From NCBI GenBank assembly GCA_902579195.1, contig CACHFV010000001.1:175644-239643 (forward strand): a DNA stretch of 64,000 nucleotides, read 5' to 3'. Of this stretch, positions 1 through 64,000 are shown piece by piece. The notes under the pieces are model-generated. The model had not been told where the DNA came from. It was given only the letters and a program-made list of their open reading frames with translations, and searched no databases. Position 1 is the stretch's first letter. The number at the start of each line of letters is the position of its first letter. Source of the stretch: an uncultured SAR86 cluster bacterium (GTDB taxonomy: Bacteria; Pseudomonadota; Gammaproteobacteria; Magnimaribacterales; TMED112). The translations under genes were made by a program, and so were the position numbers.

Positions 1-906
1 AATACGTTCATTCTCAGCTGGCTCAAAACCTGCCCCCTTCTTTGTAATTATATGCAACAAATAGGGTTCTTTTTTTTCGACCATACGTCGAAGAGTTTTG
101 ATAAGAAGGGGAATGTCATGCCCATCAATTGGTCCAATGTAATGAAGGCCCAGATCTTCAAATAGATTGCCTGGCATAACTGCATGCTTCAGCCCATCTT
201 TTAGGTTTCGTGAAATATGTAAACCACCTGGTAAATTCTTTAGGACTTTCTTGCCACTTGATTTAAGTTTTTTATACGATTTTGAAGCCCAAACCTTTGC
301 TAAGTAGTCCGAAAGCCCTCCAGTATTTTTTGATATGGACATATCATTATCATTCAAAATAATATTCAAATTATTATCTAGGTGTGCTGCATGCATCATG
401 CCTTCAAAGGCTATTCCAGCTGTCATAGCGCCATCACCTATCACAGAAAAAATATTCCTTCTCGTTGAAAGATGGACATTGGCCTCATTCATACCTAAGG
501 AGGCACTTATTGATGTGCTTGAATGACCAACGCTCATGGCATCGTACTCAGATTCAGTGATGGAAGGAAAAGGGTGAATGCCATCTTTTTTTCTCATTAG
601 ATGCATCTTCTCTCTTCTCCCAGTTAGGATTTTATGTGGATATGCCTGATGGCCTGTATCCCAAACAATTTTATCAAATGGCATATCTAACACATAATGC
701 AAAGCAATGGTAAGCTCGATTGTTCCAAGTCCAGCTCCAAAGTGCCCACCAGTCTTACTTACTGAATGTAGAAGGAATTCTCTCAACTCATCAGCCAGCT
801 CAACTAATTGATCTTCTTCTAATAATTTAAGATCCTTTGGTGATTCAATACCATTTAGGTATTTAAATTCTGGCAATTGATCTGGAAATTCCTTAAAGAT
901 TTTCAT
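1..906 (-). CDS. dxs: 1-deoxy-D-xylulose-5-phosphate synthase (5' part; runs off the window start)
   Basis: Manual minus-strand translation from ATG at 906: [10 protein letters not shown]...HSVSKTGGHFGAGLGTIELTIALHYV...WDTGHQAYPHKILTGRR...GHSSTSISA, the typical Dxs N-terminus. Follows xseB-ispA, with a TAATG overlap with the ispA stop. Confidence 0.96.
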   Translation of the reverse strand, partial: MKIFKEFPDQLPEFKYLNGIESPKDLKLLEEDQLVELADELREFLLHSVSKTGGHFGAGLGTIELTIALHYVLDMPFDKIVWDTGHQAYPHKILTGRREKMHLMRKKDGIHPFPSITESEYDAMSVGHSSTSISASLGMNEANVHLSTRRNIFSVIGDGAMTAGIAFEGMMHAAHLDNNLNIILNDNDMSISKNTGGLSDYLAKVWASKSYKKLKSSGKKVLKNLPGGLHISRNLKDGLKHAVMPGNLFEDLGLHYIGPIDGHDIPLLIKTLRRMVEKKEPYLLHIITKKGAGFEPAENERI

Positions 907-1796
907 TAAATTCTTCTATTAAACAAGTTCATTATATAGTTGCTCAGATAATGTTCATCAAGATTGAGTTCCTGCAACAAATTATTTGCTTCAGCCTTAT
1001 AGGCATCTAAGAGTTCAATTGTTTTTTTCTCACCAAAACTAATGGGATAGTTCTTCTTATTTCTGATAATGTCTTTTTGTGATTTTTTTCCAAGGTTTTC
1101 AGAGGTTTCTTGTAAATCTAATAGATCGTCAATCAACTGAAATGAAATGCCCACAATCTTTCCTAATCTTTTCCACTTTTCATTAGTTGCATCAGCTATC
1201 ATCAACGGAGCAAGAAAACAAAACTCAATCAATACTCCTGTTTTTAGTTCACACATTAACAGTATCTCGCTTTCATTGGCCTCTCTTGATTCATATTCAA
1301 TATCAAGAGCTTGTCCCAAAATCATGCCTTTACTGCCTATTGTTTCTAGAAGCATTTTTGCAAGTAAATTATTTTGCTTCTCTGTAAAGTGTTGGTTGTC
1401 CAACAGCATCTCTAATGCCATTGATTGCATAGCATCACCAGCCAAAACAGCTGTGGCTTCATTATATTTTTTGTGTAGTGAGGGCTGTCCTCTTCTTAAA
1501 TCATCATCGTCCATGCACGGCAGATCATCATGTACAAGAGAATAGGTATGTATGGTCTCTAGAGCCCCTGCAATTGCATCTGCATGATCTAGCTCAAGTG
1601 ATAATGCATCACTAACCAAGTATAGAAGGGTAGGTCTGACTCTTTTGCCTGGTGCTTCTAAGGCATAAACAATTGGTTCATCAATAATGTTGTTTGACTT
1701 AATATACGCTTTAAGAAATTGGTCTACTCTTTGTTGAAAAAAGCTTTCTAAATTCGAGTTACTCTGCGTCGTCGTTGAAAGGTTTAGTTTGCCCAT
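906..1796 (-). CDS. ispA: Farnesyl-diphosphate synthase / polyprenyl synthetase
   Basis: [27 protein letters not shown] (FARM), FQLIDDLLD (SARM); xseB-ispA-dxs synteny. Confidence 0.95.
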
Positions 1797-1971
1797 CTTC
1801 TGTTAGCTCTTTGATTTTATTTTCAGCAGATTCAAGCTCTTTTTGACAAACTTTTATGAGAGAAATGCCTCTCTCAAAGTTTTTTAAAGATTCGTCTAAA
1901 TTAGGCTCTCCGTCCTCTAATGATTTAACTATCTTTTCTAGTTCTTTAATTGAGTCTTCAAATTTTGCCAT
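1759..1971 (-). CDS. xseB: Exodeoxyribonuclease VII small subunit
   Basis: [35 protein letters not shown] pattern; 70 aa; upstream of ispA. Confidence 0.95.
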
Positions 1972-1977
1972 AGTGAA

Positions 1978-1983
1978 ATTTTA
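1978..1983 (-). promoter_or_regulatory. Putative sigma70 -10 element (TAAAAT) 6 nt before the xseB ATG
   Basis: Minus strand reads TAAAAT-ttcact-ATG, with no Shine-Dalgarno in between. Confidence 0.45.
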
Positions 1984-1999
1984 ACTTATTTAAAAAATA

Positions 2000-4900
2000 T
2001 TACCCTGCAATTCGGTTGTATAGATTGTTAAATTGTGCAGAAATGCTTTGAAATAATCCTGATTTTGGTTTTCCATTATTATTCAAATTTTCAAGCACCA
2101 CGAGAAAAGACGGTGTAACCAAAAGAGTTATAAGAGTGCTGAAACCAAGGCCCCAACAAATGCTTATTCCAAAAACTTGATACCATTTAACTGTTGAAGT
2201 CCCTTCAAAAATCTCTCTGTTCAATACATCAATACTGTATCCAGCAGATAAGAATAACAGCCCAAAGATTGTTGTGACTGTTGTTAGTAGAACAGGCCTT
2301 AATCTGCTCATGCAGGTCTCTGTTATGAGTTCTTCGGTTGTTTTCTTTGGGAAATCTAATTTCAATTTATTAAAAGTATCTATCAATACTATATTGTTGT
2401 TAACGACTATCCCAGCAAGACCCACAACTGCCGTACCAGTCATAATTGTAGATGGTTCAGACCCTGTTATAGTTAAGCCAAGATATACTCCTGCTGTGGA
2501 GAAGAGGACAGACACTAATATGACCAAAGGCTGAAGGATACTGTTAAATTGAGTCACGAGAATTATGAACATCAAGAATAGAGCTCCAACGAATGCCTGT
2601 AGAAGGAAAGTAGTAGCCTCATCTCCTCTTTGAGTTAGGCCTCCAAATTTAACCTCCATACCTGGTTCAATAAAGTTGGTTTCTTCCATCCAGTTGCTTA
2701 TTTTGCCAATCTCTACCCCAAGGTTATAGTCAGGTTTGTTAATCCCAGTAATTTCGTAAAAAAATCTGCCATCTCGTCTAACTAAACTTGTGGTATTTGG
2801 TCTAGCTTCCACATCAACAAAGCTTGAAATAGGAACAGCACCATTTCTAGTGTTTACAGTTATCTCATCGAGGCTTGATAAGGTTCTTTTATCCTTTTGA
2901 AATCTGGCTCTTATATCAATTTCTTCTTTTGAATCGTCAGGTCGATATTCGCCAAGCTTTATCCCTGATGTCACCATCTGGATAGCAGCACCAATATCAA
3001 ACAAGCTTATGCCTGATTGAAAAGCTCTTTCTTTATCAACATCAACCTTCCACTCAATCTTGTATTTTGGAAGACTATCATCAATTCCAGTGATACCTTC
3101 AATATTAGATTCTATGTATGCTCTTAGTTCTTTTGTTTTTCTTTCAATTTGCAATAAATTATCACTATAAAGCTCAATTTCTACAGGTGAGTTGAACTGT
3201 CCAGGACCATCTTGGACCTCTTTTATATTTATGTTGTAACCGACAACGTCTGCAACCGACTCTCTTAAAAGCCTCAGTACTTCCCAACCAGAAATATCAA
3301 GTGTTTTTGGATCTTCAACAATAATATATCCTCTACCAACACCATCACCACCACCTCGGGAGGCAGATCTTACATCCATGAACAACTCATCAACACCCTC
3401 GATGTTAAGCATCTTTTCTTCTGCATCTAAAGCAAATTCTCTTGCTTCATATGGGGATAAGTTGCCCCGTGCTTGTATGTCCGCATTTATGATCCAAGGG
3501 TCAATACTAGGGAAGTAAACAGAGTCTTTTCCATAGTTATTAACAACGCCGCTAGGGCCTAAAATTAAAAACATTATTCCGAATGTGTAAGCAATTGTCT
3601 CTAGAGGATTTCTTGAAGCAAAACCAATAGCTTTTCTGTAACCATTTTTTAAAGGAGTATCTTCGTTGTCATTCTTTGCATCGGTCGACTTTTTTCTTCT
3701 TCCTAACAGTGAGCCTATTGCAGGGGCAAAAATAAGCGCATAAGCCAGTGATGCCGCCAGAACTGCAAACACAGTTATGGGCAAGTACCTCATAAATTTA
3801 CCTGATATGCCAGGCCAAATCATGAGAGGTGAAAAAGCAGCCAATGTGGTTAGAACAGAAGCAAAAACTGGAGCAAACATTCTCTGCGCTGCATTCATGT
3901 AAGCTTCTTTTCTCGTTTGGCCTTCATCAATTAATTTGTCTGCGTATTCAACTACAACAATAGCTCCATCAATGAGCATGCCAAGCCCCAGCAACATACC
4001 AAACATGACAAGGAAATTAAACTCAAAGCCCATGAAGTACCACAGTACCCCAAAAGCAGTTAGAAAAGAGAATGGTATTGCTATGCCAACAATTAAACCA
4101 TTTCTAAGTCCTAAAGCTGCCACAACAAGCAACATAACCAAGATCACTGCTGTAATAATATTGCCCTGCAATTCGCTGACCATATCTGCTGCGAACTTTG
4201 TTGTATCAAGTCCTGGAGTAATAACCAATGAATCTGGATACTCACTTTCTATAAGCTCAACTTCTTTCTTCACTGCATTAGCAATATCAAGCTCATTAAA
4301 GCCAGTGCGTTTTGATATATTAAGAGAAATTGAATCAAATCCATTGACTCTGGAAAAAGATGTAGGGTCTTTGAATGTACGTTTTATATTCGCAACGTCA
4401 CCAAGGGTAACTACTTTTGATCCAGATGCTTTGATTGGTAAATTAAAAACGTCTTGTCTTGTCTCAAAAACACTAGGAATTTCAACTGCAAACTTTCCAG
4501 ACCCAGTATCTTGAAAACCTGCTGGTATTAGAACGTTATTATTTCTAACTGCTCCAGCTATTTCTCCAAGACTTACTCCTAAGCTCTCCAGTTTAGATTT
4601 TGAAACCTCAACTTCAAGAAGCTCCTCTGGGACGCCACCAATTTCAACGCCCAACACTCCGGGTATTTTTTCAAATCGTTCTTGTATGTCTGTGGCTATT
4701 AAGTAGCCAATTCTTAGGTTTGAAAACCCATACAAGCTATAAACTAGGATAGGCATATCGTTATCAGCTGCTTCTCTTACAATAGGATCTTCAGCTTCAG
4801 GAGGAAGTTGGTTTCTAACTTCGCTTACCGCTCTTTCAACATCTAAAATTGCTTGATCGATGTCATAGTCAACATCATATTGAATCTGCAATGTTGTAAA

Positions 4901-5161
4901 ACTTTGAGAGTTTGTTGATCTAACTTCTTCAGCGCCTTCAAGTCTTAGAAACCTATTTTCCATTGGTTTGGCAACCAATCGAGACATGTCTTCTGGTGAT
5001 GCTCCTTCAAGAAAAACACTTACAAAAACCCATGGGAAAGTAATATTTGGGTTGGAAGCAATTGGCATTGCTGCTCTTCCAAGTGAGCCCATGATTACGA
5101 GGAACACCATGATTAATAGTGTTGTTCTAAATTTGCCTACTGCTGTTGAAACAATTCCCAT
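2000..5161 (-). CDS. RND efflux transporter permease (AcrB/AcrD/AcrF family)
   Basis: 1053 aa, two large periplasmic loops, GMLIDGAIVVVE, GIVVNNNIVLID, RLRPVLLTTVTT motifs. Confidence 0.93.
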   Translation of the reverse strand: MGIVSTAVGKFRTTLLIMVFLVIMGSLGRAAMPIASNPNITFPWVFVSVFLEGASPEDMSRLVAKPMENRFLRLEGAEEVRSTNSQSFTTLQIQYDVDYDIDQAILDVERAVSEVRNQLPPEAEDPIVREAADNDMPILVYSLYGFSNLRIGYLIATDIQERFEKIPGVLGVEIGGVPEELLEVEVSKSKLESLGVSLGEIAGAVRNNNVLIPAGFQDTGSGKFAVEIPSVFETRQDVFNLPIKASGSKVVTLGDVANIKRTFKDPTSFSRVNGFDSISLNISKRTGFNELDIANAVKKEVELIESEYPDSLVITPGLDTTKFAADMVSELQGNIITAVILVMLLVVAALGLRNGLIVGIAIPFSFLTAFGVLWYFMGFEFNFLVMFGMLLGLGMLIDGAIVVVEYADKLIDEGQTRKEAYMNAAQRMFAPVFASVLTTLAAFSPLMIWPGISGKFMRYLPITVFAVLAASLAYALIFAPAIGSLLGRRKKSTDAKNDNEDTPLKNGYRKAIGFASRNPLETIAYTFGIMFLILGPSGVVNNYGKDSVYFPSIDPWIINADIQARGNLSPYEAREFALDAEEKMLNIEGVDELFMDVRSASRGGGDGVGRGYIIVEDPKTLDISGWEVLRLLRESVADVVGYNINIKEVQDGPGQFNSPVEIELYSDNLLQIERKTKELRAYIESNIEGITGIDDSLPKYKIEWKVDVDKERAFQSGISLFDIGAAIQMVTSGIKLGEYRPDDSKEEIDIRARFQKDKRTLSSLDEITVNTRNGAVPISSFVDVEARPNTTSLVRRDGRFFYEITGINKPDYNLGVEIGKISNWMEETNFIEPGMEVKFGGLTQRGDEATTFLLQAFVGALFLMFIILVTQFNSILQPLVILVSVLFSTAGVYLGLTITGSEPSTIMTGTAVVGLAGIVVNNNIVLIDTFNKLKLDFPKKTTEELITETCMSRLRPVLLTTVTTIFGLLFLSAGYSIDVLNREIFEGTSTVKWYQVFGISICWGLGFSTLITLLVTPSFLVVLENLNNNGKPKSGLFQSISAQFNNLYNRIAG

Positions 5162-5164
5162 AAT

Positions 5165-6163
5165 CTAGCGTGAAATAGAATTTACTTCTTCTCCCTCTTT
5201 AACAAAACCTTGTCCAGCAACAACAATGTTAGCTTCTTCAGGCAAGCCTGTTACCCATGCACCAGCCACCGTATCAATTAAGATTTGGACCGTATAAATT
5301 CTAATTACACTGTTCAGCACAGTTGCCAAAGCAACATCACCATTATCTGCCAGAAGAAAGGCAGAAGTTGGAATGAAATGAGCTTTTTGGCTATCTATAA
5401 AAATTGTCATTTCTCCTGTTAAGCCATCTTTAACAGAGTTTTGTTCATTGGGTAATTCAGACTCAACTCTAAATGTTCTTGTTTGTGAATCAGCAGTGGA
5501 AGCTACAAAAGTAACAGCAGTTTCAAACTCCTCGCCTGATATCAATTTGATTTTAACTGGTTGTCCTGTTTTTATTTTTGAAACCACAAGTTCAGAAACA
5601 TTTCCAACAATTTTCAAAGGTGAAAGAGAAACCAGCGAGGCACAAATCTGCCCATTTTGAAGAAGTTGCCCCTCTTTTGCTAAATTATCAACAAAGCCAC
5701 CAAAGGGCGCTGCAATATTTGTTCGTTCGAGAGCAATGCGAGCTTGTTCAAAAGTTGTTTCTGCTGCCACCAATGATGATTGAGATGAAAGACCTTTTTT
5801 ACTAAGTTCTTTTGCAGAATTAAATCCAATTTCAGCTCTTTTAAAGTTTGCTAACCGTTCGCCTGAATCAAGCTGGCAAATTACCTCTCCCTCGTTGACA
5901 TAATCACCATCTTTGAAACCAATATTGACTACTTTTTCAGAGGTTTGTGATCTGATATCGACTTTTGAGAATGCCTTAGTTTCACTTTTAACATTGATTG
6001 GTAAACTGAAATCACTTGCAACTGATTCGTTTACAACAACTGTCTGAACTTCTTTTGTTAGAGCTTGAGTCTTTTCAGGTTGTGGAGCGAAATAACCCTG
6101 TATCCAGTAAAGAACTACGATCGATAATAGTAGTGCTGATGCCCTTAAATTTTTTTTATTCAT
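5165..6163 (-). CDS. RND efflux periplasmic adaptor (membrane fusion protein)
   Basis: N-terminal TM, lipoyl-like GDYVNEGEVICQLD, IAAPFGGFV, ADSQTRTFRVE; adjacent to the RND permease. Confidence 0.92.
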   Translation of the reverse strand: MNKKNLRASALLLSIVVLYWIQGYFAPQPEKTQALTKEVQTVVVNESVASDFSLPINVKSETKAFSKVDIRSQTSEKVVNIGFKDGDYVNEGEVICQLDSGERLANFKRAEIGFNSAKELSKKGLSSQSSLVAAETTFEQARIALERTNIAAPFGGFVDNLAKEGQLLQNGQICASLVSLSPLKIVGNVSELVVSKIKTGQPVKIKLISGEEFETAVTFVASTADSQTRTFRVESELPNEQNSVKDGLTGEMTIFIDSQKAHFIPTSAFLLADNGDVALATVLNSVIRIYTVQILIDTVAGAWVTGLPEEANIVVAGQGFVKEGEEVNSISR

Positions 6164-6165
6164 TT

Positions 6166-6984
6166 TTAAATCTTATATTTGTTTCTTAATTTTGATAACG
6201 CTGCATTATCACCTTTATTTTCAGACGTATCAGTCTCATCGTATGGGTTATAAAAGTCAAATTTTTGTGTATGTTCTTTTGACATATCTTCAAGGGTAAA
6301 GTTCGATTTTCTTTTGATAAAATCAAGAAACTTTACATCCCAAGATACGAATGCTCTGCCATCCTCCTTCCAATAAAGGATAAATTCTGGCAAATATTGA
6401 TCAACAAACTCTTTCTCTATACCAGTCATTTGAATAATATCCATACAATCATCAGATGGGTACCAGTCACTATCAATGGTTGAAGGCTCATTTTTGGTGT
6501 GTATTTCAGCAGAATGTTGAGCCCATTTTAATCGGACATGCTCAATAAACTTTGAATTATATGAAACCAATGTGCCTGGTCTCTCGGTCCAATAAACAAT
6601 AAATTCTGGAATGAGCTCATTAATAAAGTCCTCATTAATGCCTGAACGAGTTAATATTTCGACAACATCTTCAGATGGTTGCCAAGTGTTGTCGATATTT
6701 GCTCGAGAAGTTGTTTTGTTGTTGATCTGCAAGACCTTTGATTTTGTATTTGATTCTTTAGAGATTCTTTTCTTATCGAGATCTACGTTTAAAAGTCCTT
6801 TTTGATGTAAATCTAAGAGATGTGAAATCAAATCTGTCTCTGTCCAGAATGGAAGGCCAGAAAAAACTTTTTCAAGCTTAATATAAGTTACAGTTTCATT
6901 ATCTTTAATCCATTGAAGAATAATTGCGCCTTCAATCCCAACTGATTCTGCAATCTCTTTTTCAAATTTATAATACTTATCCAA
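6166..6984 (-). CDS. DnaT-like ssDNA-binding domain protein (two tandem domains)
   Basis: Internal repeat WQPSED...LIPEFIVYW...YNSKFIEHV and WYPSDD...YLPEFILYW...WDVKFLDFI resembles the DnaT DNA-binding domain. Confidence 0.72.
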   Translation of the reverse strand: MDKYYKFEKEIAESVGIEGAIILQWIKDNETVTYIKLEKVFSGLPFWTETDLISHLLDLHQKGLLNVDLDKKRISKESNTKSKVLQINNKTTSRANIDNTWQPSEDVVEILTRSGINEDFINELIPEFIVYWTERPGTLVSYNSKFIEHVRLKWAQHSAEIHTKNEPSTIDSDWYPSDDCMDIIQMTGIEKEFVDQYLPEFILYWKEDGRAFVSWDVKFLDFIKRKSNFTLEDMSKEHTQKFDFYNPYDETDTSENKGDNAALSKLRNKYKI

Positions 6985-8029
6985 TTTCTCTTCTTTGTTT
7001 TACTGACTGTGATAAGTTCAAGAGCAGTTCCTTTGTTTCATCCCAACAAATACATGCATCTGTAATGCTCTTTCCATACTCAAGCTCATCTGAAATCTTT
7101 TGATTGCCTGCCTTTAGATGGCTCTCAATCATGACTCCAGCAATATGTTTGTTTCCCCCAGCTATTTGCTTGCATACTGATGCACAAACGACTTTTTGAT
7201 TTTCATGATTTTTCTTACTGTTGCCATGGCTGCAATCAATCATTATGTTTTTATTTATCTCAGATGCATCTAGTTTCTCAATGCACGCATTCACATCTTC
7301 TTTCTCATAGTTTGGCTCTTTGCCGCCTCTGAGAATTATGTGTGTATCATCGTTACCTGATGTTTTGAAGATGGCAACTTTCCCTTGCTTTGTTGTTCCT
7401 AAAAAAACATGTTGATATTGGGCTGATTTAATGGCATCAACAGCTACTTTCACATCACCATTGGTGGAATTTTTGATGCCTATCGGGCAGGATAAACCAG
7501 ATGTAAGCTCTCTATGGACTTGGCTTTCTGCTGTTCGTGCACCGATGGCCCCCCAACTTACTAAATCTGAAACATATTGAGGTGATATTAAATCAAGAAA
7601 TTCTGTGCCAGTAGGCAGGCCGATATCAGCAATGTCCTTGAGTAGTTTTCTTGAAATTCTTAAACCCTCATTGATTTTGAATGAGTTATCTATTCTTGGA
7701 TCATTAATCAATCCTTTCCATCCGATTGTTGTACGCGGTTTTTCAAAATAAACACGCATAACAATTACTATTTCATTTTCAACTTGGGCAGAAAACTCTT
7801 TTAACAGCTTTGCGTACTCAATTGCAGATACTGGGTCATGAATAGAACACGGACCAACTATCGCAATAATTCGATCGTCAAGGTTGTGCAAGACTCTACT
7901 AATGTTACGTCTGGCACCAAAAATCAGCTTGGAAGATTCCTTATCGAGGGGAATTTCTTTGGTTATTTCTTCAGGTGTAGATAGCTCTTCACGAGAGAGA
8001 ATTCTGCTGTTGTCTGTTATGTACATCAT
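6977..8029 (-). CDS. aroG: 3-deoxy-7-phosphoheptulonate (DAHP) synthase, class I
   Basis: VGPCSIHD, MRVYFEKPRTTIGWKGLIND, GAIGARTAESQVHRE, IDCSHGNS. Start placed at ATG 8029 (or 8026) rather than TTG 8050. Isoenzyme (aroG/F/H) not resolvable. Confidence 0.93.
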   Translation of the reverse strand: MMYITDNSRILSREELSTPEEITKEIPLDKESSKLIFGARRNISRVLHNLDDRIIAIVGPCSIHDPVSAIEYAKLLKEFSAQVENEIVIVMRVYFEKPRTTIGWKGLINDPRIDNSFKINEGLRISRKLLKDIADIGLPTGTEFLDLISPQYVSDLVSWGAIGARTAESQVHRELTSGLSCPIGIKNSTNGDVKVAVDAIKSAQYQHVFLGTTKQGKVAIFKTSGNDDTHIILRGGKEPNYEKEDVNACIEKLDASEINKNIMIDCSHGNSKKNHENQKVVCASVCKQIAGGNKHIAGVMIESHLKAGNQKISDELEYGKSITDACICWDETKELLLNLSQSVKQRREIG

Positions 8030-8172
8030 TTTTAAAATTTGAGCTGTCAATTTTACAACATAGTCAGCTAAGTTTTTAGCAAAATATGGAAAGAAACAAT
8101 ATAAAAAAAACTATTGTGTTAAAAACACAATATTTAGTATTTATTTTCATTTACGGCTACAATATCTTGTGT

Positions 8173-8970
8173 ATGTCAGCATTACAAGAAATTGAGCTTC
8201 CAAAGGTAAAAGGGAATCCAGTCGATCAATTGCCTGAAAATTTGTATGTGCCTCCAAAAGCATTGCTGCTTTTGCTTGATGTATTTTCTGGCCCAATGGA
8301 TTTCTTGTTATATCTGATACAAAGAAAAAACCTAGATATTATAGAAGTTAATCTTGTAGAAATTACTGATCAATACATTGCTTATATTGAATTAATGGAT
8401 GATTTTGAGTATGAGCTTGCTGGTGATTATTTAGCAATGGCAGCTTATCTTGCAGAAATTAAATCTAGAATCCTCCTACCGAGAGAGGAAGAAAATGAGG
8501 ATGAAGAATCAGATCCAAAAGCAGAGCTCATAAGACGTTTGCAAGAATATAAGAGATTTAAAGAGGCTTCGATTACACTTGATGAGCTTCCTCGTATTGA
8601 TAGGGATATTTTTTCAGCAAATGCAAAAATGCCCGAGTTTGAGCTTCCAAAACCTAAAAACAACTACAACAAAAATGATCTAGCTTTTGCACTGCAGTCA
8701 ATGTTGGATGAAATGGTTCGCCTTTCAAGCCATAAAGTTAAGCTTGAAAATATAACCGTGGAGGCAAAAATGAAACTGTTGCTCGACAGTCTCAAGGAAA
8801 GAGATTTTATTTCTTTGCCAGAATTAATTCTCAAGGGCGAATCAAAACTTGCAGTCTCTGTCATACTTTCGGCTGCGTTGGAATTAAATAGAAAAGGTTA
8901 TGTGGAAATTGTTCAAGCCGAACAATTTGGAGAGATTTATTTTAAAGGCTCAGAGGAGGTAGTTCATTAA
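8173..8970 (+). CDS. scpA: Segregation and condensation protein A
   Basis: FSGPMDFLLYLIQRKNLDI, YLAMAAYLAEIKSRILLP, DPKAELIRRLQEYKRFK. Start set at ATG 8173. Confidence 0.94.
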   Translation: MSALQEIELPKVKGNPVDQLPENLYVPPKALLLLLDVFSGPMDFLLYLIQRKNLDIIEVNLVEITDQYIAYIELMDDFEYELAGDYLAMAAYLAEIKSRILLPREEENEDEESDPKAELIRRLQEYKRFKEASITLDELPRIDRDIFSANAKMPEFELPKPKNNYNKNDLAFALQSMLDEMVRLSSHKVKLENITVEAKMKLLLDSLKERDFISLPELILKGESKLAVSVILSAALELNRKGYVEIVQAEQFGEIYFKGSEEVVH

Positions 8971-9551
8971 TGGAACTAAAAAATAGAATTGAGGCAATAC
9001 TTCTTGCAGCAAATAGAGCATTAACACTCAAAGACATATGTGAGCTACTTGAAATTGATAATAGCGAACATGAGTCTGAGGTTATGAATTCAATTTATAA
9101 GTTAAAAGATGAGTTTGCTGATAAACCTTATGAACTAGTTGAAGTTTCAAGCGGGTATCGTGTGCAAATACATCATGATTTTGCTGGAGATATAGCAAAA
9201 CTTTGGGAAGTTAAGCCATTGAGGCTTTCAAGAGCAACATTGGAAACTCTCTCCATTATTACCTATATGCAGCCAGTAACCAGAGGTGATATTGAGGACA
9301 TTAGAGGGGTTAATGTAGCCACCAATGTGATTAAGCTATTGCTTGATCAGGGATGGATTAAAATTAAAGGGTATAGAGATGTGCCGGGTAGACCAGCACT
9401 TTTCATCACCACACAAAAATTCCTTGATGATTTCGCAATGAAAACTCTATCTGATTTGCCAGAGCTGCCAGATCTACCTGAGATAGAATCAATAACACCA
9501 GAACTTTCCCTGCAAAATGAACCAGCAGAGCAAGAAGCTCCAAAATCCTAA
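8970..9551 (+). CDS. scpB: Segregation and condensation protein B
   Basis: LSRATLETLSIITYMQPVTRGDIEDIRGV, GRPALFITTQKFLDDF; follows scpA. Confidence 0.96.
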   Translation: MELKNRIEAILLAANRALTLKDICELLEIDNSEHESEVMNSIYKLKDEFADKPYELVEVSSGYRVQIHHDFAGDIAKLWEVKPLRLSRATLETLSIITYMQPVTRGDIEDIRGVNVATNVIKLLLDQGWIKIKGYRDVPGRPALFITTQKFLDDFAMKTLSDLPELPDLPEIESITPELSLQNEPAEQEAPKS

Positions 9552-10284
9552 GGAAAAAGTTTCCAAATATCTTGCAAATATTGGTTTTGCATCAAGAAGA
9601 GGTATTGCAAACTTATTTAGCGAAAAAACAATTTTGCTAAATGGAAAGAAAGCGAAACAAGCAGATCTTCTGAAAGATGGCGATACCCTAACTATCGATG
9701 GTGAAGATCATATTGTTGACTTAAACCCTGAAACAGAAGTTCTCATATACCATAAGCCAACTGGACAAGTCTGCTCAAATGTACCGACAGAAAAAAATGA
9801 TAGTGTTTTCAGCCACATACCCCCACGTAAAAAAGGCAAATGGATCATGGTGGGGCGTCTTGATGTAAATACTTCAGGGTTATTGGTGTTTTCTAACAAC
9901 GGTGATTTTGTAAATTTCCTATCACACCCAAGCAGCAGAATTGATAGAGAATACCTTTGCAGAGTCTATGGTGACATCACAGATAAAAAAATTGAAAACG
10001 TTATGAAAGGCGTAAATATTAATGGAGAAAAATCTTCCTTTTCAGACGTAGTAGCTGTAAAAAAGATTTCAAAATCAAAAAACCATTGGTTTTATGTTTG
10101 TTTATTTACTGGGAAGAATAGAGAAGTTAGAAAGATTTGGAGTTCCCAAAAATTAACTGTAAATAGACTAATGAGATTGAGATATGGGCCAATAATTATG
10201 CCTGAAAACTTAAAACCAGGTGGTTGGAAAAAGTTTTCAAAAAATGAAGTTAGCAAATTGCAAAACTTATTAAAAGTTCAATAA
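9517..10284 (+). CDS. rluB: rRNA pseudouridine synthase (RsuA/RluB family)
   Basis: S4-like N-terminus, VGRLDVNTSGLL catalytic motif, GKNREVRKI; scpAB-rluB synteny. Confidence 0.88.
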   Translation: MNQQSKKLQNPKEKVSKYLANIGFASRRGIANLFSEKTILLNGKKAKQADLLKDGDTLTIDGEDHIVDLNPETEVLIYHKPTGQVCSNVPTEKNDSVFSHIPPRKKGKWIMVGRLDVNTSGLLVFSNNGDFVNFLSHPSSRIDREYLCRVYGDITDKKIENVMKGVNINGEKSSFSDVVAVKKISKSKNHWFYVCLFTGKNREVRKIWSSQKLTVNRLMRLRYGPIIMPENLKPGGWKKFSKNEVSKLQNLLKVQ

Positions 10285-11285
10285 ATTTTTATTTCTGCAA
10301 CAACAGGAAAGTGGTCGGACACACCATAAAGACCCTTGGCATTGAAACGTAATGGACTTCCATTATCTCTTGTTTGAATATCAGCTGTAATTATCTCAAC
10401 ACTGTCTTTAGTAAATTTTGAATTTCTATTTTTCTTGAGCATTACTGCATCAAGAAAAGACCATCTATCATCTTGGAAGTAATAGTTTGTGCCTTTGCAT
10501 TCTGCACATTGATCTAAATGCGAAATATACCAAGTCTTATTAAGTTTTCCATATAGATTCGCTTCAGCATCTTCAAGAGAAGTTATATTAAAATCACCAA
10601 GGGCAATGTTTACTCTATCATTTCTTGCTGAAAGCTGATTGAGAGTCGCCAAAGCATCTACCCTCATAAATCTTGGGTTGTAAGGAGCAGGAAAGTGAAC
10701 ATTGAAGATTGAAATTTCCTTATCGCCAACATTAAAAACGCCTTCAAGGATTGGGCGAGTATCGCCTATCTGTTCTTTTGTGCCTCCAGTAAATTTAATA
10801 GGGTGTAACTGAGAGTTGAGGATTTTATATTTTGAAATGAATGCATTATCAATACCACGCTTATCATTCCCCTCTACAAGAGAATAATATTTATAACCAT
10901 GGGGCTCTAGAAGCTCAAAGAGACGTTTGAGAATATTTAAATTTTCTATTTCTTGGAACCCAATTATGTCTGGACCGTGAGCATTAAATGAGAGGATGAC
11001 TTTTGCTGTTGCATTAAGCTTGTAGTTAATTACCTCATCGTTCCAGTCCATTTGTAAGCAATCATCTCTCCATCTTTGATATCTCATTTTATTGCAATTG
11101 TTGATATGCATCTTAGATGTTTTCATTGAAACTGGAAGGTAAGTTTCATCTTCTTTGTTGGGATCATCTAGATTGTCAAACATATTTTCGACATTAAATG
11201 TCATAACGGTAAATGTCTTGGCAGCCAAGTTATCAGCTGAAAGCAATGCAAAAAATATGACAAATGTTTTTAGCAGGTTACTCAT
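10278..11285 (-). CDS. Secreted endonuclease/exonuclease/phosphatase (EEP) family protein
   Basis: Signal-peptide-like N-terminus; MTFNVENMFD, DIIGFQEIEN, GDFN, SDHFPV motifs. Confidence 0.85.
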   Translation of the reverse strand: MSNLLKTFVIFFALLSADNLAAKTFTVMTFNVENMFDNLDDPNKEDETYLPVSMKTSKMHINNCNKMRYQRWRDDCLQMDWNDEVINYKLNATAKVILSFNAHGPDIIGFQEIENLNILKRLFELLEPHGYKYYSLVEGNDKRGIDNAFISKYKILNSQLHPIKFTGGTKEQIGDTRPILEGVFNVGDKEISIFNVHFPAPYNPRFMRVDALATLNQLSARNDRVNIALGDFNITSLEDAEANLYGKLNKTWYISHLDQCAECKGTNYYFQDDRWSFLDAVMLKKNRNSKFTKDSVEIITADIQTRDNGSPLRFNAKGLYGVSDHFPVVAEIKIY

Positions 11286-11517
11286 GTTCTATTTTCCATT
11301 CTGTTATTGTATCTGATCTTATATCACGCCATGCATTCTTATCTAATGACCAAACCATTATGGTATCGCTTGAAGAATCAACATTTAGTGGATTAGTAAC
11401 ATTTGGAATTAGTTCAGGGTTAAGGGTTGATGGCATTACGCGAATTTCACCTGAATCTATCTTTCTAAATGAAATGATTACAACCCCTTTTTTAAGCGCT
11501 TCAATAAGTTTATTCAT
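11278..11517 (-). CDS. Small SH3/Sm-like beta-barrel protein (WYL_2/DUF2693-like)
   Basis: LKKGVVIISFRKIDSGEIRVMPSTL ... VWSLDKNAWRDIR pattern; start set at ATG 11517. Confidence 0.7.
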   Translation of the reverse strand: MNKLIEALKKGVVIISFRKIDSGEIRVMPSTLNPELIPNVTNPLNVDSSSDTIMVWSLDKNAWRDIRSDTITEWKIEHE

Positions 11518-12253
11518 GATAATCAAACATAATACCAGTTTCAGTACAGTTATCAGAGAGCAACCAAAGATAATCAGATGAAATTTCAGCAGGTGTTTTT
11601 AGAGATGCTGGATCTTCAGCAGGAAATGCTTGTGCTCGCATGTTTGTTCTTGTTGGACCAGGATTGTAAGAATTTATTCGCATATCATTTTCATATTCAT
11701 CAGCAAGGCATTGCATAAGGCCTTCAACAGCAAATTTAGATATGGAATAACTTGTCCAAAAAGCTCTTCCTTTTCTTCCAACACCAGAAGAAGTAAAAAC
11801 TACAGATGGATCATCTGATTGAAAAAGTAGGGGCAATAAAAGCTGAGTTAAAAGAAAGTTACTTTCAAAATTTATTTCCATTACGGATTTAAGTTGTTGT
11901 AAAGAGGTATTTATCAGCGGTGATAAGTAACCAAGCACACCTGCGATATGAGCAACACCATCAATACGATCAAAGTTTTCATATAAGCTATCAGCCAATT
12001 GCTTATAGTCTTTTTCTTTAGCTTTAGTGAAGTCAAATTCTACAACAAGGGGTTCGATATTATTGTTTTGGACTATTTCATCTTGCAAGGCATACAATTT
12101 GTGAACATCTTTTGATAACAAAATAAGATTAGCACCTGCTTTTGCAGCATCAAGAGCAACTTGTTTTCCAATGCCTGAACCTGCACCAGTAACCAGTATG
12201 TTTTTACCTTTCAAGGTATCAGTATGGAACTCAAAATTTGGAACTTTCTTCAT
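11510..12253 (-). CDS. yciK: YciK-family short-chain dehydrogenase/reductase
   Basis: TGAGSGIG, FTSSGVGRKGRAFWTSYSISKF, NPGPTRTNMRAQAFPAEDP; ubiG-gph-yciK synteny. Confidence 0.88.
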   Translation of the reverse strand: MKKVPNFEFHTDTLKGKNILVTGAGSGIGKQVALDAAKAGANLILLSKDVHKLYALQDEIVQNNNIEPLVVEFDFTKAKEKDYKQLADSLYENFDRIDGVAHIAGVLGYLSPLINTSLQQLKSVMEINFESNFLLTQLLLPLLFQSDDPSVVFTSSGVGRKGRAFWTSYSISKFAVEGLMQCLADEYENDMRINSYNPGPTRTNMRAQAFPAEDPASLKTPAEISSDYLWLLSDNCTETGIMFDYHE

Positions 12254-12897
12254 AAAATTTCAATAATGTCAGCAATTTTATCAACTAAGAAATCAGCCTT
12301 CCAAAATTCAGGAGGTTTTTCGTAGTATCCATAAGTGCACCCAATTGTTTTAAGGCCAGCATTTATGCCTGTTTGAATATCTCTTTCATGATCACCAACG
12401 TAAAACGAGCTTTCTGGACAACCATTTAGTATTTCTAATGCTTTATAAATTCCTTCAGGACTTGGTTTTGCCTTTTTCAAAGAATCAGGACAGATCACAG
12501 CATTTGTCATTTTATCCCAATCCAACTTCTTAATGATAGGGAGGGTATATTGTTCAGGCTTGTTTGTCACAATCCCCCATGGAATTTCTTTACTAGCTAA
12601 AAACTCGATAAGTTCTTTAGCTCCATCATATAAAACTAAATCGTTTGTAAAAACGTCTTGATATATATTTAAAAATTTAGATTTTAAGTGATCAATATCA
12701 TTTTGACCTCTATCTGGAAAACAATTTTGCAGTATTAAAGTTGCCCCACGGGAAGAAAATTCGCGCACTGGTTCAAAATCCACCAAAGGCTCGCCCTCAA
12801 TTTCTTTAAGCTGATTCACAATTTTATGGAAAGTTAAACCAGAATGTAAAAGAGTGCCATCCAGATCGAATAGGACTGATTTATTTTTTTGTTGCAT
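12250..12897 (-). CDS. gph: HAD-IA phosphatase (phosphoglycolate phosphatase / MupP-like)
   Basis: FDLDGTL, WGIVTNKP, KPSPEG, YVGDHERDI; lies between ubiG and yciK as in pseudomonads. Confidence 0.8.
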   Translation of the reverse strand: MQQKNKSVLFDLDGTLLHSGLTFHKIVNQLKEIEGEPLVDFEPVREFSSRGATLILQNCFPDRGQNDIDHLKSKFLNIYQDVFTNDLVLYDGAKELIEFLASKEIPWGIVTNKPEQYTLPIIKKLDWDKMTNAVICPDSLKKAKPSPEGIYKALEILNGCPESSFYVGDHERDIQTGINAGLKTIGCTYGYYEKPPEFWKADFLVDKIADIIEIL

Positions 12898-13573
12898 GAA
12901 TTATGTAGTTTACTGACGAATCATCGGTTAATTTAACGATGTCAAAAAGTGGCAGATACGACATGCCTCTTACTTCTTCAAAACTAAGCGATGCATCATC
13001 TATGTATTTCTTTAACTCTGAAGGTTTGATTAATTTATCGTAATCATGGGTTCCTTGAGGAAGGATATTCAAGATATATTCTGCGCCTAGGATAGCAAAA
13101 ACAAAGGACTTAAGGTTTCTATTAATCGTGGAAAAGAATATATGGCCACCATCTTTAGTGAGCTTGGCACAATCCTTAACTATTTCCGCTGGGTCAGGAA
13201 CATGTTCAAGCATTTCTAAGCAAGTAACAACATCATATCGTTCGCCCTCTTGTGCAAGTTCACCTGAGCTTATCTTGCGATAGTTAATGCCTAATTGAGA
13301 TTTTGTTTCCCTAATTCTGGCTACACTTAAAGGCCCATCGGCAAGATCTATTGCAGTGACGTTGGCACCTTTTTTAGCTAGAGCCTCTGAAAGTATTCCG
13401 CCACCACATCCGATATCAAGCACCTTTGAATCTCTTAAAGCAATTTTTTTCTCAATATACTCTGCTCTAAGCGGGTTAATGAGATGCAACGGTTTAAATT
13501 TACCATTAGGATCCCACCACTGATCAGCAAGTTCAGTAAATTTATCTAATTCTAATTGATCAAAATTTTCCAT
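12881..13573 (-). CDS. ubiG: Ubiquinone biosynthesis O-methyltransferase
   Basis: WWDPNGKFKPLHLINPLR, VLDIGCGGGILSE, CLEMLEHVPDP. Confidence 0.96.
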   Translation of the reverse strand: MENFDQLELDKFTELADQWWDPNGKFKPLHLINPLRAEYIEKKIALRDSKVLDIGCGGGILSEALAKKGANVTAIDLADGPLSVARIRETKSQLGINYRKISSGELAQEGERYDVVTCLEMLEHVPDPAEIVKDCAKLTKDGGHIFFSTINRNLKSFVFAILGAEYILNILPQGTHDYDKLIKPSELKKYIDDASLSFEEVRGMSYLPLFDIVKLTDDSSVNYIIHATKK

Positions 13574-13580
13574 CAGTTAA

Positions 13581-13616
13581 AGTATATCTTTAGAACGTAT
13601 TTATTGTGTTTAAAAT
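13581..13616. promoter_or_regulatory. Divergent promoter pair in a 49-bp gap: TATACT (minus, 7 nt before the ubiG ATG) and TAAAAT (plus, 6 nt before the pntA ATG)
   Basis: Both hexamers read directly at 13581-13586 and 13611-13616; no SD between hexamer and start codon. Confidence 0.5.
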
Positions 13617-13622
13617 AAAATT

Positions 13623-14741
13623 ATGATTTTAGGGGCCATTTCACCAAAAAGCGACAAAGATCGCAGATCAACCTTACACCCAAACAGCATAAAACCATTA
13701 AAAGATATGGGTATAGAAATATTTTTTGAAAGAGGTTTAGGAGAAGGCATTGATGTAAGTGACGAAGAAATGCAAAAAAATGGCGCACTACCTGCAAGCA
13801 GGGAAGATTGTCTATCACGTTCCGATGTTATTTTTTCATCTGAACCAATTTCTTCAGACGAAATTGCAAGAATTAAAAAAAATGCTTTAGTTGTTGGATT
13901 GCTTGAACCATTTTCAGAAAAAGAACGGCTTCATAATTTTGCTAAAGCAAATGTTTCTGCATTAAGCATGGAGTTTATTCCGAGAATAACAAGGGCTCAA
14001 AAAATGGATGTGCTTAGCAGTCAGTCAAACTTAGCCGGATACGTTTCAGTCATAGAGTCAGCTAAACATCTTAAATCAGCATTATCAATGATGATGACAG
14101 CTGCGGGAACATTAAAGCCTGCAACAGTATTTGTTATAGGGGTCGGAGTAGCTGGTCTTCAAGCAATAGCAACAGCAAAAAGGCTTGGAGCAAAAGTAGA
14201 AGCTTTTGATACTCGTCCTGTTGTGGAAGAACAAGTTAAATCCCTAGGCGCCAAGTTTGTGAAAATTGATCTTGGTGATACAGGACAAACTGAGCAAGGG
14301 TACGCGCAAGAATTGACGGAAGAGCAAATAAAAAAACAAAAAGATTTGCAAAGTGAAGTCTGCTCTAATTCAGATATTGTCATTACAACGGCACAGCTCT
14401 TTGGAAGGCCTGCGCCACGATTAATAGATAGCGCTACGATAAAAAAAATGAAACCAGGAAGTGTAATTTTTGATATGGCTGTTGAGAGTGGTGGAAATGT
14501 TGAAGGATCAGTGCCTGATGAAATAGTAGAAACAAATGGTGTGAAAATAATTGGCTTAACCAACTTGGCTTCGTATGTTGCAGATCATGCTTCATATGCT
14601 TTAAGTAATAACTTAGTTAATTTCATTACTGATTTTTATGACCAAGAAAAAAAATCAATGAATTTAGATATGTCAGATGAAATAATTAGCTCGGCACTAT
14701 TAGTGCAGAATGGAGAGGTCATTAAGGAGATGTTTAAGTAA
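13623..14741 (+). CDS. pntA: NAD(P) transhydrogenase subunit alpha, part 1 (dI)
   Basis: PRITRAQKMDVLSSQSNLAGY, GVGVAGLQAIATAKRLGA, DIVITTAQLFGRPAP. Confidence 0.95.
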   Translation: MILGAISPKSDKDRRSTLHPNSIKPLKDMGIEIFFERGLGEGIDVSDEEMQKNGALPASREDCLSRSDVIFSSEPISSDEIARIKKNALVVGLLEPFSEKERLHNFAKANVSALSMEFIPRITRAQKMDVLSSQSNLAGYVSVIESAKHLKSALSMMMTAAGTLKPATVFVIGVGVAGLQAIATAKRLGAKVEAFDTRPVVEEQVKSLGAKFVKIDLGDTGQTEQGYAQELTEEQIKKQKDLQSEVCSNSDIVITTAQLFGRPAPRLIDSATIKKMKPGSVIFDMAVESGGNVEGSVPDEIVETNGVKIIGLTNLASYVADHASYALSNNLVNFITDFYDQEKKSMNLDMSDEIISSALLVQNGEVIKEMFK

Positions 14742-15013
14742 TGGAAATATATCTGCTTTTATTTTTTATTTTAATATTGGCAATTTTTTTAGGGTTGGAG
14801 TTAATCTCAAAAATACCTAGCACCCTACACACTCCTTTAATGTCAGGAGCAAACGCTATTAGTGGCATAACATTGGTTGGTGCTTTGACATTGCAGACTG
14901 ATGGTACCTTGCAAATGGTTTTAGCTTTTTGCGCAATTGCATTCGCGTCGATAAATGTTTTTGGCGGTTATTTAGTGACGAACAGAATGTTAAAAATGTT
15001 TAAAAAGAAATGA
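14741..15013 (+). CDS. pntA: NAD(P) transhydrogenase subunit alpha, part 2 (membrane)
   Basis: LHTPLMSGANAISGI, NVFGGYLVTNRMLKMF. Confidence 0.94.
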   Translation: MEIYLLLFFILILAIFLGLELISKIPSTLHTPLMSGANAISGITLVGALTLQTDGTLQMVLAFCAIAFASINVFGGYLVTNRMLKMFKKK

Positions 15014-16407
15014 TGGATTTTGATTTCACAATGCTACAACAGATAGGCTACATAGCTTCTGCAATTCTTTTTATTTATGGATTGAAGATGCTTTCTAGTG
15101 AATCATCGGCAGCCAAAGGGAATATAGTTTCTTCCTTTGGTATGTTGTTAGCTATTTTGGTTACCCTAATTGATGTAATTAATCCTTTGCTGATGTTAAG
15201 CGCTATATTGGTTGGTGGTTCAATAGGTGCAATCTTTGCTTTGCGAGTGAAAATGACATCGATACCAGAAATGGTGGCATTATTTAATGGTTTTGGAGGA
15301 TTGTCATCATATTTCTTAGCTTGGTCAGAGTTTAATAACCAAACTGAAATTTCATTAGTAGTGACCCTTACCTACTTAACAATATTTATTGGCGGGATAA
15401 CTTTTTCAGGGAGTTTAATCGCATTCTTTAAGTTATCTGAAGTTTTAAAGAATACAAGCAACTTTGTTAACTCTGCTTCAAGATGGATGTTAATTTTTGG
15501 ATGTTCATTTGCACTGCTATGCATTTTACAGATAGTTCTTAACGTATCAGGTTTGCTGATACTTGAGATGGATTTAATAAGAATAATTTTTGTCTGCTTT
15601 TTAATTGCTTCATTAATTACTGGCCTTGCATTTGTTTTACCAATTGGTGGTGGTGATATGCCAGTAGTCATATCCTTGCTGAACTCATTATCAGGTATTG
15701 CTGCAGCACTAGCAGGTATTATCATCACTAATACTGCACTAATCGTTGCAGGTTGTCTGGTTGGAGCTTCAGGTTTAGTCCTTACTCTAATAATGGCCAA
15801 ATCAATGAACAGAACTCTCTATAATATTTTCTTCGTTGGATATGCAGCAAGCGGTAGCTCTGATGCAGAAATTGAGGGGGAAATTAAACCAATTACAGCG
15901 GAAGATGCATTTCTTGTTATTGAAGCAGCTAGATCTGTATTAATTGTTCCTGGATACGGAATGGCAGTTGCTCAAGCGCAGCATGTCGTTAAAGAACTTG
16001 GAGATTTGCTTGAAAATAATGATTGCGAAGTCAGCTATGGGATTCACCCAGTTGCTGGAAGGATGCCAGGTCATATGAATGTGCTCCTTGCTGAAGCAAA
16101 TGTCTCTTATGACAATCTACTTGAGCCTAAAGATATTAACCCAAAGATGGAGATTGTTGATGTGGCAATTGTGATTGGAGCAAACGATGTTGTTAATCCT
16201 TCAGCTACCGAGCATCCTGGTAGTCCAATATATGGAATGCCAATTCTGGAAGTTTATAAAGCTAAAACTGTGATGGTTTTGAAGCGTTCAATGTCATCTG
16301 GATTCGCTGGGGTACAAAACCCATTATTCTTTAAAGAAAATTCAAGAATGCTTTTCGGAGATGCCAAAGAAAGTATCTCCAAATTAGTTGCAGAATTTAA
16401 GGAATAA
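15010..16407 (+). CDS. pntB: NAD(P) transhydrogenase subunit beta
   Basis: IGGGDMPVVISLLNS, VPGYGMAVAQAQH, HPVAGRMPGHMNVLLAEA, GANDVVNP. Confidence 0.96.
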   Translation: MMDFDFTMLQQIGYIASAILFIYGLKMLSSESSAAKGNIVSSFGMLLAILVTLIDVINPLLMLSAILVGGSIGAIFALRVKMTSIPEMVALFNGFGGLSSYFLAWSEFNNQTEISLVVTLTYLTIFIGGITFSGSLIAFFKLSEVLKNTSNFVNSASRWMLIFGCSFALLCILQIVLNVSGLLILEMDLIRIIFVCFLIASLITGLAFVLPIGGGDMPVVISLLNSLSGIAAALAGIIITNTALIVAGCLVGASGLVLTLIMAKSMNRTLYNIFFVGYAASGSSDAEIEGEIKPITAEDAFLVIEAARSVLIVPGYGMAVAQAQHVVKELGDLLENNDCEVSYGIHPVAGRMPGHMNVLLAEANVSYDNLLEPKDINPKMEIVDVAIVIGANDVVNPSATEHPGSPIYGMPILEVYKAKTVMVLKRSMSSGFAGVQNPLFFKENSRMLFGDAKESISKLVAEFKE

Positions 16408-16430
16408 TAGGCGATTTCAACAAGTTGCTG

Positions 16431-16439
16431 TGATAAAAT
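16431..16439 (+). promoter_or_regulatory. Putative extended -10 promoter (TGnTAAAAT) 6 nt before the gyrA GTG
   Basis: TGATAAAAT-atttcg-GTG read directly from the sequence. Confidence 0.5.
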
Positions 16440-16445
16440 ATTTCG

Positions 16446-18986
16446 GTGCAAGAGTTTGCTAAAGAAGTCCTTTCTGTTGACATCAAAGATGAGTTAAAAA
16501 AGTCCTATTTGGACTACGCTATGAGCGTGATCATCGGTCGTGCGTTGCCAGATGCAAGAGATGGAATGAAGCCAGTTCATCGAAGAATTCTTTATGCAAT
16601 GCATAAACTTTCCAACACTTACAACAAACCAAATAAAAAGTCCGCTAGAGTCGTTGGCGATGTCATTGGTAAATATCATCCACATGGTGATACTGCTGTG
16701 TATGATGCCATCGTTCGTATGACCCAAAACTTCTCTTTGAGATATCCATTAATACAAGGACAAGGTAATTTTGGAAGCATTGATGGTGATTCAGCTGCTG
16801 CCATGAGATATACCGAAATCAGAATGCAAAAAATTACTGATCAAATCCTTGCTGATATTGAAAAAGAAACTGTTACATATTCACCTAATTATGATGGCAC
16901 TGAAGATATACCTGATGTTCTTCCAACAAGGATACCTAACTTACTTATAAATGGTTCTTCAGGGATCGCGGTTGGAATGGCAACTAATATTCCTCCTCAT
17001 AATCTAACCGAAGTCATCGATGCATGTTTGCATATTCTCGATAATCCTGAAACCACTGTTGATGACTTGTTAAAAATAGTCAAAGGGCCAGATTTTCCAT
17101 TAGGTGGAATTATCACTGGGATCGATGGAATTGAGCAGGCATATAGAACTGGTCAAGGAAAAGTTTATGTAAGAGGAAAGACATCAGTTGAAGAAATAAA
17201 AGGAGGTAAAGAAGCCATCATTATTACCGAGATACCATTTATGGTGAACAAAGCCAGAATGCTTGAACGAATTGCAGAACAAGTCAAAGAGAAAAAACTT
17301 GAAGGAATCGGTGAAATAAGAGATGAATCAGACAAAGATGGTATGAGAGTAGTGATAGAGCTAAAGAAAGGTGAAGTTGCAGAAGTTGTACTTAATAACC
17401 TAATAAAAAATTCACAGCTCGAGCAGGTTTTTGGTATTAATAATGTTGTGCTGGTGGATGGGAAGCCTCAAATATGTAATCTGGAACAACTGCTAAATAT
17501 ATTTCTTGACCATCGTAAGGATGTAATAACTAATAGATCTCTTTATGAGTTAAGACAAGCAAAAGAAAGAGGGCATATTGTAGAAGGACTGATTGTAGCT
17601 ATTGCAAATATTGATGAAGTGATAGAGATAATTAAGAAATCTGAAAATACAAAAGTTGCAGCGGATAAGCTTTGTGAGCGCAATTGGTCTGCAGCAACAA
17701 TCAAACCACTTCTAGATAAAGTTGCTGATCCAGACATATGCAAACCTGAAGGCTTAGAAGACGGTTTTGGTCTTCAAGGAAAGGACTACAAGTTATCCCT
17801 TGTGCAAGCAAAAGCAATTTTAGAATTGAGGTTAAGCAGATTAACAGCACTTGAAACAGATAAACTAAACGAAGAATATCAAGAACTGGTTGAACAGATC
17901 AAAGCACTACAAGAAATTCTATCTAACAAGGAGCGATTAACTGAAGTTGTCAAAGAAGAGCTTGAAGAAGTCAAAGAAAATTTTGGTGATGAAAGAAGAA
18001 CTGAAATTATCGAAAAACGATTAACAATCGATGACGCTGATTTGATCCCAGAAGAAGAAAGGGTCTTTACTATTTCTAATAATGGTTTTGTCAAAACCCA
18101 GCAGCTTGCTGAATACAGATCACAAAGACGAGGTGGTGTGGGGAAAACAGCTTCCGCTCTTAGAGATGAAGACTTCATTAAACAAGTCTTAGTATTAAAT
18201 ACTCATGTTCAGGTACTTTGCTTCACAACAAAAGGAAAAGTTCATTGGTTAGAGATTTACAAATTACCTGTCATGTCCAGGACTGCAAAAGGCAGACCAA
18301 TTTCAAATGTTTTGCCTTTAGATGAAGATGAGAAAGTAACATCCTTCTTACCAGTAGACGAATATAAGGATGGTCATTTCATAATCATGGCAACACGTAA
18401 TGGTGTTGTGAAAAAGACAGCATTGAAAGCTTTTGAGAAGAGATATGCTCCTGGTTTAAGAGCAATAAATCTTGATGAAGGTGATAAATTAATAGGAACT
18501 ATTATTACAGATGGTAAAGATGAGGTATGTCTCGCATCCGAGTCAGGAAAAGCAATTAGATTTGCAGAGGGTGACGTACGACCAATGGGAAGATCAACAA
18601 GAGGTGTTAGAGGAATGAATATTGGCAAAGAGGATAAAGTAATCTCTGTCATAAAGGTGAATCCAGAATCAAAACTCCTAACACTCAGTGCCAATGGCTA
18701 TGGTAAAAGAACAAATATTTCTGAGTTTAGTGGACAGAAAAGAGGCGGAAAGGGTGTAATTGCTTTAAATACCTCACCAAGGAACGGAAAAATGGTTGCG
18801 GCAGTTCAAGTAGTTGATGGAGACGAAGTAATGCTCATTGGAAACAGAGGGACACTAATCAGAACCCAAGTAGATCAAATAAGCGTTATCGGCAGAAACA
18901 CACAGGGGGTCAAAGTCGTTTCACCTAGAGAGGATGAAAGATTGGTTGACGCCGTAGGCTTTAAAGAAAGTCTAGATGAAGAATAG
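16446..18986 (+). CDS. gyrA: DNA gyrase subunit A
   Basis: [43 protein letters not shown], GyrA-box-like QRRGGVG, C-terminal pinwheel repeats. Confidence 0.98.
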
Positions 18987-20058
18987 AGTTTTTAATTTTA
19001 GTGCTGGTCCAGCAGCTTTGCCTGAAGATATTCTTTATGAGATAAAAGGCGAGCTTTTAGATTTCAATGGCATAGGCTCTTCTATTATTGAAATAAGTCA
19101 TCGTGATAAGATCTTTATTGAGGTTGCTCAAAAAGCAGAACAGCAAGTTAGAAATCTCTTATCAGTGTCCGATGATTATGATGTTCTTTTCCTGCAGGGA
19201 GGAGCAACCTTACAATTTTCAATGATCCCATTAAATTTTAAACATTTGGGAGCAACGGCTAGTTATGCAGAAGTGGGGTCTTGGTCAGCAAAAGCAATCA
19301 AAGAAGCATCAAAAATTTGTGATTTAAGAATTTGCTCTTCAGCAAAAGCAAATAATTTTACAAACATTGATGACTTCTCAGAATGGAGCGTAGATCAGAG
19401 TGATGCCTATGTTCATTACTGCAAGAATGAAACAATCCAAGGCATTCGTATCACTCAATCGCCAAGCTTTGGAAAACCTGCATTTGTTGATATGTCGTCT
19501 TGTCTTTTCTCTGAAAAAATTGATATTGACCAATATGATTTTATATACGCATGTGCACAAAAAAACTTTGGGCCATCAGGCATTACCTTGGTTATTGCTA
19601 AAAAGGAGCTTCTGGCTCAATCAAGTACAGAGCTTCCTAATATTCTAAAATACGATGCTCATGCGGCACAAAATTCTATGCTCAATACTCCCAATACTTT
19701 TGGATGGTATGTTGCCGGAAAAATGTTTGATTGGTATGAAGCCAATGGTGGCGTCGATAAAATGGAAGAAAGAAGTATCAGCAGAACAAATTCAGTCTAT
19801 GAAGTAATAGATGCGAGTGATTTTTACACTAACCCAGTAAATCCAGAGCAAAGATCAATATGCAATGTTGTTTTCACCATTGATGATCCTGATTTGGAGA
19901 CCAAGTTCATGAGTGAAGCGGCAGAGCATGGACTGCAATATTTAAAAGGGCACAGATCAGTTGGTGGGATGCGAGCAAGTATATATAATGCACTACCAGA
20001 TGATGCGGTTACGACCTTGGTTGAATTTATGAAAGATTTTGAGAAAAAAAATGGATGA
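18976..20058 (+). CDS. serC: Phosphoserine aminotransferase
   Basis: FNFSAGPAALP, CAQKNFGPSG, KGHRSVGGMRASIYNA. Confidence 0.96.
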   Translation: MKNRVFNFSAGPAALPEDILYEIKGELLDFNGIGSSIIEISHRDKIFIEVAQKAEQQVRNLLSVSDDYDVLFLQGGATLQFSMIPLNFKHLGATASYAEVGSWSAKAIKEASKICDLRICSSAKANNFTNIDDFSEWSVDQSDAYVHYCKNETIQGIRITQSPSFGKPAFVDMSSCLFSEKIDIDQYDFIYACAQKNFGPSGITLVIAKKELLAQSSTELPNILKYDAHAAQNSMLNTPNTFGWYVAGKMFDWYEANGGVDKMEERSISRTNSVYEVIDASDFYTNPVNPEQRSICNVVFTIDDPDLETKFMSEAAEHGLQYLKGHRSVGGMRASIYNALPDDAVTTLVEFMKDFEKKNG

Positions 20059-20314
20059 TGAGAAAGCTTTGCTTTTTATTAGAGAGGAAATTGACTCAAT
20101 TGATCAAGAACTGATATCTCTTTTGGAATCAAGACTTAACCTCTCTCTTCAAATTGGAAAATTAAAGAAGAAAATGGACAAAGATCTATATGATGAGGAA
20201 AGAGAAGCAGAAATTTTAAAAAAAATAGATGAGCTAGCTCTCATCTACCCAAAAGAAGACCTTAAATCTATTTTCATGGAAATAATGAAAACCTCACTCA
20301 ATCAGCAAAAATGA
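20051..20314 (+). CDS. Stand-alone chorismate mutase (AroQ type)
   Basis: IREEIDSIDQELISLLESRLNLSLQIGKLK...YDEEREAEIL; occupies the pheA position after serC; start set at ATG 20051. Confidence 0.85.
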   Translation: MDDEKALLFIREEIDSIDQELISLLESRLNLSLQIGKLKKKMDKDLYDEEREAEILKKIDELALIYPKEDLKSIFMEIMKTSLNQQK

Positions 20315-21036
20315 AAGTCTTAATTATTGGTTCCGGATTTATGGGAACATCTCTCGCACTGAGATTAAAGCAAAAGAATAGTGAAGCTTCTGTATCATGT
20401 ATTGAGCAGAATTCTGAAGCAAAAGCAGAGGTTGATCAAAGCGATATCTATGATCAGATATACTACGAGCTTAATGAAGTAAGCGACAGCTACGATGCAG
20501 TGATTATTTGCACCAACATTACAGAAGTAAAGAAAAATGTTGAAAAGTGCCAAGAAAAGTTTACCTCTTCAACACTAATTACAGACATCTCTAGTACGAA
20601 AAAACATATATCAGCACTAATAGATGAAGGATATGTTTCATCGCACCCTATCTGTGGAAGTGAACAATCTGGCCCAACAACAGCAAATGCAGATGTATTT
20701 GCTGGTGCGCGGGTAGTTGTGGTGGGGCATGATACTGAGAAAGTTAAAAACTTTTGGCAAAGTCTGGGCTGTTCTATATTTGAGATGGATGCTAAAACTC
20801 ATGATAAGTTTTTTGGATATCTTAGCCACCTGCCTCACTTGATGGCATTTGCATTCGATAAATTAACTGAGTCAATACCTCATAGAGATGACCTTATGCC
20901 GGAGAGCTCACGCGAGCTGCTTCGCCTTGGAAAATCTAATGAAGATTTATGGAACGAAATATTCAAAGACAACAAAGAAATATTGGATGAGTCTGTAATT
21001 GAGTTTGTGAGGCACCTAACTAATATTAAAAATTAA
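20311..21036 (+). CDS. tyrA: Prephenate/arogenate dehydrogenase
   Basis: IIGSGFMGTSLA, DISSTK, SSHPICGSE, HDKFFGYLSHLPH. Confidence 0.88.
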   Translation: MKVLIIGSGFMGTSLALRLKQKNSEASVSCIEQNSEAKAEVDQSDIYDQIYYELNEVSDSYDAVIICTNITEVKKNVEKCQEKFTSSTLITDISSTKKHISALIDEGYVSSHPICGSEQSGPTTANADVFAGARVVVVGHDTEKVKNFWQSLGCSIFEMDAKTHDKFFGYLSHLPHLMAFAFDKLTESIPHRDDLMPESSRELLRLGKSNEDLWNEIFKDNKEILDESVIEFVRHLTNIKN

Positions 21037-22283
21037 TGCCAGTAAAAGTCTCATATAAAAGCAATCATGGAATTCAAGGCTCGTACGAAGTTCCACTAGA
21101 TAAATCAATTGCACAACGATCAGCTATTTTAGGTCTCTCAACAAATATTGGAATTGAGGGCGAGGATATAGTTTCAACTAAAAAAGCAGCAAAGCAAATA
21201 CGATCAGGTGTAGATAATCTGTGTTTGGATATGGGTAATTCAGGCACTGGGATGAGATTGATGGCAGGTTTTATAGCTGGTCTAGGCATTGATGCAGAGC
21301 TTGTGGGCGATAAATCGCTATCTAATCGTCCCATGGAGAGAATTGCTAAGCCTCTCAGAGAAATGGGGGCAGAAATTCATCTTAAGGAGGGTAAGCCTCC
21401 AATAAAAATAGCTAAAAGCAATATAGCAGGTGAATTTATCTATGATTTAGAGATTCCTAGTGCACAAATAAAAAGTTGTTTACTTCTTGCGGCTCTAAGT
21501 GCGGGAACTAAGATCAAAATCATCGAAAAGGAAACAACCAGAAATCATACCGAACTTTTACTACAACATCTCGACGCAGATCTTGCGGTAAAAAAATCTA
21601 ATGGAGAAACTGAAATCATTCTTGATGCCGCAAAACCAATAACAGCAAAAGATGTTTTTGTTCCTGGTGATTTTTCATCAGCAGCTTTTCTTATTGGTGC
21701 TGCATTAATTTCAAAAGATGCCGACATATGTATAGAAAATGTTGGCATCAATCCTACAAGAATTGGGTTTTTGGAAGTTTTAAAAGAAATGAATGCAAAT
21801 ATAAAAATAGAAAATGTAAGAGAAGCTAATAATGAGCAAATTGGTGATATACATGTTAAATATTCTCCTTTAAAAAGCGTTATAGTGGCTAAAGATATTA
21901 TCCCTAACATTATTGATGAGCTTCCTTTGCTATCAGTTCTGGCTTGTTTTGCTGAGGGTGAGACAAAAGTTTCTGGTGCAAAAGAATTAAGAGTAAAAGA
22001 ATCTGACAGATTATTAGCCATTGAGTTAATGTTAAGAAATATTGGTGTTGAATTCGACGTCTTTGAAGATGGTTTCAACATCATAGGCAAGGGTGCTAAC
22101 TACCAGTTTGCCTCAGGTAATTTTGTCTCCTTAGGAGACCATAGGATTGCTATGTGCTCAGCTCTTTGTGCATTAAAGGCAACTGAAAATATTTTTATTG
22201 ATAACATTCAAAGTGTTACGACCTCTTTTCCTAATTTTTTTGAAATTTTAGAACAAATGGGATTTACAATAGAAGAAGCATGA
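21036..22283 (+). CDS. aroA: 3-phosphoshikimate 1-carboxyvinyltransferase
   Basis: DKSIAQR, GNSGTGMRL, SAQIKS, PGDFSSAAF, ELRVKESDR, DHRIAM. Confidence 0.95.
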   Translation: MPVKVSYKSNHGIQGSYEVPLDKSIAQRSAILGLSTNIGIEGEDIVSTKKAAKQIRSGVDNLCLDMGNSGTGMRLMAGFIAGLGIDAELVGDKSLSNRPMERIAKPLREMGAEIHLKEGKPPIKIAKSNIAGEFIYDLEIPSAQIKSCLLLAALSAGTKIKIIEKETTRNHTELLLQHLDADLAVKKSNGETEIILDAAKPITAKDVFVPGDFSSAAFLIGAALISKDADICIENVGINPTRIGFLEVLKEMNANIKIENVREANNEQIGDIHVKYSPLKSVIVAKDIIPNIIDELPLLSVLACFAEGETKVSGAKELRVKESDRLLAIELMLRNIGVEFDVFEDGFNIIGKGANYQFASGNFVSLGDHRIAMCSALCALKATENIFIDNIQSVTTSFPNFFEILEQMGFTIEEA

Positions 22284-22927
22284 TTCCAGTTGTAACAATT
22301 GATGGCCCTTCAGGCTCTGGCAAAGGAACAATATCAAAGGCATTAGCAATTCATTTAGGTTGGAATTATCTTGATAGTGGTCTGATCTATAGATGTTTTG
22401 CATATTTGACCATGATTGGGACAAGCGATGTTCCAAAAGCTATCAAAGAAATTGAGCATAATTTTGATCTAAATAAAGAGGAAATTTTATTTAATAAAAA
22501 AAATATAACCTCAGTGATAAGAGGTAAAGAGATAACAATGTTATCTTCTGAATTATCGCAAAAACCTGAAGTAAGATCGCAGTTAATTGAAATTCAAAAA
22601 ACTTTCAGAGAGCATCCAGGTTTAGTGGCTGAAGGAAGAGATATGTCTTCTAAACTATTTCCTGATTCATTGGTAAAAATTTATCTTACAGCTTCTTTAG
22701 ATGTCAGAGTTAAGAGACGATCGAAACAGCTTATACAATCAAATATAAGCTTTGATGAGATTGATTTAAGAAGAGATATTCAGGAGAGAGATCAACGAGA
22801 TCAAAACAGAATACATTCACCATTGGTGCAAACAAAGGATTCAATATTGATTGATAATAGCAATATTTCAGCAGACTCGACTTTAGAAATAATTCTGGAG
22901 CAAGTTAAGCTTAGTTATTTAGTTTAG
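22280..22927 (+). CDS. cmk: Cytidylate kinase
   Basis: IDGPSGSGKGT, YLDSGLIYR, VAEGRDM, RDQRDQNR. Confidence 0.95.
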   Translation: MIPVVTIDGPSGSGKGTISKALAIHLGWNYLDSGLIYRCFAYLTMIGTSDVPKAIKEIEHNFDLNKEEILFNKKNITSVIRGKEITMLSSELSQKPEVRSQLIEIQKTFREHPGLVAEGRDMSSKLFPDSLVKIYLTASLDVRVKRRSKQLIQSNISFDEIDLRRDIQERDQRDQNRIHSPLVQTKDSILIDNSNISADSTLEIILEQVKLSYLV

Positions 22928-23865
22928 TACTTAAAATTTTTAAGATTCTCCCAAATTTTGCGCCCGAATTTAGTTTCGTAGGATTCTGGCGTGATTTTGT
23001 CAAATCCACTTCCATGATGAAGGGTAAGCTCACCTATTGCTAGATCACCATTCTCAAGTAGCATAAAGTCTACTCTTATGTATAAAAGGTCTTTTGAAAT
23101 CTGTTCTGAAAGATTAAGAATTTTGTTAACAGTAGCATTTGAGGGTTTTGAAAAATTATTTACAAATTTGCTCTTATTTGAATTCTTTTCCCAGCGCATT
23201 TTCAATATATTAAGTTTTTCATCAGTAATAACTCTTGAATCGCTCTTTTCTCTATCGAGTGCAAAATATAAGAACTGTGGTTTGCCACCAATGCAATGAA
23301 CTTTTATGTCACATGGAATCGATTCTAATCCTAAAGCCATCTCCTCAATAAACCATCTAGGCTTTATCTCTAGATACTGCGGCTCTCTTGTTACATAAAA
23401 TAGATTCTCCTTTTTTGCTTCCTCAAGCCATGTATTTATCATTTTACAAGTACATTTAACCCTTTCTTTAAATACAATTTTTTTTACATCAATTAAATAG
23501 CCGTTTCTTGATATTAAAGCTCCCGATGCATTGTGATTATATTTAACAACAAAGTTTTTAGGCAGTTGATCAAAAACACTATTAGTGAACTTCTCATCCT
23601 TTGCCGCTACATAGTATGTCTTTAAAATATGATCATCCAAACCTTTAGATTTCAGATATTCTTTCAATAAAATCTTATCTGTAATGTTTGTAAAATTATT
23701 CTTTGAATGCAGTTTTGAGAATTGCAGATAATCATTAATTTTTTTAGTTTTAGAAAAGTTGAAAAATCTTTTATGGCTTACAAGAAACCTAAATTGAAGA
23801 AATAAATAATTTGAAAAATATGCATTGGGGATAAATTTAGAAAGTCTTTTTAAAATGCTTTGCAT
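22924..23865 (-). CDS. TupA-like ATP-grasp amidoligase
   Basis: TDKILLKEY, FVVKYNHNASG, IKPRWFIEE, DIKVHCIGGKP, YIRVDF...GELTLHHGSGF. Confidence 0.82.
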   Translation of the reverse strand: MQSILKRLSKFIPNAYFSNYLFLQFRFLVSHKRFFNFSKTKKINDYLQFSKLHSKNNFTNITDKILLKEYLKSKGLDDHILKTYYVAAKDEKFTNSVFDQLPKNFVVKYNHNASGALISRNGYLIDVKKIVFKERVKCTCKMINTWLEEAKKENLFYVTREPQYLEIKPRWFIEEMALGLESIPCDIKVHCIGGKPQFLYFALDREKSDSRVITDEKLNILKMRWEKNSNKSKFVNNFSKPSNATVNKILNLSEQISKDLLYIRVDFMLLENGDLAIGELTLHHGSGFDKITPESYETKFGRKIWENLKNFKY

Positions 23866-23871
23866 TGTAAT

Positions 23872-24876
23872 TTATCTTGAATAATACAATTTGTACCAAT
23901 CTACAAATTTTTGTACACCTTCATTAACATCAATTTTTGGCATGAATTCTATAGCACTATAAAGCTCGTCCGAGTCTGCATGTGTGCTTACAACATCTCC
24001 TGGTTGCATCCCTTTAAATTCTTTAATTGCTTTTTTCCCAGCTGCTAATTCAATTGCTTCAATAAATTCAAGCAAGTTTGTTTTATTCCCCCTTCCAAGA
24101 TTATAGATTCTATAAGGGGCAGAACTTGCGCTTTTTAAACCATTTTCAACTGTCCAGGAAGCATCAGGCTCTGGAATTATTCTTGAAGCCAGTACAGTTG
24201 CCTCAACTATGTCGTCAATGTAAGTAAAATCCCTCCACATATCACCATTGTTAAAGATTTTTATTTTTTTATTTTTATAAATTGCGTCAGTGAAAATAAA
24301 TGGAGCCATATCTGGTCGCCCCCAAGGACCATAAACGGTGAAGAATCTTAAGCCTGTAACTGGCAACCTATAAAGATGTGAGTAAGTGTGTGCGAATAGC
24401 TCATTAGATTTTTTTGTCGACGCATACAGAGAAACAGGATGATCTACCGTATCATTAATACTGTATGGTAATTTATTGTTTAAACCATATACAGAGCTTG
24501 ATGAGGCATAAAGAAAATGTTTTATCTTAGAATCTTTACAGCATTCAAGCATGTTAATAAAGCCTGTTATATTTGAATCAACATAAGCTTGAGGGTTTTC
24601 TAATGAATACCTTACTCCTGCTTGAGCAGCTAAGTGAATAACGCAGTCTATTTTATTTTGATTAAAAATATCTCTTAACTTATCTTTATTAAAGATGTTT
24701 AATTTATAGAATTTGAATCTGTCATTTTTTAATCTATTCAACCTATCTGTTTTAAGTTTGACGTCGTAATAATCATTAATATTATCTATTCCAATAACAT
24801 CATGTCCATCGTCTAAGAGTTTGCGAGATACCGCATTTCCTACGAAACCTGCTACTCCAGTAATTAAATATTTCAT
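23872..24876 (-). CDS. NAD-dependent epimerase, UDP-glucuronate 4-epimerase type
   Basis: TGVAGFVG, HLAAQAGVRYSLENP, YASSSSVYG, SLYASTKK, FFTVYGPWGRPDMA. Confidence 0.88.
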   Translation of the reverse strand: MKYLITGVAGFVGNAVSRKLLDDGHDVIGIDNINDYYDVKLKTDRLNRLKNDRFKFYKLNIFNKDKLRDIFNQNKIDCVIHLAAQAGVRYSLENPQAYVDSNITGFINMLECCKDSKIKHFLYASSSSVYGLNNKLPYSINDTVDHPVSLYASTKKSNELFAHTYSHLYRLPVTGLRFFTVYGPWGRPDMAPFIFTDAIYKNKKIKIFNNGDMWRDFTYIDDIVEATVLASRIIPEPDASWTVENGLKSASSAPYRIYNLGRGNKTNLLEFIEAIELAAGKKAIKEFKGMQPGDVVSTHADSDELYSAIEFMPKIDVNEGVQKFVDWYKLYYSR

Positions 24877-25982
24877 TTAGACTTAAGTTTTTCTATTTCA
24901 TTAATGTACTCTTTTAATACATTTTTTTCATCAAAAAGTTGCTCAGCTCTTTTTCTTGATTGATTGCTCATTGACTGTCTTGTTTTCTCGCCAGCAGTAA
25001 TAAATATATGAAGTTTTTCAACAAGATCATCAATAGACTTTTCTTTACATATTAAGCCATTAACTCCATCTACAACTACATCATTGCCATTTAAGCTTGT
25101 AGATATTATTGGCTTTCCCATTGCACAAGCTTCAAGCAATGTTTTTGGCAACCCTTCGTTGTAATAAGTTGGCAGAACAATGCAGTCGCAATTTTTTATA
25201 TGCTCTTCAGTTCTATCAGACTTTCCTAAAAATATGATCTCATCTGTATCTTCTATAGCTTTGACATCTTGTTCATTAAGAGATCCAGGTGAGTCATCAA
25301 TAAATCCAAGAATAGAAAAATTCACTGACTCTCCAAAATCTTTTTTTATAATTTTTGCAGCTGCGATATATTCAAGAATTCCTTTATCCTTCAATAATCT
25401 GCTCATAAAAAGAAACTTTATTACACCATCATTAGGGTTGTCGTAAACTTTAAATCTTTCCAAATCCACACCTGATCCATAGATTCTTTTTGAATTCTTT
25501 TGGCTTACAATCCCTTCTTTTAAAAATAAGTCTCTGTCATGATTATTTTGGAAAAAAACCATCTTTGCTTTTTTTTGTGAAATTCGATACAGGAATGTTA
25601 TTAACCCCTTTAATATACGATTGCTTGAAAAGATTAAACCTAAGCCTGAAATATTATTGATTGTTGAAATGCCCATTAGCCTTGCAACTAGTGAACAGTA
25701 GATATTACTTTTTGGAGTAAAGTTTAAGATGCACTCTATCGCATATTTTTTTAAATTAAATAATATTTTGCATAATGTAAGGATGTCAGAAAATGGATTA
25801 ATCCCTCTTCTAAATGGAATATCTATAAATATACAACCAAGATTTTTTAGTTTGATGCTGTATTCATCTTCTGGAGCAAGAATATATACCTCATGCCCTT
25901 GATCAAGTAATTTTCTTATAGTACTTTCTCTAAAATTTAGCAGATACCAACTGGTATTAGCAGATAGGGCAACTTTTAACAT
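24873..25982 (-). CDS. Glycosyltransferase family 4 (PglA/CapM-like)
   Basis: NTSWYLLNFR, TPKSNIY, SGVDLERF, SRLLKDKGILEY, EGLPKTLLEA. Confidence 0.9.
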   Translation of the reverse strand: MLKVALSANTSWYLLNFRESTIRKLLDQGHEVYILAPEDEYSIKLKNLGCIFIDIPFRRGINPFSDILTLCKILFNLKKYAIECILNFTPKSNIYCSLVARLMGISTINNISGLGLIFSSNRILKGLITFLYRISQKKAKMVFFQNNHDRDLFLKEGIVSQKNSKRIYGSGVDLERFKVYDNPNDGVIKFLFMSRLLKDKGILEYIAAAKIIKKDFGESVNFSILGFIDDSPGSLNEQDVKAIEDTDEIIFLGKSDRTEEHIKNCDCIVLPTYYNEGLPKTLLEACAMGKPIISTSLNGNDVVVDGVNGLICKEKSIDDLVEKLHIFITAGEKTRQSMSNQSRKRAEQLFDEKNVLKEYINEIEKLKSK

Positions 25983-26148
25983 AAATTTTTCTCAATCCAG
26001 CTAAAGTAACATGCATTTTTTAAAAATGAAAAAGAGATTCAAGCAAATGTTTCAAAATTTAATTTAACCCCAAAAGAAGTTGAGAAATAGTATACAAAAG
26101 GTTAATATTTCTGAACTTAAAATGCTATAGATTAGCTAAGTATTAAAT

Positions 26149-27462
26149 ATGACAAAATCAGACACCACACTAAATGAATTGCTAGAAAAGAGCTTTAGCA
26201 ATTTTAATCTTGCACAAGGATCACTTATAAAAGCAAATATTGTTGATCTTGGGAAAAAATGGGTTACTTTGGACATTGGTTTTAAATCAGATGGACTAGT
26301 GTCTATCGAAGAGTTTCAAGATCATTCAGGAAAAGTAATTGTTGAAATTGGTGATGAAGTCGAAGTTATCTTAGATGCTCTCGACGATGGTTTTGGCGAA
26401 ATTAGACTTTCCAGAGAAAAGGCAAGAAAACAAGAAACCTGGGATAATCTAGAATCTGCCCACAATGATGGTACATATGTTGAAGGCAAGGTTGTTAATA
26501 AAGTAAAAGGTGGATTCACAGTATTTATAGATGTTGTGAAAGCATTTTTGCCTGGTTCTTTAATCGATCCTAAAGGCGGTAAAGATTATCCTGACCTTAC
26601 CGGGGAAACACTTGAATTCAAAGTGATGAAATTCGATAAGAAAAGATCAAACATTGTTCTCTCAAGAAAAGCAGTGCTCCAGGAGCAAAACTCTGAAGAA
26701 CGCGAAAGATTGATGGGCATTATTAAAGAAGGTGAAAAGATTGAAGGTTCAATCAAAAACTTAACAGACTATGGTGCATTTGTTGATCTTGGTGGTCTTG
26801 ATGGGCTCCTTCACATTACTGACCTATCTTGGAAGAGAGTGATGCATCCAAAAGAGGTTCTTAATGTTGGCGATAAAATGGATTTCATGGTTTTATCCTT
26901 CGATGTTGAAAAAATGAGAGTATCACTTGGCTTGAAGCAATTGTCTGAAGATCCATGGAAAGATATCGAAAGCAAATACCATGTTGGTCAAGTCGTCAAT
27001 GGTGAAGTGGCTTTAACTACAGATTATGGTTGTTTTGTAAAACTTGATGATGATATTGAAGGTTTGGTCCACATTACAGATCTAGACTGGAAAAATAAAA
27101 ATATTAACCCTGCGTCTATTCTGGAAAAGGGTGACAAAATTGATGTCAAAATCATGGAAATAGATCTTGAAGAAAGAAAAGTTTCCTTAAGTAAAAAACA
27201 TACAACTGAAAATCCATGGAAAGAGTTCGAAGACAAACATAACAATGGCGATATCCTCGAAGGCTTGAAAATCAAATCAGTTACAGATTTTGGTGTATTT
27301 GTTGAGTTAGATGGCGGTATTGATGGTCTTATCCATCATTCAGAAATCGATGTTGGCACACAGACCATTCAAGATATGTATCAAGTTGGCGAAGAAGTTA
27401 CTGTTTCAATAAGTGGGATGGATTCTGAAAGAGAAAGGATTTCATTGTCACTTGTCTCCTAG
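26149..27462 (+). CDS. rpsA: 30S ribosomal protein S1 (short, five S1 domains)
   Basis: KVKGGFTV, KNLTDYGAFVDLGGLDGLLHITDLSW, TDYGCFV, TDFGVFVELDGGIDGLIH. Confidence 0.95.
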   Translation: MTKSDTTLNELLEKSFSNFNLAQGSLIKANIVDLGKKWVTLDIGFKSDGLVSIEEFQDHSGKVIVEIGDEVEVILDALDDGFGEIRLSREKARKQETWDNLESAHNDGTYVEGKVVNKVKGGFTVFIDVVKAFLPGSLIDPKGGKDYPDLTGETLEFKVMKFDKKRSNIVLSRKAVLQEQNSEERERLMGIIKEGEKIEGSIKNLTDYGAFVDLGGLDGLLHITDLSWKRVMHPKEVLNVGDKMDFMVLSFDVEKMRVSLGLKQLSEDPWKDIESKYHVGQVVNGEVALTTDYGCFVKLDDDIEGLVHITDLDWKNKNINPASILEKGDKIDVKIMEIDLEERKVSLSKKHTTENPWKEFEDKHNNGDILEGLKIKSVTDFGVFVELDGGIDGLIHHSEIDVGTQTIQDMYQVGEEVTVSISGMDSERERISLSLVS

Positions 27463-27482
27463 TAAAAATAGACTGTTTTCAC

Positions 27483-27488
27483 TACAAT
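27483..27488 (+). promoter_or_regulatory. Putative -10 element (TACAAT) 7 nt before the pyrF ATG
   Basis: TACAAT-ttctgat-ATG in the 33-bp rpsA-pyrF gap; no SD. Confidence 0.45.
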
Positions 27489-27495
27489 TTCTGAT

Positions 27496-28152
27496 ATGTC
27501 CACAAAAAAGCTAATAGTTGCTTTAGATTTTAGCAATTCTGAAGAAGTTTCTCAGATTATCAATTTATTAAATCCCAAAAAATGCATTCTAAAAGTTGGG
27601 TTACAGCTTTACTTAGCAGAGGGGGAAAGTATTCTTGATATACTTACAAATAAGGGGTTTGAGATTTTCTTGGATCTCAAGCTGCATGACATACCAAACA
27701 CCGTCAATAAAGCAGTTGAAGAGATTGCTAAATTTAATATTTTGATGACAACTATCCACTTGCAAGGTGGCGCAGAAATGATTGAGGCAGCAAAAACAGC
27801 CGCAGGCAATACAAAGATCCTTGGTGTTAGTTTACTTACCAGTTTAGACGAAAATGATACATCAGAACTTTATGGTAATTCCTTTGATGATCAATTTACA
27901 AAACTCATAACCTTAGCAAAATCATCAAGTGTTGATGGCATTGTTTGCAGCCCAAAAGAATTAATATCTCTTCATGATCTCAACAAAATAAAAGTAGTCC
28001 CTGGCATCAGAAATGCTCAAATAAATGATGATCAAAAAAGAACTATGACATCTCAAGAAGCTTATGCACAAGGTGCTGATTACATAGTGGTCGGAAGACC
28101 TATTACGCAGTCAAACAATATTGAAGCTGCTATAGAGGAGTATCTAGTATGA
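27496..28152 (+). CDS. pyrF: Orotidine-5'-phosphate decarboxylase
   Basis: LIVALD, FLDLKLHDIPNTV, VPGIR, DDQKR, VVGRPIT. Confidence 0.96.
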   Translation: MSTKKLIVALDFSNSEEVSQIINLLNPKKCILKVGLQLYLAEGESILDILTNKGFEIFLDLKLHDIPNTVNKAVEEIAKFNILMTTIHLQGGAEMIEAAKTAAGNTKILGVSLLTSLDENDTSELYGNSFDDQFTKLITLAKSSSVDGIVCSPKELISLHDLNKIKVVPGIRNAQINDDQKRTMTSQEAYAQGADYIVVGRPITQSNNIEAAIEEYLV

Positions 28153-29480
28153 AATTTACTGATCTAATAATGCAGATGCAAAATATGTCGGCGAAGGGAA
28201 ATAAGGATTTGCATATAAGTTGTAATAAATTATATGCAGATCAGAGTGCGTTCAATTTTTCAGATGAGGCTATTAGCTTGTTTGAAACGTACATCGAGGA
28301 AAATAAATTTATTGAAAAGTTTCAGAATATTCGCAATGGACAGCTATGCAACTTAACAGAAAATAGATCAGCATCACATTTCCAATATCGAGATCATAAA
28401 TCTAACCTTTATCAAAATAATATTGAGGTCCTTAGCAATATCGTTGAGCAAATAAATAATAATTATGAGCAGGTAATCTTTTTTGGCATTGGTGGTTCAT
28501 TTTTAGGCCCTATACTGTTAAATGATGCCTTTAGCACGAATGGTAAAAAGGTTATTTTTGTTACAGGAAGCGATCCCAATGAATATACGGGATTAATAGA
28601 TACTGATTTATCTAAAACTGCATTTGTACTAGCCTCCAAGTCTTTTTCAACTATTGAAACACTTTCAAGCTATGAGCATATAACCTCTGGGCAGCATTTA
28701 GAAAATACATTTGCTATAACTGCCTCAGCTACAAAGGCACAAGATTATGGCATCAAAGAAAACCATATACTTCCTTTGGATGTTAATACAGGTGGTCGTT
28801 TCTCTATTTGGAGCGCTATTAATTTAGCATTTTGCTTATGTCACGGACTTGATGCATATAAAGCTTTCCTTGAAGGCGGGGCTGCTGCAGACAACAATGC
28901 TAAAAACAAGCTCTCAGGAAATTTAGCGCTATCTTTGTCTATGCAAGACATATATGCCAACAATGTTCTGGGTATGGAAACATCATTGCTGCTAAATTAC
29001 GATTGGAACTTAAGAAATTTTTATCAATATGCCCAACAGCTTGATATGGAATCTTTAGGCAAATCAGTCAATCAGCACGATGGGGCTGCTTTGGATTATC
29101 AAACCGGCATGATAATCTGGGGTGGATATGGGCCTAGATCTCAGCATTCGTTTTATCAACATGTCTTTCAGGGCACTAAAGAAAGTAATTTATACTTAAT
29201 TTCCACAAAAAATGACCATTTAAACTACAAGCAGTTTCTTGGGCAAACAAAATCATTGCGGGATGGTAATGATTTTGAAGATGACACACACAAACAAGTC
29301 AATAAACGTAAATTTACTACTATTTTGCTTGATGACATCTCCCCTGAATCGATAGGTGAGCTAATCGCAGTTTGGGAGAATAAAACTATATTCAATAGTA
29401 TGTTTTGGGATATTAATCCTTTTGACCAGTGGGGAGTTGAGCTCGGCAAGATAAATACCAAAGCTGAACTTGAAAAATAA
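28149..29480 (+). CDS. pgi: Glucose-6-phosphate isomerase
   Basis: GIGGSFLGP, SKSFSTIET, GGRFSIWS, QQLDMESLGK, INPFDQWGVELGK. Confidence 0.93.
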   Translation: MKFTDLIMQMQNMSAKGNKDLHISCNKLYADQSAFNFSDEAISLFETYIEENKFIEKFQNIRNGQLCNLTENRSASHFQYRDHKSNLYQNNIEVLSNIVEQINNNYEQVIFFGIGGSFLGPILLNDAFSTNGKKVIFVTGSDPNEYTGLIDTDLSKTAFVLASKSFSTIETLSSYEHITSGQHLENTFAITASATKAQDYGIKENHILPLDVNTGGRFSIWSAINLAFCLCHGLDAYKAFLEGGAAADNNAKNKLSGNLALSLSMQDIYANNVLGMETSLLLNYDWNLRNFYQYAQQLDMESLGKSVNQHDGAALDYQTGMIIWGGYGPRSQHSFYQHVFQGTKESNLYLISTKNDHLNYKQFLGQTKSLRDGNDFEDDTHKQVNKRKFTTILLDDISPESIGELIAVWENKTIFNSMFWDINPFDQWGVELGKINTKAELEK

Positions 29481-31215
29481 CTTAAAAGACCAAACCCTGC
29501 TTTTTCCTAACGACCCAGGAATTTATAAATTCTTCAATGATGAAGAGATTCTTTACATTGGCAAAGCCAAAAATCTAAAAAAAAGAATTAATAGCTATTT
29601 TTCTGGTCAACAAACTTACAAGACCCAAAGATTAATTTCATTAGCCAATAAACTTGAATATGTGACAACTAACAATGAAGTGGATGCATTGTTGCTTGAG
29701 CAGAATCTCATTAAATCTGAAAAACCAAGATTTAATATCCTTTTGCGTGATGATAAAAGCTATCCCTTCATTCATTTAGACGAATCACATGCATATCCAA
29801 GAATAGCTTCAAAAAGAGTACTAAAAGGACATGATGGTTTGTATGGTCCTTATACCAGCGCATATGCAACACGAATAGCAGTTAATCAAATTCAAAAAGT
29901 ATTTCAACTTCGAACTTGTACAGATAGTTTCTTCAAAAATAGATCAAGGCCTTGTATGGAGCATCAAATTGGTCGGTGCACAGCTCCTTGTGTTGGTGCA
30001 ATTTCCGAAACTGATTATAAGAAGGATGTGGATAGTGCAAAGTCCATACTCAAAGGCAATTTCAAGAAACTAGAGGAAAAAATGCAAAGTGAGATGTTAA
30101 TTGCCTCCGATAGAGAAGAGTATGAACAAGCTGGCAACATCAGAGATCGTTTGCTGCAACTAGAAAAAATTAATCAAAAACAAATGGTCTTCTCGAAAGG
30201 TAGCAAAACTAGAGTTATAGCCATTGAGACCAATGAAAAAAATATTTCTGCTGCTGTAATACAAATCGAGTCTGACAGATTTATTAATCTACAAAAATTT
30301 CTATTTAAAAATCATTTACAAAAAGACAACTATGCTGCTTTTTTAGAATTCATTCCAAGTTTGATGCAAAAATATCCATCAGTGACAAAAATTGTTAGTA
30401 CATTTAATGTTGCAAGCAATGATATCTTTGGTAATGTTCAGTTTGAACGGCCAAAACGAGGCAAGAAATTAGATTGGGTAAAACTTGCTCAGAAAAATGC
30501 TTTAGAAGGTCTGCTTAAGCAAGAGCAAAAATATCAAAAATATGCTCAATCTCTAGATTTCTTAAACCGAAATTTAGAAATAGACAAGGAACCCATCGTT
30601 GTTGGGTTTGATGTGAGTGGCGCAGCAGGTGATATTAAGACTGTATCATGCGTTAGTTTCAATTCTGATGGTCCAGACAAGACCAAATATCGGTTTTTTA
30701 GAGTTCCTGTAGATATTGCTAATTCAGATCTAGATTCGTTAGTCTTTGGTGTAAAGAAGTATTTAAAATCAATAGGTGATGTAGATTTGCTTTTGATTGA
30801 TGGCGGTAAAACACATATGAATTATGTCAAGGAGCATGTGCATGAGGACATCGAGTGTATTGCTGTCTCAAAAGGCGCTAAACGTAAGTATGGCCTTGAA
30901 ACTTTGCACACAAAACATGGTTCTTATGATTTTAGAAACTCTGAAGATATTTCTAAGCTATTTCTTGATATTAGGGACGAAGCTCACCGGTTTGCACTAA
31001 AAAACTACAGAACTAAGAAAAGCAAAGATCTTAAACAGCACTTTTTGTTGGACTTAAAAGGGGTCGGGCCAAAGATAGTGCAGAAGATCTATAAGGAATT
31101 TAAATCGCTTAAGCCAATAGCAAATCTAGAAATTAAAGAGATCTCAAAAACCATTTCAATTAATGAAGATTTGGCAAAAAAAATACAAAAAGCCATCAAA
31201 GGTATTTATAATTGA
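29470..31215 (+). CDS. uvrC: Excinuclease ABC subunit C
   Basis: GIY-YIG (PGIYKF...LYIGKAKNLKKR), UVR domain, LIDGG, IRDEAHRFA, HhH tail. Confidence 0.95.
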   Translation: MKNNLKDQTLLFPNDPGIYKFFNDEEILYIGKAKNLKKRINSYFSGQQTYKTQRLISLANKLEYVTTNNEVDALLLEQNLIKSEKPRFNILLRDDKSYPFIHLDESHAYPRIASKRVLKGHDGLYGPYTSAYATRIAVNQIQKVFQLRTCTDSFFKNRSRPCMEHQIGRCTAPCVGAISETDYKKDVDSAKSILKGNFKKLEEKMQSEMLIASDREEYEQAGNIRDRLLQLEKINQKQMVFSKGSKTRVIAIETNEKNISAAVIQIESDRFINLQKFLFKNHLQKDNYAAFLEFIPSLMQKYPSVTKIVSTFNVASNDIFGNVQFERPKRGKKLDWVKLAQKNALEGLLKQEQKYQKYAQSLDFLNRNLEIDKEPIVVGFDVSGAAGDIKTVSCVSFNSDGPDKTKYRFFRVPVDIANSDLDSLVFGVKKYLKSIGDVDLLLIDGGKTHMNYVKEHVHEDIECIAVSKGAKRKYGLETLHTKHGSYDFRNSEDISKLFLDIRDEAHRFALKNYRTKKSKDLKQHFLLDLKGVGPKIVQKIYKEFKSLKPIANLEIKEISKTISINEDLAKKIQKAIKGIYN

Positions 31216-31218
31216 TCA

Positions 31219-31644
31219 ATGAGTTCAACATTTCATCTTGCAATTCCAGTTACAAGCATTGAAGAAGCTGAAAAGTTTTATTGTGATCTATTGGGGTGCA
31301 AAAAGGGTAATTACGAAGAGGGTAAATGGCAGGACATAAACTTCTGGGGCAACGAACTAACTCTTCATGAAGCAGATCATGCTCTACCGAATGAAAGACA
31401 TCATGTCGATATGGGGCAAGTTTGTGTTCCACATTTTGGCATTCACCTTACCAGAGATGTTTTTGACTCCATCAAAGAAAAAATTGAAACCCATGACGAG
31501 TTCAAATACCTAGATGAGCCTTACTTGCGTTTTAAAGATGATGAGCAAGAACAAGAAACATTCTTCATAAAAGATCCTTCCGGCAATGTCATCGAAATTA
31601 AAACAATGCAGACACCGGAACTGCTTTGGGCAGATAACTCTTGA
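31219..31644 (+). CDS. VOC (glyoxalase/bleomycin resistance/dioxygenase) family protein
   Basis: FHLAIPV, FYCDLLGC, VPHFGIHL, FIKDPSGNVIEIK. Confidence 0.87.
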   Translation: MSSTFHLAIPVTSIEEAEKFYCDLLGCKKGNYEEGKWQDINFWGNELTLHEADHALPNERHHVDMGQVCVPHFGIHLTRDVFDSIKEKIETHDEFKYLDEPYLRFKDDEQEQETFFIKDPSGNVIEIKTMQTPELLWADNS

Positions 31645-31745
31645 TAATCGCGCTTAATGATATATTATTTGTGTTCTATGACTTTCAATAAAGATTTTTC
31701 ACAGTGCTAATTCTATGCACCTAATATCTATTACCCAATTTTAAT

Positions 31746-32285
31746 TTGAGACCACAAAGAAGAAGAAGAAGACCACCTCAAGCACCTGTTAATAAATGGG
31801 TTAAAGCTGCAAGACTAACTGTCATTTCTGAGACAGGGGAGAAGCTTGGCGAGTTTTCAAAACAAGAAGCTCTTGATCTAGCAGGTGAAAAAGGTCTTGA
31901 TCTATTGCAAATAACCTTTGATAAAGAGCCATGCGTAGCCAAGATTCTTGATTACGGAAAACACAAATTTGATATGAAGAAAAAGCAATCTGCTGCAAAA
32001 AAGAAACAGCAGAAGATTGAGCAAAAAGAGATCAAAATGCGACCAAATATCGATATTGGCGATATCAACACCAAATTAAAGAAAATAGCTAAATTTATTG
32101 AAAAAAGAGCAAACGTCAAAGTTTCTGTTACTTTCAGAGGAAGAGAGCTTGGAAACACTAGTTTTGGTAAAACTTTACTTGACAGAATCATCAAAGAAAC
32201 GGAAGATATTGCATCTGTGTTAGTGGAGCCAAAGTTCGAAAACAGAACATATAGCGCTCTTTTAACACCAAAAAAAGTAAAATGA
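31746..32285 (+). CDS. infC: Translation initiation factor IF-3
   Basis: [35 protein letters not shown]; infC-rpmI-rplT order; TTG start. Confidence 0.95.
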
Positions 32286-32473
32286 GCAAATTAAAAAATC
32301 ACTCTGGTGCAAAAAAGAGATTTAAGGCAACTGGTTCTGGTCTAAAAATGAGATCAGCAAACAGAAGCCACATATTGTCTAAACATACGACTAAGAAGAA
32401 AAGACAAGCCAGAGGCACAAATAACTTGGAAGGTGCAAACCTTAAAGTTGTAAATAAATTATTGGAGGCATAA
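32282..32473 (+). CDS. rpmI: 50S ribosomal protein L35
   Basis: [28 protein letters not shown]. Confidence 0.95.
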
Positions 32474-32820
32474 TGCCAAGAACAACAAAGGGTAACTTAG
32501 CTGCGAAAAAACATAAAGCTGTCTTAGCTAGAACAAAGGGCCATTATGGTGCTCGCTCTAGGCTATTTAAAACAGCTAAGCAATCTCTGATTAAATCTTT
32601 GCAGTATGCTTACAGGGACAGAAAAAATAAAAAAAGAGACTTTAGAAGACTTTGGATTACTAGAATTAATGCTGAAGTTAGAAACCTTGGATATACCTAT
32701 TCTAAGTTCATAGCTGGATTACATAAAAACAGCATAGAACTTGACAGAAAGATGTTGTCAGAGTTAGCTATACAGGATAAAGCAGCTTTTGAAAAAGTTG
32801 TAAAAACTGCTATAGATTAA
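32473..32820 (+). CDS. rplT: 50S ribosomal protein L20
   Basis: [33 protein letters not shown]. Confidence 0.97.
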
Positions 32821-33542
32821 TGACGGCACCAAAAGAGATTTTTTTACCACCACTAAACCGTGAAATAGGTTCAAGTCATCCTATCAATCAAGTCAAAGCA
32901 GAACTAACCGAACTCTTAACTTCGTTTGGCTTTTCTGTAGCTGAAGGGCCAGAAGTTGAGACCGAAGAGTATAATTTTGATAAGCTCAATATCCCAGCAA
33001 CACACCCAGCACGTGAGATGCATGACACATTTTATGTCAACAACAAGTCTCAAGTGCTTCGGACACATACCTCACCAGTCCAGGTAAGGGCCATGCTGGC
33101 AAGTAAACCGCCTATAGCTGTAGTTTCACCCGGTAAGGTATACCGCAAAGACGATGATGCTACCCATTTACCAATGTTTCATCAAATTGAAGGCTTATAC
33201 GTCGATGAAGATGTAAATTTTGCGCATTTGAAAGACTTAATTTATAAAATTTGTCATTCATTGTTTGGCGAAGAGGCTCAACTACGTTTTCGTCCATCAT
33301 ATTTTCCATTTACCGAACCTTCAGCAGAGGTTGATGTCTTGTTTGGTGAAAAATGGTTAGAAATACTTGGTTGTGGAGTAGTTAATCCAAAAGTTTTGGA
33401 TAATTGTGGCATTGATTCAAAACAATACTCAGGTTTAGCTTTTGGTTTAGGGATCGAAAGGATTGCTATGCTCAAATACAAAGTCAATGACATTAGAGAT
33501 TTCTACAAATCTAACCTGGATTTCTTGAGGCAGTTCAAATGA
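32820..33542 (+). CDS. pheS: Phenylalanine--tRNA ligase alpha subunit (no N-terminal arm)
   Basis: HPAREMHDTFY, LRTHTSPVQ, THLPMFHQIEG, FRPSYFPFTEPS, AFGLGIERIAM. Confidence 0.95.
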   Translation: MTAPKEIFLPPLNREIGSSHPINQVKAELTELLTSFGFSVAEGPEVETEEYNFDKLNIPATHPAREMHDTFYVNNKSQVLRTHTSPVQVRAMLASKPPIAVVSPGKVYRKDDDATHLPMFHQIEGLYVDEDVNFAHLKDLIYKICHSLFGEEAQLRFRPSYFPFTEPSAEVDVLFGEKWLEILGCGVVNPKVLDNCGIDSKQYSGLAFGLGIERIAMLKYKVNDIRDFYKSNLDFLRQFK

Positions 33543-35473
33543 AGATTGTTTACTCACATTTAATCAACCTCTTGGAACAGCAACCTAAACTTGAAGAACT
33601 ATCAGAGTTATTATTTCAATTAGGTCATGAACATGAAATAGATGGTGAGGTGCTCGATATGGAAATCACTCCCAATCGTGGCGATTGTTTATCGCTCAAA
33701 GGCCTAGCTCGTGATCTTAATTATTTCTATCAGGCTAAAGAGTTGCCAAAAAGTGATATGGAAATGCCAGCACTGGATTTGCAGTTTGACAATAAAGCTC
33801 AAGAATTATGCCCTAACATTTCTTTCATGGAAATTGAAATTGAAAAAGTGCCAACCAAATACGAGCCATACTTGGAATCATATTTTGCGGATTTAGGTAT
33901 TAACAAAAACAATTTCTTCACTGACATCTCTAACTACTTAGCATATGAATCAGGACAACCCACTCACTGCTTTGATCAGAGCACTATGCAAGGGCATTTT
34001 GCTTTGGCAAAAAAACAGCTCAAAACAAAGTTTAAAACTTTATTAGATACTGAAATAGAGTTAACTGATGAAAATTTAATCTTCTCATTAGATGATGAAG
34101 TTATCAGTCTAGCAGGTACTATGGGTGGAGCCAGCACAGCTTGTTCAGCGAACACAACTAAAGTATTAGTTGAATGTGCTTACTTTCAGCCAGAAGAAAT
34201 TTTAGGCAAAGCAAGAAAATACAACTTAAGCTCAGAGGCAGCCTATAAGTTTGAGCGTGGCGCAGATTATCTCTGCCAAGAAGATGTCTTACGCAGATTT
34301 TTATATATCGTTTCTGAGCATACTGAAATTAAGTCGGTTGCTTTTTATAGCGAAAAAAATAAAACAACATTGGTAGAGGTGCCTTTTGATGCTGACAGAC
34401 TTAATGCAGTGGTTGGGATCAACATTACTGAAAAAGAACAATTGGGCTACTTAAGTGCCTTAGGCTTTGTAGCTGGCAAAAACATGACTGTACCATCCCA
34501 TAGATCAGATGTAGATCAGCTAAATGATCTGGCCGAGGAAGTCACAAGAATGATTGGCTATAATAATGTTCCATCGCAAGTTCTGGCACTGCCTGTCATG
34601 GCCAAACAACACAAACGCTCTTTTGAAGATCAAGTTGGGGGTTACTTAATCAATCAAGGCTGTTTCGAAGTCATCAACAACCCTTTTACAGATTTTGAAG
34701 GTAAGGATGCAATTGCTGTTGATAATCCCTTGGACAAACAACGTGCAATATTGCGTACCTGTTTGATGAATTCAATTAGAACTAATATTGCCTACAACCA
34801 AAATAGGCAAAAAGACTCTATCAAGTTTTTTGAGTTTTCAGATATTTATAAAACTTCTGGTACCGAACGACGTTTTGCTTTGGCCGTTTCAGGTCGTGTT
34901 AATAAGAATGCCAAAGAGTTCAATGCTCAGCTGGATTACGGTTACCTTAAAGGTTTGGTTAATAGTATTTGCACTGACATTATAAAAATAAAGCCAATTT
35001 ACGAGTTAGCTGACAAGCGTGGTTACGATTTTTACGAGGCCTTAACTTTAAATGGTAGTAAAATTGGCGGTCTGGGTAAGATTAGCAAAGAGAGCATTGA
35101 TTCCAAAGTGAAAACACCAGTATTTGCGTGTGAATTGACTATTGATGATCTCGAAGTGCCTGATAATCACTTTGTTCCAATATCGGATTTTCCTGCCTCC
35201 TATCGTGATCTGTCTTTTAGTTTAAGCGATCTAGAGAAAGTTGGCACATTAACAGAACTAGTCAAAGCCACCACAGCAAACCAAGACCTCTTAACAGAAA
35301 GTTTTATTTTTGATTTCTTTCAAAACAAAAAATTAAACCTCTTAAAACTTGGTTTTAGGTTTAAGTTCCAAGCCGCAGATAAAAGCTTAACCGACGATGA
35401 GATCGACCAAATTATGGACAAGCTCATCAGTGACTCTATGGCATTGGATGGCATTTCCATCGAGGGTTTGTAA
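33539..35473 (+). CDS. pheT: Phenylalanine--tRNA ligase beta subunit (no B2 OB-fold)
   Basis: [39 protein letters not shown]-terminal FDX-ACB ([10 protein letters not shown]...SLTDDEID). Confidence 0.93.
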
Positions 35474-36594
35474 TGTCTTATATTTTTACATCTGAATCAG
35501 TATCAGCTGGCCATCCTGATAAAATATGTGATCAAATTTCTGACGCTATCTTGGATGCTTGTCTTATTCAAGATAAAAACTCAAGAGTTGCCTGCGAAAC
35601 TATTGTCAAAAATAACAATGTCGTCTTAGCTGGAGAAATTACCACTATCGCTGAAATAGATTACGAACAGATTGCACGCAGTGTGGTAAAAGACATTGGC
35701 TATGATCATGATGGGCTTGGTTTTAGCTATGACAGCTTCAGATTTACCAACTATATTTCAAAACAAAGCCAGGACATAAGTGAGGGCATTGCTCAAGGTG
35801 AGCAGTTGGGGTCTGGTGATCAAGGCATTATGTTTGGTTATGCTTGTCGGGAAACCTCAGAGTTAATGCCTCTGCCAATTGCTCTAGCCCATCAACTTAC
35901 ACTTAAACATGAAGGTCTGCGACAAGACAATAGTCTTGGATTGAGGCCAGACGCCAAATCTCAAGTAGCTGTCGAATACAATGATAACTACCAACCTCAG
36001 AGAATTGATTCCATTGTTTTTTCCAGCCAGCACGATCCAGACCTATCATTAGAACAATTACGTGAACTTGTGAGAGAAGAAATTATCTATAAAACATTAC
36101 CGCAAGATCTTATCGATGACAAAACCAAATTTTTTATTAACCCAGCTGGACGCTTTGAAATTGGTGGCCCTGTAGGCGATTGTGGTTTAACCGGCCGCAA
36201 AGTTATCGTTGATACTTATGGTGGCATGGCACGTCATGGAGGCGGAGCTTTTTCTGGCAAAGATCCATCCAAAGTAGATCGCTCAGCTGCATATGCCTTG
36301 AGGCAGGTTGCTAAATCTTTAGTAGCAGCTAATTTTTGTGATTACTGTGAGATACAAGCATCCTATGCCATAGGTGTGGCTGAACCAACCTCAATCTTTA
36401 TCAATGCATTTGAATCGGAAAAGGTTTCGACAAGTGATCTGGCACAGCTGGTATCATCAAACTTTGACCTGACGCCATCAGGCATTATTGCTGAGCTTGA
36501 TTTGTTGCAACCAAATTACTTTAACACAGCATCTTATGGTCATTTTGGTCGAGAGGATCAAAACTTTACTTGGGAAGAAGTAAAAAAATTATGA
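35473..36594 (+). CDS. metK: S-adenosylmethionine synthetase
   Basis: [49 protein letters not shown]. Confidence 0.97.
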
Positions 36595-37370
36595 AAGTTT
36601 CAGTTGTAAGTGGTGGGTTTGACCCTATTCACTCTGGTCATATTGCTTACCTAAATGCCGCAAAAGAGCAGGGCGATATATTAATTGTTGCTCTCAACTC
36701 CGATGCTTGGTTGACCAATAAAAAAGGGCAGCCTTTTATGAGTTTTGAAGAAAGGAAAACTATTTTAGAAAATCTTACTTGTGTTGATGAAGTCATGGAT
36801 TTTAAAGATGATGATCTTGGTAGCTGCATCAATGCTTTGGTAAGAATCAAACAAAAATATCCAAATGAGCACATCATTTTTTGTAATGGCGGTGATCGGA
36901 ATGATTCTAATATTCCAGAAATGAGTGTGTCTGGCATTGATTTTAAATTTAGCATTGGCGGCGAAGATAAAAAGAATTCAAGCAGTTGGATTCTAAAAAA
37001 CTGGCAAGGCGATTCAGAAGGCAGAGTCTGGGGCAAGTTCTTCAACCTGTATCAAGATAAGAAAATGAAACTTAAAGAACTAATTATTGACTCTCAGAAA
37101 GGCATGAGCTTGCAACGACATTTCAAAAGAGATGAAATATGGTTTGTTTCACAAGGGGAATGTAAGGTAAAATTTAAGGCCATTGGCGATAATGAATTTA
37201 ACGAACATCATCTAAAGCTCCATGATGTGTTTAAAGTGTCCCGAGAAGACTGGCATCAAATATTCAATCCATTTGAAGAGGAATGTAGGATTATTGAAAT
37301 TCAATACGGTGACGAGACTTCTGAGGAAGATATTGAGAGATTAGAATTTTATAAAGGGAATAATGAGTAA
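36591..37370 (+). CDS. Cytidylyltransferase-like (HxGH) domain fused to a cupin (mannose-6-P isomerase type II-like) domain
   Basis: [37 protein letters not shown]; C-terminal RVWGKF...[13 protein letters not shown]...IIEIQYG...EEDIER. Start set at ATG 36591 (ATGA overlap with metK). Confidence 0.8.
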
Positions 37371-38715
37371 CGATCATAAAGTAAAAGACATAACATTAGC
37401 TGAATTTGGCAGGCAAGAAATCCTGCTAGCTCAAGATGAGATGCCTGCCTTGATGCAGTTAAGAGACAATTACCGTGATGAACAGCCGCTCAAAGGAGCC
37501 AAAATCATGGGCTGCATACATATGACAATACAAACAGCTGTATTAATTGAAACTCTTATTGATTTAGGTGCTGAAGTTAGGTGGTCATCATGTAACATCT
37601 TTTCAACACAAGATCATGCAGCAGCAGCAATCGCTGCTAAAGGAATTCCAGTTTTTGCATGGAAAGGAGAAACAGAAGAAGAGTATGAATGGTGTCTAGA
37701 CCAAACTATAAAAAAAGATGGCAGGCCTTGGGATGCAAATATGATCCTTGACGATGGGGGCGACTTAACAATTAAAGTTCATAAAGAATACCCTGAAATG
37801 TTAGAACATATACATGGAATTTCTGAAGAAACTACTACTGGTGTTAAAAGGCTTAAAGAGATGCTTTTAAAAGGTGAGTTAAAGGTTCCAGCAATCAATG
37901 TTAACGACTCAATTACAAAATCAAAAAATGATAACAAGTACGGATGTCGACACGGACTTGATGATGCTATTAAACGTGGAACAGATATGCTTTTATCAGG
38001 AAAGAAAGCTTTAGTTATTGGTTATGGAGATGTTGGTAAGGGCTCAGCAGACTCATTAATGCAACAAAAAATGATTGTAGATGTAACAGAAGTAGATCCA
38101 ATCTGCGCTATGCAGGCTTGTTTCGATGGATATTCAGTTGTTTCTGCTTACAAAAATGGAATTGTTGATGATAAAGGCACCAATTTAGATTCAGAACTTC
38201 TTAAAAAATATGACCTTGTAGTTACAACAACAGGAAATATAGACGTTTTAGATAAGTTTATGCTTGATGCGCTTCGATCTGGTTGTGTAGTTTGTAATAT
38301 TGGTCACTTTGACAACGAAATTGATGTGAAATTCTTAAAAACATTTGATTGGTATGAGGTGAAGCCTGGAGTTCACAAAGTTATTAAACCAAATGGTGAT
38401 TATTTAATACTTTTGGGTGAGGGTCGTTTGGTTAATTTAGCATTAGCAACAGGCCACCCAAGCAGAGTTATGGATGGTTCTTTCTGTAATCAGGTTTTAG
38501 CTCAAATTATGTTATTCAAGGATGGTTTTGCAAATAAACCAGATAATGATAAAAAGCTTTACGTAAAAGTCTTACCAAAAAAATTAGATGAGGAAGTAGC
38601 CTCTTTGATGGTCAAGGGTTTTGGTGGAACACTAACTAAACTTTCAAAAGAGCAACAAAATTATATATCTGTAGAAGAAGATGGCCCATTCAAAGGTGAT
38701 TCTTATAGCTATTAG
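37363..38715 (+). CDS. ahcY: Adenosylhomocysteinase
   Basis: [50 protein letters not shown]...GHPS. Confidence 0.97.
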
Positions 38716-38734
38716 TTTAAAATAGAAAAATTCA

Positions 38735-38808
38735 GGCTGAGTGGCAGAGTGGTCATGCAGCGGACTGCAACTCCGTGTACATCGGTTCGATTCCGTTCTC
38801 AGCCTCCA
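38735..38808 (+). tRNA. tRNA-Cys (GCA)
   Basis: Acceptor GGCTGAG/CTCAGCC, U discriminator, encoded CCA; anticodon loop CT-GCA-AC; GGTTCGATTCC T-loop (one T-stem mismatch). Confidence 0.96.
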
Positions 38809-38855
38809 ACTTTATATATTTAAATTTTATAATCTGTTAAAATTTTGCACATGTT

Positions 38856-38942
38856 GCCCAGGTGGTGAAATTGGTAGACACAAGGGACTTAAAATCCCTC
38901 GAAGGAAACTTCGTGCCGGTTCAAGTCCGGCTCTGGGCACCA
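38856..38942 (+). tRNA. tRNA-Leu (TAA)
   Basis: Acceptor GCCCAGG/TCTGGGC + ACCA; anticodon arm AGGGA-CTTAAAA-TCCCT; long variable arm; GGTTCAAGTCC. Confidence 0.96.
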
Positions 38943-38947
38943 ATTAA

Positions 38948-40030
38948 GTGTTTAATATGGAAAAGATTTCAAAATTTGCTACAAAAAAAATTAAAAAGTT
39001 AACCCCATATAAAATTGCTAGCCAAGAAATATGGAAAACTGATTCAAAAGCAAAATTAAAATTAGACTGGAATGAAGGTATTGATGAAGTGCCTAATGAA
39101 ATAATTGAACCATTCAGAAAATTTTTAGACAAAGGACTTCTTAAGTATTATCCAAATGTTCGTAATGAAAGCTTATTAGATGCTTTGGCACATTTTAATT
39201 CATGCAATAAGAAATATATTACATATTTTTCGGGCATCGATAGTGGTCATGAATACATAGCTAGAGCCTTTCTTGAGCTAAATGACAGAGTTGTAATGCT
39301 GTCTCCTACTTATGACAATTTTAGAGCAGTATGTGATGCAAGTGAGGCAGAAGTTTTAAAGTATGACTTCTTTAATAACAAAGGAGAATTTCCAGATCTA
39401 AATGTGGATGCCAAGCTTATTTATTTTGCTAACCCAAATAACCCAACAGGTGAAATAGTTAGCAAAAATCAATTAAAAGAATATCTAAATAAATATAAGA
39501 ATACATTATTTGTTGTTGATGAAGCATATATAGAGTTTGGTGGAGTCTCTGCAGTTGATCTTGTTGAAAGCCATGAAAACTTAATAATTTGTAAAACGCT
39601 TTCTAAATCTTTTTGCCTTGCAGGTATAAGATTTGGTTATTTAATTGCTCACGAAGACATTATCACAACTATAGATTCAATAAGAAATCCTAAAAGTGTT
39701 TCTATGTTTAGCCAGATCATAGCAGAAGCAGCAATCAGAAACTCTGAATACATGTGGGAAAATGTTGCCAAAACCAATAATGCCAAGAAAATTTTAAGAA
39801 GCATGCTTGAAAAAAATCACCCTAACATAAGTGTTTCAGGAGAGCATGGTAATTTTTTGTTATTGGAGTTTGAAAATGAGCAAGAAAAAAACAACCTAGT
39901 ACAGGTTTTGGAAAAACAAGGAATATACATTAGATCAACTTCACACCTAATTAATAACTCATGCAGAATTACTGTCCCTCCATCGCACAAACTTGAACCA
40001 TTAATCAAAGCCTTTGAAGAAATTACATAA
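38948..40030 (+). CDS. PLP-dependent class I/II aminotransferase (HisC/CobD-like) in the polysaccharide cluster
   Basis: KLDWNE, ANPNNPTG, VVDEAYIEF, KTLSKSFCLAGIRFGY. Start may be ATG 38957. Confidence 0.85.
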   Translation: MFNMEKISKFATKKIKKLTPYKIASQEIWKTDSKAKLKLDWNEGIDEVPNEIIEPFRKFLDKGLLKYYPNVRNESLLDALAHFNSCNKKYITYFSGIDSGHEYIARAFLELNDRVVMLSPTYDNFRAVCDASEAEVLKYDFFNNKGEFPDLNVDAKLIYFANPNNPTGEIVSKNQLKEYLNKYKNTLFVVDEAYIEFGGVSAVDLVESHENLIICKTLSKSFCLAGIRFGYLIAHEDIITTIDSIRNPKSVSMFSQIIAEAAIRNSEYMWENVAKTNNAKKILRSMLEKNHPNISVSGEHGNFLLLEFENEQEKNNLVQVLEKQGIYIRSTSHLINNSCRITVPPSHKLEPLIKAFEEIT

Positions 40031-40670
40031 ACTAGCTATTTTTGATTTTTGTGGAACAGTTGTTCTGCCGCAAACTGGTGATTTATTTGTTTCTTACGTG
40101 CTTAACAAAGAAAAAAAATACCTTGAATTTCTAACCTCTCTAATACTGAGAAACAAGATATATCAATTTATAAAAAGAAAAATCTTTAGATACAAAACTA
40201 ATGATAAATTTAGAATACTCCAGCTGATTCAAGGCATTGAGAAGCAAAAAATTGATGAATATTCAATTCTTTTTGCATATTTTTTAGAAAAATACAAAAT
40301 TGAGAGTGTAAGCAAATATTTAGATAAATTTTTAGATGATAAGCAATATGATGTCTACATTATATCTGCAGGGTACAGTTGTTATATTGAAGAAATGTTT
40401 ACATCATCAGTAAAAATTATTGCGAATGATTTTTGTTATGTTGATGGAAGGTTTACAGGAAACATTGATTCAAAAGATTGTATTGAGAATGAAAAAGTAA
40501 ATAAACTTTCAAACTATATCAGCATCGACTCGATTGACTTTGATTCAACACATGTTTTCTCAGATTCCTTGAGTGATTTGCCAATATTTAGATTAGGGAA
40601 GCATAACCATTATGTGATAGGGAAAAATATTAAAAATTTGAATCAAAATAATTTGGAGAAAGCTAATTGA
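40014..40670 (+). CDS. HAD-IB family phosphatase
   Basis: IFDFCGT (motif I variant), IISAG (II), EKV (III), FSDSLSDLP (IV). Confidence 0.82.
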   Translation: MKKLHKLAIFDFCGTVVLPQTGDLFVSYVLNKEKKYLEFLTSLILRNKIYQFIKRKIFRYKTNDKFRILQLIQGIEKQKIDEYSILFAYFLEKYKIESVSKYLDKFLDDKQYDVYIISAGYSCYIEEMFTSSVKIIANDFCYVDGRFTGNIDSKDCIENEKVNKLSNYISIDSIDFDSTHVFSDSLSDLPIFRLGKHNHYVIGKNIKNLNQNNLEKAN

Positions 40671-41581
40671 ACTATATCTTTGGCAGCACTTCTAGGGCAC
40701 AACCATATATAAAAAATAAAAAACTTCTAAAACTTAATTTTATAAATATTTTTTTTCTAAAAAAGAGTGATGTTTTATATGTAACAAGATCTTGGAGTTT
40801 ACTAATCGAACTCATTTCAGTAAAAAAAAATAGGCCAAAAATAATTATTCTTGCTGATGGTTTGATCACGAAGTCAAATTGCCTTGTAAGGCACAATTCT
40901 TATCATTTGCCACTATTTCAAAAAATAAATGGAGATTTATTATTAGTGAGGCAAAACCTAAGTTCTTTACCAAATTTTATACCTAAAAATATGGTCTCTT
41001 CAATTATTAAACATGATGCTGATCTATGTTCATCTACTGCAAAAAAAGTAGTTTTAATTTTTGGCAATGATCCTTTTGTAGGAATGAATCATGACCTTCT
41101 CATAAAGAAAATCTATCTTTTGAATGATTTATTGAGCAATCAAATGAAAGTTTATTTTTCTTGTGGGAATAAAAGCTTTAAGAATACGTTGATTAATCGA
41201 TTTCCAAATTTTATCAATATAGGGCAAGTTGATGGCCAGAATATTGGCATTGGTGAAACAGTTTTTATAACAACACCATCGACAGCATCTTATGACCTTT
41301 TTCTAAAAGGTGCAAAAGTTTTATATTTCTCAGATTTACAGTGTGAAACAATTAAAAAACTTTATAAATCAACTAGTTCTCTTAATTTTGCTGATGGAAA
41401 TTTGAAGTTTCAATATAAGAAATGCAAAGATATAGAAAATATTGAGTTCTATTCAGATAAAGTTAGAAAAGTGGAGGCACTTAAAATTGATATTAAAAGC
41501 ATCTACTCCCAAGTAAATATATTTAAACCATTCGTTCTTCAGCGGTTACTTGGAGATATGAAACAATTATTTTTAGGCTAA
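40667..41581 (+). CDS. Hypothetical protein in the polysaccharide cluster
   Basis: 304-aa ORF overlapping the upstream stop; no recognisable motif. Confidence 0.65.
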   Translation: MNYIFGSTSRAQPYIKNKKLLKLNFINIFFLKKSDVLYVTRSWSLLIELISVKKNRPKIIILADGLITKSNCLVRHNSYHLPLFQKINGDLLLVRQNLSSLPNFIPKNMVSSIIKHDADLCSSTAKKVVLIFGNDPFVGMNHDLLIKKIYLLNDLLSNQMKVYFSCGNKSFKNTLINRFPNFINIGQVDGQNIGIGETVFITTPSTASYDLFLKGAKVLYFSDLQCETIKKLYKSTSSLNFADGNLKFQYKKCKDIENIEFYSDKVRKVEALKIDIKSIYSQVNIFKPFVLQRLLGDMKQLFLG

Positions 41582-41585
41582 TGTC

Positions 41586-42491
41586 ATGTTAACCAAGTTA
41601 GTAAGTTTTCTAAAAAGGCTTTATGTAGCATTTACGATTTATTTCTTACCAGAAAGATTATTCATAAGGTACAAATATTTAAAATCAATTGGCCAAAAAC
41701 TAAACCTAAGTTCTCCACTTAGACTAACAGAAAAAATTCAATGGCTTAAATTACATAACAAAAAAAAATTACATGTAGATGTAACAGATAAAATTAAAGT
41801 TAGAGATTATGTCAAAGAAATAATTGGAGAGACGCACTTAGTTCCATTGATAGATATATATGAAAAATCAGAAGATATTAAGCAAGAGGACCTACAAAGA
41901 TTTAGTATCATTAAATGCAATCATGATAGTTCTGGAGGGACAATTATACGAAACCATATTCCACAAATTGAGAAAATTAAAAAGGACTATAAGGCTAGGC
42001 TAAAGCACAATCATTATTATCAAACAAAAGAATGGCAATACAAGCACATAAAGCCTAAAATTTTAATTGAAAAGCTACTAATCACTTCTTCAGGATGCAT
42101 TCCAAATGACTATAAATTTCATTGCTTCCATGGTGTTCCTAAGTTTATATATTGTTCTATTGATAGAGAAAATCTGAATTATCGAAAGATATATGACATT
42201 AATTGGAATGAGCTTAAAGTTAATTGGAAGCCAAGAAAACAGGAAAAGAGAGAAGGGCCAAATATCCCGAAACCAAAAACCATCGAAAAAATGCTATCAA
42301 TTAGCAGACAGCTATCAAAGGATTTTGAATATTGTCGTGTAGACCTTTATGAAGTTGATCAAAAGGTTTTTTTTGGAGAAATTACTCTCCACCCACATGG
42401 AGGCTTTGAAAGTATTGACCCCATAGAATATGACTATGAATGGGGAAGTTTTCTAGACTTGAGTCAGATAAAAAATGAAAAAAAAGTTTAA
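41586..42491 (+). CDS. TupA-like ATP-grasp amidoligase
   Basis: EKIQWLKL, DKIKVRDYV, IIKCNHDSSG, WQYKHIKPKILIEKLL, DYKFHCFHG, CRVDLY...FGEITLHP. Confidence 0.9.
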   Translation: MLTKLVSFLKRLYVAFTIYFLPERLFIRYKYLKSIGQKLNLSSPLRLTEKIQWLKLHNKKKLHVDVTDKIKVRDYVKEIIGETHLVPLIDIYEKSEDIKQEDLQRFSIIKCNHDSSGGTIIRNHIPQIEKIKKDYKARLKHNHYYQTKEWQYKHIKPKILIEKLLITSSGCIPNDYKFHCFHGVPKFIYCSIDRENLNYRKIYDINWNELKVNWKPRKQEKREGPNIPKPKTIEKMLSISRQLSKDFEYCRVDLYEVDQKVFFGEITLHPHGGFESIDPIEYDYEWGSFLDLSQIKNEKKV

Positions 42492-43689
42492 TTCAATTTT
42501 CAGCAACTTTGTAAACTTGGCTGTTTCAAAATCTGTTGAGCTTTTAGTCCCCATTCTAGCGATACCATTGTTAATATCTAGATTGGGAATAGAGTCATAC
42601 GGTGTTTATATATATGCCTTCTCAATATTTGCAATATTCAGTGTTTTAGTAAGATTAGGTCTAGATGATTATGGAGTGAAACAGCTAACTCAATCAGATA
42701 AACATAATGAAAAAACAATATCTCTTACATATTATTCAATTAAGTTTTTTTTAGCTTTTTTAGTAATCCTAACAAGTTTTTTTGCAGTAACTCTTTTTGA
42801 GATAAATTATATTTTTCTGTTGTGTAGTCTGGTTCTGCTAGGAGATGCTTCAGATTCTATATGGTTCTTTCTTTCAAAGAATAACCTGCGGTTTTACACA
42901 TTCACAAAAGTTATATCAAAGATACTGTACCTATTATTGCTTTATCTGAATGTTCAAAGTGAAGCAGATTTGTTCCTAGTTCCAATTTTTTATGCATTAA
43001 TTTCATTTGGTGCTGGACTATTTCAAATGGGTTATGTTTATCAAAATAGTCTTGGAGAATTTAAATTTTTTCTATCAAAAAAATTAGGGAAAGAAATCAT
43101 TACAAAAGGTTCTCATATAGTTGGTTCAAATTTCATTTCTGTAATTAAAGATAGAGGTGGATTTATTTCGCTTGGTCTTCTCGGGCTAAATAGTTATGTT
43201 GGCATTTATGACATTATTTACAAAGTTGTGATGGTGTTGAATATACCTCCACAGATAATCAGCACCTCATACTTTCCAAGGATTAGCAGTGAAGGGTCAA
43301 AGAATCTTTTATTTCAATCTTTTTTTGTTAACTTCTTATATTCAGCGATCACTATTCCTATACTTATCCTTATACAATACATATCTAATTTACTTTTTTC
43401 AGAAGTATTTATTGCAGATCCAAGTGTTACAGTTGCTATTTTTTGTGCATGTTTCTTTTATAGTATCAGCATAAACATAGCAAAAAATATTATTATTATT
43501 TCAGGCAATACTTTAGTTCTGCTTATTTCAGCTATAGCTTCATCTCTGGTTTATATTTCTGCTTTAGTTTTTACTTTTGGTGAAAACTTTGATGTCTATA
43601 TGGCACTATATCTCTTCGCGTTAGCATATGCAGTAGAAATGTTAGTGAGACTTATCTTTGTATTGGTAAAAAAAGTCTACAATACTTAA
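42475..43689 (+). CDS. wzx: Oligosaccharide flippase
   Basis: Multi-TM MOP-family pattern: PLLISRLGIESYG, VGIYDIIYKV, YFPRIS. Confidence 0.85.
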   Translation: MKKKFNSIFSNFVNLAVSKSVELLVPILAIPLLISRLGIESYGVYIYAFSIFAIFSVLVRLGLDDYGVKQLTQSDKHNEKTISLTYYSIKFFLAFLVILTSFFAVTLFEINYIFLLCSLVLLGDASDSIWFFLSKNNLRFYTFTKVISKILYLLLLYLNVQSEADLFLVPIFYALISFGAGLFQMGYVYQNSLGEFKFFLSKKLGKEIITKGSHIVGSNFISVIKDRGGFISLGLLGLNSYVGIYDIIYKVVMVLNIPPQIISTSYFPRISSEGSKNLLFQSFFVNFLYSAITIPILILIQYISNLLFSEVFIADPSVTVAIFCACFFYSISINIAKNIIIISGNTLVLLISAIASSLVYISALVFTFGENFDVYMALYLFALAYAVEMLVRLIFVLVKKVYNT

Positions 43690-43706
43690 AGACATGAGTT
43701 GAAATT

Positions 43707-44735
43707 ATGGAGAATAAGAAAATTATTTTTTTTTTACCATCATATGGGGGTGGAGGGGCTGAACAGGTATTCATAAGATTATTGAACCACTTCACTAAGA
43801 AAGGCATTAAAGCTTCTGTTTTTATTAAAAGAAATAAAGGTGAGCATTTTGGAAGACTGAACGGGGATGTTAAGTCTAAGATTTCATCTATTGATTGGTT
43901 ACCAATTTCAGTCATTGAATTTATTTTCTACGTCTGGAAGGTAAAACCAGATTTAGTGTTCATAACAACAACATATCCAATTGCAGCTATTGGGGCTCTA
44001 AGAAAATTATTGCCAAGTTCTTCAAGAATTATTGGGCGTTTTACCAATATGTATAGTGAAGAATTGAAAAATGTTAAAAGCAATATGATCAAAAAAATAT
44101 TGCCTAGTTCTATAATGAATTTTGATAGGATAATTTGCCAATCCATTGATATGAAAGAAGATCTTCTTGCAAATATCCCAAGGATCGAAAATAAAATAAG
44201 AGTTATCAATAATCCAGTACCAACTTTTCAAAAAAAGAATCTCTTTAGAGAAAATTACATATGTGTGGGAAGGCTCTCAAAACAAAAAAACTTTGATTTA
44301 GCTATCAAAGCCTTTGCTTCAACAAACAAAATTCTAAATATATATGGCATTGGTCCTGAGGAAAAAAAATTAAAAAAACTAATATCTAATCTAAATTGTA
44401 AAAATGTAATTATTCATGGATTTGTTGAAGATATAATAGATAAAATTTCTTCTTCTAAAGGGCTGGTAGTAACTTCAAACTTTGAAGGCTTCTCAAATGT
44501 AATTATCGAGGCACTTGCATGTGGTACACCCATAATTTCACGAAAATTTAAGGGAGGTTTTAGTGAGGCTTTAAATCAAAATAATTCTGTTATTTTTGAA
44601 GGCTCTGACCCTGAGGATTTAATTAATGCAGTTGATCAATTTGAATCAAAAGTTTTTGATAAAGATAAAATATCATCTGAAACGTATGAAAAGTTTGGAA
44701 TAGAAAAGATTTCACAACAGTACATAGAACTATAG
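43707..44735 (+). CDS. Glycosyltransferase family 4
   Basis: GGGGAE, VGRLSKQKNFD, SNFEGFSNVIIEALACGTP. Confidence 0.9.
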   Translation: MENKKIIFFLPSYGGGGAEQVFIRLLNHFTKKGIKASVFIKRNKGEHFGRLNGDVKSKISSIDWLPISVIEFIFYVWKVKPDLVFITTTYPIAAIGALRKLLPSSSRIIGRFTNMYSEELKNVKSNMIKKILPSSIMNFDRIICQSIDMKEDLLANIPRIENKIRVINNPVPTFQKKNLFRENYICVGRLSKQKNFDLAIKAFASTNKILNIYGIGPEEKKLKKLISNLNCKNVIIHGFVEDIIDKISSSKGLVVTSNFEGFSNVIIEALACGTPIISRKFKGGFSEALNQNNSVIFEGSDPEDLINAVDQFESKVFDKDKISSETYEKFGIEKISQQYIEL

Positions 44736-44741
44736 AAGTAA

Positions 44742-45887
44742 ATGAAGATCGCATTAATTATTGATTCTTTAAGATTTGGTGGAGCTCAAAAATGTTCTGT
44801 TGACTTATATGAGGCATTGCAAAAAGAAGGGCATGATGTCTGCTTTATTACTTACAGGGAGCATAAACAATTAAAAAATGCAGATGACGTAAAAAATAAT
44901 ACAATTTATGTGCCCGGCCTCTCAAAAAAATACTTTCTTGATTATTTAGATAGATTCCTGGGTAAGATATTTGGGCGTACTTATGGATATATCATGAGCT
45001 ATTTTTATACCTTTTGGTTAAAGCAAAGAATAAATTTAAATTCATATGATGCATTATTATTGGTTAGCGATTCAGGTTTCTTTCCATTCTATAAATTGAA
45101 TCACAAAAGACTATTTTATGTGGCTCATTCACACAAAAGCTCACAATATTTATTTAAATGGCACACCTCATTTATTAACAGAATGCTTTATAAAAATATT
45201 TTTAAAAACAAAAAAATTATTGCTATTACAAATGAAATTAAAAAAGATCTCATAGATGAATTTGATGTTCAAGAAAAAAACATTAGTGTTATTCCAAACA
45301 TAGTGAATTTTGAAAGAATAGAAAAACTTTCACATGAGAAACTAAAATATCCTTTTGATTCAAATAATGACTTTATAATTCATGTAGGTCGACACTCAAA
45401 AGAAAAGAGAGTGGAAGATCTAATTAAATGTTTTAAAGAGGTTGTTTTAGATCATCCTGATCTAAAATTAGTTTTAGTTGGTGAAGGGCCTGAAACAAGA
45501 AATCTCAAAATTGCGGTTAATAAATTAGCTCTTAATTCAAAAGTATTTTTTACAGGTTTTATGAACAATCCATATAATTTAATAAAAAAATCTAAATTAC
45601 TTGTTCTTTGTTCAAAAAGAGAAGGTCTTCCCACTGTGATAATAGAGGCATTGTCCTTGAAGACGGATGCAATTTGCTCAAAATGTTTGTCTGGCCCATA
45701 TGAAATATATAAAGATAAGTATCATTATCATACCTTTAACATAGGTAACTTAAGTGAAATGAAAAAAATGATAAACAATTCCTTGTTAAACTATAATTCT
45801 CCTGAAAAAGAGCTAGTTGATGATATATTATTTCGATATTCTGAAAACGAAATTACTAAAAAATATTTAAAATTAATCAATGAATAA
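44742..45887 (+). CDS. Glycosyltransferase family 4
   Basis: FGGAQK, VGRHSKEKR, SKREGLPTVIIEAL. Confidence 0.9.
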   Translation: MKIALIIDSLRFGGAQKCSVDLYEALQKEGHDVCFITYREHKQLKNADDVKNNTIYVPGLSKKYFLDYLDRFLGKIFGRTYGYIMSYFYTFWLKQRINLNSYDALLLVSDSGFFPFYKLNHKRLFYVAHSHKSSQYLFKWHTSFINRMLYKNIFKNKKIIAITNEIKKDLIDEFDVQEKNISVIPNIVNFERIEKLSHEKLKYPFDSNNDFIIHVGRHSKEKRVEDLIKCFKEVVLDHPDLKLVLVGEGPETRNLKIAVNKLALNSKVFFTGFMNNPYNLIKKSKLLVLCSKREGLPTVIIEALSLKTDAICSKCLSGPYEIYKDKYHYHTFNIGNLSEMKKMINNSLLNYNSPEKELVDDILFRYSENEITKKYLKLINE

Positions 45888-47037
45888 CATAGTTAAGCAG
45901 GACAAGACTTTAGTTTATTTATTTTTATCTTCATTGCTTTTTGTCAACTACAATATTTATTTTAATTTGCTTCCACTCCTTCCAATTCTTTTGCTAATGA
46001 ATTACCAAAACGATTTAGTAAATAAAACATTAATTTATAGATTCCTGCTTGGGTCATTTATTTTATTTCTTTTTCTCCTTAAACATGTTTTTTTAGACCC
46101 AGTGTTTTTGGAAAAGGGTGTAGTTTTTTCGGAAATCACCCCACTAAGGTATGTGTATTATAACTATCTAATACTCTTGCTATTTTTTAGTTTTGAAATT
46201 GTTAAAAAACATGAAAATACTTGTCTTGAATGGGCAGAGCTAGCATTAAAATTTTTAATGTTTTCTGGTTTTATTCTTCTTTTCTTAAGCATATTTGGTT
46301 TGAATCTTTACCCTGTTGAAATTCTTGCAGGCAAGGAAGCAAGAGTAACATCAAATGAATCTATAGGTTTAGGGATGGTAGGTATTGTTGAGGAGCCATC
46401 AACTTTTGGAGCAATGATAATCCTATTATCTATTATTCTTTTTTCATCAAATTTTAATCCTAATCTTGGTCTTTTTGGTCTTTTCTTTTCATTGCTAACT
46501 TTTTCTACAGCTATATGGTTTTTGGTTCCTGTAATGTTAAGTGTAATTATATTTTTGTATTTTGAAAAATTCAGAGATACACCACTTCTATTAATTGGAT
46601 CAGGAACGTTTTTTCTTATAGCTTTTTTCGCTCTTGTTACTAATTTCCAGCTTGAAAAGATTACAGATGGGTATGCTGTATCAATAAGACTTTACTTAAT
46701 AGAGCTGTTGTCAGACCGAGACCCATACCTAATTTTTTGGGGGGCAGGTCCATGGGGGTTCGAGAGTATAATTTATGATCTTACAGACCCCTGGTATGGT
46801 GCTTTGAGAAGTGCTTCAATAAATGATTTAGGATCCTTTGTCTTTATTTATATATTTTTTGGTGTGTTGGGCATTTTCAGTTTTGCATTATTTGTAATCT
46901 TCGCAATAAAAGATATAAAAATTAAAGTACTTTTTTTGATTGCAACTTTAGTAAAATTATCAATATTCCATCCACTTTTCATATTTTTCATGGCGATTGC
47001 AAGTCAAATTAGCAAACGAGATCATTTAAAAAGCTAA
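45880..47037 (+). CDS. wzy: Probable polysaccharide polymerase (Wzy-like)
   Basis: About ten TM segments, EEPS motif in a loop, located in a cluster with wzx; assigned by context. Confidence 0.6.
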   Translation: MNNIVKQDKTLVYLFLSSLLFVNYNIYFNLLPLLPILLLMNYQNDLVNKTLIYRFLLGSFILFLFLLKHVFLDPVFLEKGVVFSEITPLRYVYYNYLILLLFFSFEIVKKHENTCLEWAELALKFLMFSGFILLFLSIFGLNLYPVEILAGKEARVTSNESIGLGMVGIVEEPSTFGAMIILLSIILFSSNFNPNLGLFGLFFSLLTFSTAIWFLVPVMLSVIIFLYFEKFRDTPLLLIGSGTFFLIAFFALVTNFQLEKITDGYAVSIRLYLIELLSDRDPYLIFWGAGPWGFESIIYDLTDPWYGALRSASINDLGSFVFIYIFFGVLGIFSFALFVIFAIKDIKIKVLFLIATLVKLSIFHPLFIFFMAIASQISKRDHLKS

Positions 47038-47091
47038 CATAGAATAGTGTTTTTTTTATTACATTATTAATTTATGTTTTAAGATTACGAG

Positions 47092-48252
47092 ATGAAAAAA
47101 ATTACAATTGTTGGTGCAGGATATGTAGGGCTTTCGTTAGCTGTGTTGCTTGCAAAAAAGAATAGCGTAACTTTAATAGATATTGATGAAAGTAAAATAA
47201 GTAAATTGAATAATGGTAACTCCACATTAGCTGAAACTAGCATTCAAGATATGCTTACTGAAAACTTTAGAAATCTATCTTTTAAAACTAACTTTAATAG
47301 CGATGAAGCTGATTTTTATATAATTGCTACATCAACTAACTATGACCCTGAAAAGCAATTTTTTGATACTAATAGTGTAGAAAAAGTTATCAAAAAAATT
47401 AAAACACAATTTAATACAGCTAAGATAGCAATTAAGTCGACAATTCCTGTTGGTTTTACTGAAAGCATGCAAACTACATACAACTGTTCAAATATCTTTT
47501 TTTCACCTGAGTTTTTAAGAGAGGGCACCTCTGTTGAAGATAATATAAATCCATCAAGAATTGTTATTGGCAATCAAGATGATGTTGGAATAAATTTTGG
47601 CAATCTGCTTGCAGAAATAACGGAAAACAATCCTCCACAAATTTTCATGGACAGCAAAACAGCTGAAGCTGTTAAATTATTTTCAAATAGTTATTTAGCA
47701 ATGCGCGTTTCTTATTTTAATGAGCTAGATAGTTTTGCTTTTGATAAAAAACTAAACCCTAAAAAACTTATTGAGGCAGTTTGTCTTGATGACAGGATTG
47801 GCAGCTCATATAACAATCCATCTTTTGGATATGGTGGGTATTGTCTGCCAAAAGATTCAAAACAACTCCTGGCAAACTATAAAAATGTTCCACAAAATTT
47901 AATAAGTGCTGTGGTGAAAGCTAACTCAACAAGAAAAGATTTTATTTCTGATCAAATTATTGCTTTAAAGCCAAAATCAGTTGGCATTTATAGGCTAGTT
48001 ATGAAAAGTGGGTCCGATAATTTTAGAGAATCTGCAGTTCAAGGAATCATGAAAAGGCTAAATGCAAAAAATATTAAAATGTTTATCTATGAGCCAGAGA
48101 TGACTGAAAAAACTTTTTTTGGCTGTACAGTTCTAAATAACTTTAATGAGTTCTGTGATCATGCAGAGGTAATAGTAGCTAATAGACATTCCAAGCAACT
48201 AGAAGCTGTAAAAAACAAAGTTTTTACAAGAGACATTTTTCAAAATAACTAA
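47092..48252 (+). CDS. ugd: UDP-glucose 6-dehydrogenase
   Basis: VGAGYVGLS, FSPEFLREG, YNNPSFGYGGYCLPKD, MKSGSDNFRES. Confidence 0.95.
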   Translation: MKKITIVGAGYVGLSLAVLLAKKNSVTLIDIDESKISKLNNGNSTLAETSIQDMLTENFRNLSFKTNFNSDEADFYIIATSTNYDPEKQFFDTNSVEKVIKKIKTQFNTAKIAIKSTIPVGFTESMQTTYNCSNIFFSPEFLREGTSVEDNINPSRIVIGNQDDVGINFGNLLAEITENNPPQIFMDSKTAEAVKLFSNSYLAMRVSYFNELDSFAFDKKLNPKKLIEAVCLDDRIGSSYNNPSFGYGGYCLPKDSKQLLANYKNVPQNLISAVVKANSTRKDFISDQIIALKPKSVGIYRLVMKSGSDNFRESAVQGIMKRLNAKNIKMFIYEPEMTEKTFFGCTVLNNFNEFCDHAEVIVANRHSKQLEAVKNKVFTRDIFQNN

Positions 48253-48318
48253 TTTTTTTTATACATATTTAGAAAAAAATGTACTTATCAGCTTTTGTAA
48301 CTATAATTCAATGAACGA

Positions 48319-50409
48319 ATGAACAAATTTTTTAAAAAACCCGATCCGAATGATAGTGCTTTAAGAAAACTTATTCACTTTTGCTTTAGAAATGTAATTG
48401 GTCTTTTGATCATTTTTGTATCTGTTTTTTCATCTTGGATTTTTTACTACACAAGTACACCAAAAGTTTATCAAATAAAATCATTGCTTCAGTTTGATAC
48501 TAGCTCGGAATCAAATCTCTTTAACTATGAAAAGTTAATGTTGGGAGATACTAGAGCAGTAAATTTAGATGAAAAAAGTAGGCTTTATAAATCTAGGGGA
48601 AACATTTTAGAGCTAATTAATACCCTCAAGCTGAACTACTATCTAGATAATGAAATGCTACATTTGGGTGGTAAGGTTTATTTTGAAGATATTGACTTTA
48701 AACCTTTTTACGAACCAACCGACAATCAAAGCGTTCAATTTAATATTGAATTTAAAAAAGATGCTTTTGATGTCATTGATGCAACTGAAAATAAAATAGC
48801 GACTAACATCTCATATAACCAGCCTTTTTCAATGGATATTGGAAGCATATACATAAGTAGAAATGAGCTTGAACCATATATAAACAAAAATGTAAATTTG
48901 ACTTATTTTCCTGCACCTCGATTAGTTGCTACTGTTACTCAGATGGTCTACGTTGAAACATACACAACTAGATTCATTTTTGGAGGCTCGCTTCTTGAGA
49001 TAAACACTTTAAATACAAATCCTGATTTAGGAATTGCGCTTTTGGATACGTTAAATGCAATATATGTTACCAGATCAATTGAAGAAAATTCTGAGCAAGC
49101 AGATGCGTCAATAAAATTTCTACAAGATCGTACTGATGAAGTAAGAAGCCTTCTTTCTGATAGCCAAAGAAAACTAAATATATTCCAAGAAGAAAATTCA
49201 CTATTTGAGCCTGGAAGAGATGGAGCAGAGTTGCTCTTACAGATAAGGGAATTAGATGCAAGGATTTATGATCTTTCGGTTGAAGAGGTTGAAATTATTT
49301 CTAAATACAGTGAAGAAAGTATTATTTACAAGAACTTTTATAGTCAAAAAAATATCCTTATTTCAAACAGAGATGAGTTGATAAATCAAATATCTTTGTT
49401 GCCAAAAAAGCAACAAGATTTCATAAACCTGACAAGAGATGTTGAGATCAATTCAAAAATACTCGAAGGTTTAATTAATAGATCTCTTGAGTTTTCAATC
49501 ATTAGAGCAAGCACTTTATCTGACGTAAGAATAGTAGATGCCGCTTATAAAGGCAGTGTTGTAAGCCCAACAATATTTGGATCTATGTTGGTTTTTGTTC
49601 TTATAGGTTTCTTTCTTTGCTTAAGTTATGTTCTTTTTAGAATGAGAGTAAGCGATAATTTCAAACTTCCTTTCGAAGCTGAACAAGTCTCTTATGAAAA
49701 TCCTTTATTAGGGGTAATACCTAATTTCGAAGAAAAACAATTTGATGTAATTGAAGATGGTACCGGTAAAGAAGCAATTCGATCTTTAATCACAAATATT
49801 AAGATGCTAGATAAAAGAAAGGTAATCATGGTCACTGGTCCTCTGAAGGGTGTTGGCAAATCATTTATCTCAAATATTTTGGCCAATGAGTTGAGTGCAG
49901 TTAACTCGAAAGTGCTAATTATTGATTGTGATTTTAGGCAAGGAGACCAACATAAAAGTTTCAAAACAGATAAGATTTCCTTAACTGATTTTACGGAAGC
50001 TGAAGAAGATATTGAAAAATTTAAATTAAATGAAAATCTTTACTTTATACCAAGACCACAGAAATCATCAGCATATGCTCTCGGCATATTTGAATCTGCA
50101 AAGTTTAATTCTATGTTAGAGAATTTTAAGAAAAAATTTGATTACATAATCATTGATACCCCCCCTGTTTTGCCAGTTTCTGACTCTTTATCAATTTCAA
50201 AGCTATCGGATTTATCTTTAATTGTTGTGAGACATGAATTGACAAGACCAAGAGAGCTCAAAGAATGTCTAGCACTTTTCAATTTGAGCGGACTAAGTAA
50301 TACATTTCTGGTATACAATGGTTACAAGCGACCACTAGGGTATTATGGTTATGACTATTATGCTTATAGATATTACTCAGATAGTTATGATTATAAGAGT
50401 CAGGACTAA
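48319..50409 (+). CDS. wzc: Polysaccharide co-polymerase / tyrosine autokinase
   Basis: Two TMs around a coiled-coil periplasmic region, Walker A GPLKGVGKS, IIDCDFR, IIDTPP, C-terminal Tyr cluster YYGYDYYAYRYYSDSYDY. Confidence 0.92.
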   Translation: MNKFFKKPDPNDSALRKLIHFCFRNVIGLLIIFVSVFSSWIFYYTSTPKVYQIKSLLQFDTSSESNLFNYEKLMLGDTRAVNLDEKSRLYKSRGNILELINTLKLNYYLDNEMLHLGGKVYFEDIDFKPFYEPTDNQSVQFNIEFKKDAFDVIDATENKIATNISYNQPFSMDIGSIYISRNELEPYINKNVNLTYFPAPRLVATVTQMVYVETYTTRFIFGGSLLEINTLNTNPDLGIALLDTLNAIYVTRSIEENSEQADASIKFLQDRTDEVRSLLSDSQRKLNIFQEENSLFEPGRDGAELLLQIRELDARIYDLSVEEVEIISKYSEESIIYKNFYSQKNILISNRDELINQISLLPKKQQDFINLTRDVEINSKILEGLINRSLEFSIIRASTLSDVRIVDAAYKGSVVSPTIFGSMLVFVLIGFFLCLSYVLFRMRVSDNFKLPFEAEQVSYENPLLGVIPNFEEKQFDVIEDGTGKEAIRSLITNIKMLDKRKVIMVTGPLKGVGKSFISNILANELSAVNSKVLIIDCDFRQGDQHKSFKTDKISLTDFTEAEEDIEKFKLNENLYFIPRPQKSSAYALGIFESAKFNSMLENFKKKFDYIIIDTPPVLPVSDSLSISKLSDLSLIVVRHELTRPRELKECLALFNLSGLSNTFLVYNGYKRPLGYYGYDYYAYRYYSDSYDYKSQD

Positions 50410-50415
50410 TTTTAG

Positions 50416-51183
50416 ATGAATAAGATCTTTACATTTATTTTTGCTATTTTCCTTCAGGCATGTGCACTATCACCAGGAATGTATGATCCGCCAAGCTTTA
50501 ACAAAAACCTTGAAAATAAAAAAGTAATAGAAATTACCCCTAATTTAATAAAGAACCAAAACACTATTTCTGAAAACTATAAAATTTCCAATGGTGATGA
50601 GTTAGCTATTGTTGTCTTTGGGCAAAATGAATATTTTCCAATTCAATCATATATAGGGAATAGTCCATATACAAAAAGAATTGTTGATGAGAATGGAAAA
50701 ATATTCTTTCCATATGCAGGCGAAGTTTTTGTTGCTGGGTATACCGTTTCAGAAGTAAGAACAATTTTAACAAAACTCTTATCAAAAAATTTTGTTGATC
50801 CTCAATTAGATGTAGGAATATCAACATTCAACCCTAATAGAAACATTTATGTCTTGGGTGAAGTTGTAAGACCTCAGACAATGAGCGTAGGGTTAGTTGG
50901 TTTGACACTTTCTGATGCTATTGCACAGGCTCAAGGATTATCTCCTGTCTCCTCAAAAGGTAATGCTGTTTTTGTTATTCGCCAAGACTCTGAAGGAGGC
51001 GGATCAGTTTATAAAGCAAACTTTAATAATGCTTCAGAATTTATAATTGCAGGTGAATTTACCCTTATTCCAGGAGATATTATTTTTGTTGGCGCAGCTG
51101 ACATTACAAAATGGAATAGGTTCATTTCACAGTTATTCCCATTTGCCTCTTTCTTAAATCAGGTAGATAACCTGCAAAATTAA
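50416..51183 (+). CDS. wza: Polysaccharide export outer-membrane lipoprotein
   Basis: Lipobox LQAC, VDENGKIFFPYAG, DPQLDV, YVLGEV, KWNRFISQLFP. Confidence 0.9.
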   Translation: MNKIFTFIFAIFLQACALSPGMYDPPSFNKNLENKKVIEITPNLIKNQNTISENYKISNGDELAIVVFGQNEYFPIQSYIGNSPYTKRIVDENGKIFFPYAGEVFVAGYTVSEVRTILTKLLSKNFVDPQLDVGISTFNPNRNIYVLGEVVRPQTMSVGLVGLTLSDAIAQAQGLSPVSSKGNAVFVIRQDSEGGGSVYKANFNNASEFIIAGEFTLIPGDIIFVGAADITKWNRFISQLFPFASFLNQVDNLQN

Positions 51184-51608
51184 TGATAGCAGTTGTATGC
51201 CAAGCTAATTATTGCAGAAGCCCTGTAGCTAAGTTTTTGCTTCAAAAATATTTGCATAATATAGAAATTGACTCATTTGGCATCGGCTACTTTCCTCAGG
51301 CAACTATGGATCCAAGAAGTATTGAATATCTTGAGAGTAAAGGTTTCTCAGACCTTTATCATATCCCTAAGAAAATTAATAAAAGCCATATAAAAAATAT
51401 TGACTTGATCTTGATGATGGATATGAAGGTACTAGAATATTTTAGGCAATTCCACAGCAATGATCTAAACAAATGTAAATTATTCACGTTTTTAGATCCA
51501 AAAAAATCAATAATTGATCCATTCAAGTTTGATAACATTGAAGACTATTTCAGAGAGATGGATAAGATAGATGATTTTTGCAAACTTTGGTCAGAACATC
51601 TAAATTAA
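51183..51608 (+). CDS. wzb: Low-molecular-weight protein-tyrosine phosphatase
   Basis: VCQANYCRSP (CX5R) and IIDPF; next to wza/wzc. Confidence 0.88.
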   Translation: MIAVVCQANYCRSPVAKFLLQKYLHNIEIDSFGIGYFPQATMDPRSIEYLESKGFSDLYHIPKKINKSHIKNIDLILMMDMKVLEYFRQFHSNDLNKCKLFTFLDPKKSIIDPFKFDNIEDYFREMDKIDDFCKLWSEHLN

Positions 51609-51632
51609 AAAACATGTTAAATGACATGTTTT
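51609..51632. promoter_or_regulatory. Inverted repeat AAAACATGTT-AAAT-GACATGTTTT between wzb and aceE (terminator or operator)
   Basis: 10-bp arms with one G-U pair, holding two ACATGT palindromes 12 bp apart; TATAAT at 51658-51663 downstream. Confidence 0.4.
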
Positions 51633-51665
51633 GCTAAGCTTTTATATCAAATAAAACTATAATCA

Positions 51666-54278
51666 ATGCGAATGAGTAATAATCCAAAAAATCATGAAGA
51701 TCTCAGTGATTGGGTTGATGCGCTTGAAAACTTAATTTTATTTGACGGCAAAGAGCAAGCCTCCGATCTGATAAACGATTTTTTTCAATATGCTAGCAGC
51801 AAGAATTTGCTCAATGATGAATCTCTGCAACTACCTTTTTATAACTCAGTTTCACCTTATGAAGAGCACGAGTATCCTGGAAACTGGGAAATTGAAGAAA
51901 AAATTAGGCATTATATACGTTGGAACGCTCTTGTAACTGTTCTTAAAGCTAATAAAAACAATGATCTTGGTGGCCATATATCTACTTATTCGTCAGCTGC
52001 AACTCTCTATGAGGTTGGTTTTAATCATTTCTTTGGTGCTGAAAAAGGTTTTGAAGATTTAGTTTATTTTCAAGGCCATTCTTCTCCAGGTATATATTCA
52101 AGATCTTTTTTAGAAGGGAGATTATCAGAGAAGCAACTTGATAATTTTAGGCAGGAAGTAAATGATTCAGGTCTATCATCATATCCTCATCCTTGGCTGA
52201 TGCCAGAGTATTGGCAATTTCCAACAGTTTCCATGGGGCTCGGGCCAATAATGGCAATTTACCAAGCACATATTATGAAGTATCTCGAGCAGAGAGGGCT
52301 TTTGGAACATAAACCAAATAGAAAAATTTGGATGTTTTGTGGAGATGGTGAGATGGATGAGCCGGAATCTATGGGATCAATTTCTTTAGCAGCTAGAGAA
52401 AAATTAAATAATTTAGTTTTTGTGATAAATTGCAATCTTCAAAGACTTGATGGGCCTGTTCGTGGCAATTCAAGAATCATTACCGAGCTAGGCTCAATAT
52501 TTAAAGCTGCTGGATGGAATGTAATTAACCTAATTTGGGGTAGAAAATGGGACGAGCTTCTTGAGCGTGATACTAATGGCGCTTTGAAGTGGGTAATGAA
52601 CAATACTGTTGATGGTGAGTATCAGAACTTTAAGGCTAAAGGCGGAGCATACACAAGAAAACATTTCTTTGGCAAACATCCAGATGCGCTTAAGCTGGTA
52701 GAGCATATGACTGATAGTCAAATTGAGGAGCTTAATAGAGGCGGTCATGATCCTCAAAAAGTATACAACGCATACAAAGCAGCTTATGAGTGTAAAGATA
52801 AGCCTACTGTAATTTTGGCATTCACAATTAAGGGTTACGGTATAGGATCAAGACAAGCTGACAATACTACCCATCAGGTAAAAAAATTATCAACAGAAAA
52901 CATAAAAGACTTCATCGAAAAATTTAATCTACCAATAGACGAGAAGGGAATAGAAAAACTTCCTTATTTAAGATTTGGCAAAGACGATAAGGAGCATAAA
53001 TATCTCATAGATCAGCGAAGTAAACTTGGCGGCTTTCTACCAAATAGGTCGCCTGAAACAAGAGAGTTGAGAGTAGACTCCAAAAAGCATTTTGAAGAAT
53101 TTAGTTTCATATCAAAAAGAGAGATGTCAACAACTATGGTTTTTGTGAGACTAATAACATCTTTACTAAGAGACAAAAATATTGGGAAAAATATTGTTCC
53201 AATAGTACCAGATGAAGCACGAACTTTTGGTATGGATGGTCTGTTTAGGCAATTTGGAATTTATAGCCGTGAAGGTCAAAAATATGAACCTGAAGATGCT
53301 GATAAGGTCATGTGGTATAGGGAATCAGAAGATGGAGTTATGTTGGAAGAGGGCATTAATGAAGCCGGAGCATTCTCTGCCTGGCTTGCGTTAGCAACAT
53401 CATATGCAAATAATTCACTTCCTATGATTCCTTTTTATATTTATTATTCAATGTTTGGGTTCCAAAGGATACATGATTTAGCGTGGGCCGCGGGAGATGC
53501 GCGTGCTAAGGGCTTTCTTTTGGGTGCAACATCAGGTAGAACAACTCTTAACGGAGAGGGTCTTCAACATCAAGATGGACATAGTCACCTGCTGGCACAA
53601 ACAATCCCAAACTGCAGATCATATGATCCTTGTTTTGATTATGAGTTAGCGACAATTGTAAAACAGGGTATTGAAGATATGTATGTTCAAAATAATGATA
53701 ATTATTATTACATAACGTTAATGAATGAAAATTATACTCACCCACAAAAGCCAAAAAATCTAAAAGAAGAAGAAATAATGAAAGGTGCATATATTTTCAA
53801 GTCTGAAAAGAAGGCAGATGTTCGACTCATTGCTTCGGGATTAACTTTAAGATTTGCTTTAGAGGCATCAGAAAAATTATTAGAGATAGGAATAAAAGCT
53901 GATGTGTGGAGCATTACAAGCTTCAACGAGCTTGCAAGAGGAGGAATAATTTCAGATCAAGATCAAAAGAATGGATTAAAATCTGAATCTTATGTTGAGC
54001 AATGTTTTAAGGATTTGCTACCTACAGTTGCAGTGTCTGAATACCAAAAACTATATGCTGAACAAATTAGAAAATGGGTAAATGGTAAATATATTTGTTT
54101 AGGGACTGATGGTTTTGGTAGAAGCGATACAAGAGAAAAACTTAGAGAATTTTTTGAGATAGATTCAAATCACATCGCATATAATGCCTTACTAGCATGT
54201 GATTTATATGAAGAGGCTAAACATTTTAAAAATAAACACAAAATTAAATTAAATAGTGGCAACCCATACAAAAGATGA
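51666..54278 (+). CDS. aceE: Pyruvate dehydrogenase E1 component (homodimeric)
   Basis: LGGHISTY, QFPTVSMGLGP, GDGEMDEPES, NCNLQRLDGPV, GEGLQHQDG, GTDGFGRSDTR. True start may be ATG 51672. Confidence 0.97.
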   Translation: MRMSNNPKNHEDLSDWVDALENLILFDGKEQASDLINDFFQYASSKNLLNDESLQLPFYNSVSPYEEHEYPGNWEIEEKIRHYIRWNALVTVLKANKNNDLGGHISTYSSAATLYEVGFNHFFGAEKGFEDLVYFQGHSSPGIYSRSFLEGRLSEKQLDNFRQEVNDSGLSSYPHPWLMPEYWQFPTVSMGLGPIMAIYQAHIMKYLEQRGLLEHKPNRKIWMFCGDGEMDEPESMGSISLAAREKLNNLVFVINCNLQRLDGPVRGNSRIITELGSIFKAAGWNVINLIWGRKWDELLERDTNGALKWVMNNTVDGEYQNFKAKGGAYTRKHFFGKHPDALKLVEHMTDSQIEELNRGGHDPQKVYNAYKAAYECKDKPTVILAFTIKGYGIGSRQADNTTHQVKKLSTENIKDFIEKFNLPIDEKGIEKLPYLRFGKDDKEHKYLIDQRSKLGGFLPNRSPETRELRVDSKKHFEEFSFISKREMSTTMVFVRLITSLLRDKNIGKNIVPIVPDEARTFGMDGLFRQFGIYSREGQKYEPEDADKVMWYRESEDGVMLEEGINEAGAFSAWLALATSYANNSLPMIPFYIYYSMFGFQRIHDLAWAAGDARAKGFLLGATSGRTTLNGEGLQHQDGHSHLLAQTIPNCRSYDPCFDYELATIVKQGIEDMYVQNNDNYYYITLMNENYTHPQKPKNLKEEEIMKGAYIFKSEKKADVRLIASGLTLRFALEASEKLLEIGIKADVWSITSFNELARGGIISDQDQKNGLKSESYVEQCFKDLLPTVAVSEYQKLYAEQIRKWVNGKYICLGTDGFGRSDTREKLREFFEIDSNHIAYNALLACDLYEEAKHFKNKHKIKLNSGNPYKR

Positions 54279-55477
54279 AGGAAATTGAGTTAAAAATTCC
54301 CAACCTGGGAGAAGCTGAAGATACAGAAATTATAGAGATATCTGTTAAAAAAGGTGACAAGCTAAATAAAAATGATCCAATAATTGTGCTTGAGTCAGAA
54401 AAAGCTGCTATGGAAGTGCCATCAGATTTTGATGGAATTGTAAAGGATATTGTAGTTAAGGAAGGTGATAGTGTAAGTGAGGGAACAGTTTTTGCTGTAA
54501 TTGAAATTGAAGAGTCTGAGATTGGTGAGGTAAAAAAGCCTGAAGAAGATATTAATAATGCACCAGAAAGTATCTCAGAAAAAGAACTTACTAAAGATAA
54601 TGAGAGCATACAAATGAATTTTGCTGGCATAAATGCCGGTCCTGCTGTTAGAAAAATAGCACGTGAGCTCGAGATTGACCTAAATAAGATTATAGGTTCT
54701 GGTAAAAATAGCATGATTACCAAAGATGATCTGAAAAACTTTATTCATTCGGGCATATCTTCTCAAAAAAATGAGTATGCATCTCTTGAAAGTTTAAAAG
54801 AATTTGGTGATTACATAATTGAAAATCAGACAAAAATTAGAAAAGCGGGGGCAAAAAATTTAACTCAATCTTGGCAGTTGATACCACATGTTACTCATTT
54901 TGAGGAAGCAGATATAACTAAAATTGAAACTCAGAGGAAAGATCTAAACAAAGTTTCTGAAAACAAACTAACTCCTTTGGCTTATATTGTTAAAGTTACA
55001 GCTTTAGCTCTAAAAGAATTCCCAATTATGAATTCATCACTAATTGATGATGGAAAATTAATGATAAAAAAATATGTAAATATTGGAGTTGCAGTTAATA
55101 CTGATCAAGGCTTAGTAGTGCCAGTCATAAAAGACGTTGACAACATGTCTATCGAGGAAATTGCAAAAAATATTTTAACTATTTCTTCAAAAGCCAAGGA
55201 AAAGAAATTAATGAAAAGCGATATAACTGGCTCTACATTCACCATATCAAGTTTGGGAAATATTGGGGGGACAGGATTCTCGCCTATTATTAACCCTCCA
55301 GAAGTTGGAATTTTAGGTATTTCAAGAGCAAAAAATAAATTAAGCCTTGAAGGCAAAAATATTGTTGAGAGAAATACACTTCCATTTTCTTTGTCTTATG
55401 ATCATAGAGTAATAAATGGCGTTGATGCCGGAAACTTTATGAGTTTTATTAAGGAGACACTGGAAAAAGGTTTATAA
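54275..55477 (+). CDS. aceF: Dihydrolipoamide acetyltransferase E2 (single lipoyl domain)
   Basis: LESEKAAMEVPS lipoyl motif, AGPAVRKIAREL E3-binding domain, LSYDHRVING. Confidence 0.94.
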   Translation: MKEIELKIPNLGEAEDTEIIEISVKKGDKLNKNDPIIVLESEKAAMEVPSDFDGIVKDIVVKEGDSVSEGTVFAVIEIEESEIGEVKKPEEDINNAPESISEKELTKDNESIQMNFAGINAGPAVRKIARELEIDLNKIIGSGKNSMITKDDLKNFIHSGISSQKNEYASLESLKEFGDYIIENQTKIRKAGAKNLTQSWQLIPHVTHFEEADITKIETQRKDLNKVSENKLTPLAYIVKVTALALKEFPIMNSSLIDDGKLMIKKYVNIGVAVNTDQGLVVPVIKDVDNMSIEEIAKNILTISSKAKEKKLMKSDITGSTFTISSLGNIGGTGFSPIINPPEVGILGISRAKNKLSLEGKNIVERNTLPFSLSYDHRVINGVDAGNFMSFIKETLEKGL

Positions 55478-55486
55478 TCTGTACAT

Positions 55487-56569
55487 ATGTATGCAGATTT
55501 TTTGCCAATTGCATTTTTGCTCACAGTATTTTTTTGTTACGTATTAATTAAGCTTGATAAGAGAGCTGCAAAGTTAGGTGATATAAACTTAAGAGATTCT
55601 CCTCAAACATTACATACAAAATCAGTATCAAGGTTTGGAGGAGTTGCGATTTTAGGCTCATTGACATGTACTGCGCTTGTTGCTGGTTACAACTTTTCTA
55701 ATTCAGAATTCTTCCAAGTTGGGGTAATGTCATTACCAGCTTTTTTAGCAGGTTTCATAGATGATTTAAAAATACAAATAAAGCCATACTTTAGAATGTT
55801 TCTTATTCTTCCTGTGCCTATAATTTTTTTCTATTACTTTGATCTTAAAGTAAGTAACTTAGATATTGGTTTCTTAGATAATTTTCTAGGAATAGAGGTA
55901 TTCGCCTTACTATTCCTATGCTTCGCTGTAGTAGGAATGATAAATGCTTTTAACTTAATTGATGGAATAAATGGATTATTGGTAGCTTATTTGCTTTCGA
56001 TAATTCTTTCTTTAGTAATAGTTGAGTTTGCAGTAGGACCTGTCTTTGAAATATCTGATGAATTTAGGATTTATACAAATATTTTTTTGGGAACACTTTT
56101 AGGTTTTATGTGCTTAAATTTTCCATCTGGCAAAATTTTTATGGGTGATGCAGGGGCATACTTTCTTGGCGCCTTAACCTGTTTTGGTTTAATTTATGCT
56201 CATCTTGCCAACATAAATAGTTCTCCATGGGCGGTAATGTGTTTGCTTGCTTATCCATTTACAGATTTATGTTTTAGTGTCTTTAGAAAAAAGGTTATCT
56301 TAAATCTAAATGCAATGGAGCCTGATGCAGAACATCTACATCATGTGATCTTTAAAAGAATGAAAAAAATCAAATTTAAGAAAGAAAGAGCACGTCATTT
56401 TTTTACTGTTTGTTTTATAGTGGCCTTTAATCTACCTTATTTATGCTTAACTTTATATTTCTTGAACTCTACTAATGCTTTAATCACAATTTTTTCTGTC
56501 TATATCATTTCATATCTCTTAATTTATTTTGCTTTTAGCCCAAGATTTTTATTAGTCAATGAAAAATAA
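55487..56569 (+). CDS. Undecaprenyl-phosphate HexNAc-1-phosphate transferase (WecA/MraY family)
   Basis: SRFGGVAI, GFIDD, NAFNLIDGINGL, KIFMGDAGAYFLG, PDAEHLHH. Confidence 0.88.
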   Translation: MYADFLPIAFLLTVFFCYVLIKLDKRAAKLGDINLRDSPQTLHTKSVSRFGGVAILGSLTCTALVAGYNFSNSEFFQVGVMSLPAFLAGFIDDLKIQIKPYFRMFLILPVPIIFFYYFDLKVSNLDIGFLDNFLGIEVFALLFLCFAVVGMINAFNLIDGINGLLVAYLLSIILSLVIVEFAVGPVFEISDEFRIYTNIFLGTLLGFMCLNFPSGKIFMGDAGAYFLGALTCFGLIYAHLANINSSPWAVMCLLAYPFTDLCFSVFRKKVILNLNAMEPDAEHLHHVIFKRMKKIKFKKERARHFFTVCFIVAFNLPYLCLTLYFLNSTNALITIFSVYIISYLLIYFAFSPRFLLVNEK

Positions 56570-57566
56570 AACTATCTTGATTACTGGAGCTGCTGGATAT
56601 ATTGGCGGCACATTTTGCTACGAAGCTTTAAAAATTGGCTACAAAGTAGTTGGCTTAGATAATTTTTCTAATTCCAATATGAAATACATTAACTACATGA
56701 AGCAAAATTTTGGCGATAAATTTATTTTTCTAGAAAAAGATTTACGGGAGAACAATCTTCATCAAGCAAGAGAGTTGAAAAATAATATTGACTGTGTATT
56801 CCATTTTGCTGCTTTAAAAAGTGTCCCAGAATCAGAGGAAAATGCTGAACTATATTATAGGAATAATGTAGGAGGTACTGAAAACCTAATTGAATTAATG
56901 AATTCTCTTTCAATAAGAAAGCTAATTTTTTCCTCATCAGCTGCAGTTTATGGGAACCAAAAAACACAACCTATAAAAGAAACAGCTTCTCTTGATCCAA
57001 AAAGTGTTTACGCAAAAACAAAAAAAATGTCAGAAGGTTTAATAGATGAGGCTGTCAAGAAACATAATCTATGTGCTGTATCTCTTAGATATTTCAATCC
57101 CCTTGGATCTCATAAAGACAAAATAATAACTGATAATGTGCAAAATGAGTCTGGCAATATTATGGCAATGATATTGAGAGTAGCATTAGGTCTAAATAAG
57201 CAACTCAATATTTATGGAGATGATTACCCAACTAAAGATGGAACAGGAGAAAGGGACTATATTCATATTAACGATCTTGTGGCTGGACATTTCAAAGCAT
57301 ATGAAAAGCTTAATAGTGTATCAAAGCATGAAATATACAATCTAGGAACAGGAGATTCTATTTCTGTTTTAAATCTAATTAAGGTTTTTGAAAAAATAAA
57401 TAATATAAAGATCCCTTATAAAATTGCTAATAGAAGAAAAGGAGATTTAGCTAGATGTTTTGCTGATTCATCAAAAGCAAATAACCAGTTAAATTGGAAG
57501 GCAGTTTATACTTTAGAAAATATGTGCAAAGATGCATGGACTGTATTAGAAAATGAAGTTAATTGA
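56559..57566 (+). CDS. galE: UDP-glucose 4-epimerase
   Basis: GAAGYIG, HFAALKSVPES, LRYFNP, DYPTKDGTGERDYIH. Confidence 0.93.
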   Translation: MKNKTILITGAAGYIGGTFCYEALKIGYKVVGLDNFSNSNMKYINYMKQNFGDKFIFLEKDLRENNLHQARELKNNIDCVFHFAALKSVPESEENAELYYRNNVGGTENLIELMNSLSIRKLIFSSSAAVYGNQKTQPIKETASLDPKSVYAKTKKMSEGLIDEAVKKHNLCAVSLRYFNPLGSHKDKIITDNVQNESGNIMAMILRVALGLNKQLNIYGDDYPTKDGTGERDYIHINDLVAGHFKAYEKLNSVSKHEIYNLGTGDSISVLNLIKVFEKINNIKIPYKIANRRKGDLARCFADSSKANNQLNWKAVYTLENMCKDAWTVLENEVN

Positions 57567-58272
57567 ATTAAAAGATATAGCAATCAGCACATCAAGAAAA
57601 GCAGGTGATTACCTAAACTCACAGAAGGGTTCTGCAAAAGAAATAATAAGTGAGATTGGAAGAGATATTAAGCTAGAAATTGACCAAAATACTGAAAACT
57701 TAATAAGAGATGAACTTCAGCGTACTGGTATTGATATTTTAGGTGAAGAGTTTGGAGGTGACAGATCTGAAAGTTTGCAATGGGTTATAGATCCATTAGA
57801 TGGAACAGCAAACTACTTCAAAGGTCTTGATCAGTGTTGTGTTTCAATTGCACTATTGGATGGTGCTGATGCTCTTATTGGCATCATCTACAATTTTAAT
57901 ACCAATGAACTTTATTCAGCAGTAAAAGGTCAAGGTGCTTTCTTGAATGATGTTCCTATATGTGTTTCCAAAATAGGTGATAGAAACAAAGCATCATTGA
58001 CTACTGGATTCCCTGCTTCTGAATCTCTTGAATCCTCAATGGAATTTCTTGAAGGTTTGAGAGAATGGAAAAAAATAAGAATGTTTGGTAGTGCAGCATT
58101 ATCATGCGCCTATGTTGCATCAGGAAAATGTGATTTCTATGCTGAAAAAGGTGTTTATCTTTGGGATTTTGCAGCAGGCATTTGTCTAATTGAAGAAGCT
58201 GGCGGTAGGGCAGAATATAAATCTCTTGATAATCAAAGATACTCTGTTAGGTTTTCAAATAATTTGTTATGA
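57553..58272 (+). CDS. Inositol monophosphatase family protein
   Basis: ILGEE, WVIDPLDGTANY, GSAALSCAYVASG, WDFAAG. Confidence 0.9.
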   Translation: MKLIELKDIAISTSRKAGDYLNSQKGSAKEIISEIGRDIKLEIDQNTENLIRDELQRTGIDILGEEFGGDRSESLQWVIDPLDGTANYFKGLDQCCVSIALLDGADALIGIIYNFNTNELYSAVKGQGAFLNDVPICVSKIGDRNKASLTTGFPASESLESSMEFLEGLREWKKIRMFGSAALSCAYVASGKCDFYAEKGVYLWDFAAGICLIEEAGGRAEYKSLDNQRYSVRFSNNLL

Positions 58273-59216
58273 GGATAGCAATAGTAACAGACAAAAAAGC
58301 TGGCCACTTAAGTCAGTGCTTAGGTCTTCGGGATATAATTCAGAATTATAATCAAAAAAAAGATGTCTTTATCCTTGGCAAGGATCTATTTTTTTTGCCA
58401 GGTTTCATTGAAAGAGCAGTCACTCTGATTTCAGAGAAACTTTATTTATTTATCATGAGATTAATGAATCCAAGTGTCGTGGATTTTAAATATGATTTTG
58501 TTTTATGTTCGGGCTCAAGAACTGTAATTCCAGCATATCTATTAGCAAAATCATCAGGTGCTAAAGTAATTTATATAGGCACACCAAAATTTAGATTAAT
58601 GAAAAAATTTGATGGCATTGTTTCTACAAAAAAAGACATTAGCAATGTATATAAAGTTATATCTACGGAGCTTCCGCCGACAAAGTTTGCTCCATATGAT
58701 GGTAAACAAGCAGCTATAAAGCAAAGTTTAATTCTTATAGGTGGTGATGGAAGTGGATACGATTATGGGGAAAGCGATTGGTACAGGTTAGCTTTTGAAT
58801 TCAAAAATATTAATACCACATTTGTTAACTCTAGACGCACTCCAAAATTTGCTTGGGATAATCTTAAAGAAAATTCTGGACTAAATCAGACATTTCTTGA
58901 TTTAGAAGATACACCTTTTGAAAAACTGCAAAATGCGATTGATACACACAGCCACATCTTTGTTACCGCAGATAGCACCAGTATGATTGTTGAGATACTA
59001 ACGAGAGGGTATTTTGTTAATGTCATTGAACTGCGTGGCCCAATCAAAAGAGAGCATCATCACGAAATTATCTCTTCATTCGAAGATAAAGGTCTGTTGC
59101 GAATTCTTAGGCTCAATCAACTTCATTTATCAGAAGATAAATACCAAGAAAAAGTAAAAGATTTTGTTGTAGCTGAACGAGATGCCCTTAAATCTAAGGT
59201 ATTAGATTTATTATGA
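58269..59216 (+). CDS. ELM1/GtrOC1-like putative glycosyltransferase-fold protein
   Basis: DKKAGHLSQCLGL, LIGGDG, NSRRTP, VTADSTSMIVE motifs typical of this family. Confidence 0.75.
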   Translation: MRIAIVTDKKAGHLSQCLGLRDIIQNYNQKKDVFILGKDLFFLPGFIERAVTLISEKLYLFIMRLMNPSVVDFKYDFVLCSGSRTVIPAYLLAKSSGAKVIYIGTPKFRLMKKFDGIVSTKKDISNVYKVISTELPPTKFAPYDGKQAAIKQSLILIGGDGSGYDYGESDWYRLAFEFKNINTTFVNSRRTPKFAWDNLKENSGLNQTFLDLEDTPFEKLQNAIDTHSHIFVTADSTSMIVEILTRGYFVNVIELRGPIKREHHHEIISSFEDKGLLRILRLNQLHLSEDKYQEKVKDFVVAERDALKSKVLDLL

Positions 59217-60616
59217 GATCAATTTGTTGGTTTAGGAACGATTTGCGTGTCCTTGATAATCCTGCTTTGCATAATGCCTGCTTAAATAGTCAGGAAGTTA
59301 TAGGCGTATATTTAACAACATTCAAGCAATGGGAGATGCAGAATGATGCTCAAACAAAAATTAATTTCTGGTTTCGTAATTTGGAAAATCTTAAATCTGA
59401 GTTAGGGAAACTCAATATTCCACTTGTTGTGCTGGATGCTGAGACCCTCGCTAATTCTCCAAAAGTTTTATGGGATTTTATTCAAGAAAATAATGTTGAG
59501 TCACTTTATTTTAATAACGAATACCCTTTTTATGAATTGGAGCGGGATAGAAAGATATATCATGATTTCAGAGAAAATGGTGTTGGCGTTTTTAACTACC
59601 ACGATCAGGTCATTCACCAACCAGGCAGCTTAAAAACTACAACTGGTAACAATTTTTCTGTTTATAGCCCATTCAAGAAAAAATGGTTTGCTGAATTAGA
59701 TGATAAACAGCTTGAACTTCTGCCTGTTCCTGAGCCTAAGACTGAATTAATTATAACAAGTTCTGATCTTGGTGAATACTTGGCTGAAACTAAAGTCAGT
59801 CAAGCAAAATACTGGGAATCTGGTGAAGACTTTATCAAGAATCATATTAATGGATTCTTAAAGACTAAAGGCTCTGCATACAAAGAAGAAAGAAACTTTC
59901 CAAATATTAAAGCAACCTCAATGCTGTCGCCATATTTAAATTCTGGAGTTGTATCATCAAAATGGTGTCTTTTAAAAGCTCAGGAATTCAATAATGGTTT
60001 ATTAGATGATGGTGATAAAGGAATAGTGCACTGGGTTTCAGAAATTCTTTGGCGTGAATTTTACCGACACATTCTATATAACTTTCCAAAAGTATCGAGA
60101 GACCAGCCATTTATTAGTTACACAAAAAATATTCCTTGGCGAGAAAGTCAGGAAGATTTAGATAAGTGGAAAGAAGGTAAGACGGGTATACCAATTGTCG
60201 ATGCGGGCATGAGAGAAATGCTTGCAACAGGGTGGATGCACAACCGAACAAGAATGATAGTAGCTATGTTTTTGAGTAAGAACTTGTTGATCAATTGGCA
60301 AGAGGGCGAAAAGTACTTTATGGAGCATCTGGTTGATGGTGATTTAGCTTCCAACAATGGTGGCTGGCAATGGAGCGCATCCACCGGTACGGACGCAGCG
60401 CCTTATTTTCGTATTATGAACCCGGAAACGCAATCAATGCGGTTCGATCCTGAAGGTAAATACATTAAAAAATGGATTCCTGAATTAAAAGATTGCCCAA
60501 TCTCACAAATTCATATGCCAGAAAATCCCGAACAGTATGGTTATCCAAAAGCAATGGTTGATTTAAAAGAATCAAGAAAAAAAGCTATTGATGTTTTCTC
60601 AGAGATCAAAGGTTAA
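59213..60616 (+). CDS. phrB: Deoxyribodipyrimidine photolyase (class I CPD)
   Basis: WFRNDLRVLDNPAL, LSPYL, WREFY, GWMHNRTRM, NNGGWQWSASTGTDAAPYFRIMNP. Confidence 0.94.
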   Translation: MRSICWFRNDLRVLDNPALHNACLNSQEVIGVYLTTFKQWEMQNDAQTKINFWFRNLENLKSELGKLNIPLVVLDAETLANSPKVLWDFIQENNVESLYFNNEYPFYELERDRKIYHDFRENGVGVFNYHDQVIHQPGSLKTTTGNNFSVYSPFKKKWFAELDDKQLELLPVPEPKTELIITSSDLGEYLAETKVSQAKYWESGEDFIKNHINGFLKTKGSAYKEERNFPNIKATSMLSPYLNSGVVSSKWCLLKAQEFNNGLLDDGDKGIVHWVSEILWREFYRHILYNFPKVSRDQPFISYTKNIPWRESQEDLDKWKEGKTGIPIVDAGMREMLATGWMHNRTRMIVAMFLSKNLLINWQEGEKYFMEHLVDGDLASNNGGWQWSASTGTDAAPYFRIMNPETQSMRFDPEGKYIKKWIPELKDCPISQIHMPENPEQYGYPKAMVDLKESRKKAIDVFSEIKG

Positions 60617-60625
60617 AATAACAGT

Positions 60626-62044
60626 ATGGAAATTGGGACATTTTATATCAATGGTGAGTTTGTAGCTCCAAACGGTACTGAAAAAATTGCATTAATAAAT
60701 CCAGCAACTGAGGAAGAGATAGGTTTCGTTGTTGCTGGCAACGAAGAAGATGTTGATCTTGCAGTTGCGGCAGCCAATAATGCATTTTTACAAGCAAGCT
60801 CTCTTACTTTGGAACAAAGAAAAACAATTCTTATAGAAATCTTAGAGGGGATGGCTGCACGTAGAGATGATTTTGCCAAAGTCATATCTGAGGAAATGGG
60901 CGCGCCATTAAAGATGGCCGGTAGTGCTCAATATGGTGCAGGCACAATACATTTTAAAAACACCTTAGCAATAATTGATCAATTTAAATTCACAGAAGAG
61001 CATGGCAACATTACATTAAATCGATTGCCTATCGGTCCAGTGGGTATGATTACTCCCTGGAACTGGCCACTTAACCAAATATGTACAAAAATTGCATCGG
61101 CAATTGCTGCAGGGACAAGTTTTGTTGTTAAACCCAGTGAAATCACACCTGGTGCTGCTCATATTCTGGCTGAAGTCATACACGAAACAAGTATGCCAAA
61201 GGGCATGTTCAATATGATTCATGGCCATGGAGCAGTTGTAGGCAGAGCGATGAGCACTCATCCTGATCTTGAAATGATTTCATTCACAGGATCAACAAGA
61301 GCAGGCATTGATATACAAAAACATGCTGCTGATAACATAAAAAGAGTTTCTTTAGAGCTGGGTGGTAAATCGCCAAATTTAATTTTAGATGATGTTGATC
61401 TAGAAGCTGCTGTCACAATGGGCATGAAACAATGCTTTTTTAATACTGGTCAGTCATGCTCTTCACCAACAAGAATGCTTGTGCCTGAGCATATGTTGAA
61501 AGATGCCACAGAAATTGCTGTCAATGCTGCTGAAGCTATGTTAACTGGTGATCCAAATAGTGAAGAAACTTTCCTTGGTCCGATATCTAATAAAAATCAA
61601 TATGAAAAAGTTCAAATACTAATACAAGATGGTATCGATGAAGGCGCTGACTTAGCATGCGGCGGAGTTGGTAGGCCAGATGGTCTAGATAAAGGTTTTT
61701 TTGTCAGACCAACTGTATTTACCAACGTTCAAAATGATATGACCATTGCGCAAGAAGAGATTTTTGGACCTGTTATTTGCCTGATTCCCTACAATGATAT
61801 TGATGAGGCCATCGAGATTGCCAATGACACACAATATGGTCTTTCAAGCATGATTTCTTGCTCTGATCCACAACGAGGACAAGAGTTAGCAAAGAAAATA
61901 AGAGCAGGACAAGTAATTGTTAACAGAATTTCTCGAGGCGATTATCCAGCACCCTTTGGCGGTTTTAAAATGTCAGGCAATGGACGAGAGCACGGTCATT
62001 TTGGCATTGACGAATATCTAGAAGTTCAAGCAGTGATAACTTAA
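60626..62044 (+). CDS. Aldehyde dehydrogenase family protein
   Basis: ITPWNWP, FTGSTRAG, LELGGKSP, FNTGQSC, EEIFGPV, PFGGFKMSGNGRE. Confidence 0.93.
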   Translation: MEIGTFYINGEFVAPNGTEKIALINPATEEEIGFVVAGNEEDVDLAVAAANNAFLQASSLTLEQRKTILIEILEGMAARRDDFAKVISEEMGAPLKMAGSAQYGAGTIHFKNTLAIIDQFKFTEEHGNITLNRLPIGPVGMITPWNWPLNQICTKIASAIAAGTSFVVKPSEITPGAAHILAEVIHETSMPKGMFNMIHGHGAVVGRAMSTHPDLEMISFTGSTRAGIDIQKHAADNIKRVSLELGGKSPNLILDDVDLEAAVTMGMKQCFFNTGQSCSSPTRMLVPEHMLKDATEIAVNAAEAMLTGDPNSEETFLGPISNKNQYEKVQILIQDGIDEGADLACGGVGRPDGLDKGFFVRPTVFTNVQNDMTIAQEEIFGPVICLIPYNDIDEAIEIANDTQYGLSSMISCSDPQRGQELAKKIRAGQVIVNRISRGDYPAPFGGFKMSGNGREHGHFGIDEYLEVQAVIT

Positions 62045-62853
62045 TCAAGAAAATCTGGCTCTTCTTCCCATAAAACATCAAGCATTGGCTGCAAGCTAGC
62101 GAATGCAGATAAATCATTGGCAACGTAGTCTCTAGTAGAGCAGGCTGTTTCATGTGGTATCGCAATAGGCTCGCCCACAGCTTCTGCTAGTAATTGTGAT
62201 TTACAAGCTTCCTCCATGTTAAGGAAATACCAAACAGTAGTATCCACCATTGAACCAGTGGTCAAGATGCCATGATTTTGAAGAATAACAAAATCCTTAT
62301 CAGCTAATGCTTTCGCAATATTTATACCTTCATCAGGCCCATTAGCAACACCATCATAATCATTGAACATTGCTGTTCTCATATAAAAAGCACAGGAATC
62401 TTGTGAAATGGGTAATAACTCTTTACCAAGTGCTGAAAATGTTTTGCCATACATTGGATGAGCATGAGCAATTGATTTGATGTCTTCCCTAGATTTGTAA
62501 ATCTCAGAATGGATACAAAATGCTGCATCTCCAGTCCTCTCTTTACCAAAGACAAGTTCACCATCAAAATTCATAAGCACAAGATCGCTCACCTTCATCT
62601 GGCCAAAATGATATCCAAGTGGGTTTATCCAAAAATGGTCACTAAACTCAGGGTCACGAAAAGAGATGTGACCAACCAAACCTAGTTCGAAACCTTTGCG
62701 GGCAAATATTCGGTATGCAGCTGCTAGTTTTTCAAGCCCATGTCGTCTTTGTTCTTCAAATGATTTTGAGTTTATGTCTATACAACCAGATAGGCCACGT
62801 CCTTTGTAAGGAAGTTTGCCCTTATTGATATCAATTTTTTCTCCAACACCCAT
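62041..62853 (-). CDS. Class II aldolase/adducin family protein
   Basis: GHISFRDP, FCIHSEIY, AHAHP, ILQNHGILT (metal-binding His residues). Confidence 0.9.
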   Translation of the reverse strand: MGVGEKIDINKGKLPYKGRGLSGCIDINSKSFEEQRRHGLEKLAAAYRIFARKGFELGLVGHISFRDPEFSDHFWINPLGYHFGQMKVSDLVLMNFDGELVFGKERTGDAAFCIHSEIYKSREDIKSIAHAHPMYGKTFSALGKELLPISQDSCAFYMRTAMFNDYDGVANGPDEGINIAKALADKDFVILQNHGILTTGSMVDTTVWYFLNMEEACKSQLLAEAVGEPIAIPHETACSTRDYVANDLSAFASLQPMLDVLWEEEPDFLD

Positions 62854-62890
62854 AATAGACTTATAATATACCTGTTAAAAAAAAATTGAT

Positions 62891-64000
62891 ATGACAAAAA
62901 AACAATCTTTTCGAATCGAGCAGGATAGTCTAGGAGATGTTAAAGTCCCAAGAAAAGCACTTTGGGGTGCACAAACCCAGAGAGCTATTGAAAATTTTCC
63001 AATTAGTGGGATCAAGTTCAAATTTCCATTTGGCAGATCTTTTATTAAGGCATTAGGTGTCATCAAGTATTCAGCTGCCTCAGCAAACCAAGACCTTGGT
63101 TTAATGACAGCCAAGAAAGCTAATGCCATTAAAGCATCTGCAAAGATGGTAATGGTTGGGGATGTTGATGATCATTTTCCTTTGGATGTATTCCAGACAG
63201 GATCAGGGACCAGCACAAACATGAATGCAAATGAGGTTATTGCAAACTTAGCCACCCAAAAACTTGGCCAAGACGTCAACGCCAATGATGACGTCAATAT
63301 GAGCCAAAGCAGTAACGATACTATCCCAACAGCCATATGCATGAGCGCATTATTTGATATGGATGAGTTCTTATTTCCTGGCCTGGATCTTCTTATTGAA
63401 GAGGTTGAAAAGAAAGCTAAAAACCTACAAGGACAAATTAAAACAGGTAGAACTCATATGATGGATGCTATGCCTCTTGATTTTCACCAAGAACTCATGG
63501 GCTGGTCAGCTCAACTAAAAAGTTGCAAGACATCATTGACTACAGCAACCAAAAGAATGATGCAATTACCACAAGGTGGAACTGCGATTGGCACCGGGGT
63601 TAATTCACATAGAGGTTTTGCAAAAGCATTTTGTCAGACAATAGAGAAGGTTTCAGGCTTCAAAGTTAAACCAGCTCCAAACTTTTTTCAGGGATTAAGT
63701 TCACAAGACAACTCGGCAGAATTATCAAGCGCAGTAAAGAACCTTGCCTTAGTTGTAATGAAAATATCCAATGATCTAAGGTTAATGAACAGCGGACCGT
63801 TGACTGGTCTATCTGACATAGAGCTTCAGGCATTGCAGCCTGGGAGCAGCATTATGCCAGGGAAAGTAAATCCGGTAATTCCTGAGGCAGTATCAATGGC
63901 TTGTGCCGATGTTATTGGTAATGATGTATCTATTTCAGTTGCAGTGCAAAGTGGAAATTTTCAACTCAATGTCATGTTGCCACTCATTGCCTACAATCTT
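62891..64000 (+). CDS. fumC: Class II fumarate hydratase (runs off the window end)
   Basis: Manual translation: MTKKQSFRIEQDSLGDVKVP...WGAQTQRAIENF, FQTGSGTSTNMNANEV, SQSSNDTIPTA, KTGRTHMMDA, QPGSSIMPGKVNPVIPE. Confidence 0.93.
   Translation, partial: MTKKQSFRIEQDSLGDVKVPRKALWGAQTQRAIENFPISGIKFKFPFGRSFIKALGVIKYSAASANQDLGLMTAKKANAIKASAKMVMVGDVDDHFPLDVFQTGSGTSTNMNANEVIANLATQKLGQDVNANDDVNMSQSSNDTIPTAICMSALFDMDEFLFPGLDLLIEEVEKKAKNLQGQIKTGRTHMMDAMPLDFHQELMGWSAQLKSCKTSLTTATKRMMQLPQGGTAIGTGVNSHRGFAKAFCQTIEKVSGFKVKPAPNFFQGLSSQDNSAELSSAVKNLALVVMKISNDLRLMNSGPLTGLSDIELQALQPGSSIMPGKVNPVIPEAVSMACADVIGNDVSISVAVQSGNFQLNVMLPLIAYNL

Follow-up and report, generated by a model that had tools for sequence, protein, structure and literature searches.

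Here we describe part of a capsule island in an uncultured SAR86 cluster bacterium. A module of four genes, encoding a HisC-like aminotransferase, a HAD phosphatase, a protein without known family and a TupA-like ATP-grasp ligase, is probably (at roughly 70%, judged from sequence) a stand-alone version of the Cj1437/Cj1438C/Cj1435 uronamide-decoration module of Campylobacter jejuni, set in a Wzx/Wzy-dependent capsule island. Because the aminotransferase takes a corresponding position in a phylogenetic tree and because aminotransferase, phosphatase and ligase genes occur together in many other loci, the module matches the glucuronamide pathway of C. jejuni. As this serinol-type amidation pathway has already been published, we do not describe a new amidation route; the module looks like a stand-alone version of it, a further member of a known system and not a new kind.

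Gene content of the capsule island

The window, i.e. the whole stretch of 64,000 nucleotides that was analysed, carries the module at 38948-42491 on the forward strand, and the open reading frames were found at exactly the positions given in a preliminary description of this DNA. The island and the tRNA genes before it contain the following features:

38735-38808, +, tRNA-Cys(GCA) (ARAGORN)
38856-38942, +, tRNA-Leu(TAA) (ARAGORN)
38948-40030, +, HisC-like PLP aminotransferase, 360 aa (PF00155, 166 bits)
40014-40670, +, HAD-IB phosphatase, 218 aa (PF12710, 54 bits; TIGR01488, 62.3 bits, over the cut-off of 45)
40667-41581, +, 'orphan' with predicted GT-B fold, 304 aa (AF2 model and structure search)
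41586-42491, +, stand-alone TupA-like ATP-grasp protein, 301 aa (PF14305 ATPgrasp_TupA, 157.5 bits, over the cut-off of 25)
42475-51608, +, remaining capsule island of the Wzx/Wzy type (Pfam and NCBIfam), with the eight genes below
42475-43689, +, wzx (Pfam/NCBIfam)
43707-44735, +, GT4 glycosyltransferase (Pfam/NCBIfam)
44742-45887, +, second GT4 glycosyltransferase (Pfam/NCBIfam)
45880-47037, +, Wzy candidate, 385 aa, no family (9 hydrophobic segments)
47092-48252, +, ugd (TIGR03026, 317 bits)
48319-50409, +, wzc (Pfam/NCBIfam)
50416-51183, +, wza (Pfam/NCBIfam)
51183-51608, +, wzb (Pfam/NCBIfam)

The genes of the module are tightly packed: the aminotransferase and phosphatase genes overlap by 17 nt, the phosphatase gene and the 'orphan' by 4 nt, a gap of 4 nt separates the 'orphan' from the ligase gene, and the start of wzx overlaps the end of the latter by 17 nt. 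The two tRNA genes directly precede the aminotransferase gene and form the upstream edge of a low-GC polysaccharide island (27.7-31% GC, against 36-38% in the flanks). Since tRNA-Leu ends immediately upstream, translation of the aminotransferase probably begins at the ATG at 38957; an identical protein in the database (P0001) is 357 aa long. The same island gene order is present in a metagenome contig (L096), and the region behind tRNA-Leu lacks the module in two complete genomes from this genus, where it contains other low-GC sugar genes instead. The UDP-glucose dehydrogenase proposed earlier at 47092 is confirmed as ugd. The window also includes tyrA and aroA.

Further sugar-related genes lie outside the island:

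22924-25982, -, second small sugar island between cmk and rpsA (GC 31.5%), with the three genes below
22924-23865, -, second TupA-like ATP-grasp protein (PF14305, 84.1 bits)
23872-24876, -, SDR sugar-nucleotide epimerase (PF01370)
24873-25982, -, GT4-type glycosyltransferase (PF00534)
55487-56569, +, WecA/MraY-family polyprenyl-phosphate sugar-phosphate transferase (PF00953, 94 bits; TIGR02380, 78.5 bits, sub-cut-off)
56559-57566, +, GalE (TIGR01179, 351.9 bits; cut-off 262.3)

The last two, which follow aceE and aceF, are candidate initiating enzymes, whose tie to this capsule we only infer. The gene at 23872 had been regarded as a UDP-GlcA 4-epimerase type; it does encode an SDR sugar-nucleotide epimerase, but the GalE (154 bits) and TviC (142 bits) models both score below their cut-offs and do not fix its specificity. 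The adjoining second TupA-like protein is 31% identical to the first and has no aminotransferase or phosphatase gene alongside.

Likeness to the Campylobacter jejuni module

In C. jejuni, Cj1437 is reported to transaminate dihydroxyacetone phosphate (DHAP) to (S)-serinol phosphate, the TupA-like C-terminal domain of Cj1438 (Cj1438C) to amidate in-chain GlcA with serinol phosphate or ethanolamine phosphate at the expense of ATP, and the HAD protein Cj1435 to remove the phosphate after ligation (PMC11800397, PMC11800379, PMC13276843). The HS:19 equivalents of these proteins are given as HS19.10, HS19.11C and HS19.09 (PMC13276843). For comparison, we used the syntenic genes of a Campylobacter sp. 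MAG (locus L049), which stand in for Cj1437, Cj1436, Cj1438 and Cj1435. Their order, ugd, glf, GT2::TupA (769 aa), aminotransferase, aminotransferase, HAD, agrees with the consecutive Cj1441-Cj1435 numbering and with the HS19.12/.11/.10/.09 assignments (PMC13276843).

As in the HS:2 module of C. jejuni, the same three enzyme families occur in one locus together with ugd, at identities of 25-37% between the window proteins and their Campylobacter (L049) counterparts. With the ligase-adjacent protein in the Cj1437 position, of which the first 299 residues, up to an interruption at a G-run, were compared, the window aminotransferase shares 37% identity (194 bits, E 4e-64); with the HAD-adjacent protein in the Cj1436 position it shares 24% (53.5 bits). 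The window ligase is likewise a TupA-like domain and 26% identical to the C-terminal domain of the 769-aa fusion (94 bits, E 1e-25), and the phosphatase, which is also of the HAD-IB type, is 25% identical to the protein in the Cj1435 position (E 3e-15); the last two identities are low.

The two systems also differ. The window ligase is a free protein, whereas its Campylobacter counterpart is fused to the C-terminal side of a GT2 domain; the second, Cj1436-type decarboxylase paralogue is missing from the window; a gene with a predicted GT-B fold stands between the phosphatase and the ligase; and the window locus is of the Wzx/Wzy/Wzc-Wza type, whereas the C. jejuni capsule is made by an ABC-transporter pathway (PMC11800397).

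The aminotransferase

The window aminotransferase shares its fold-type I PLP family and its length with HisC, the nearest solved structures are those of HisC (E 1.4e-33), and hisC (TIGR01141) is its best NCBIfam model, followed by CobD (TIGR01140, 169.8 bits). Its hisC score of 235.7 bits, however, is under the equivalog cut-off of 276.55; five other members of its clade score 205-272.5 bits, against 327-357 bits for HisC proteins of the same order. In a tree of 109 rows, made by a fast LG+G4 search, in which branches are long and the nine HisC reference rows are not in one group, it falls into a clade of 92 rows (SH-aLRT 99) together with the ligase-adjacent aminotransferase of L049 and all aminotransferases from cassette loci, i.e. 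those that also encode the phosphatase and the ligase. The hisD-fused HisC rows, three HisC rows from the same order and all 8 second-aminotransferase paralogues are outside this clade. Residues N165, D191, Y194, S219-K220, R228, R329 and R340 are invariant in the clade alignment; we take them to be PLP-enzyme residues, with the roles that such residues usually have in fold-type I enzymes.

The genomic setting agrees with this separation from HisC, as the preliminary description had anticipated. Neither hisD nor IGPD (hisB) nor hisF was found in the source genome (83.7% complete), and hisD was found in none of the genomes of 18 other species of the genus, which include one-contig genomes that are 93-95% complete. 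On these sequence grounds, namely the sub-cut-off score, the his genes not found and the tree position, we conclude that the window aminotransferase is not HisC. The alternative of a CobD-like decarboxylation that yields aminopropanol or ethanolamine is disfavoured, because the protein groups with the transaminase-position and not the decarboxylase-position paralogue. Cj1436/CobD-type PLP decarboxylases, acting on L-serine phosphate or L-threonine phosphate, belong to the same superfamily, but CobD is the top-scoring model for the Cj1436-position gene of L049, whereas for the window protein it is hisC. RtxA-type DHAP aminotransferases of rhizobitoxine synthesis make serinol phosphate from DHAP. 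The window protein, as a member of the Cj1437-type clade, is a candidate for the transamination of DHAP to (S)-serinol phosphate.

The ligase, the phosphatase and the 'orphan'

The TupA-like ligase is 35-40% identical to ten aligned stand-alone TupA proteins from cassette loci, and across 14 sequences the charged residues K110, E162, D175, K177, D193-R194-E195, R251, D253 and E265 are invariant. Its family, PF14305, is otherwise uncommon (1 of 14 control genomes) and was not found in 29 further genomes from the genus. We consider it a candidate uronate C6 amidoligase of the Cj1438C/HS19.11C type. The phosphatase scores 75 bits with TIGR01490, under the cut-off of 98.3, and its motif I, D-F-C-x-T, is common to 50 of 52 aligned members, the L049 protein included. 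It is a candidate member of a Cj1435-type subfamily that would act on the amide of serinol phosphate.

The third gene had been described as an orphan, which holds in so far as it has no sequence match in Pfam, NCBIfam or the PDB; its predicted GT-B fold, however, had been overlooked. A search of 5.8 billion clusters gave 6 relatives, one of 1.84 billion gave 41 representatives at E<=1e-3, and none of 31 scanned relatives matched a Pfam family at or above the curated cut-off, with three stray matches below it. The AF2 model (pLDDT 83, pTM 0.81) retrieves SenB, TarM and GtfA in Foldseek at E values of 5e-5 to 1e-4, and the best 50 VIA-align matches (Z 11.0 at the top, 8.2 at rank 50) are, with one exception, glycosyltransferases or two-Rossmann-domain sugar enzymes such as UDP-GlcNAc 2-epimerases and TarL. 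The 'orphan' thus appears to represent a rare, Pfam-less family with a predicted GT-B (glycosyltransferase-like) fold. Its position between phosphatase and ligase is preserved in related marine contigs (L096, L098 and L100), and it most likely corresponds to the glycosyltransferase domain that Campylobacter carries in fusion with the ligase.

Distribution of the cassette and alternative explanations

Of 80 loci that encode relatives of the aminotransferase, 50 have the same HAD phosphatase no more than 6 kb away from it, and 34 have a TupA-like ligase at that distance, all of them together with the phosphatase. The expectation that the trio would co-occur elsewhere is thereby borne out. Most of these 34 loci are contiguous in the order aminotransferase-HAD-TupA, and they come from Bacteroidota, Bacillota, Campylobacterota, Pseudomonadota, Melainabacteria and Parcubacteria. 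Only 9 of the 34 have a UDP-sugar 6-dehydrogenase gene within 10 kb.

The same architecture and ligase logic would apply if the aminotransferase made, and TupA attached, an amine other than serinol phosphate, candidates being phosphoserine from 3-phosphohydroxypyruvate, amino-propanol phosphate or a phosphonate analogue. We regard this as unlikely, despite several observations that point to it. The window aminotransferase is only 37% identical to the Cj1437-position protein, and its closest named relatives (43%), from Winslowiella and Vibrio, lie not in a polysaccharide locus but in a PEP-mutase/ATP-grasp_4/MFS cluster, a phosphonate context that indicates flexible C3 phospho- or phosphono-keto substrates. 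Moreover, the best solved relative of the phosphatase is phosphoserine phosphatase (E 1.5e-4), and Cj1438C itself is reported to accept two different amines (PMC11800397). Against this, the aminotransferase falls with the gene in the transaminase position rather than with the one in the decarboxylase position, whose product is ethanolamine phosphate, and no PEP mutase is among the annotated island genes. A bona fide serC elsewhere in the window already supplies phosphoserine, so a dedicated aminotransferase would be redundant for its synthesis. It is quite improbable that TupA adds a free amino acid while aminotransferase and phosphatase serve an unrelated sugar or precursor step. Such a role is predicted for TupA-like enzymes of polysaccharide loci, e.g. 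WemR of the Proteus mirabilis O-antigen, which by its description is, like the window ligase, a stand-alone PF14305 protein and predicted amidoligase in a Wzx/Wzy locus, and for which that account mentions no partner aminotransferase or phosphatase; CfmP is given there as a TupA-like member with a different role (PMC13419641). The second TupA-like gene of the window, which lacks such partners, fits this explanation, as do 17 loci with aminotransferase and phosphatase but no TupA and 29 of the 80 with neither phosphatase nor TupA. Yet the contiguous and co-oriented trio in 34 loci across six phyla is hard to account for without a common pathway, and a divergent AMP-binding-type ligase adjoins the aminotransferase in 12 of the 17 TupA-less loci, so that the aminotransferase is repeatedly tied to a ligase.

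We give hardly any credence to an ordinary histidinol-phosphate or aromatic aminotransferase that stands beside capsule genes by chance. The protein is the sole HisC-like gene product found in the genome, hisC is its best model, and tyrA and aroA are close at hand, but its hisC score, the his genes not found and the tree separate it from HisC. Furthermore, its gene belongs to a low-GC island with tRNA genes at the edge, and the protein has no match in 17 of the 18 other genomes of the genus, with one weak match of 26% in the remaining one; it is therefore not a core biosynthetic enzyme.

Proposed pathway

We thus return to the uronamide module. That the aminotransferase, phosphatase and ligase amidate a capsule uronic acid with a serinol-type amine, as initially proposed, is supported by the homologous, characterized C. 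jejuni enzymes, but the proposed step order, in which the phosphatase makes free serinol for TupA to ligate, is not: the known ligase is reported to use the phosphorylated amine, with the phosphatase acting afterwards (PMC11800397, PMC11800379). As also suggested initially, amidation may mask surface charge and might influence phages or grazers.

The identities of amine and sugar and the order of steps in the following scheme are inferred from these homologs. The HisC-like aminotransferase would convert dihydroxyacetone phosphate to (S)-serinol phosphate. Ugd would provide UDP-GlcA, and a glycosyltransferase would set GlcA, or an epimer, onto the lipid-linked repeat unit; this could be either GT4 enzyme or the 'orphan', which in that role would act immediately before or after amidation. 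At the expense of ATP, TupA would then form an amide between the C6 carboxylate of the sugar and the amine of serinol phosphate, and the HAD-IB phosphatase would strip the phosphate from the sugar-bound amide. Finally, Wzx, Wzy and Wzc/Wza/Wzb would flip, polymerize and export an uncharged, serinol-amidated polymer in this histidine-auxotrophic, ~1-Mb marine bacterium.

Genomic setting of the module

Four closely spaced genes at the head of the capsule island make up the module, and the open reading frames that we found coincide exactly with the positions given for them in the preliminary description:

38948–40030, plus strand: HisC-like aminotransferase (class I/II aminotransferase, best curated model hisC)
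40014–40670, plus strand: HAD-IB hydrolase (by family scan)
40667–41581, plus strand: protein with no family in the scans, referred to as the orphan in the following
41586–42491, plus strand: TupA-like ATP-grasp protein of 301 aa (PF14305, 157.5 bits)

Along the module, the genes are joined by a 17-nt overlap, a 4-nt overlap and a 4-nt gap, and wzx overlaps the TupA gene by another 17 nt. According to family scans, wzx is followed by two GT4 glycosyltransferases, a Wzy candidate, ugd, wzc, wza and wzb, where the Wzy candidate is a family-less protein of 385 aa with nine hydrophobic segments. Directly 5' of the module, at 38735–38942, lie tRNA-Cys and tRNA-Leu. As the last of these ends only 5 nt ahead of the annotated GTG, the true start of the aminotransferase is probably the ATG at 38957, which fits an identical database protein of 357 aa. 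The distance from tRNA-Leu to this likely start is just 14 nt, so that the capsule operon may be co-transcribed with the tRNAs. A promoter and terminator scan of 38600–43000 gave nothing usable, returning 17 promoter-like sites, i.e. fewer than the shuffle mean of 23.5.

The GC content drops from 36–38% to 27.7–31% over 40–52 kb, and two complete genomes of the same genus carry other low-GC sugar genes 3' of tRNA-Leu, with the module absent. The module is accessory; the island that holds it is variable and occupies a tRNA site.

The Campylobacter glucuronamide pathway as a reference

The closest described counterpart of this gene set is found in the capsule loci of Campylobacter jejuni. In the papers on serotype HS:2, which come from one laboratory, the aminotransferase Cj1437 is described to convert DHAP to (S)-serinol phosphate by transamination, and Cj1436 to form ethanolamine phosphate by decarboxylation of L-serine phosphate (PMC11800397, PMC11800379). 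The TupA-like C-terminal domain of Cj1438 then uses ATP to amidate in-chain GlcA with either phosphorylated amine, and the HAD phosphatase Cj1435 removes the phosphate after amidation, a prerequisite for further chain growth (PMC11800397, PMC11800379). For serotype HS:19, the counterparts are HS19.12 (ugd), HS19.11 (GT2::ligase), HS19.10 (serinol phosphate) and HS19.09 (phosphatase) (PMC13276843).

In our comparison, this locus is represented by L049, from a Campylobacter sp. metagenome-assembled genome (MAG), in which ugd and glf are followed by a 769-aa GT2::TupA fusion, two consecutive aminotransferases and a HAD, the arrangement of the Campylobacter capsule pathway genes. The ligase-adjacent aminotransferase (L049:4631–5760), in the Cj1437 position, is broken at a homopolymeric G run, which may reflect phase variation or an assembly error; comparison is therefore limited to its first 299 residues. 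With this protein, the window aminotransferase shares 37% identity (194 bits, E 4e-64), and with the HAD-adjacent one, in the Cj1436 position, 24% (53.5 bits). The best curated model is CobD for the latter and hisC for the window protein.

The aminotransferase is not HisC

We computed a tree of 109 aminotransferases (IQ-TREE quick search, LG+G4), made up of relatives of the window protein, HisC references and second-copy paralogs, with the L049 gene in the place of Cj1437. The window protein falls into a clade of 92 rows (SH-aLRT 99) together with the ligase-adjacent aminotransferase of L049 and every cassette aminotransferase, i.e. those encoded with both a HAD and a TupA-like protein; it also shares a subclade of 78 rows with the L049 protein (support 95). 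Outside the large clade lie five hisD-fused HisC proteins, three HisC proteins from the same order (three of nine candidates, the six on the opposite strand of their loci having been left out) and all eight second-copy paralogs. The HisC references, nine rows in all, fail to cluster as a single group, and several of the branches are long. By its placement, the window aminotransferase shares a clade with the Cj1437-position gene of the Campylobacter locus, the L049 gene standing for Cj1437. Its immediate sister, on a long branch, is formed by proteins from Winslowiella and Vibrio that stem from a PEP-mutase/ATP-grasp_4/MFS cluster, not from a polysaccharide locus.

Against the hisC equivalog model TIGR01141, the window protein scores 235.7 bits, under the cut-off of 276.55; five further members of its clade likewise remain below it (205–272.5 bits), while the three same-order HisC proteins reach 327–357 bits. 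In the source genome, an 878-kb assembly that is 83.7% complete, we found no second HisC-like gene and detected neither hisD, IGPD nor hisF. Moreover, hisD was found in none of the 18 other genomes of the genus searched, three of which consist of one to three contigs and are 93–95% complete. It is present in 10 of 12 genomes from other families of the order; by genus, the search found it in neither of the two genomes of genus g3 and in every one of the 10 that represent the nine other genera sampled. The lineage of the window is probably a histidine auxotroph. Tree, model score and pathway searches thus all point away from the outcome that the preliminary description had named as speaking against its proposal, namely an aminotransferase within the HisC clade accompanied by the rest of the his pathway.

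Within the genus, 17 of 18 other genomes gave no match to the aminotransferase, the sole match being 26% identical, and PF14305 was found in none of the 29 other genomes scanned. The closest relatives of the aminotransferase (50–59% identity) are marine metagenome proteins; the named ones, from Winslowiella, Vibrio, Edwardsiella, Photobacterium and Bacteroidales (35–43%), are annotated only as HisC family.

The candidate ligase and phosphatase

The match of the TupA-like protein to PF14305 (cut-off 25 bits) covers profile positions 1–238 of 241. It is 26% identical to the C-terminal domain of the L049 fusion (residues 454–764; 94 bits, E 1e-25) and closer to the second TupA-like protein of the window (136 bits); a sequence search of the PDB gave no match. 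While the ligases Cj1438C and HS19.11C are fused to a GT2 domain, the window protein stands alone, a difference that is architectural, not catalytic. Ten stand-alone cassette TupA proteins that we aligned measure about 300–320 aa; the exceptions are the 769-aa fusion of L049, itself one of the 34 cassette loci, and an open frame of ~450 aa in locus L054. Stand-alone TupA-like proteins of O-antigen loci have already been predicted to be amidoligases (PMC13419641).

Among the HAD-IB models, the HAD protein exceeds the cut-off of TIGR01488 (62.3 bits, above 45) and stays below that of TIGR01490 (75 bits, below 98.3), which the HAD proteins of L049 (158.8 bits) and of locus L088 (114.2 bits) pass. 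Its identity with the L049 HAD is 25% (E 3e-15). The usual motif I of HAD phosphatases is DxDxT. Here, a cysteine replaces the second aspartate, making D-F-C-x-T (residues 11–15 of the window protein) an oddity common to the window and L049 proteins; it occurs in 50 of 52 aligned members, both of these included. S118, K161, D184 and D188 are likewise conserved, in no fewer than 50 of the 52. The D-F-C-x-T form of the motif may mark out the Cj1435-type HAD subfamily.

Co-occurrence across loci

Scanning species-representative genomes with an alignment of the aminotransferase clade yielded 80 loci, whose open reading frames we searched with profiles made from the window HAD and TupA. In 50 loci, a same-family HAD is encoded within 6 kb of the aminotransferase, and in 34 a TupA-like protein; all of these 34 also have the HAD. 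The trio whose co-occurrence the preliminary description had proposed to check is thus found together in 34 of the 80 loci, mostly contiguous and in the order aminotransferase, HAD, TupA. As several contigs stop less than 1 kb from the aminotransferase, these counts are lower bounds. The cassette loci belong to Bacteroidota (20), Bacillota (10) and, with one each, Campylobacterota, Pseudomonadota, Melainabacteria and Parcubacteria. Two observations stand against a simple picture: in 29 of the 80 loci, the aminotransferase occurs alone, and just nine of the 34 cassette loci have a UDP-sugar 6-dehydrogenase within 10 kb.

In 15 of the 80 loci, the aminotransferase adjoins a divergent AMP-binding-type protein of ~420–465 aa (open reading frames L019:8719–9996, L051:8603–9997, L074:3579–4943, L084:11079–12374 and 12 more). 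By our tally, it is found in 12 of 17 loci with aminotransferase and HAD, in three of the 29 with the aminotransferase alone and in none of the 34 cassette loci. Seven of ten scanned proteins match PF00501 (AMP-binding) weakly, two of them above the cut-off. The protein looks like an alternative, non-homologous ligase partner of the aminotransferase clade.

The closest named relative of the window aminotransferase (43%) is encoded in Winslowiella iniecta (L022:5176–11131), beside a PEP mutase, a second aminotransferase, an ATP-grasp_4 protein and an MFS transporter. By its gene content, this looks like a phosphonate natural-product cluster.

The orphan

The orphan has no match in Pfam or NCBIfam, and its best match in a sequence search of the PDB has an E-value of only 0.65; by these searches, it has no place in a described sequence family and no known donor-binding motif. 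Relatives are rare: just six among 5.8 billion clusters and, at E≤1e-3, 41 representatives in a set of 1.84 billion. Of 31 relatives that were scanned, none matches a Pfam family at or above the curated cut-off, three having a stray match below it to an unrelated family, and the protein was found in only one of 266 genomes of the order, namely that of the window itself. We also considered the orphan as a diverged copy of TupA, which we rejected (BLASTP E 0.03 over 48 residues).

An AlphaFold2 model built from six sequences (pLDDT 83, pTM 0.81) shows two Rossmann-like halves. Foldseek relates it to SenB, TarM and GtfA at E-values of 5e-5 to 1e-4, with TM-scores of only 0.39–0.46. In an exhaustive VIA-align search, 49 of the 50 best rows are glycosyltransferases or two-Rossmann-domain sugar enzymes (UDP-GlcNAc 2-epimerases, TarL), with Z-scores from 11.0 at the top to 8.2 at rank 50 and identities of 6–14%, which speaks to the fold, not to function. 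The model thus predicts a GT-B arrangement of two Rossmann-like domains. A complex prediction for TupA and the orphan (score 0.01, mark 0.32) is informative neither for nor against their pairing. Neighbors in the Protein Atlas, to be taken as leads only, are the O-antigen protein LA_1612, DUF6716 and Glyphos_transf.

For a metagenome scan, we used the six-row alignment, an alignment of 20 relatives being too diverse. Relatives were found on five contigs, in three of which the neighbors match window genes.

Gene order around orphan relatives on three metagenome contigs
L096: orphan, TupA, wzx, one extra gene, GT4, GT4, Wzy-like, ugd
L098: HAD, orphan, TupA, wzx
L100: aminotransferase, HAD, orphan

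The extra gene of L096 (L096:3090–4757) separates wzx from the first of the two GT4 genes; its 555-aa product has a GINT1_N match (142.7 bits) and a weakly formyl-transferase-like region, and the gene has no counterpart in the window. Since these three contigs keep window-like neighbors, the orphan is a fixed part of the marine version of the cassette; the other cassette loci are without it. In Campylobacter, the amidoligase forms one protein with a glycosyltransferase whose substrate is the amidated sugar (PMC11800379). By analogy, the orphan would most likely act next to the amidation step.

A second mini-island and a core gene nearby

A second low-GC mini-island (22924–25982, minus strand) sits between cmk and rpsA and encodes:

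22924–23865, minus strand: second TupA-like ATP-grasp protein (PF14305, 84 bits; 31% identical to the first)
within 22924–25982, minus strand: SDR sugar-nucleotide epimerase (at 23872) and GT4-type glycosyltransferase

Neither an aminotransferase nor a HAD is encoded in this mini-island, and its TupA-like protein may use the same amine as the module or an amino acid.

Between metK and ahcY lies a gene for a cytidylyltransferase-like domain fused to a mannose-6-phosphate-isomerase-type cupin (36570–37370). It is kept at the same place in genomes of the same genus and hence belongs to the core, not to an island. We had considered a role for its product in activating serinol phosphate, which the orphan would then transfer in a TagF-like manner; given that the gene is also kept beside ahcY in same-genus genomes without the module, we dropped this idea.

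Discussion

From these comparisons, we propose that the module would attach an amino-alcohol phosphate, supplied by the aminotransferase, through an amide bond to a uronic acid in the repeat unit, followed by dephosphorylation, a reading to which we assign a probability of about 70%. Given the ugd gene in the island, the acceptor sugar is presumably GlcA; the distant epimerase at 23872 is a candidate that could provide another uronic acid.

The attached amine is most likely serinol. As the main rival, the aminotransferase might supply a different small phosphorylated amine in place of serinol phosphate. The Campylobacter ligase domain, which takes either of two such amines, illustrates this option, and the kinship of the window aminotransferase lies with the gene in the Cj1437 position; we regard this alternative as unlikely. 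Phosphoserine in particular would be an unlikely reason for a dedicated aminotransferase, since a bona fide serC is encoded elsewhere in the window.

Beyond amidation by serinol, a broader reading is conceivable, which we put forward tentatively and with considerable doubt. The aminotransferase clade might provide C3 amino-alcohol (or amino-acid) phosphates quite generally and have repeatedly been coupled to unrelated ATP-dependent carboxylate-amine ligases, and the marine orphan might represent a new glycosyltransferase family for amidated uronate, replacing the ligase-fused GT2 of Campylobacter. The ligase types found with the clade are TupA-like (34 loci), AMP-binding-type (15 loci) and ATP-grasp_4 (in the PEP-mutase cluster).

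For C. jejuni, the literature already covers both the chemistry and the three enzyme families. New are the setting in a Wzx/Wzy island of a streamlined marine bacterium, the stand-alone form of the ligase, the broad distribution of the contiguous cassette and the GT-B orphan. In full-text searches for such enzymes, we found only the Campylobacter work, a Vibrio phage-receptor study and a Klebsiella study; the founding enzyme papers lie outside this search, and an earlier notice of the spread of the cassette is possible.

A route of capsule decoration known from Campylobacter alone is thereby extended to Wzx/Wzy loci, in the form of a compact, mobile cassette that occurs in gut Bacteroidota and Bacillota as well as in Flavobacterium and marine plankton. 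The gene, which annotation pipelines would name histidinol-phosphate aminotransferase, gains a concrete, testable function, in a genus whose 18 other species searched yielded no hisD, and the orphan and the AMP-binding-type partner constitute two as yet unstudied protein families whose biochemical context is clear. For the cell, each amidation of a uronic acid means one negative charge fewer at its surface, and such a change, encoded in a strain-specific island beside tRNA genes, may alter recognition by phages and grazers.
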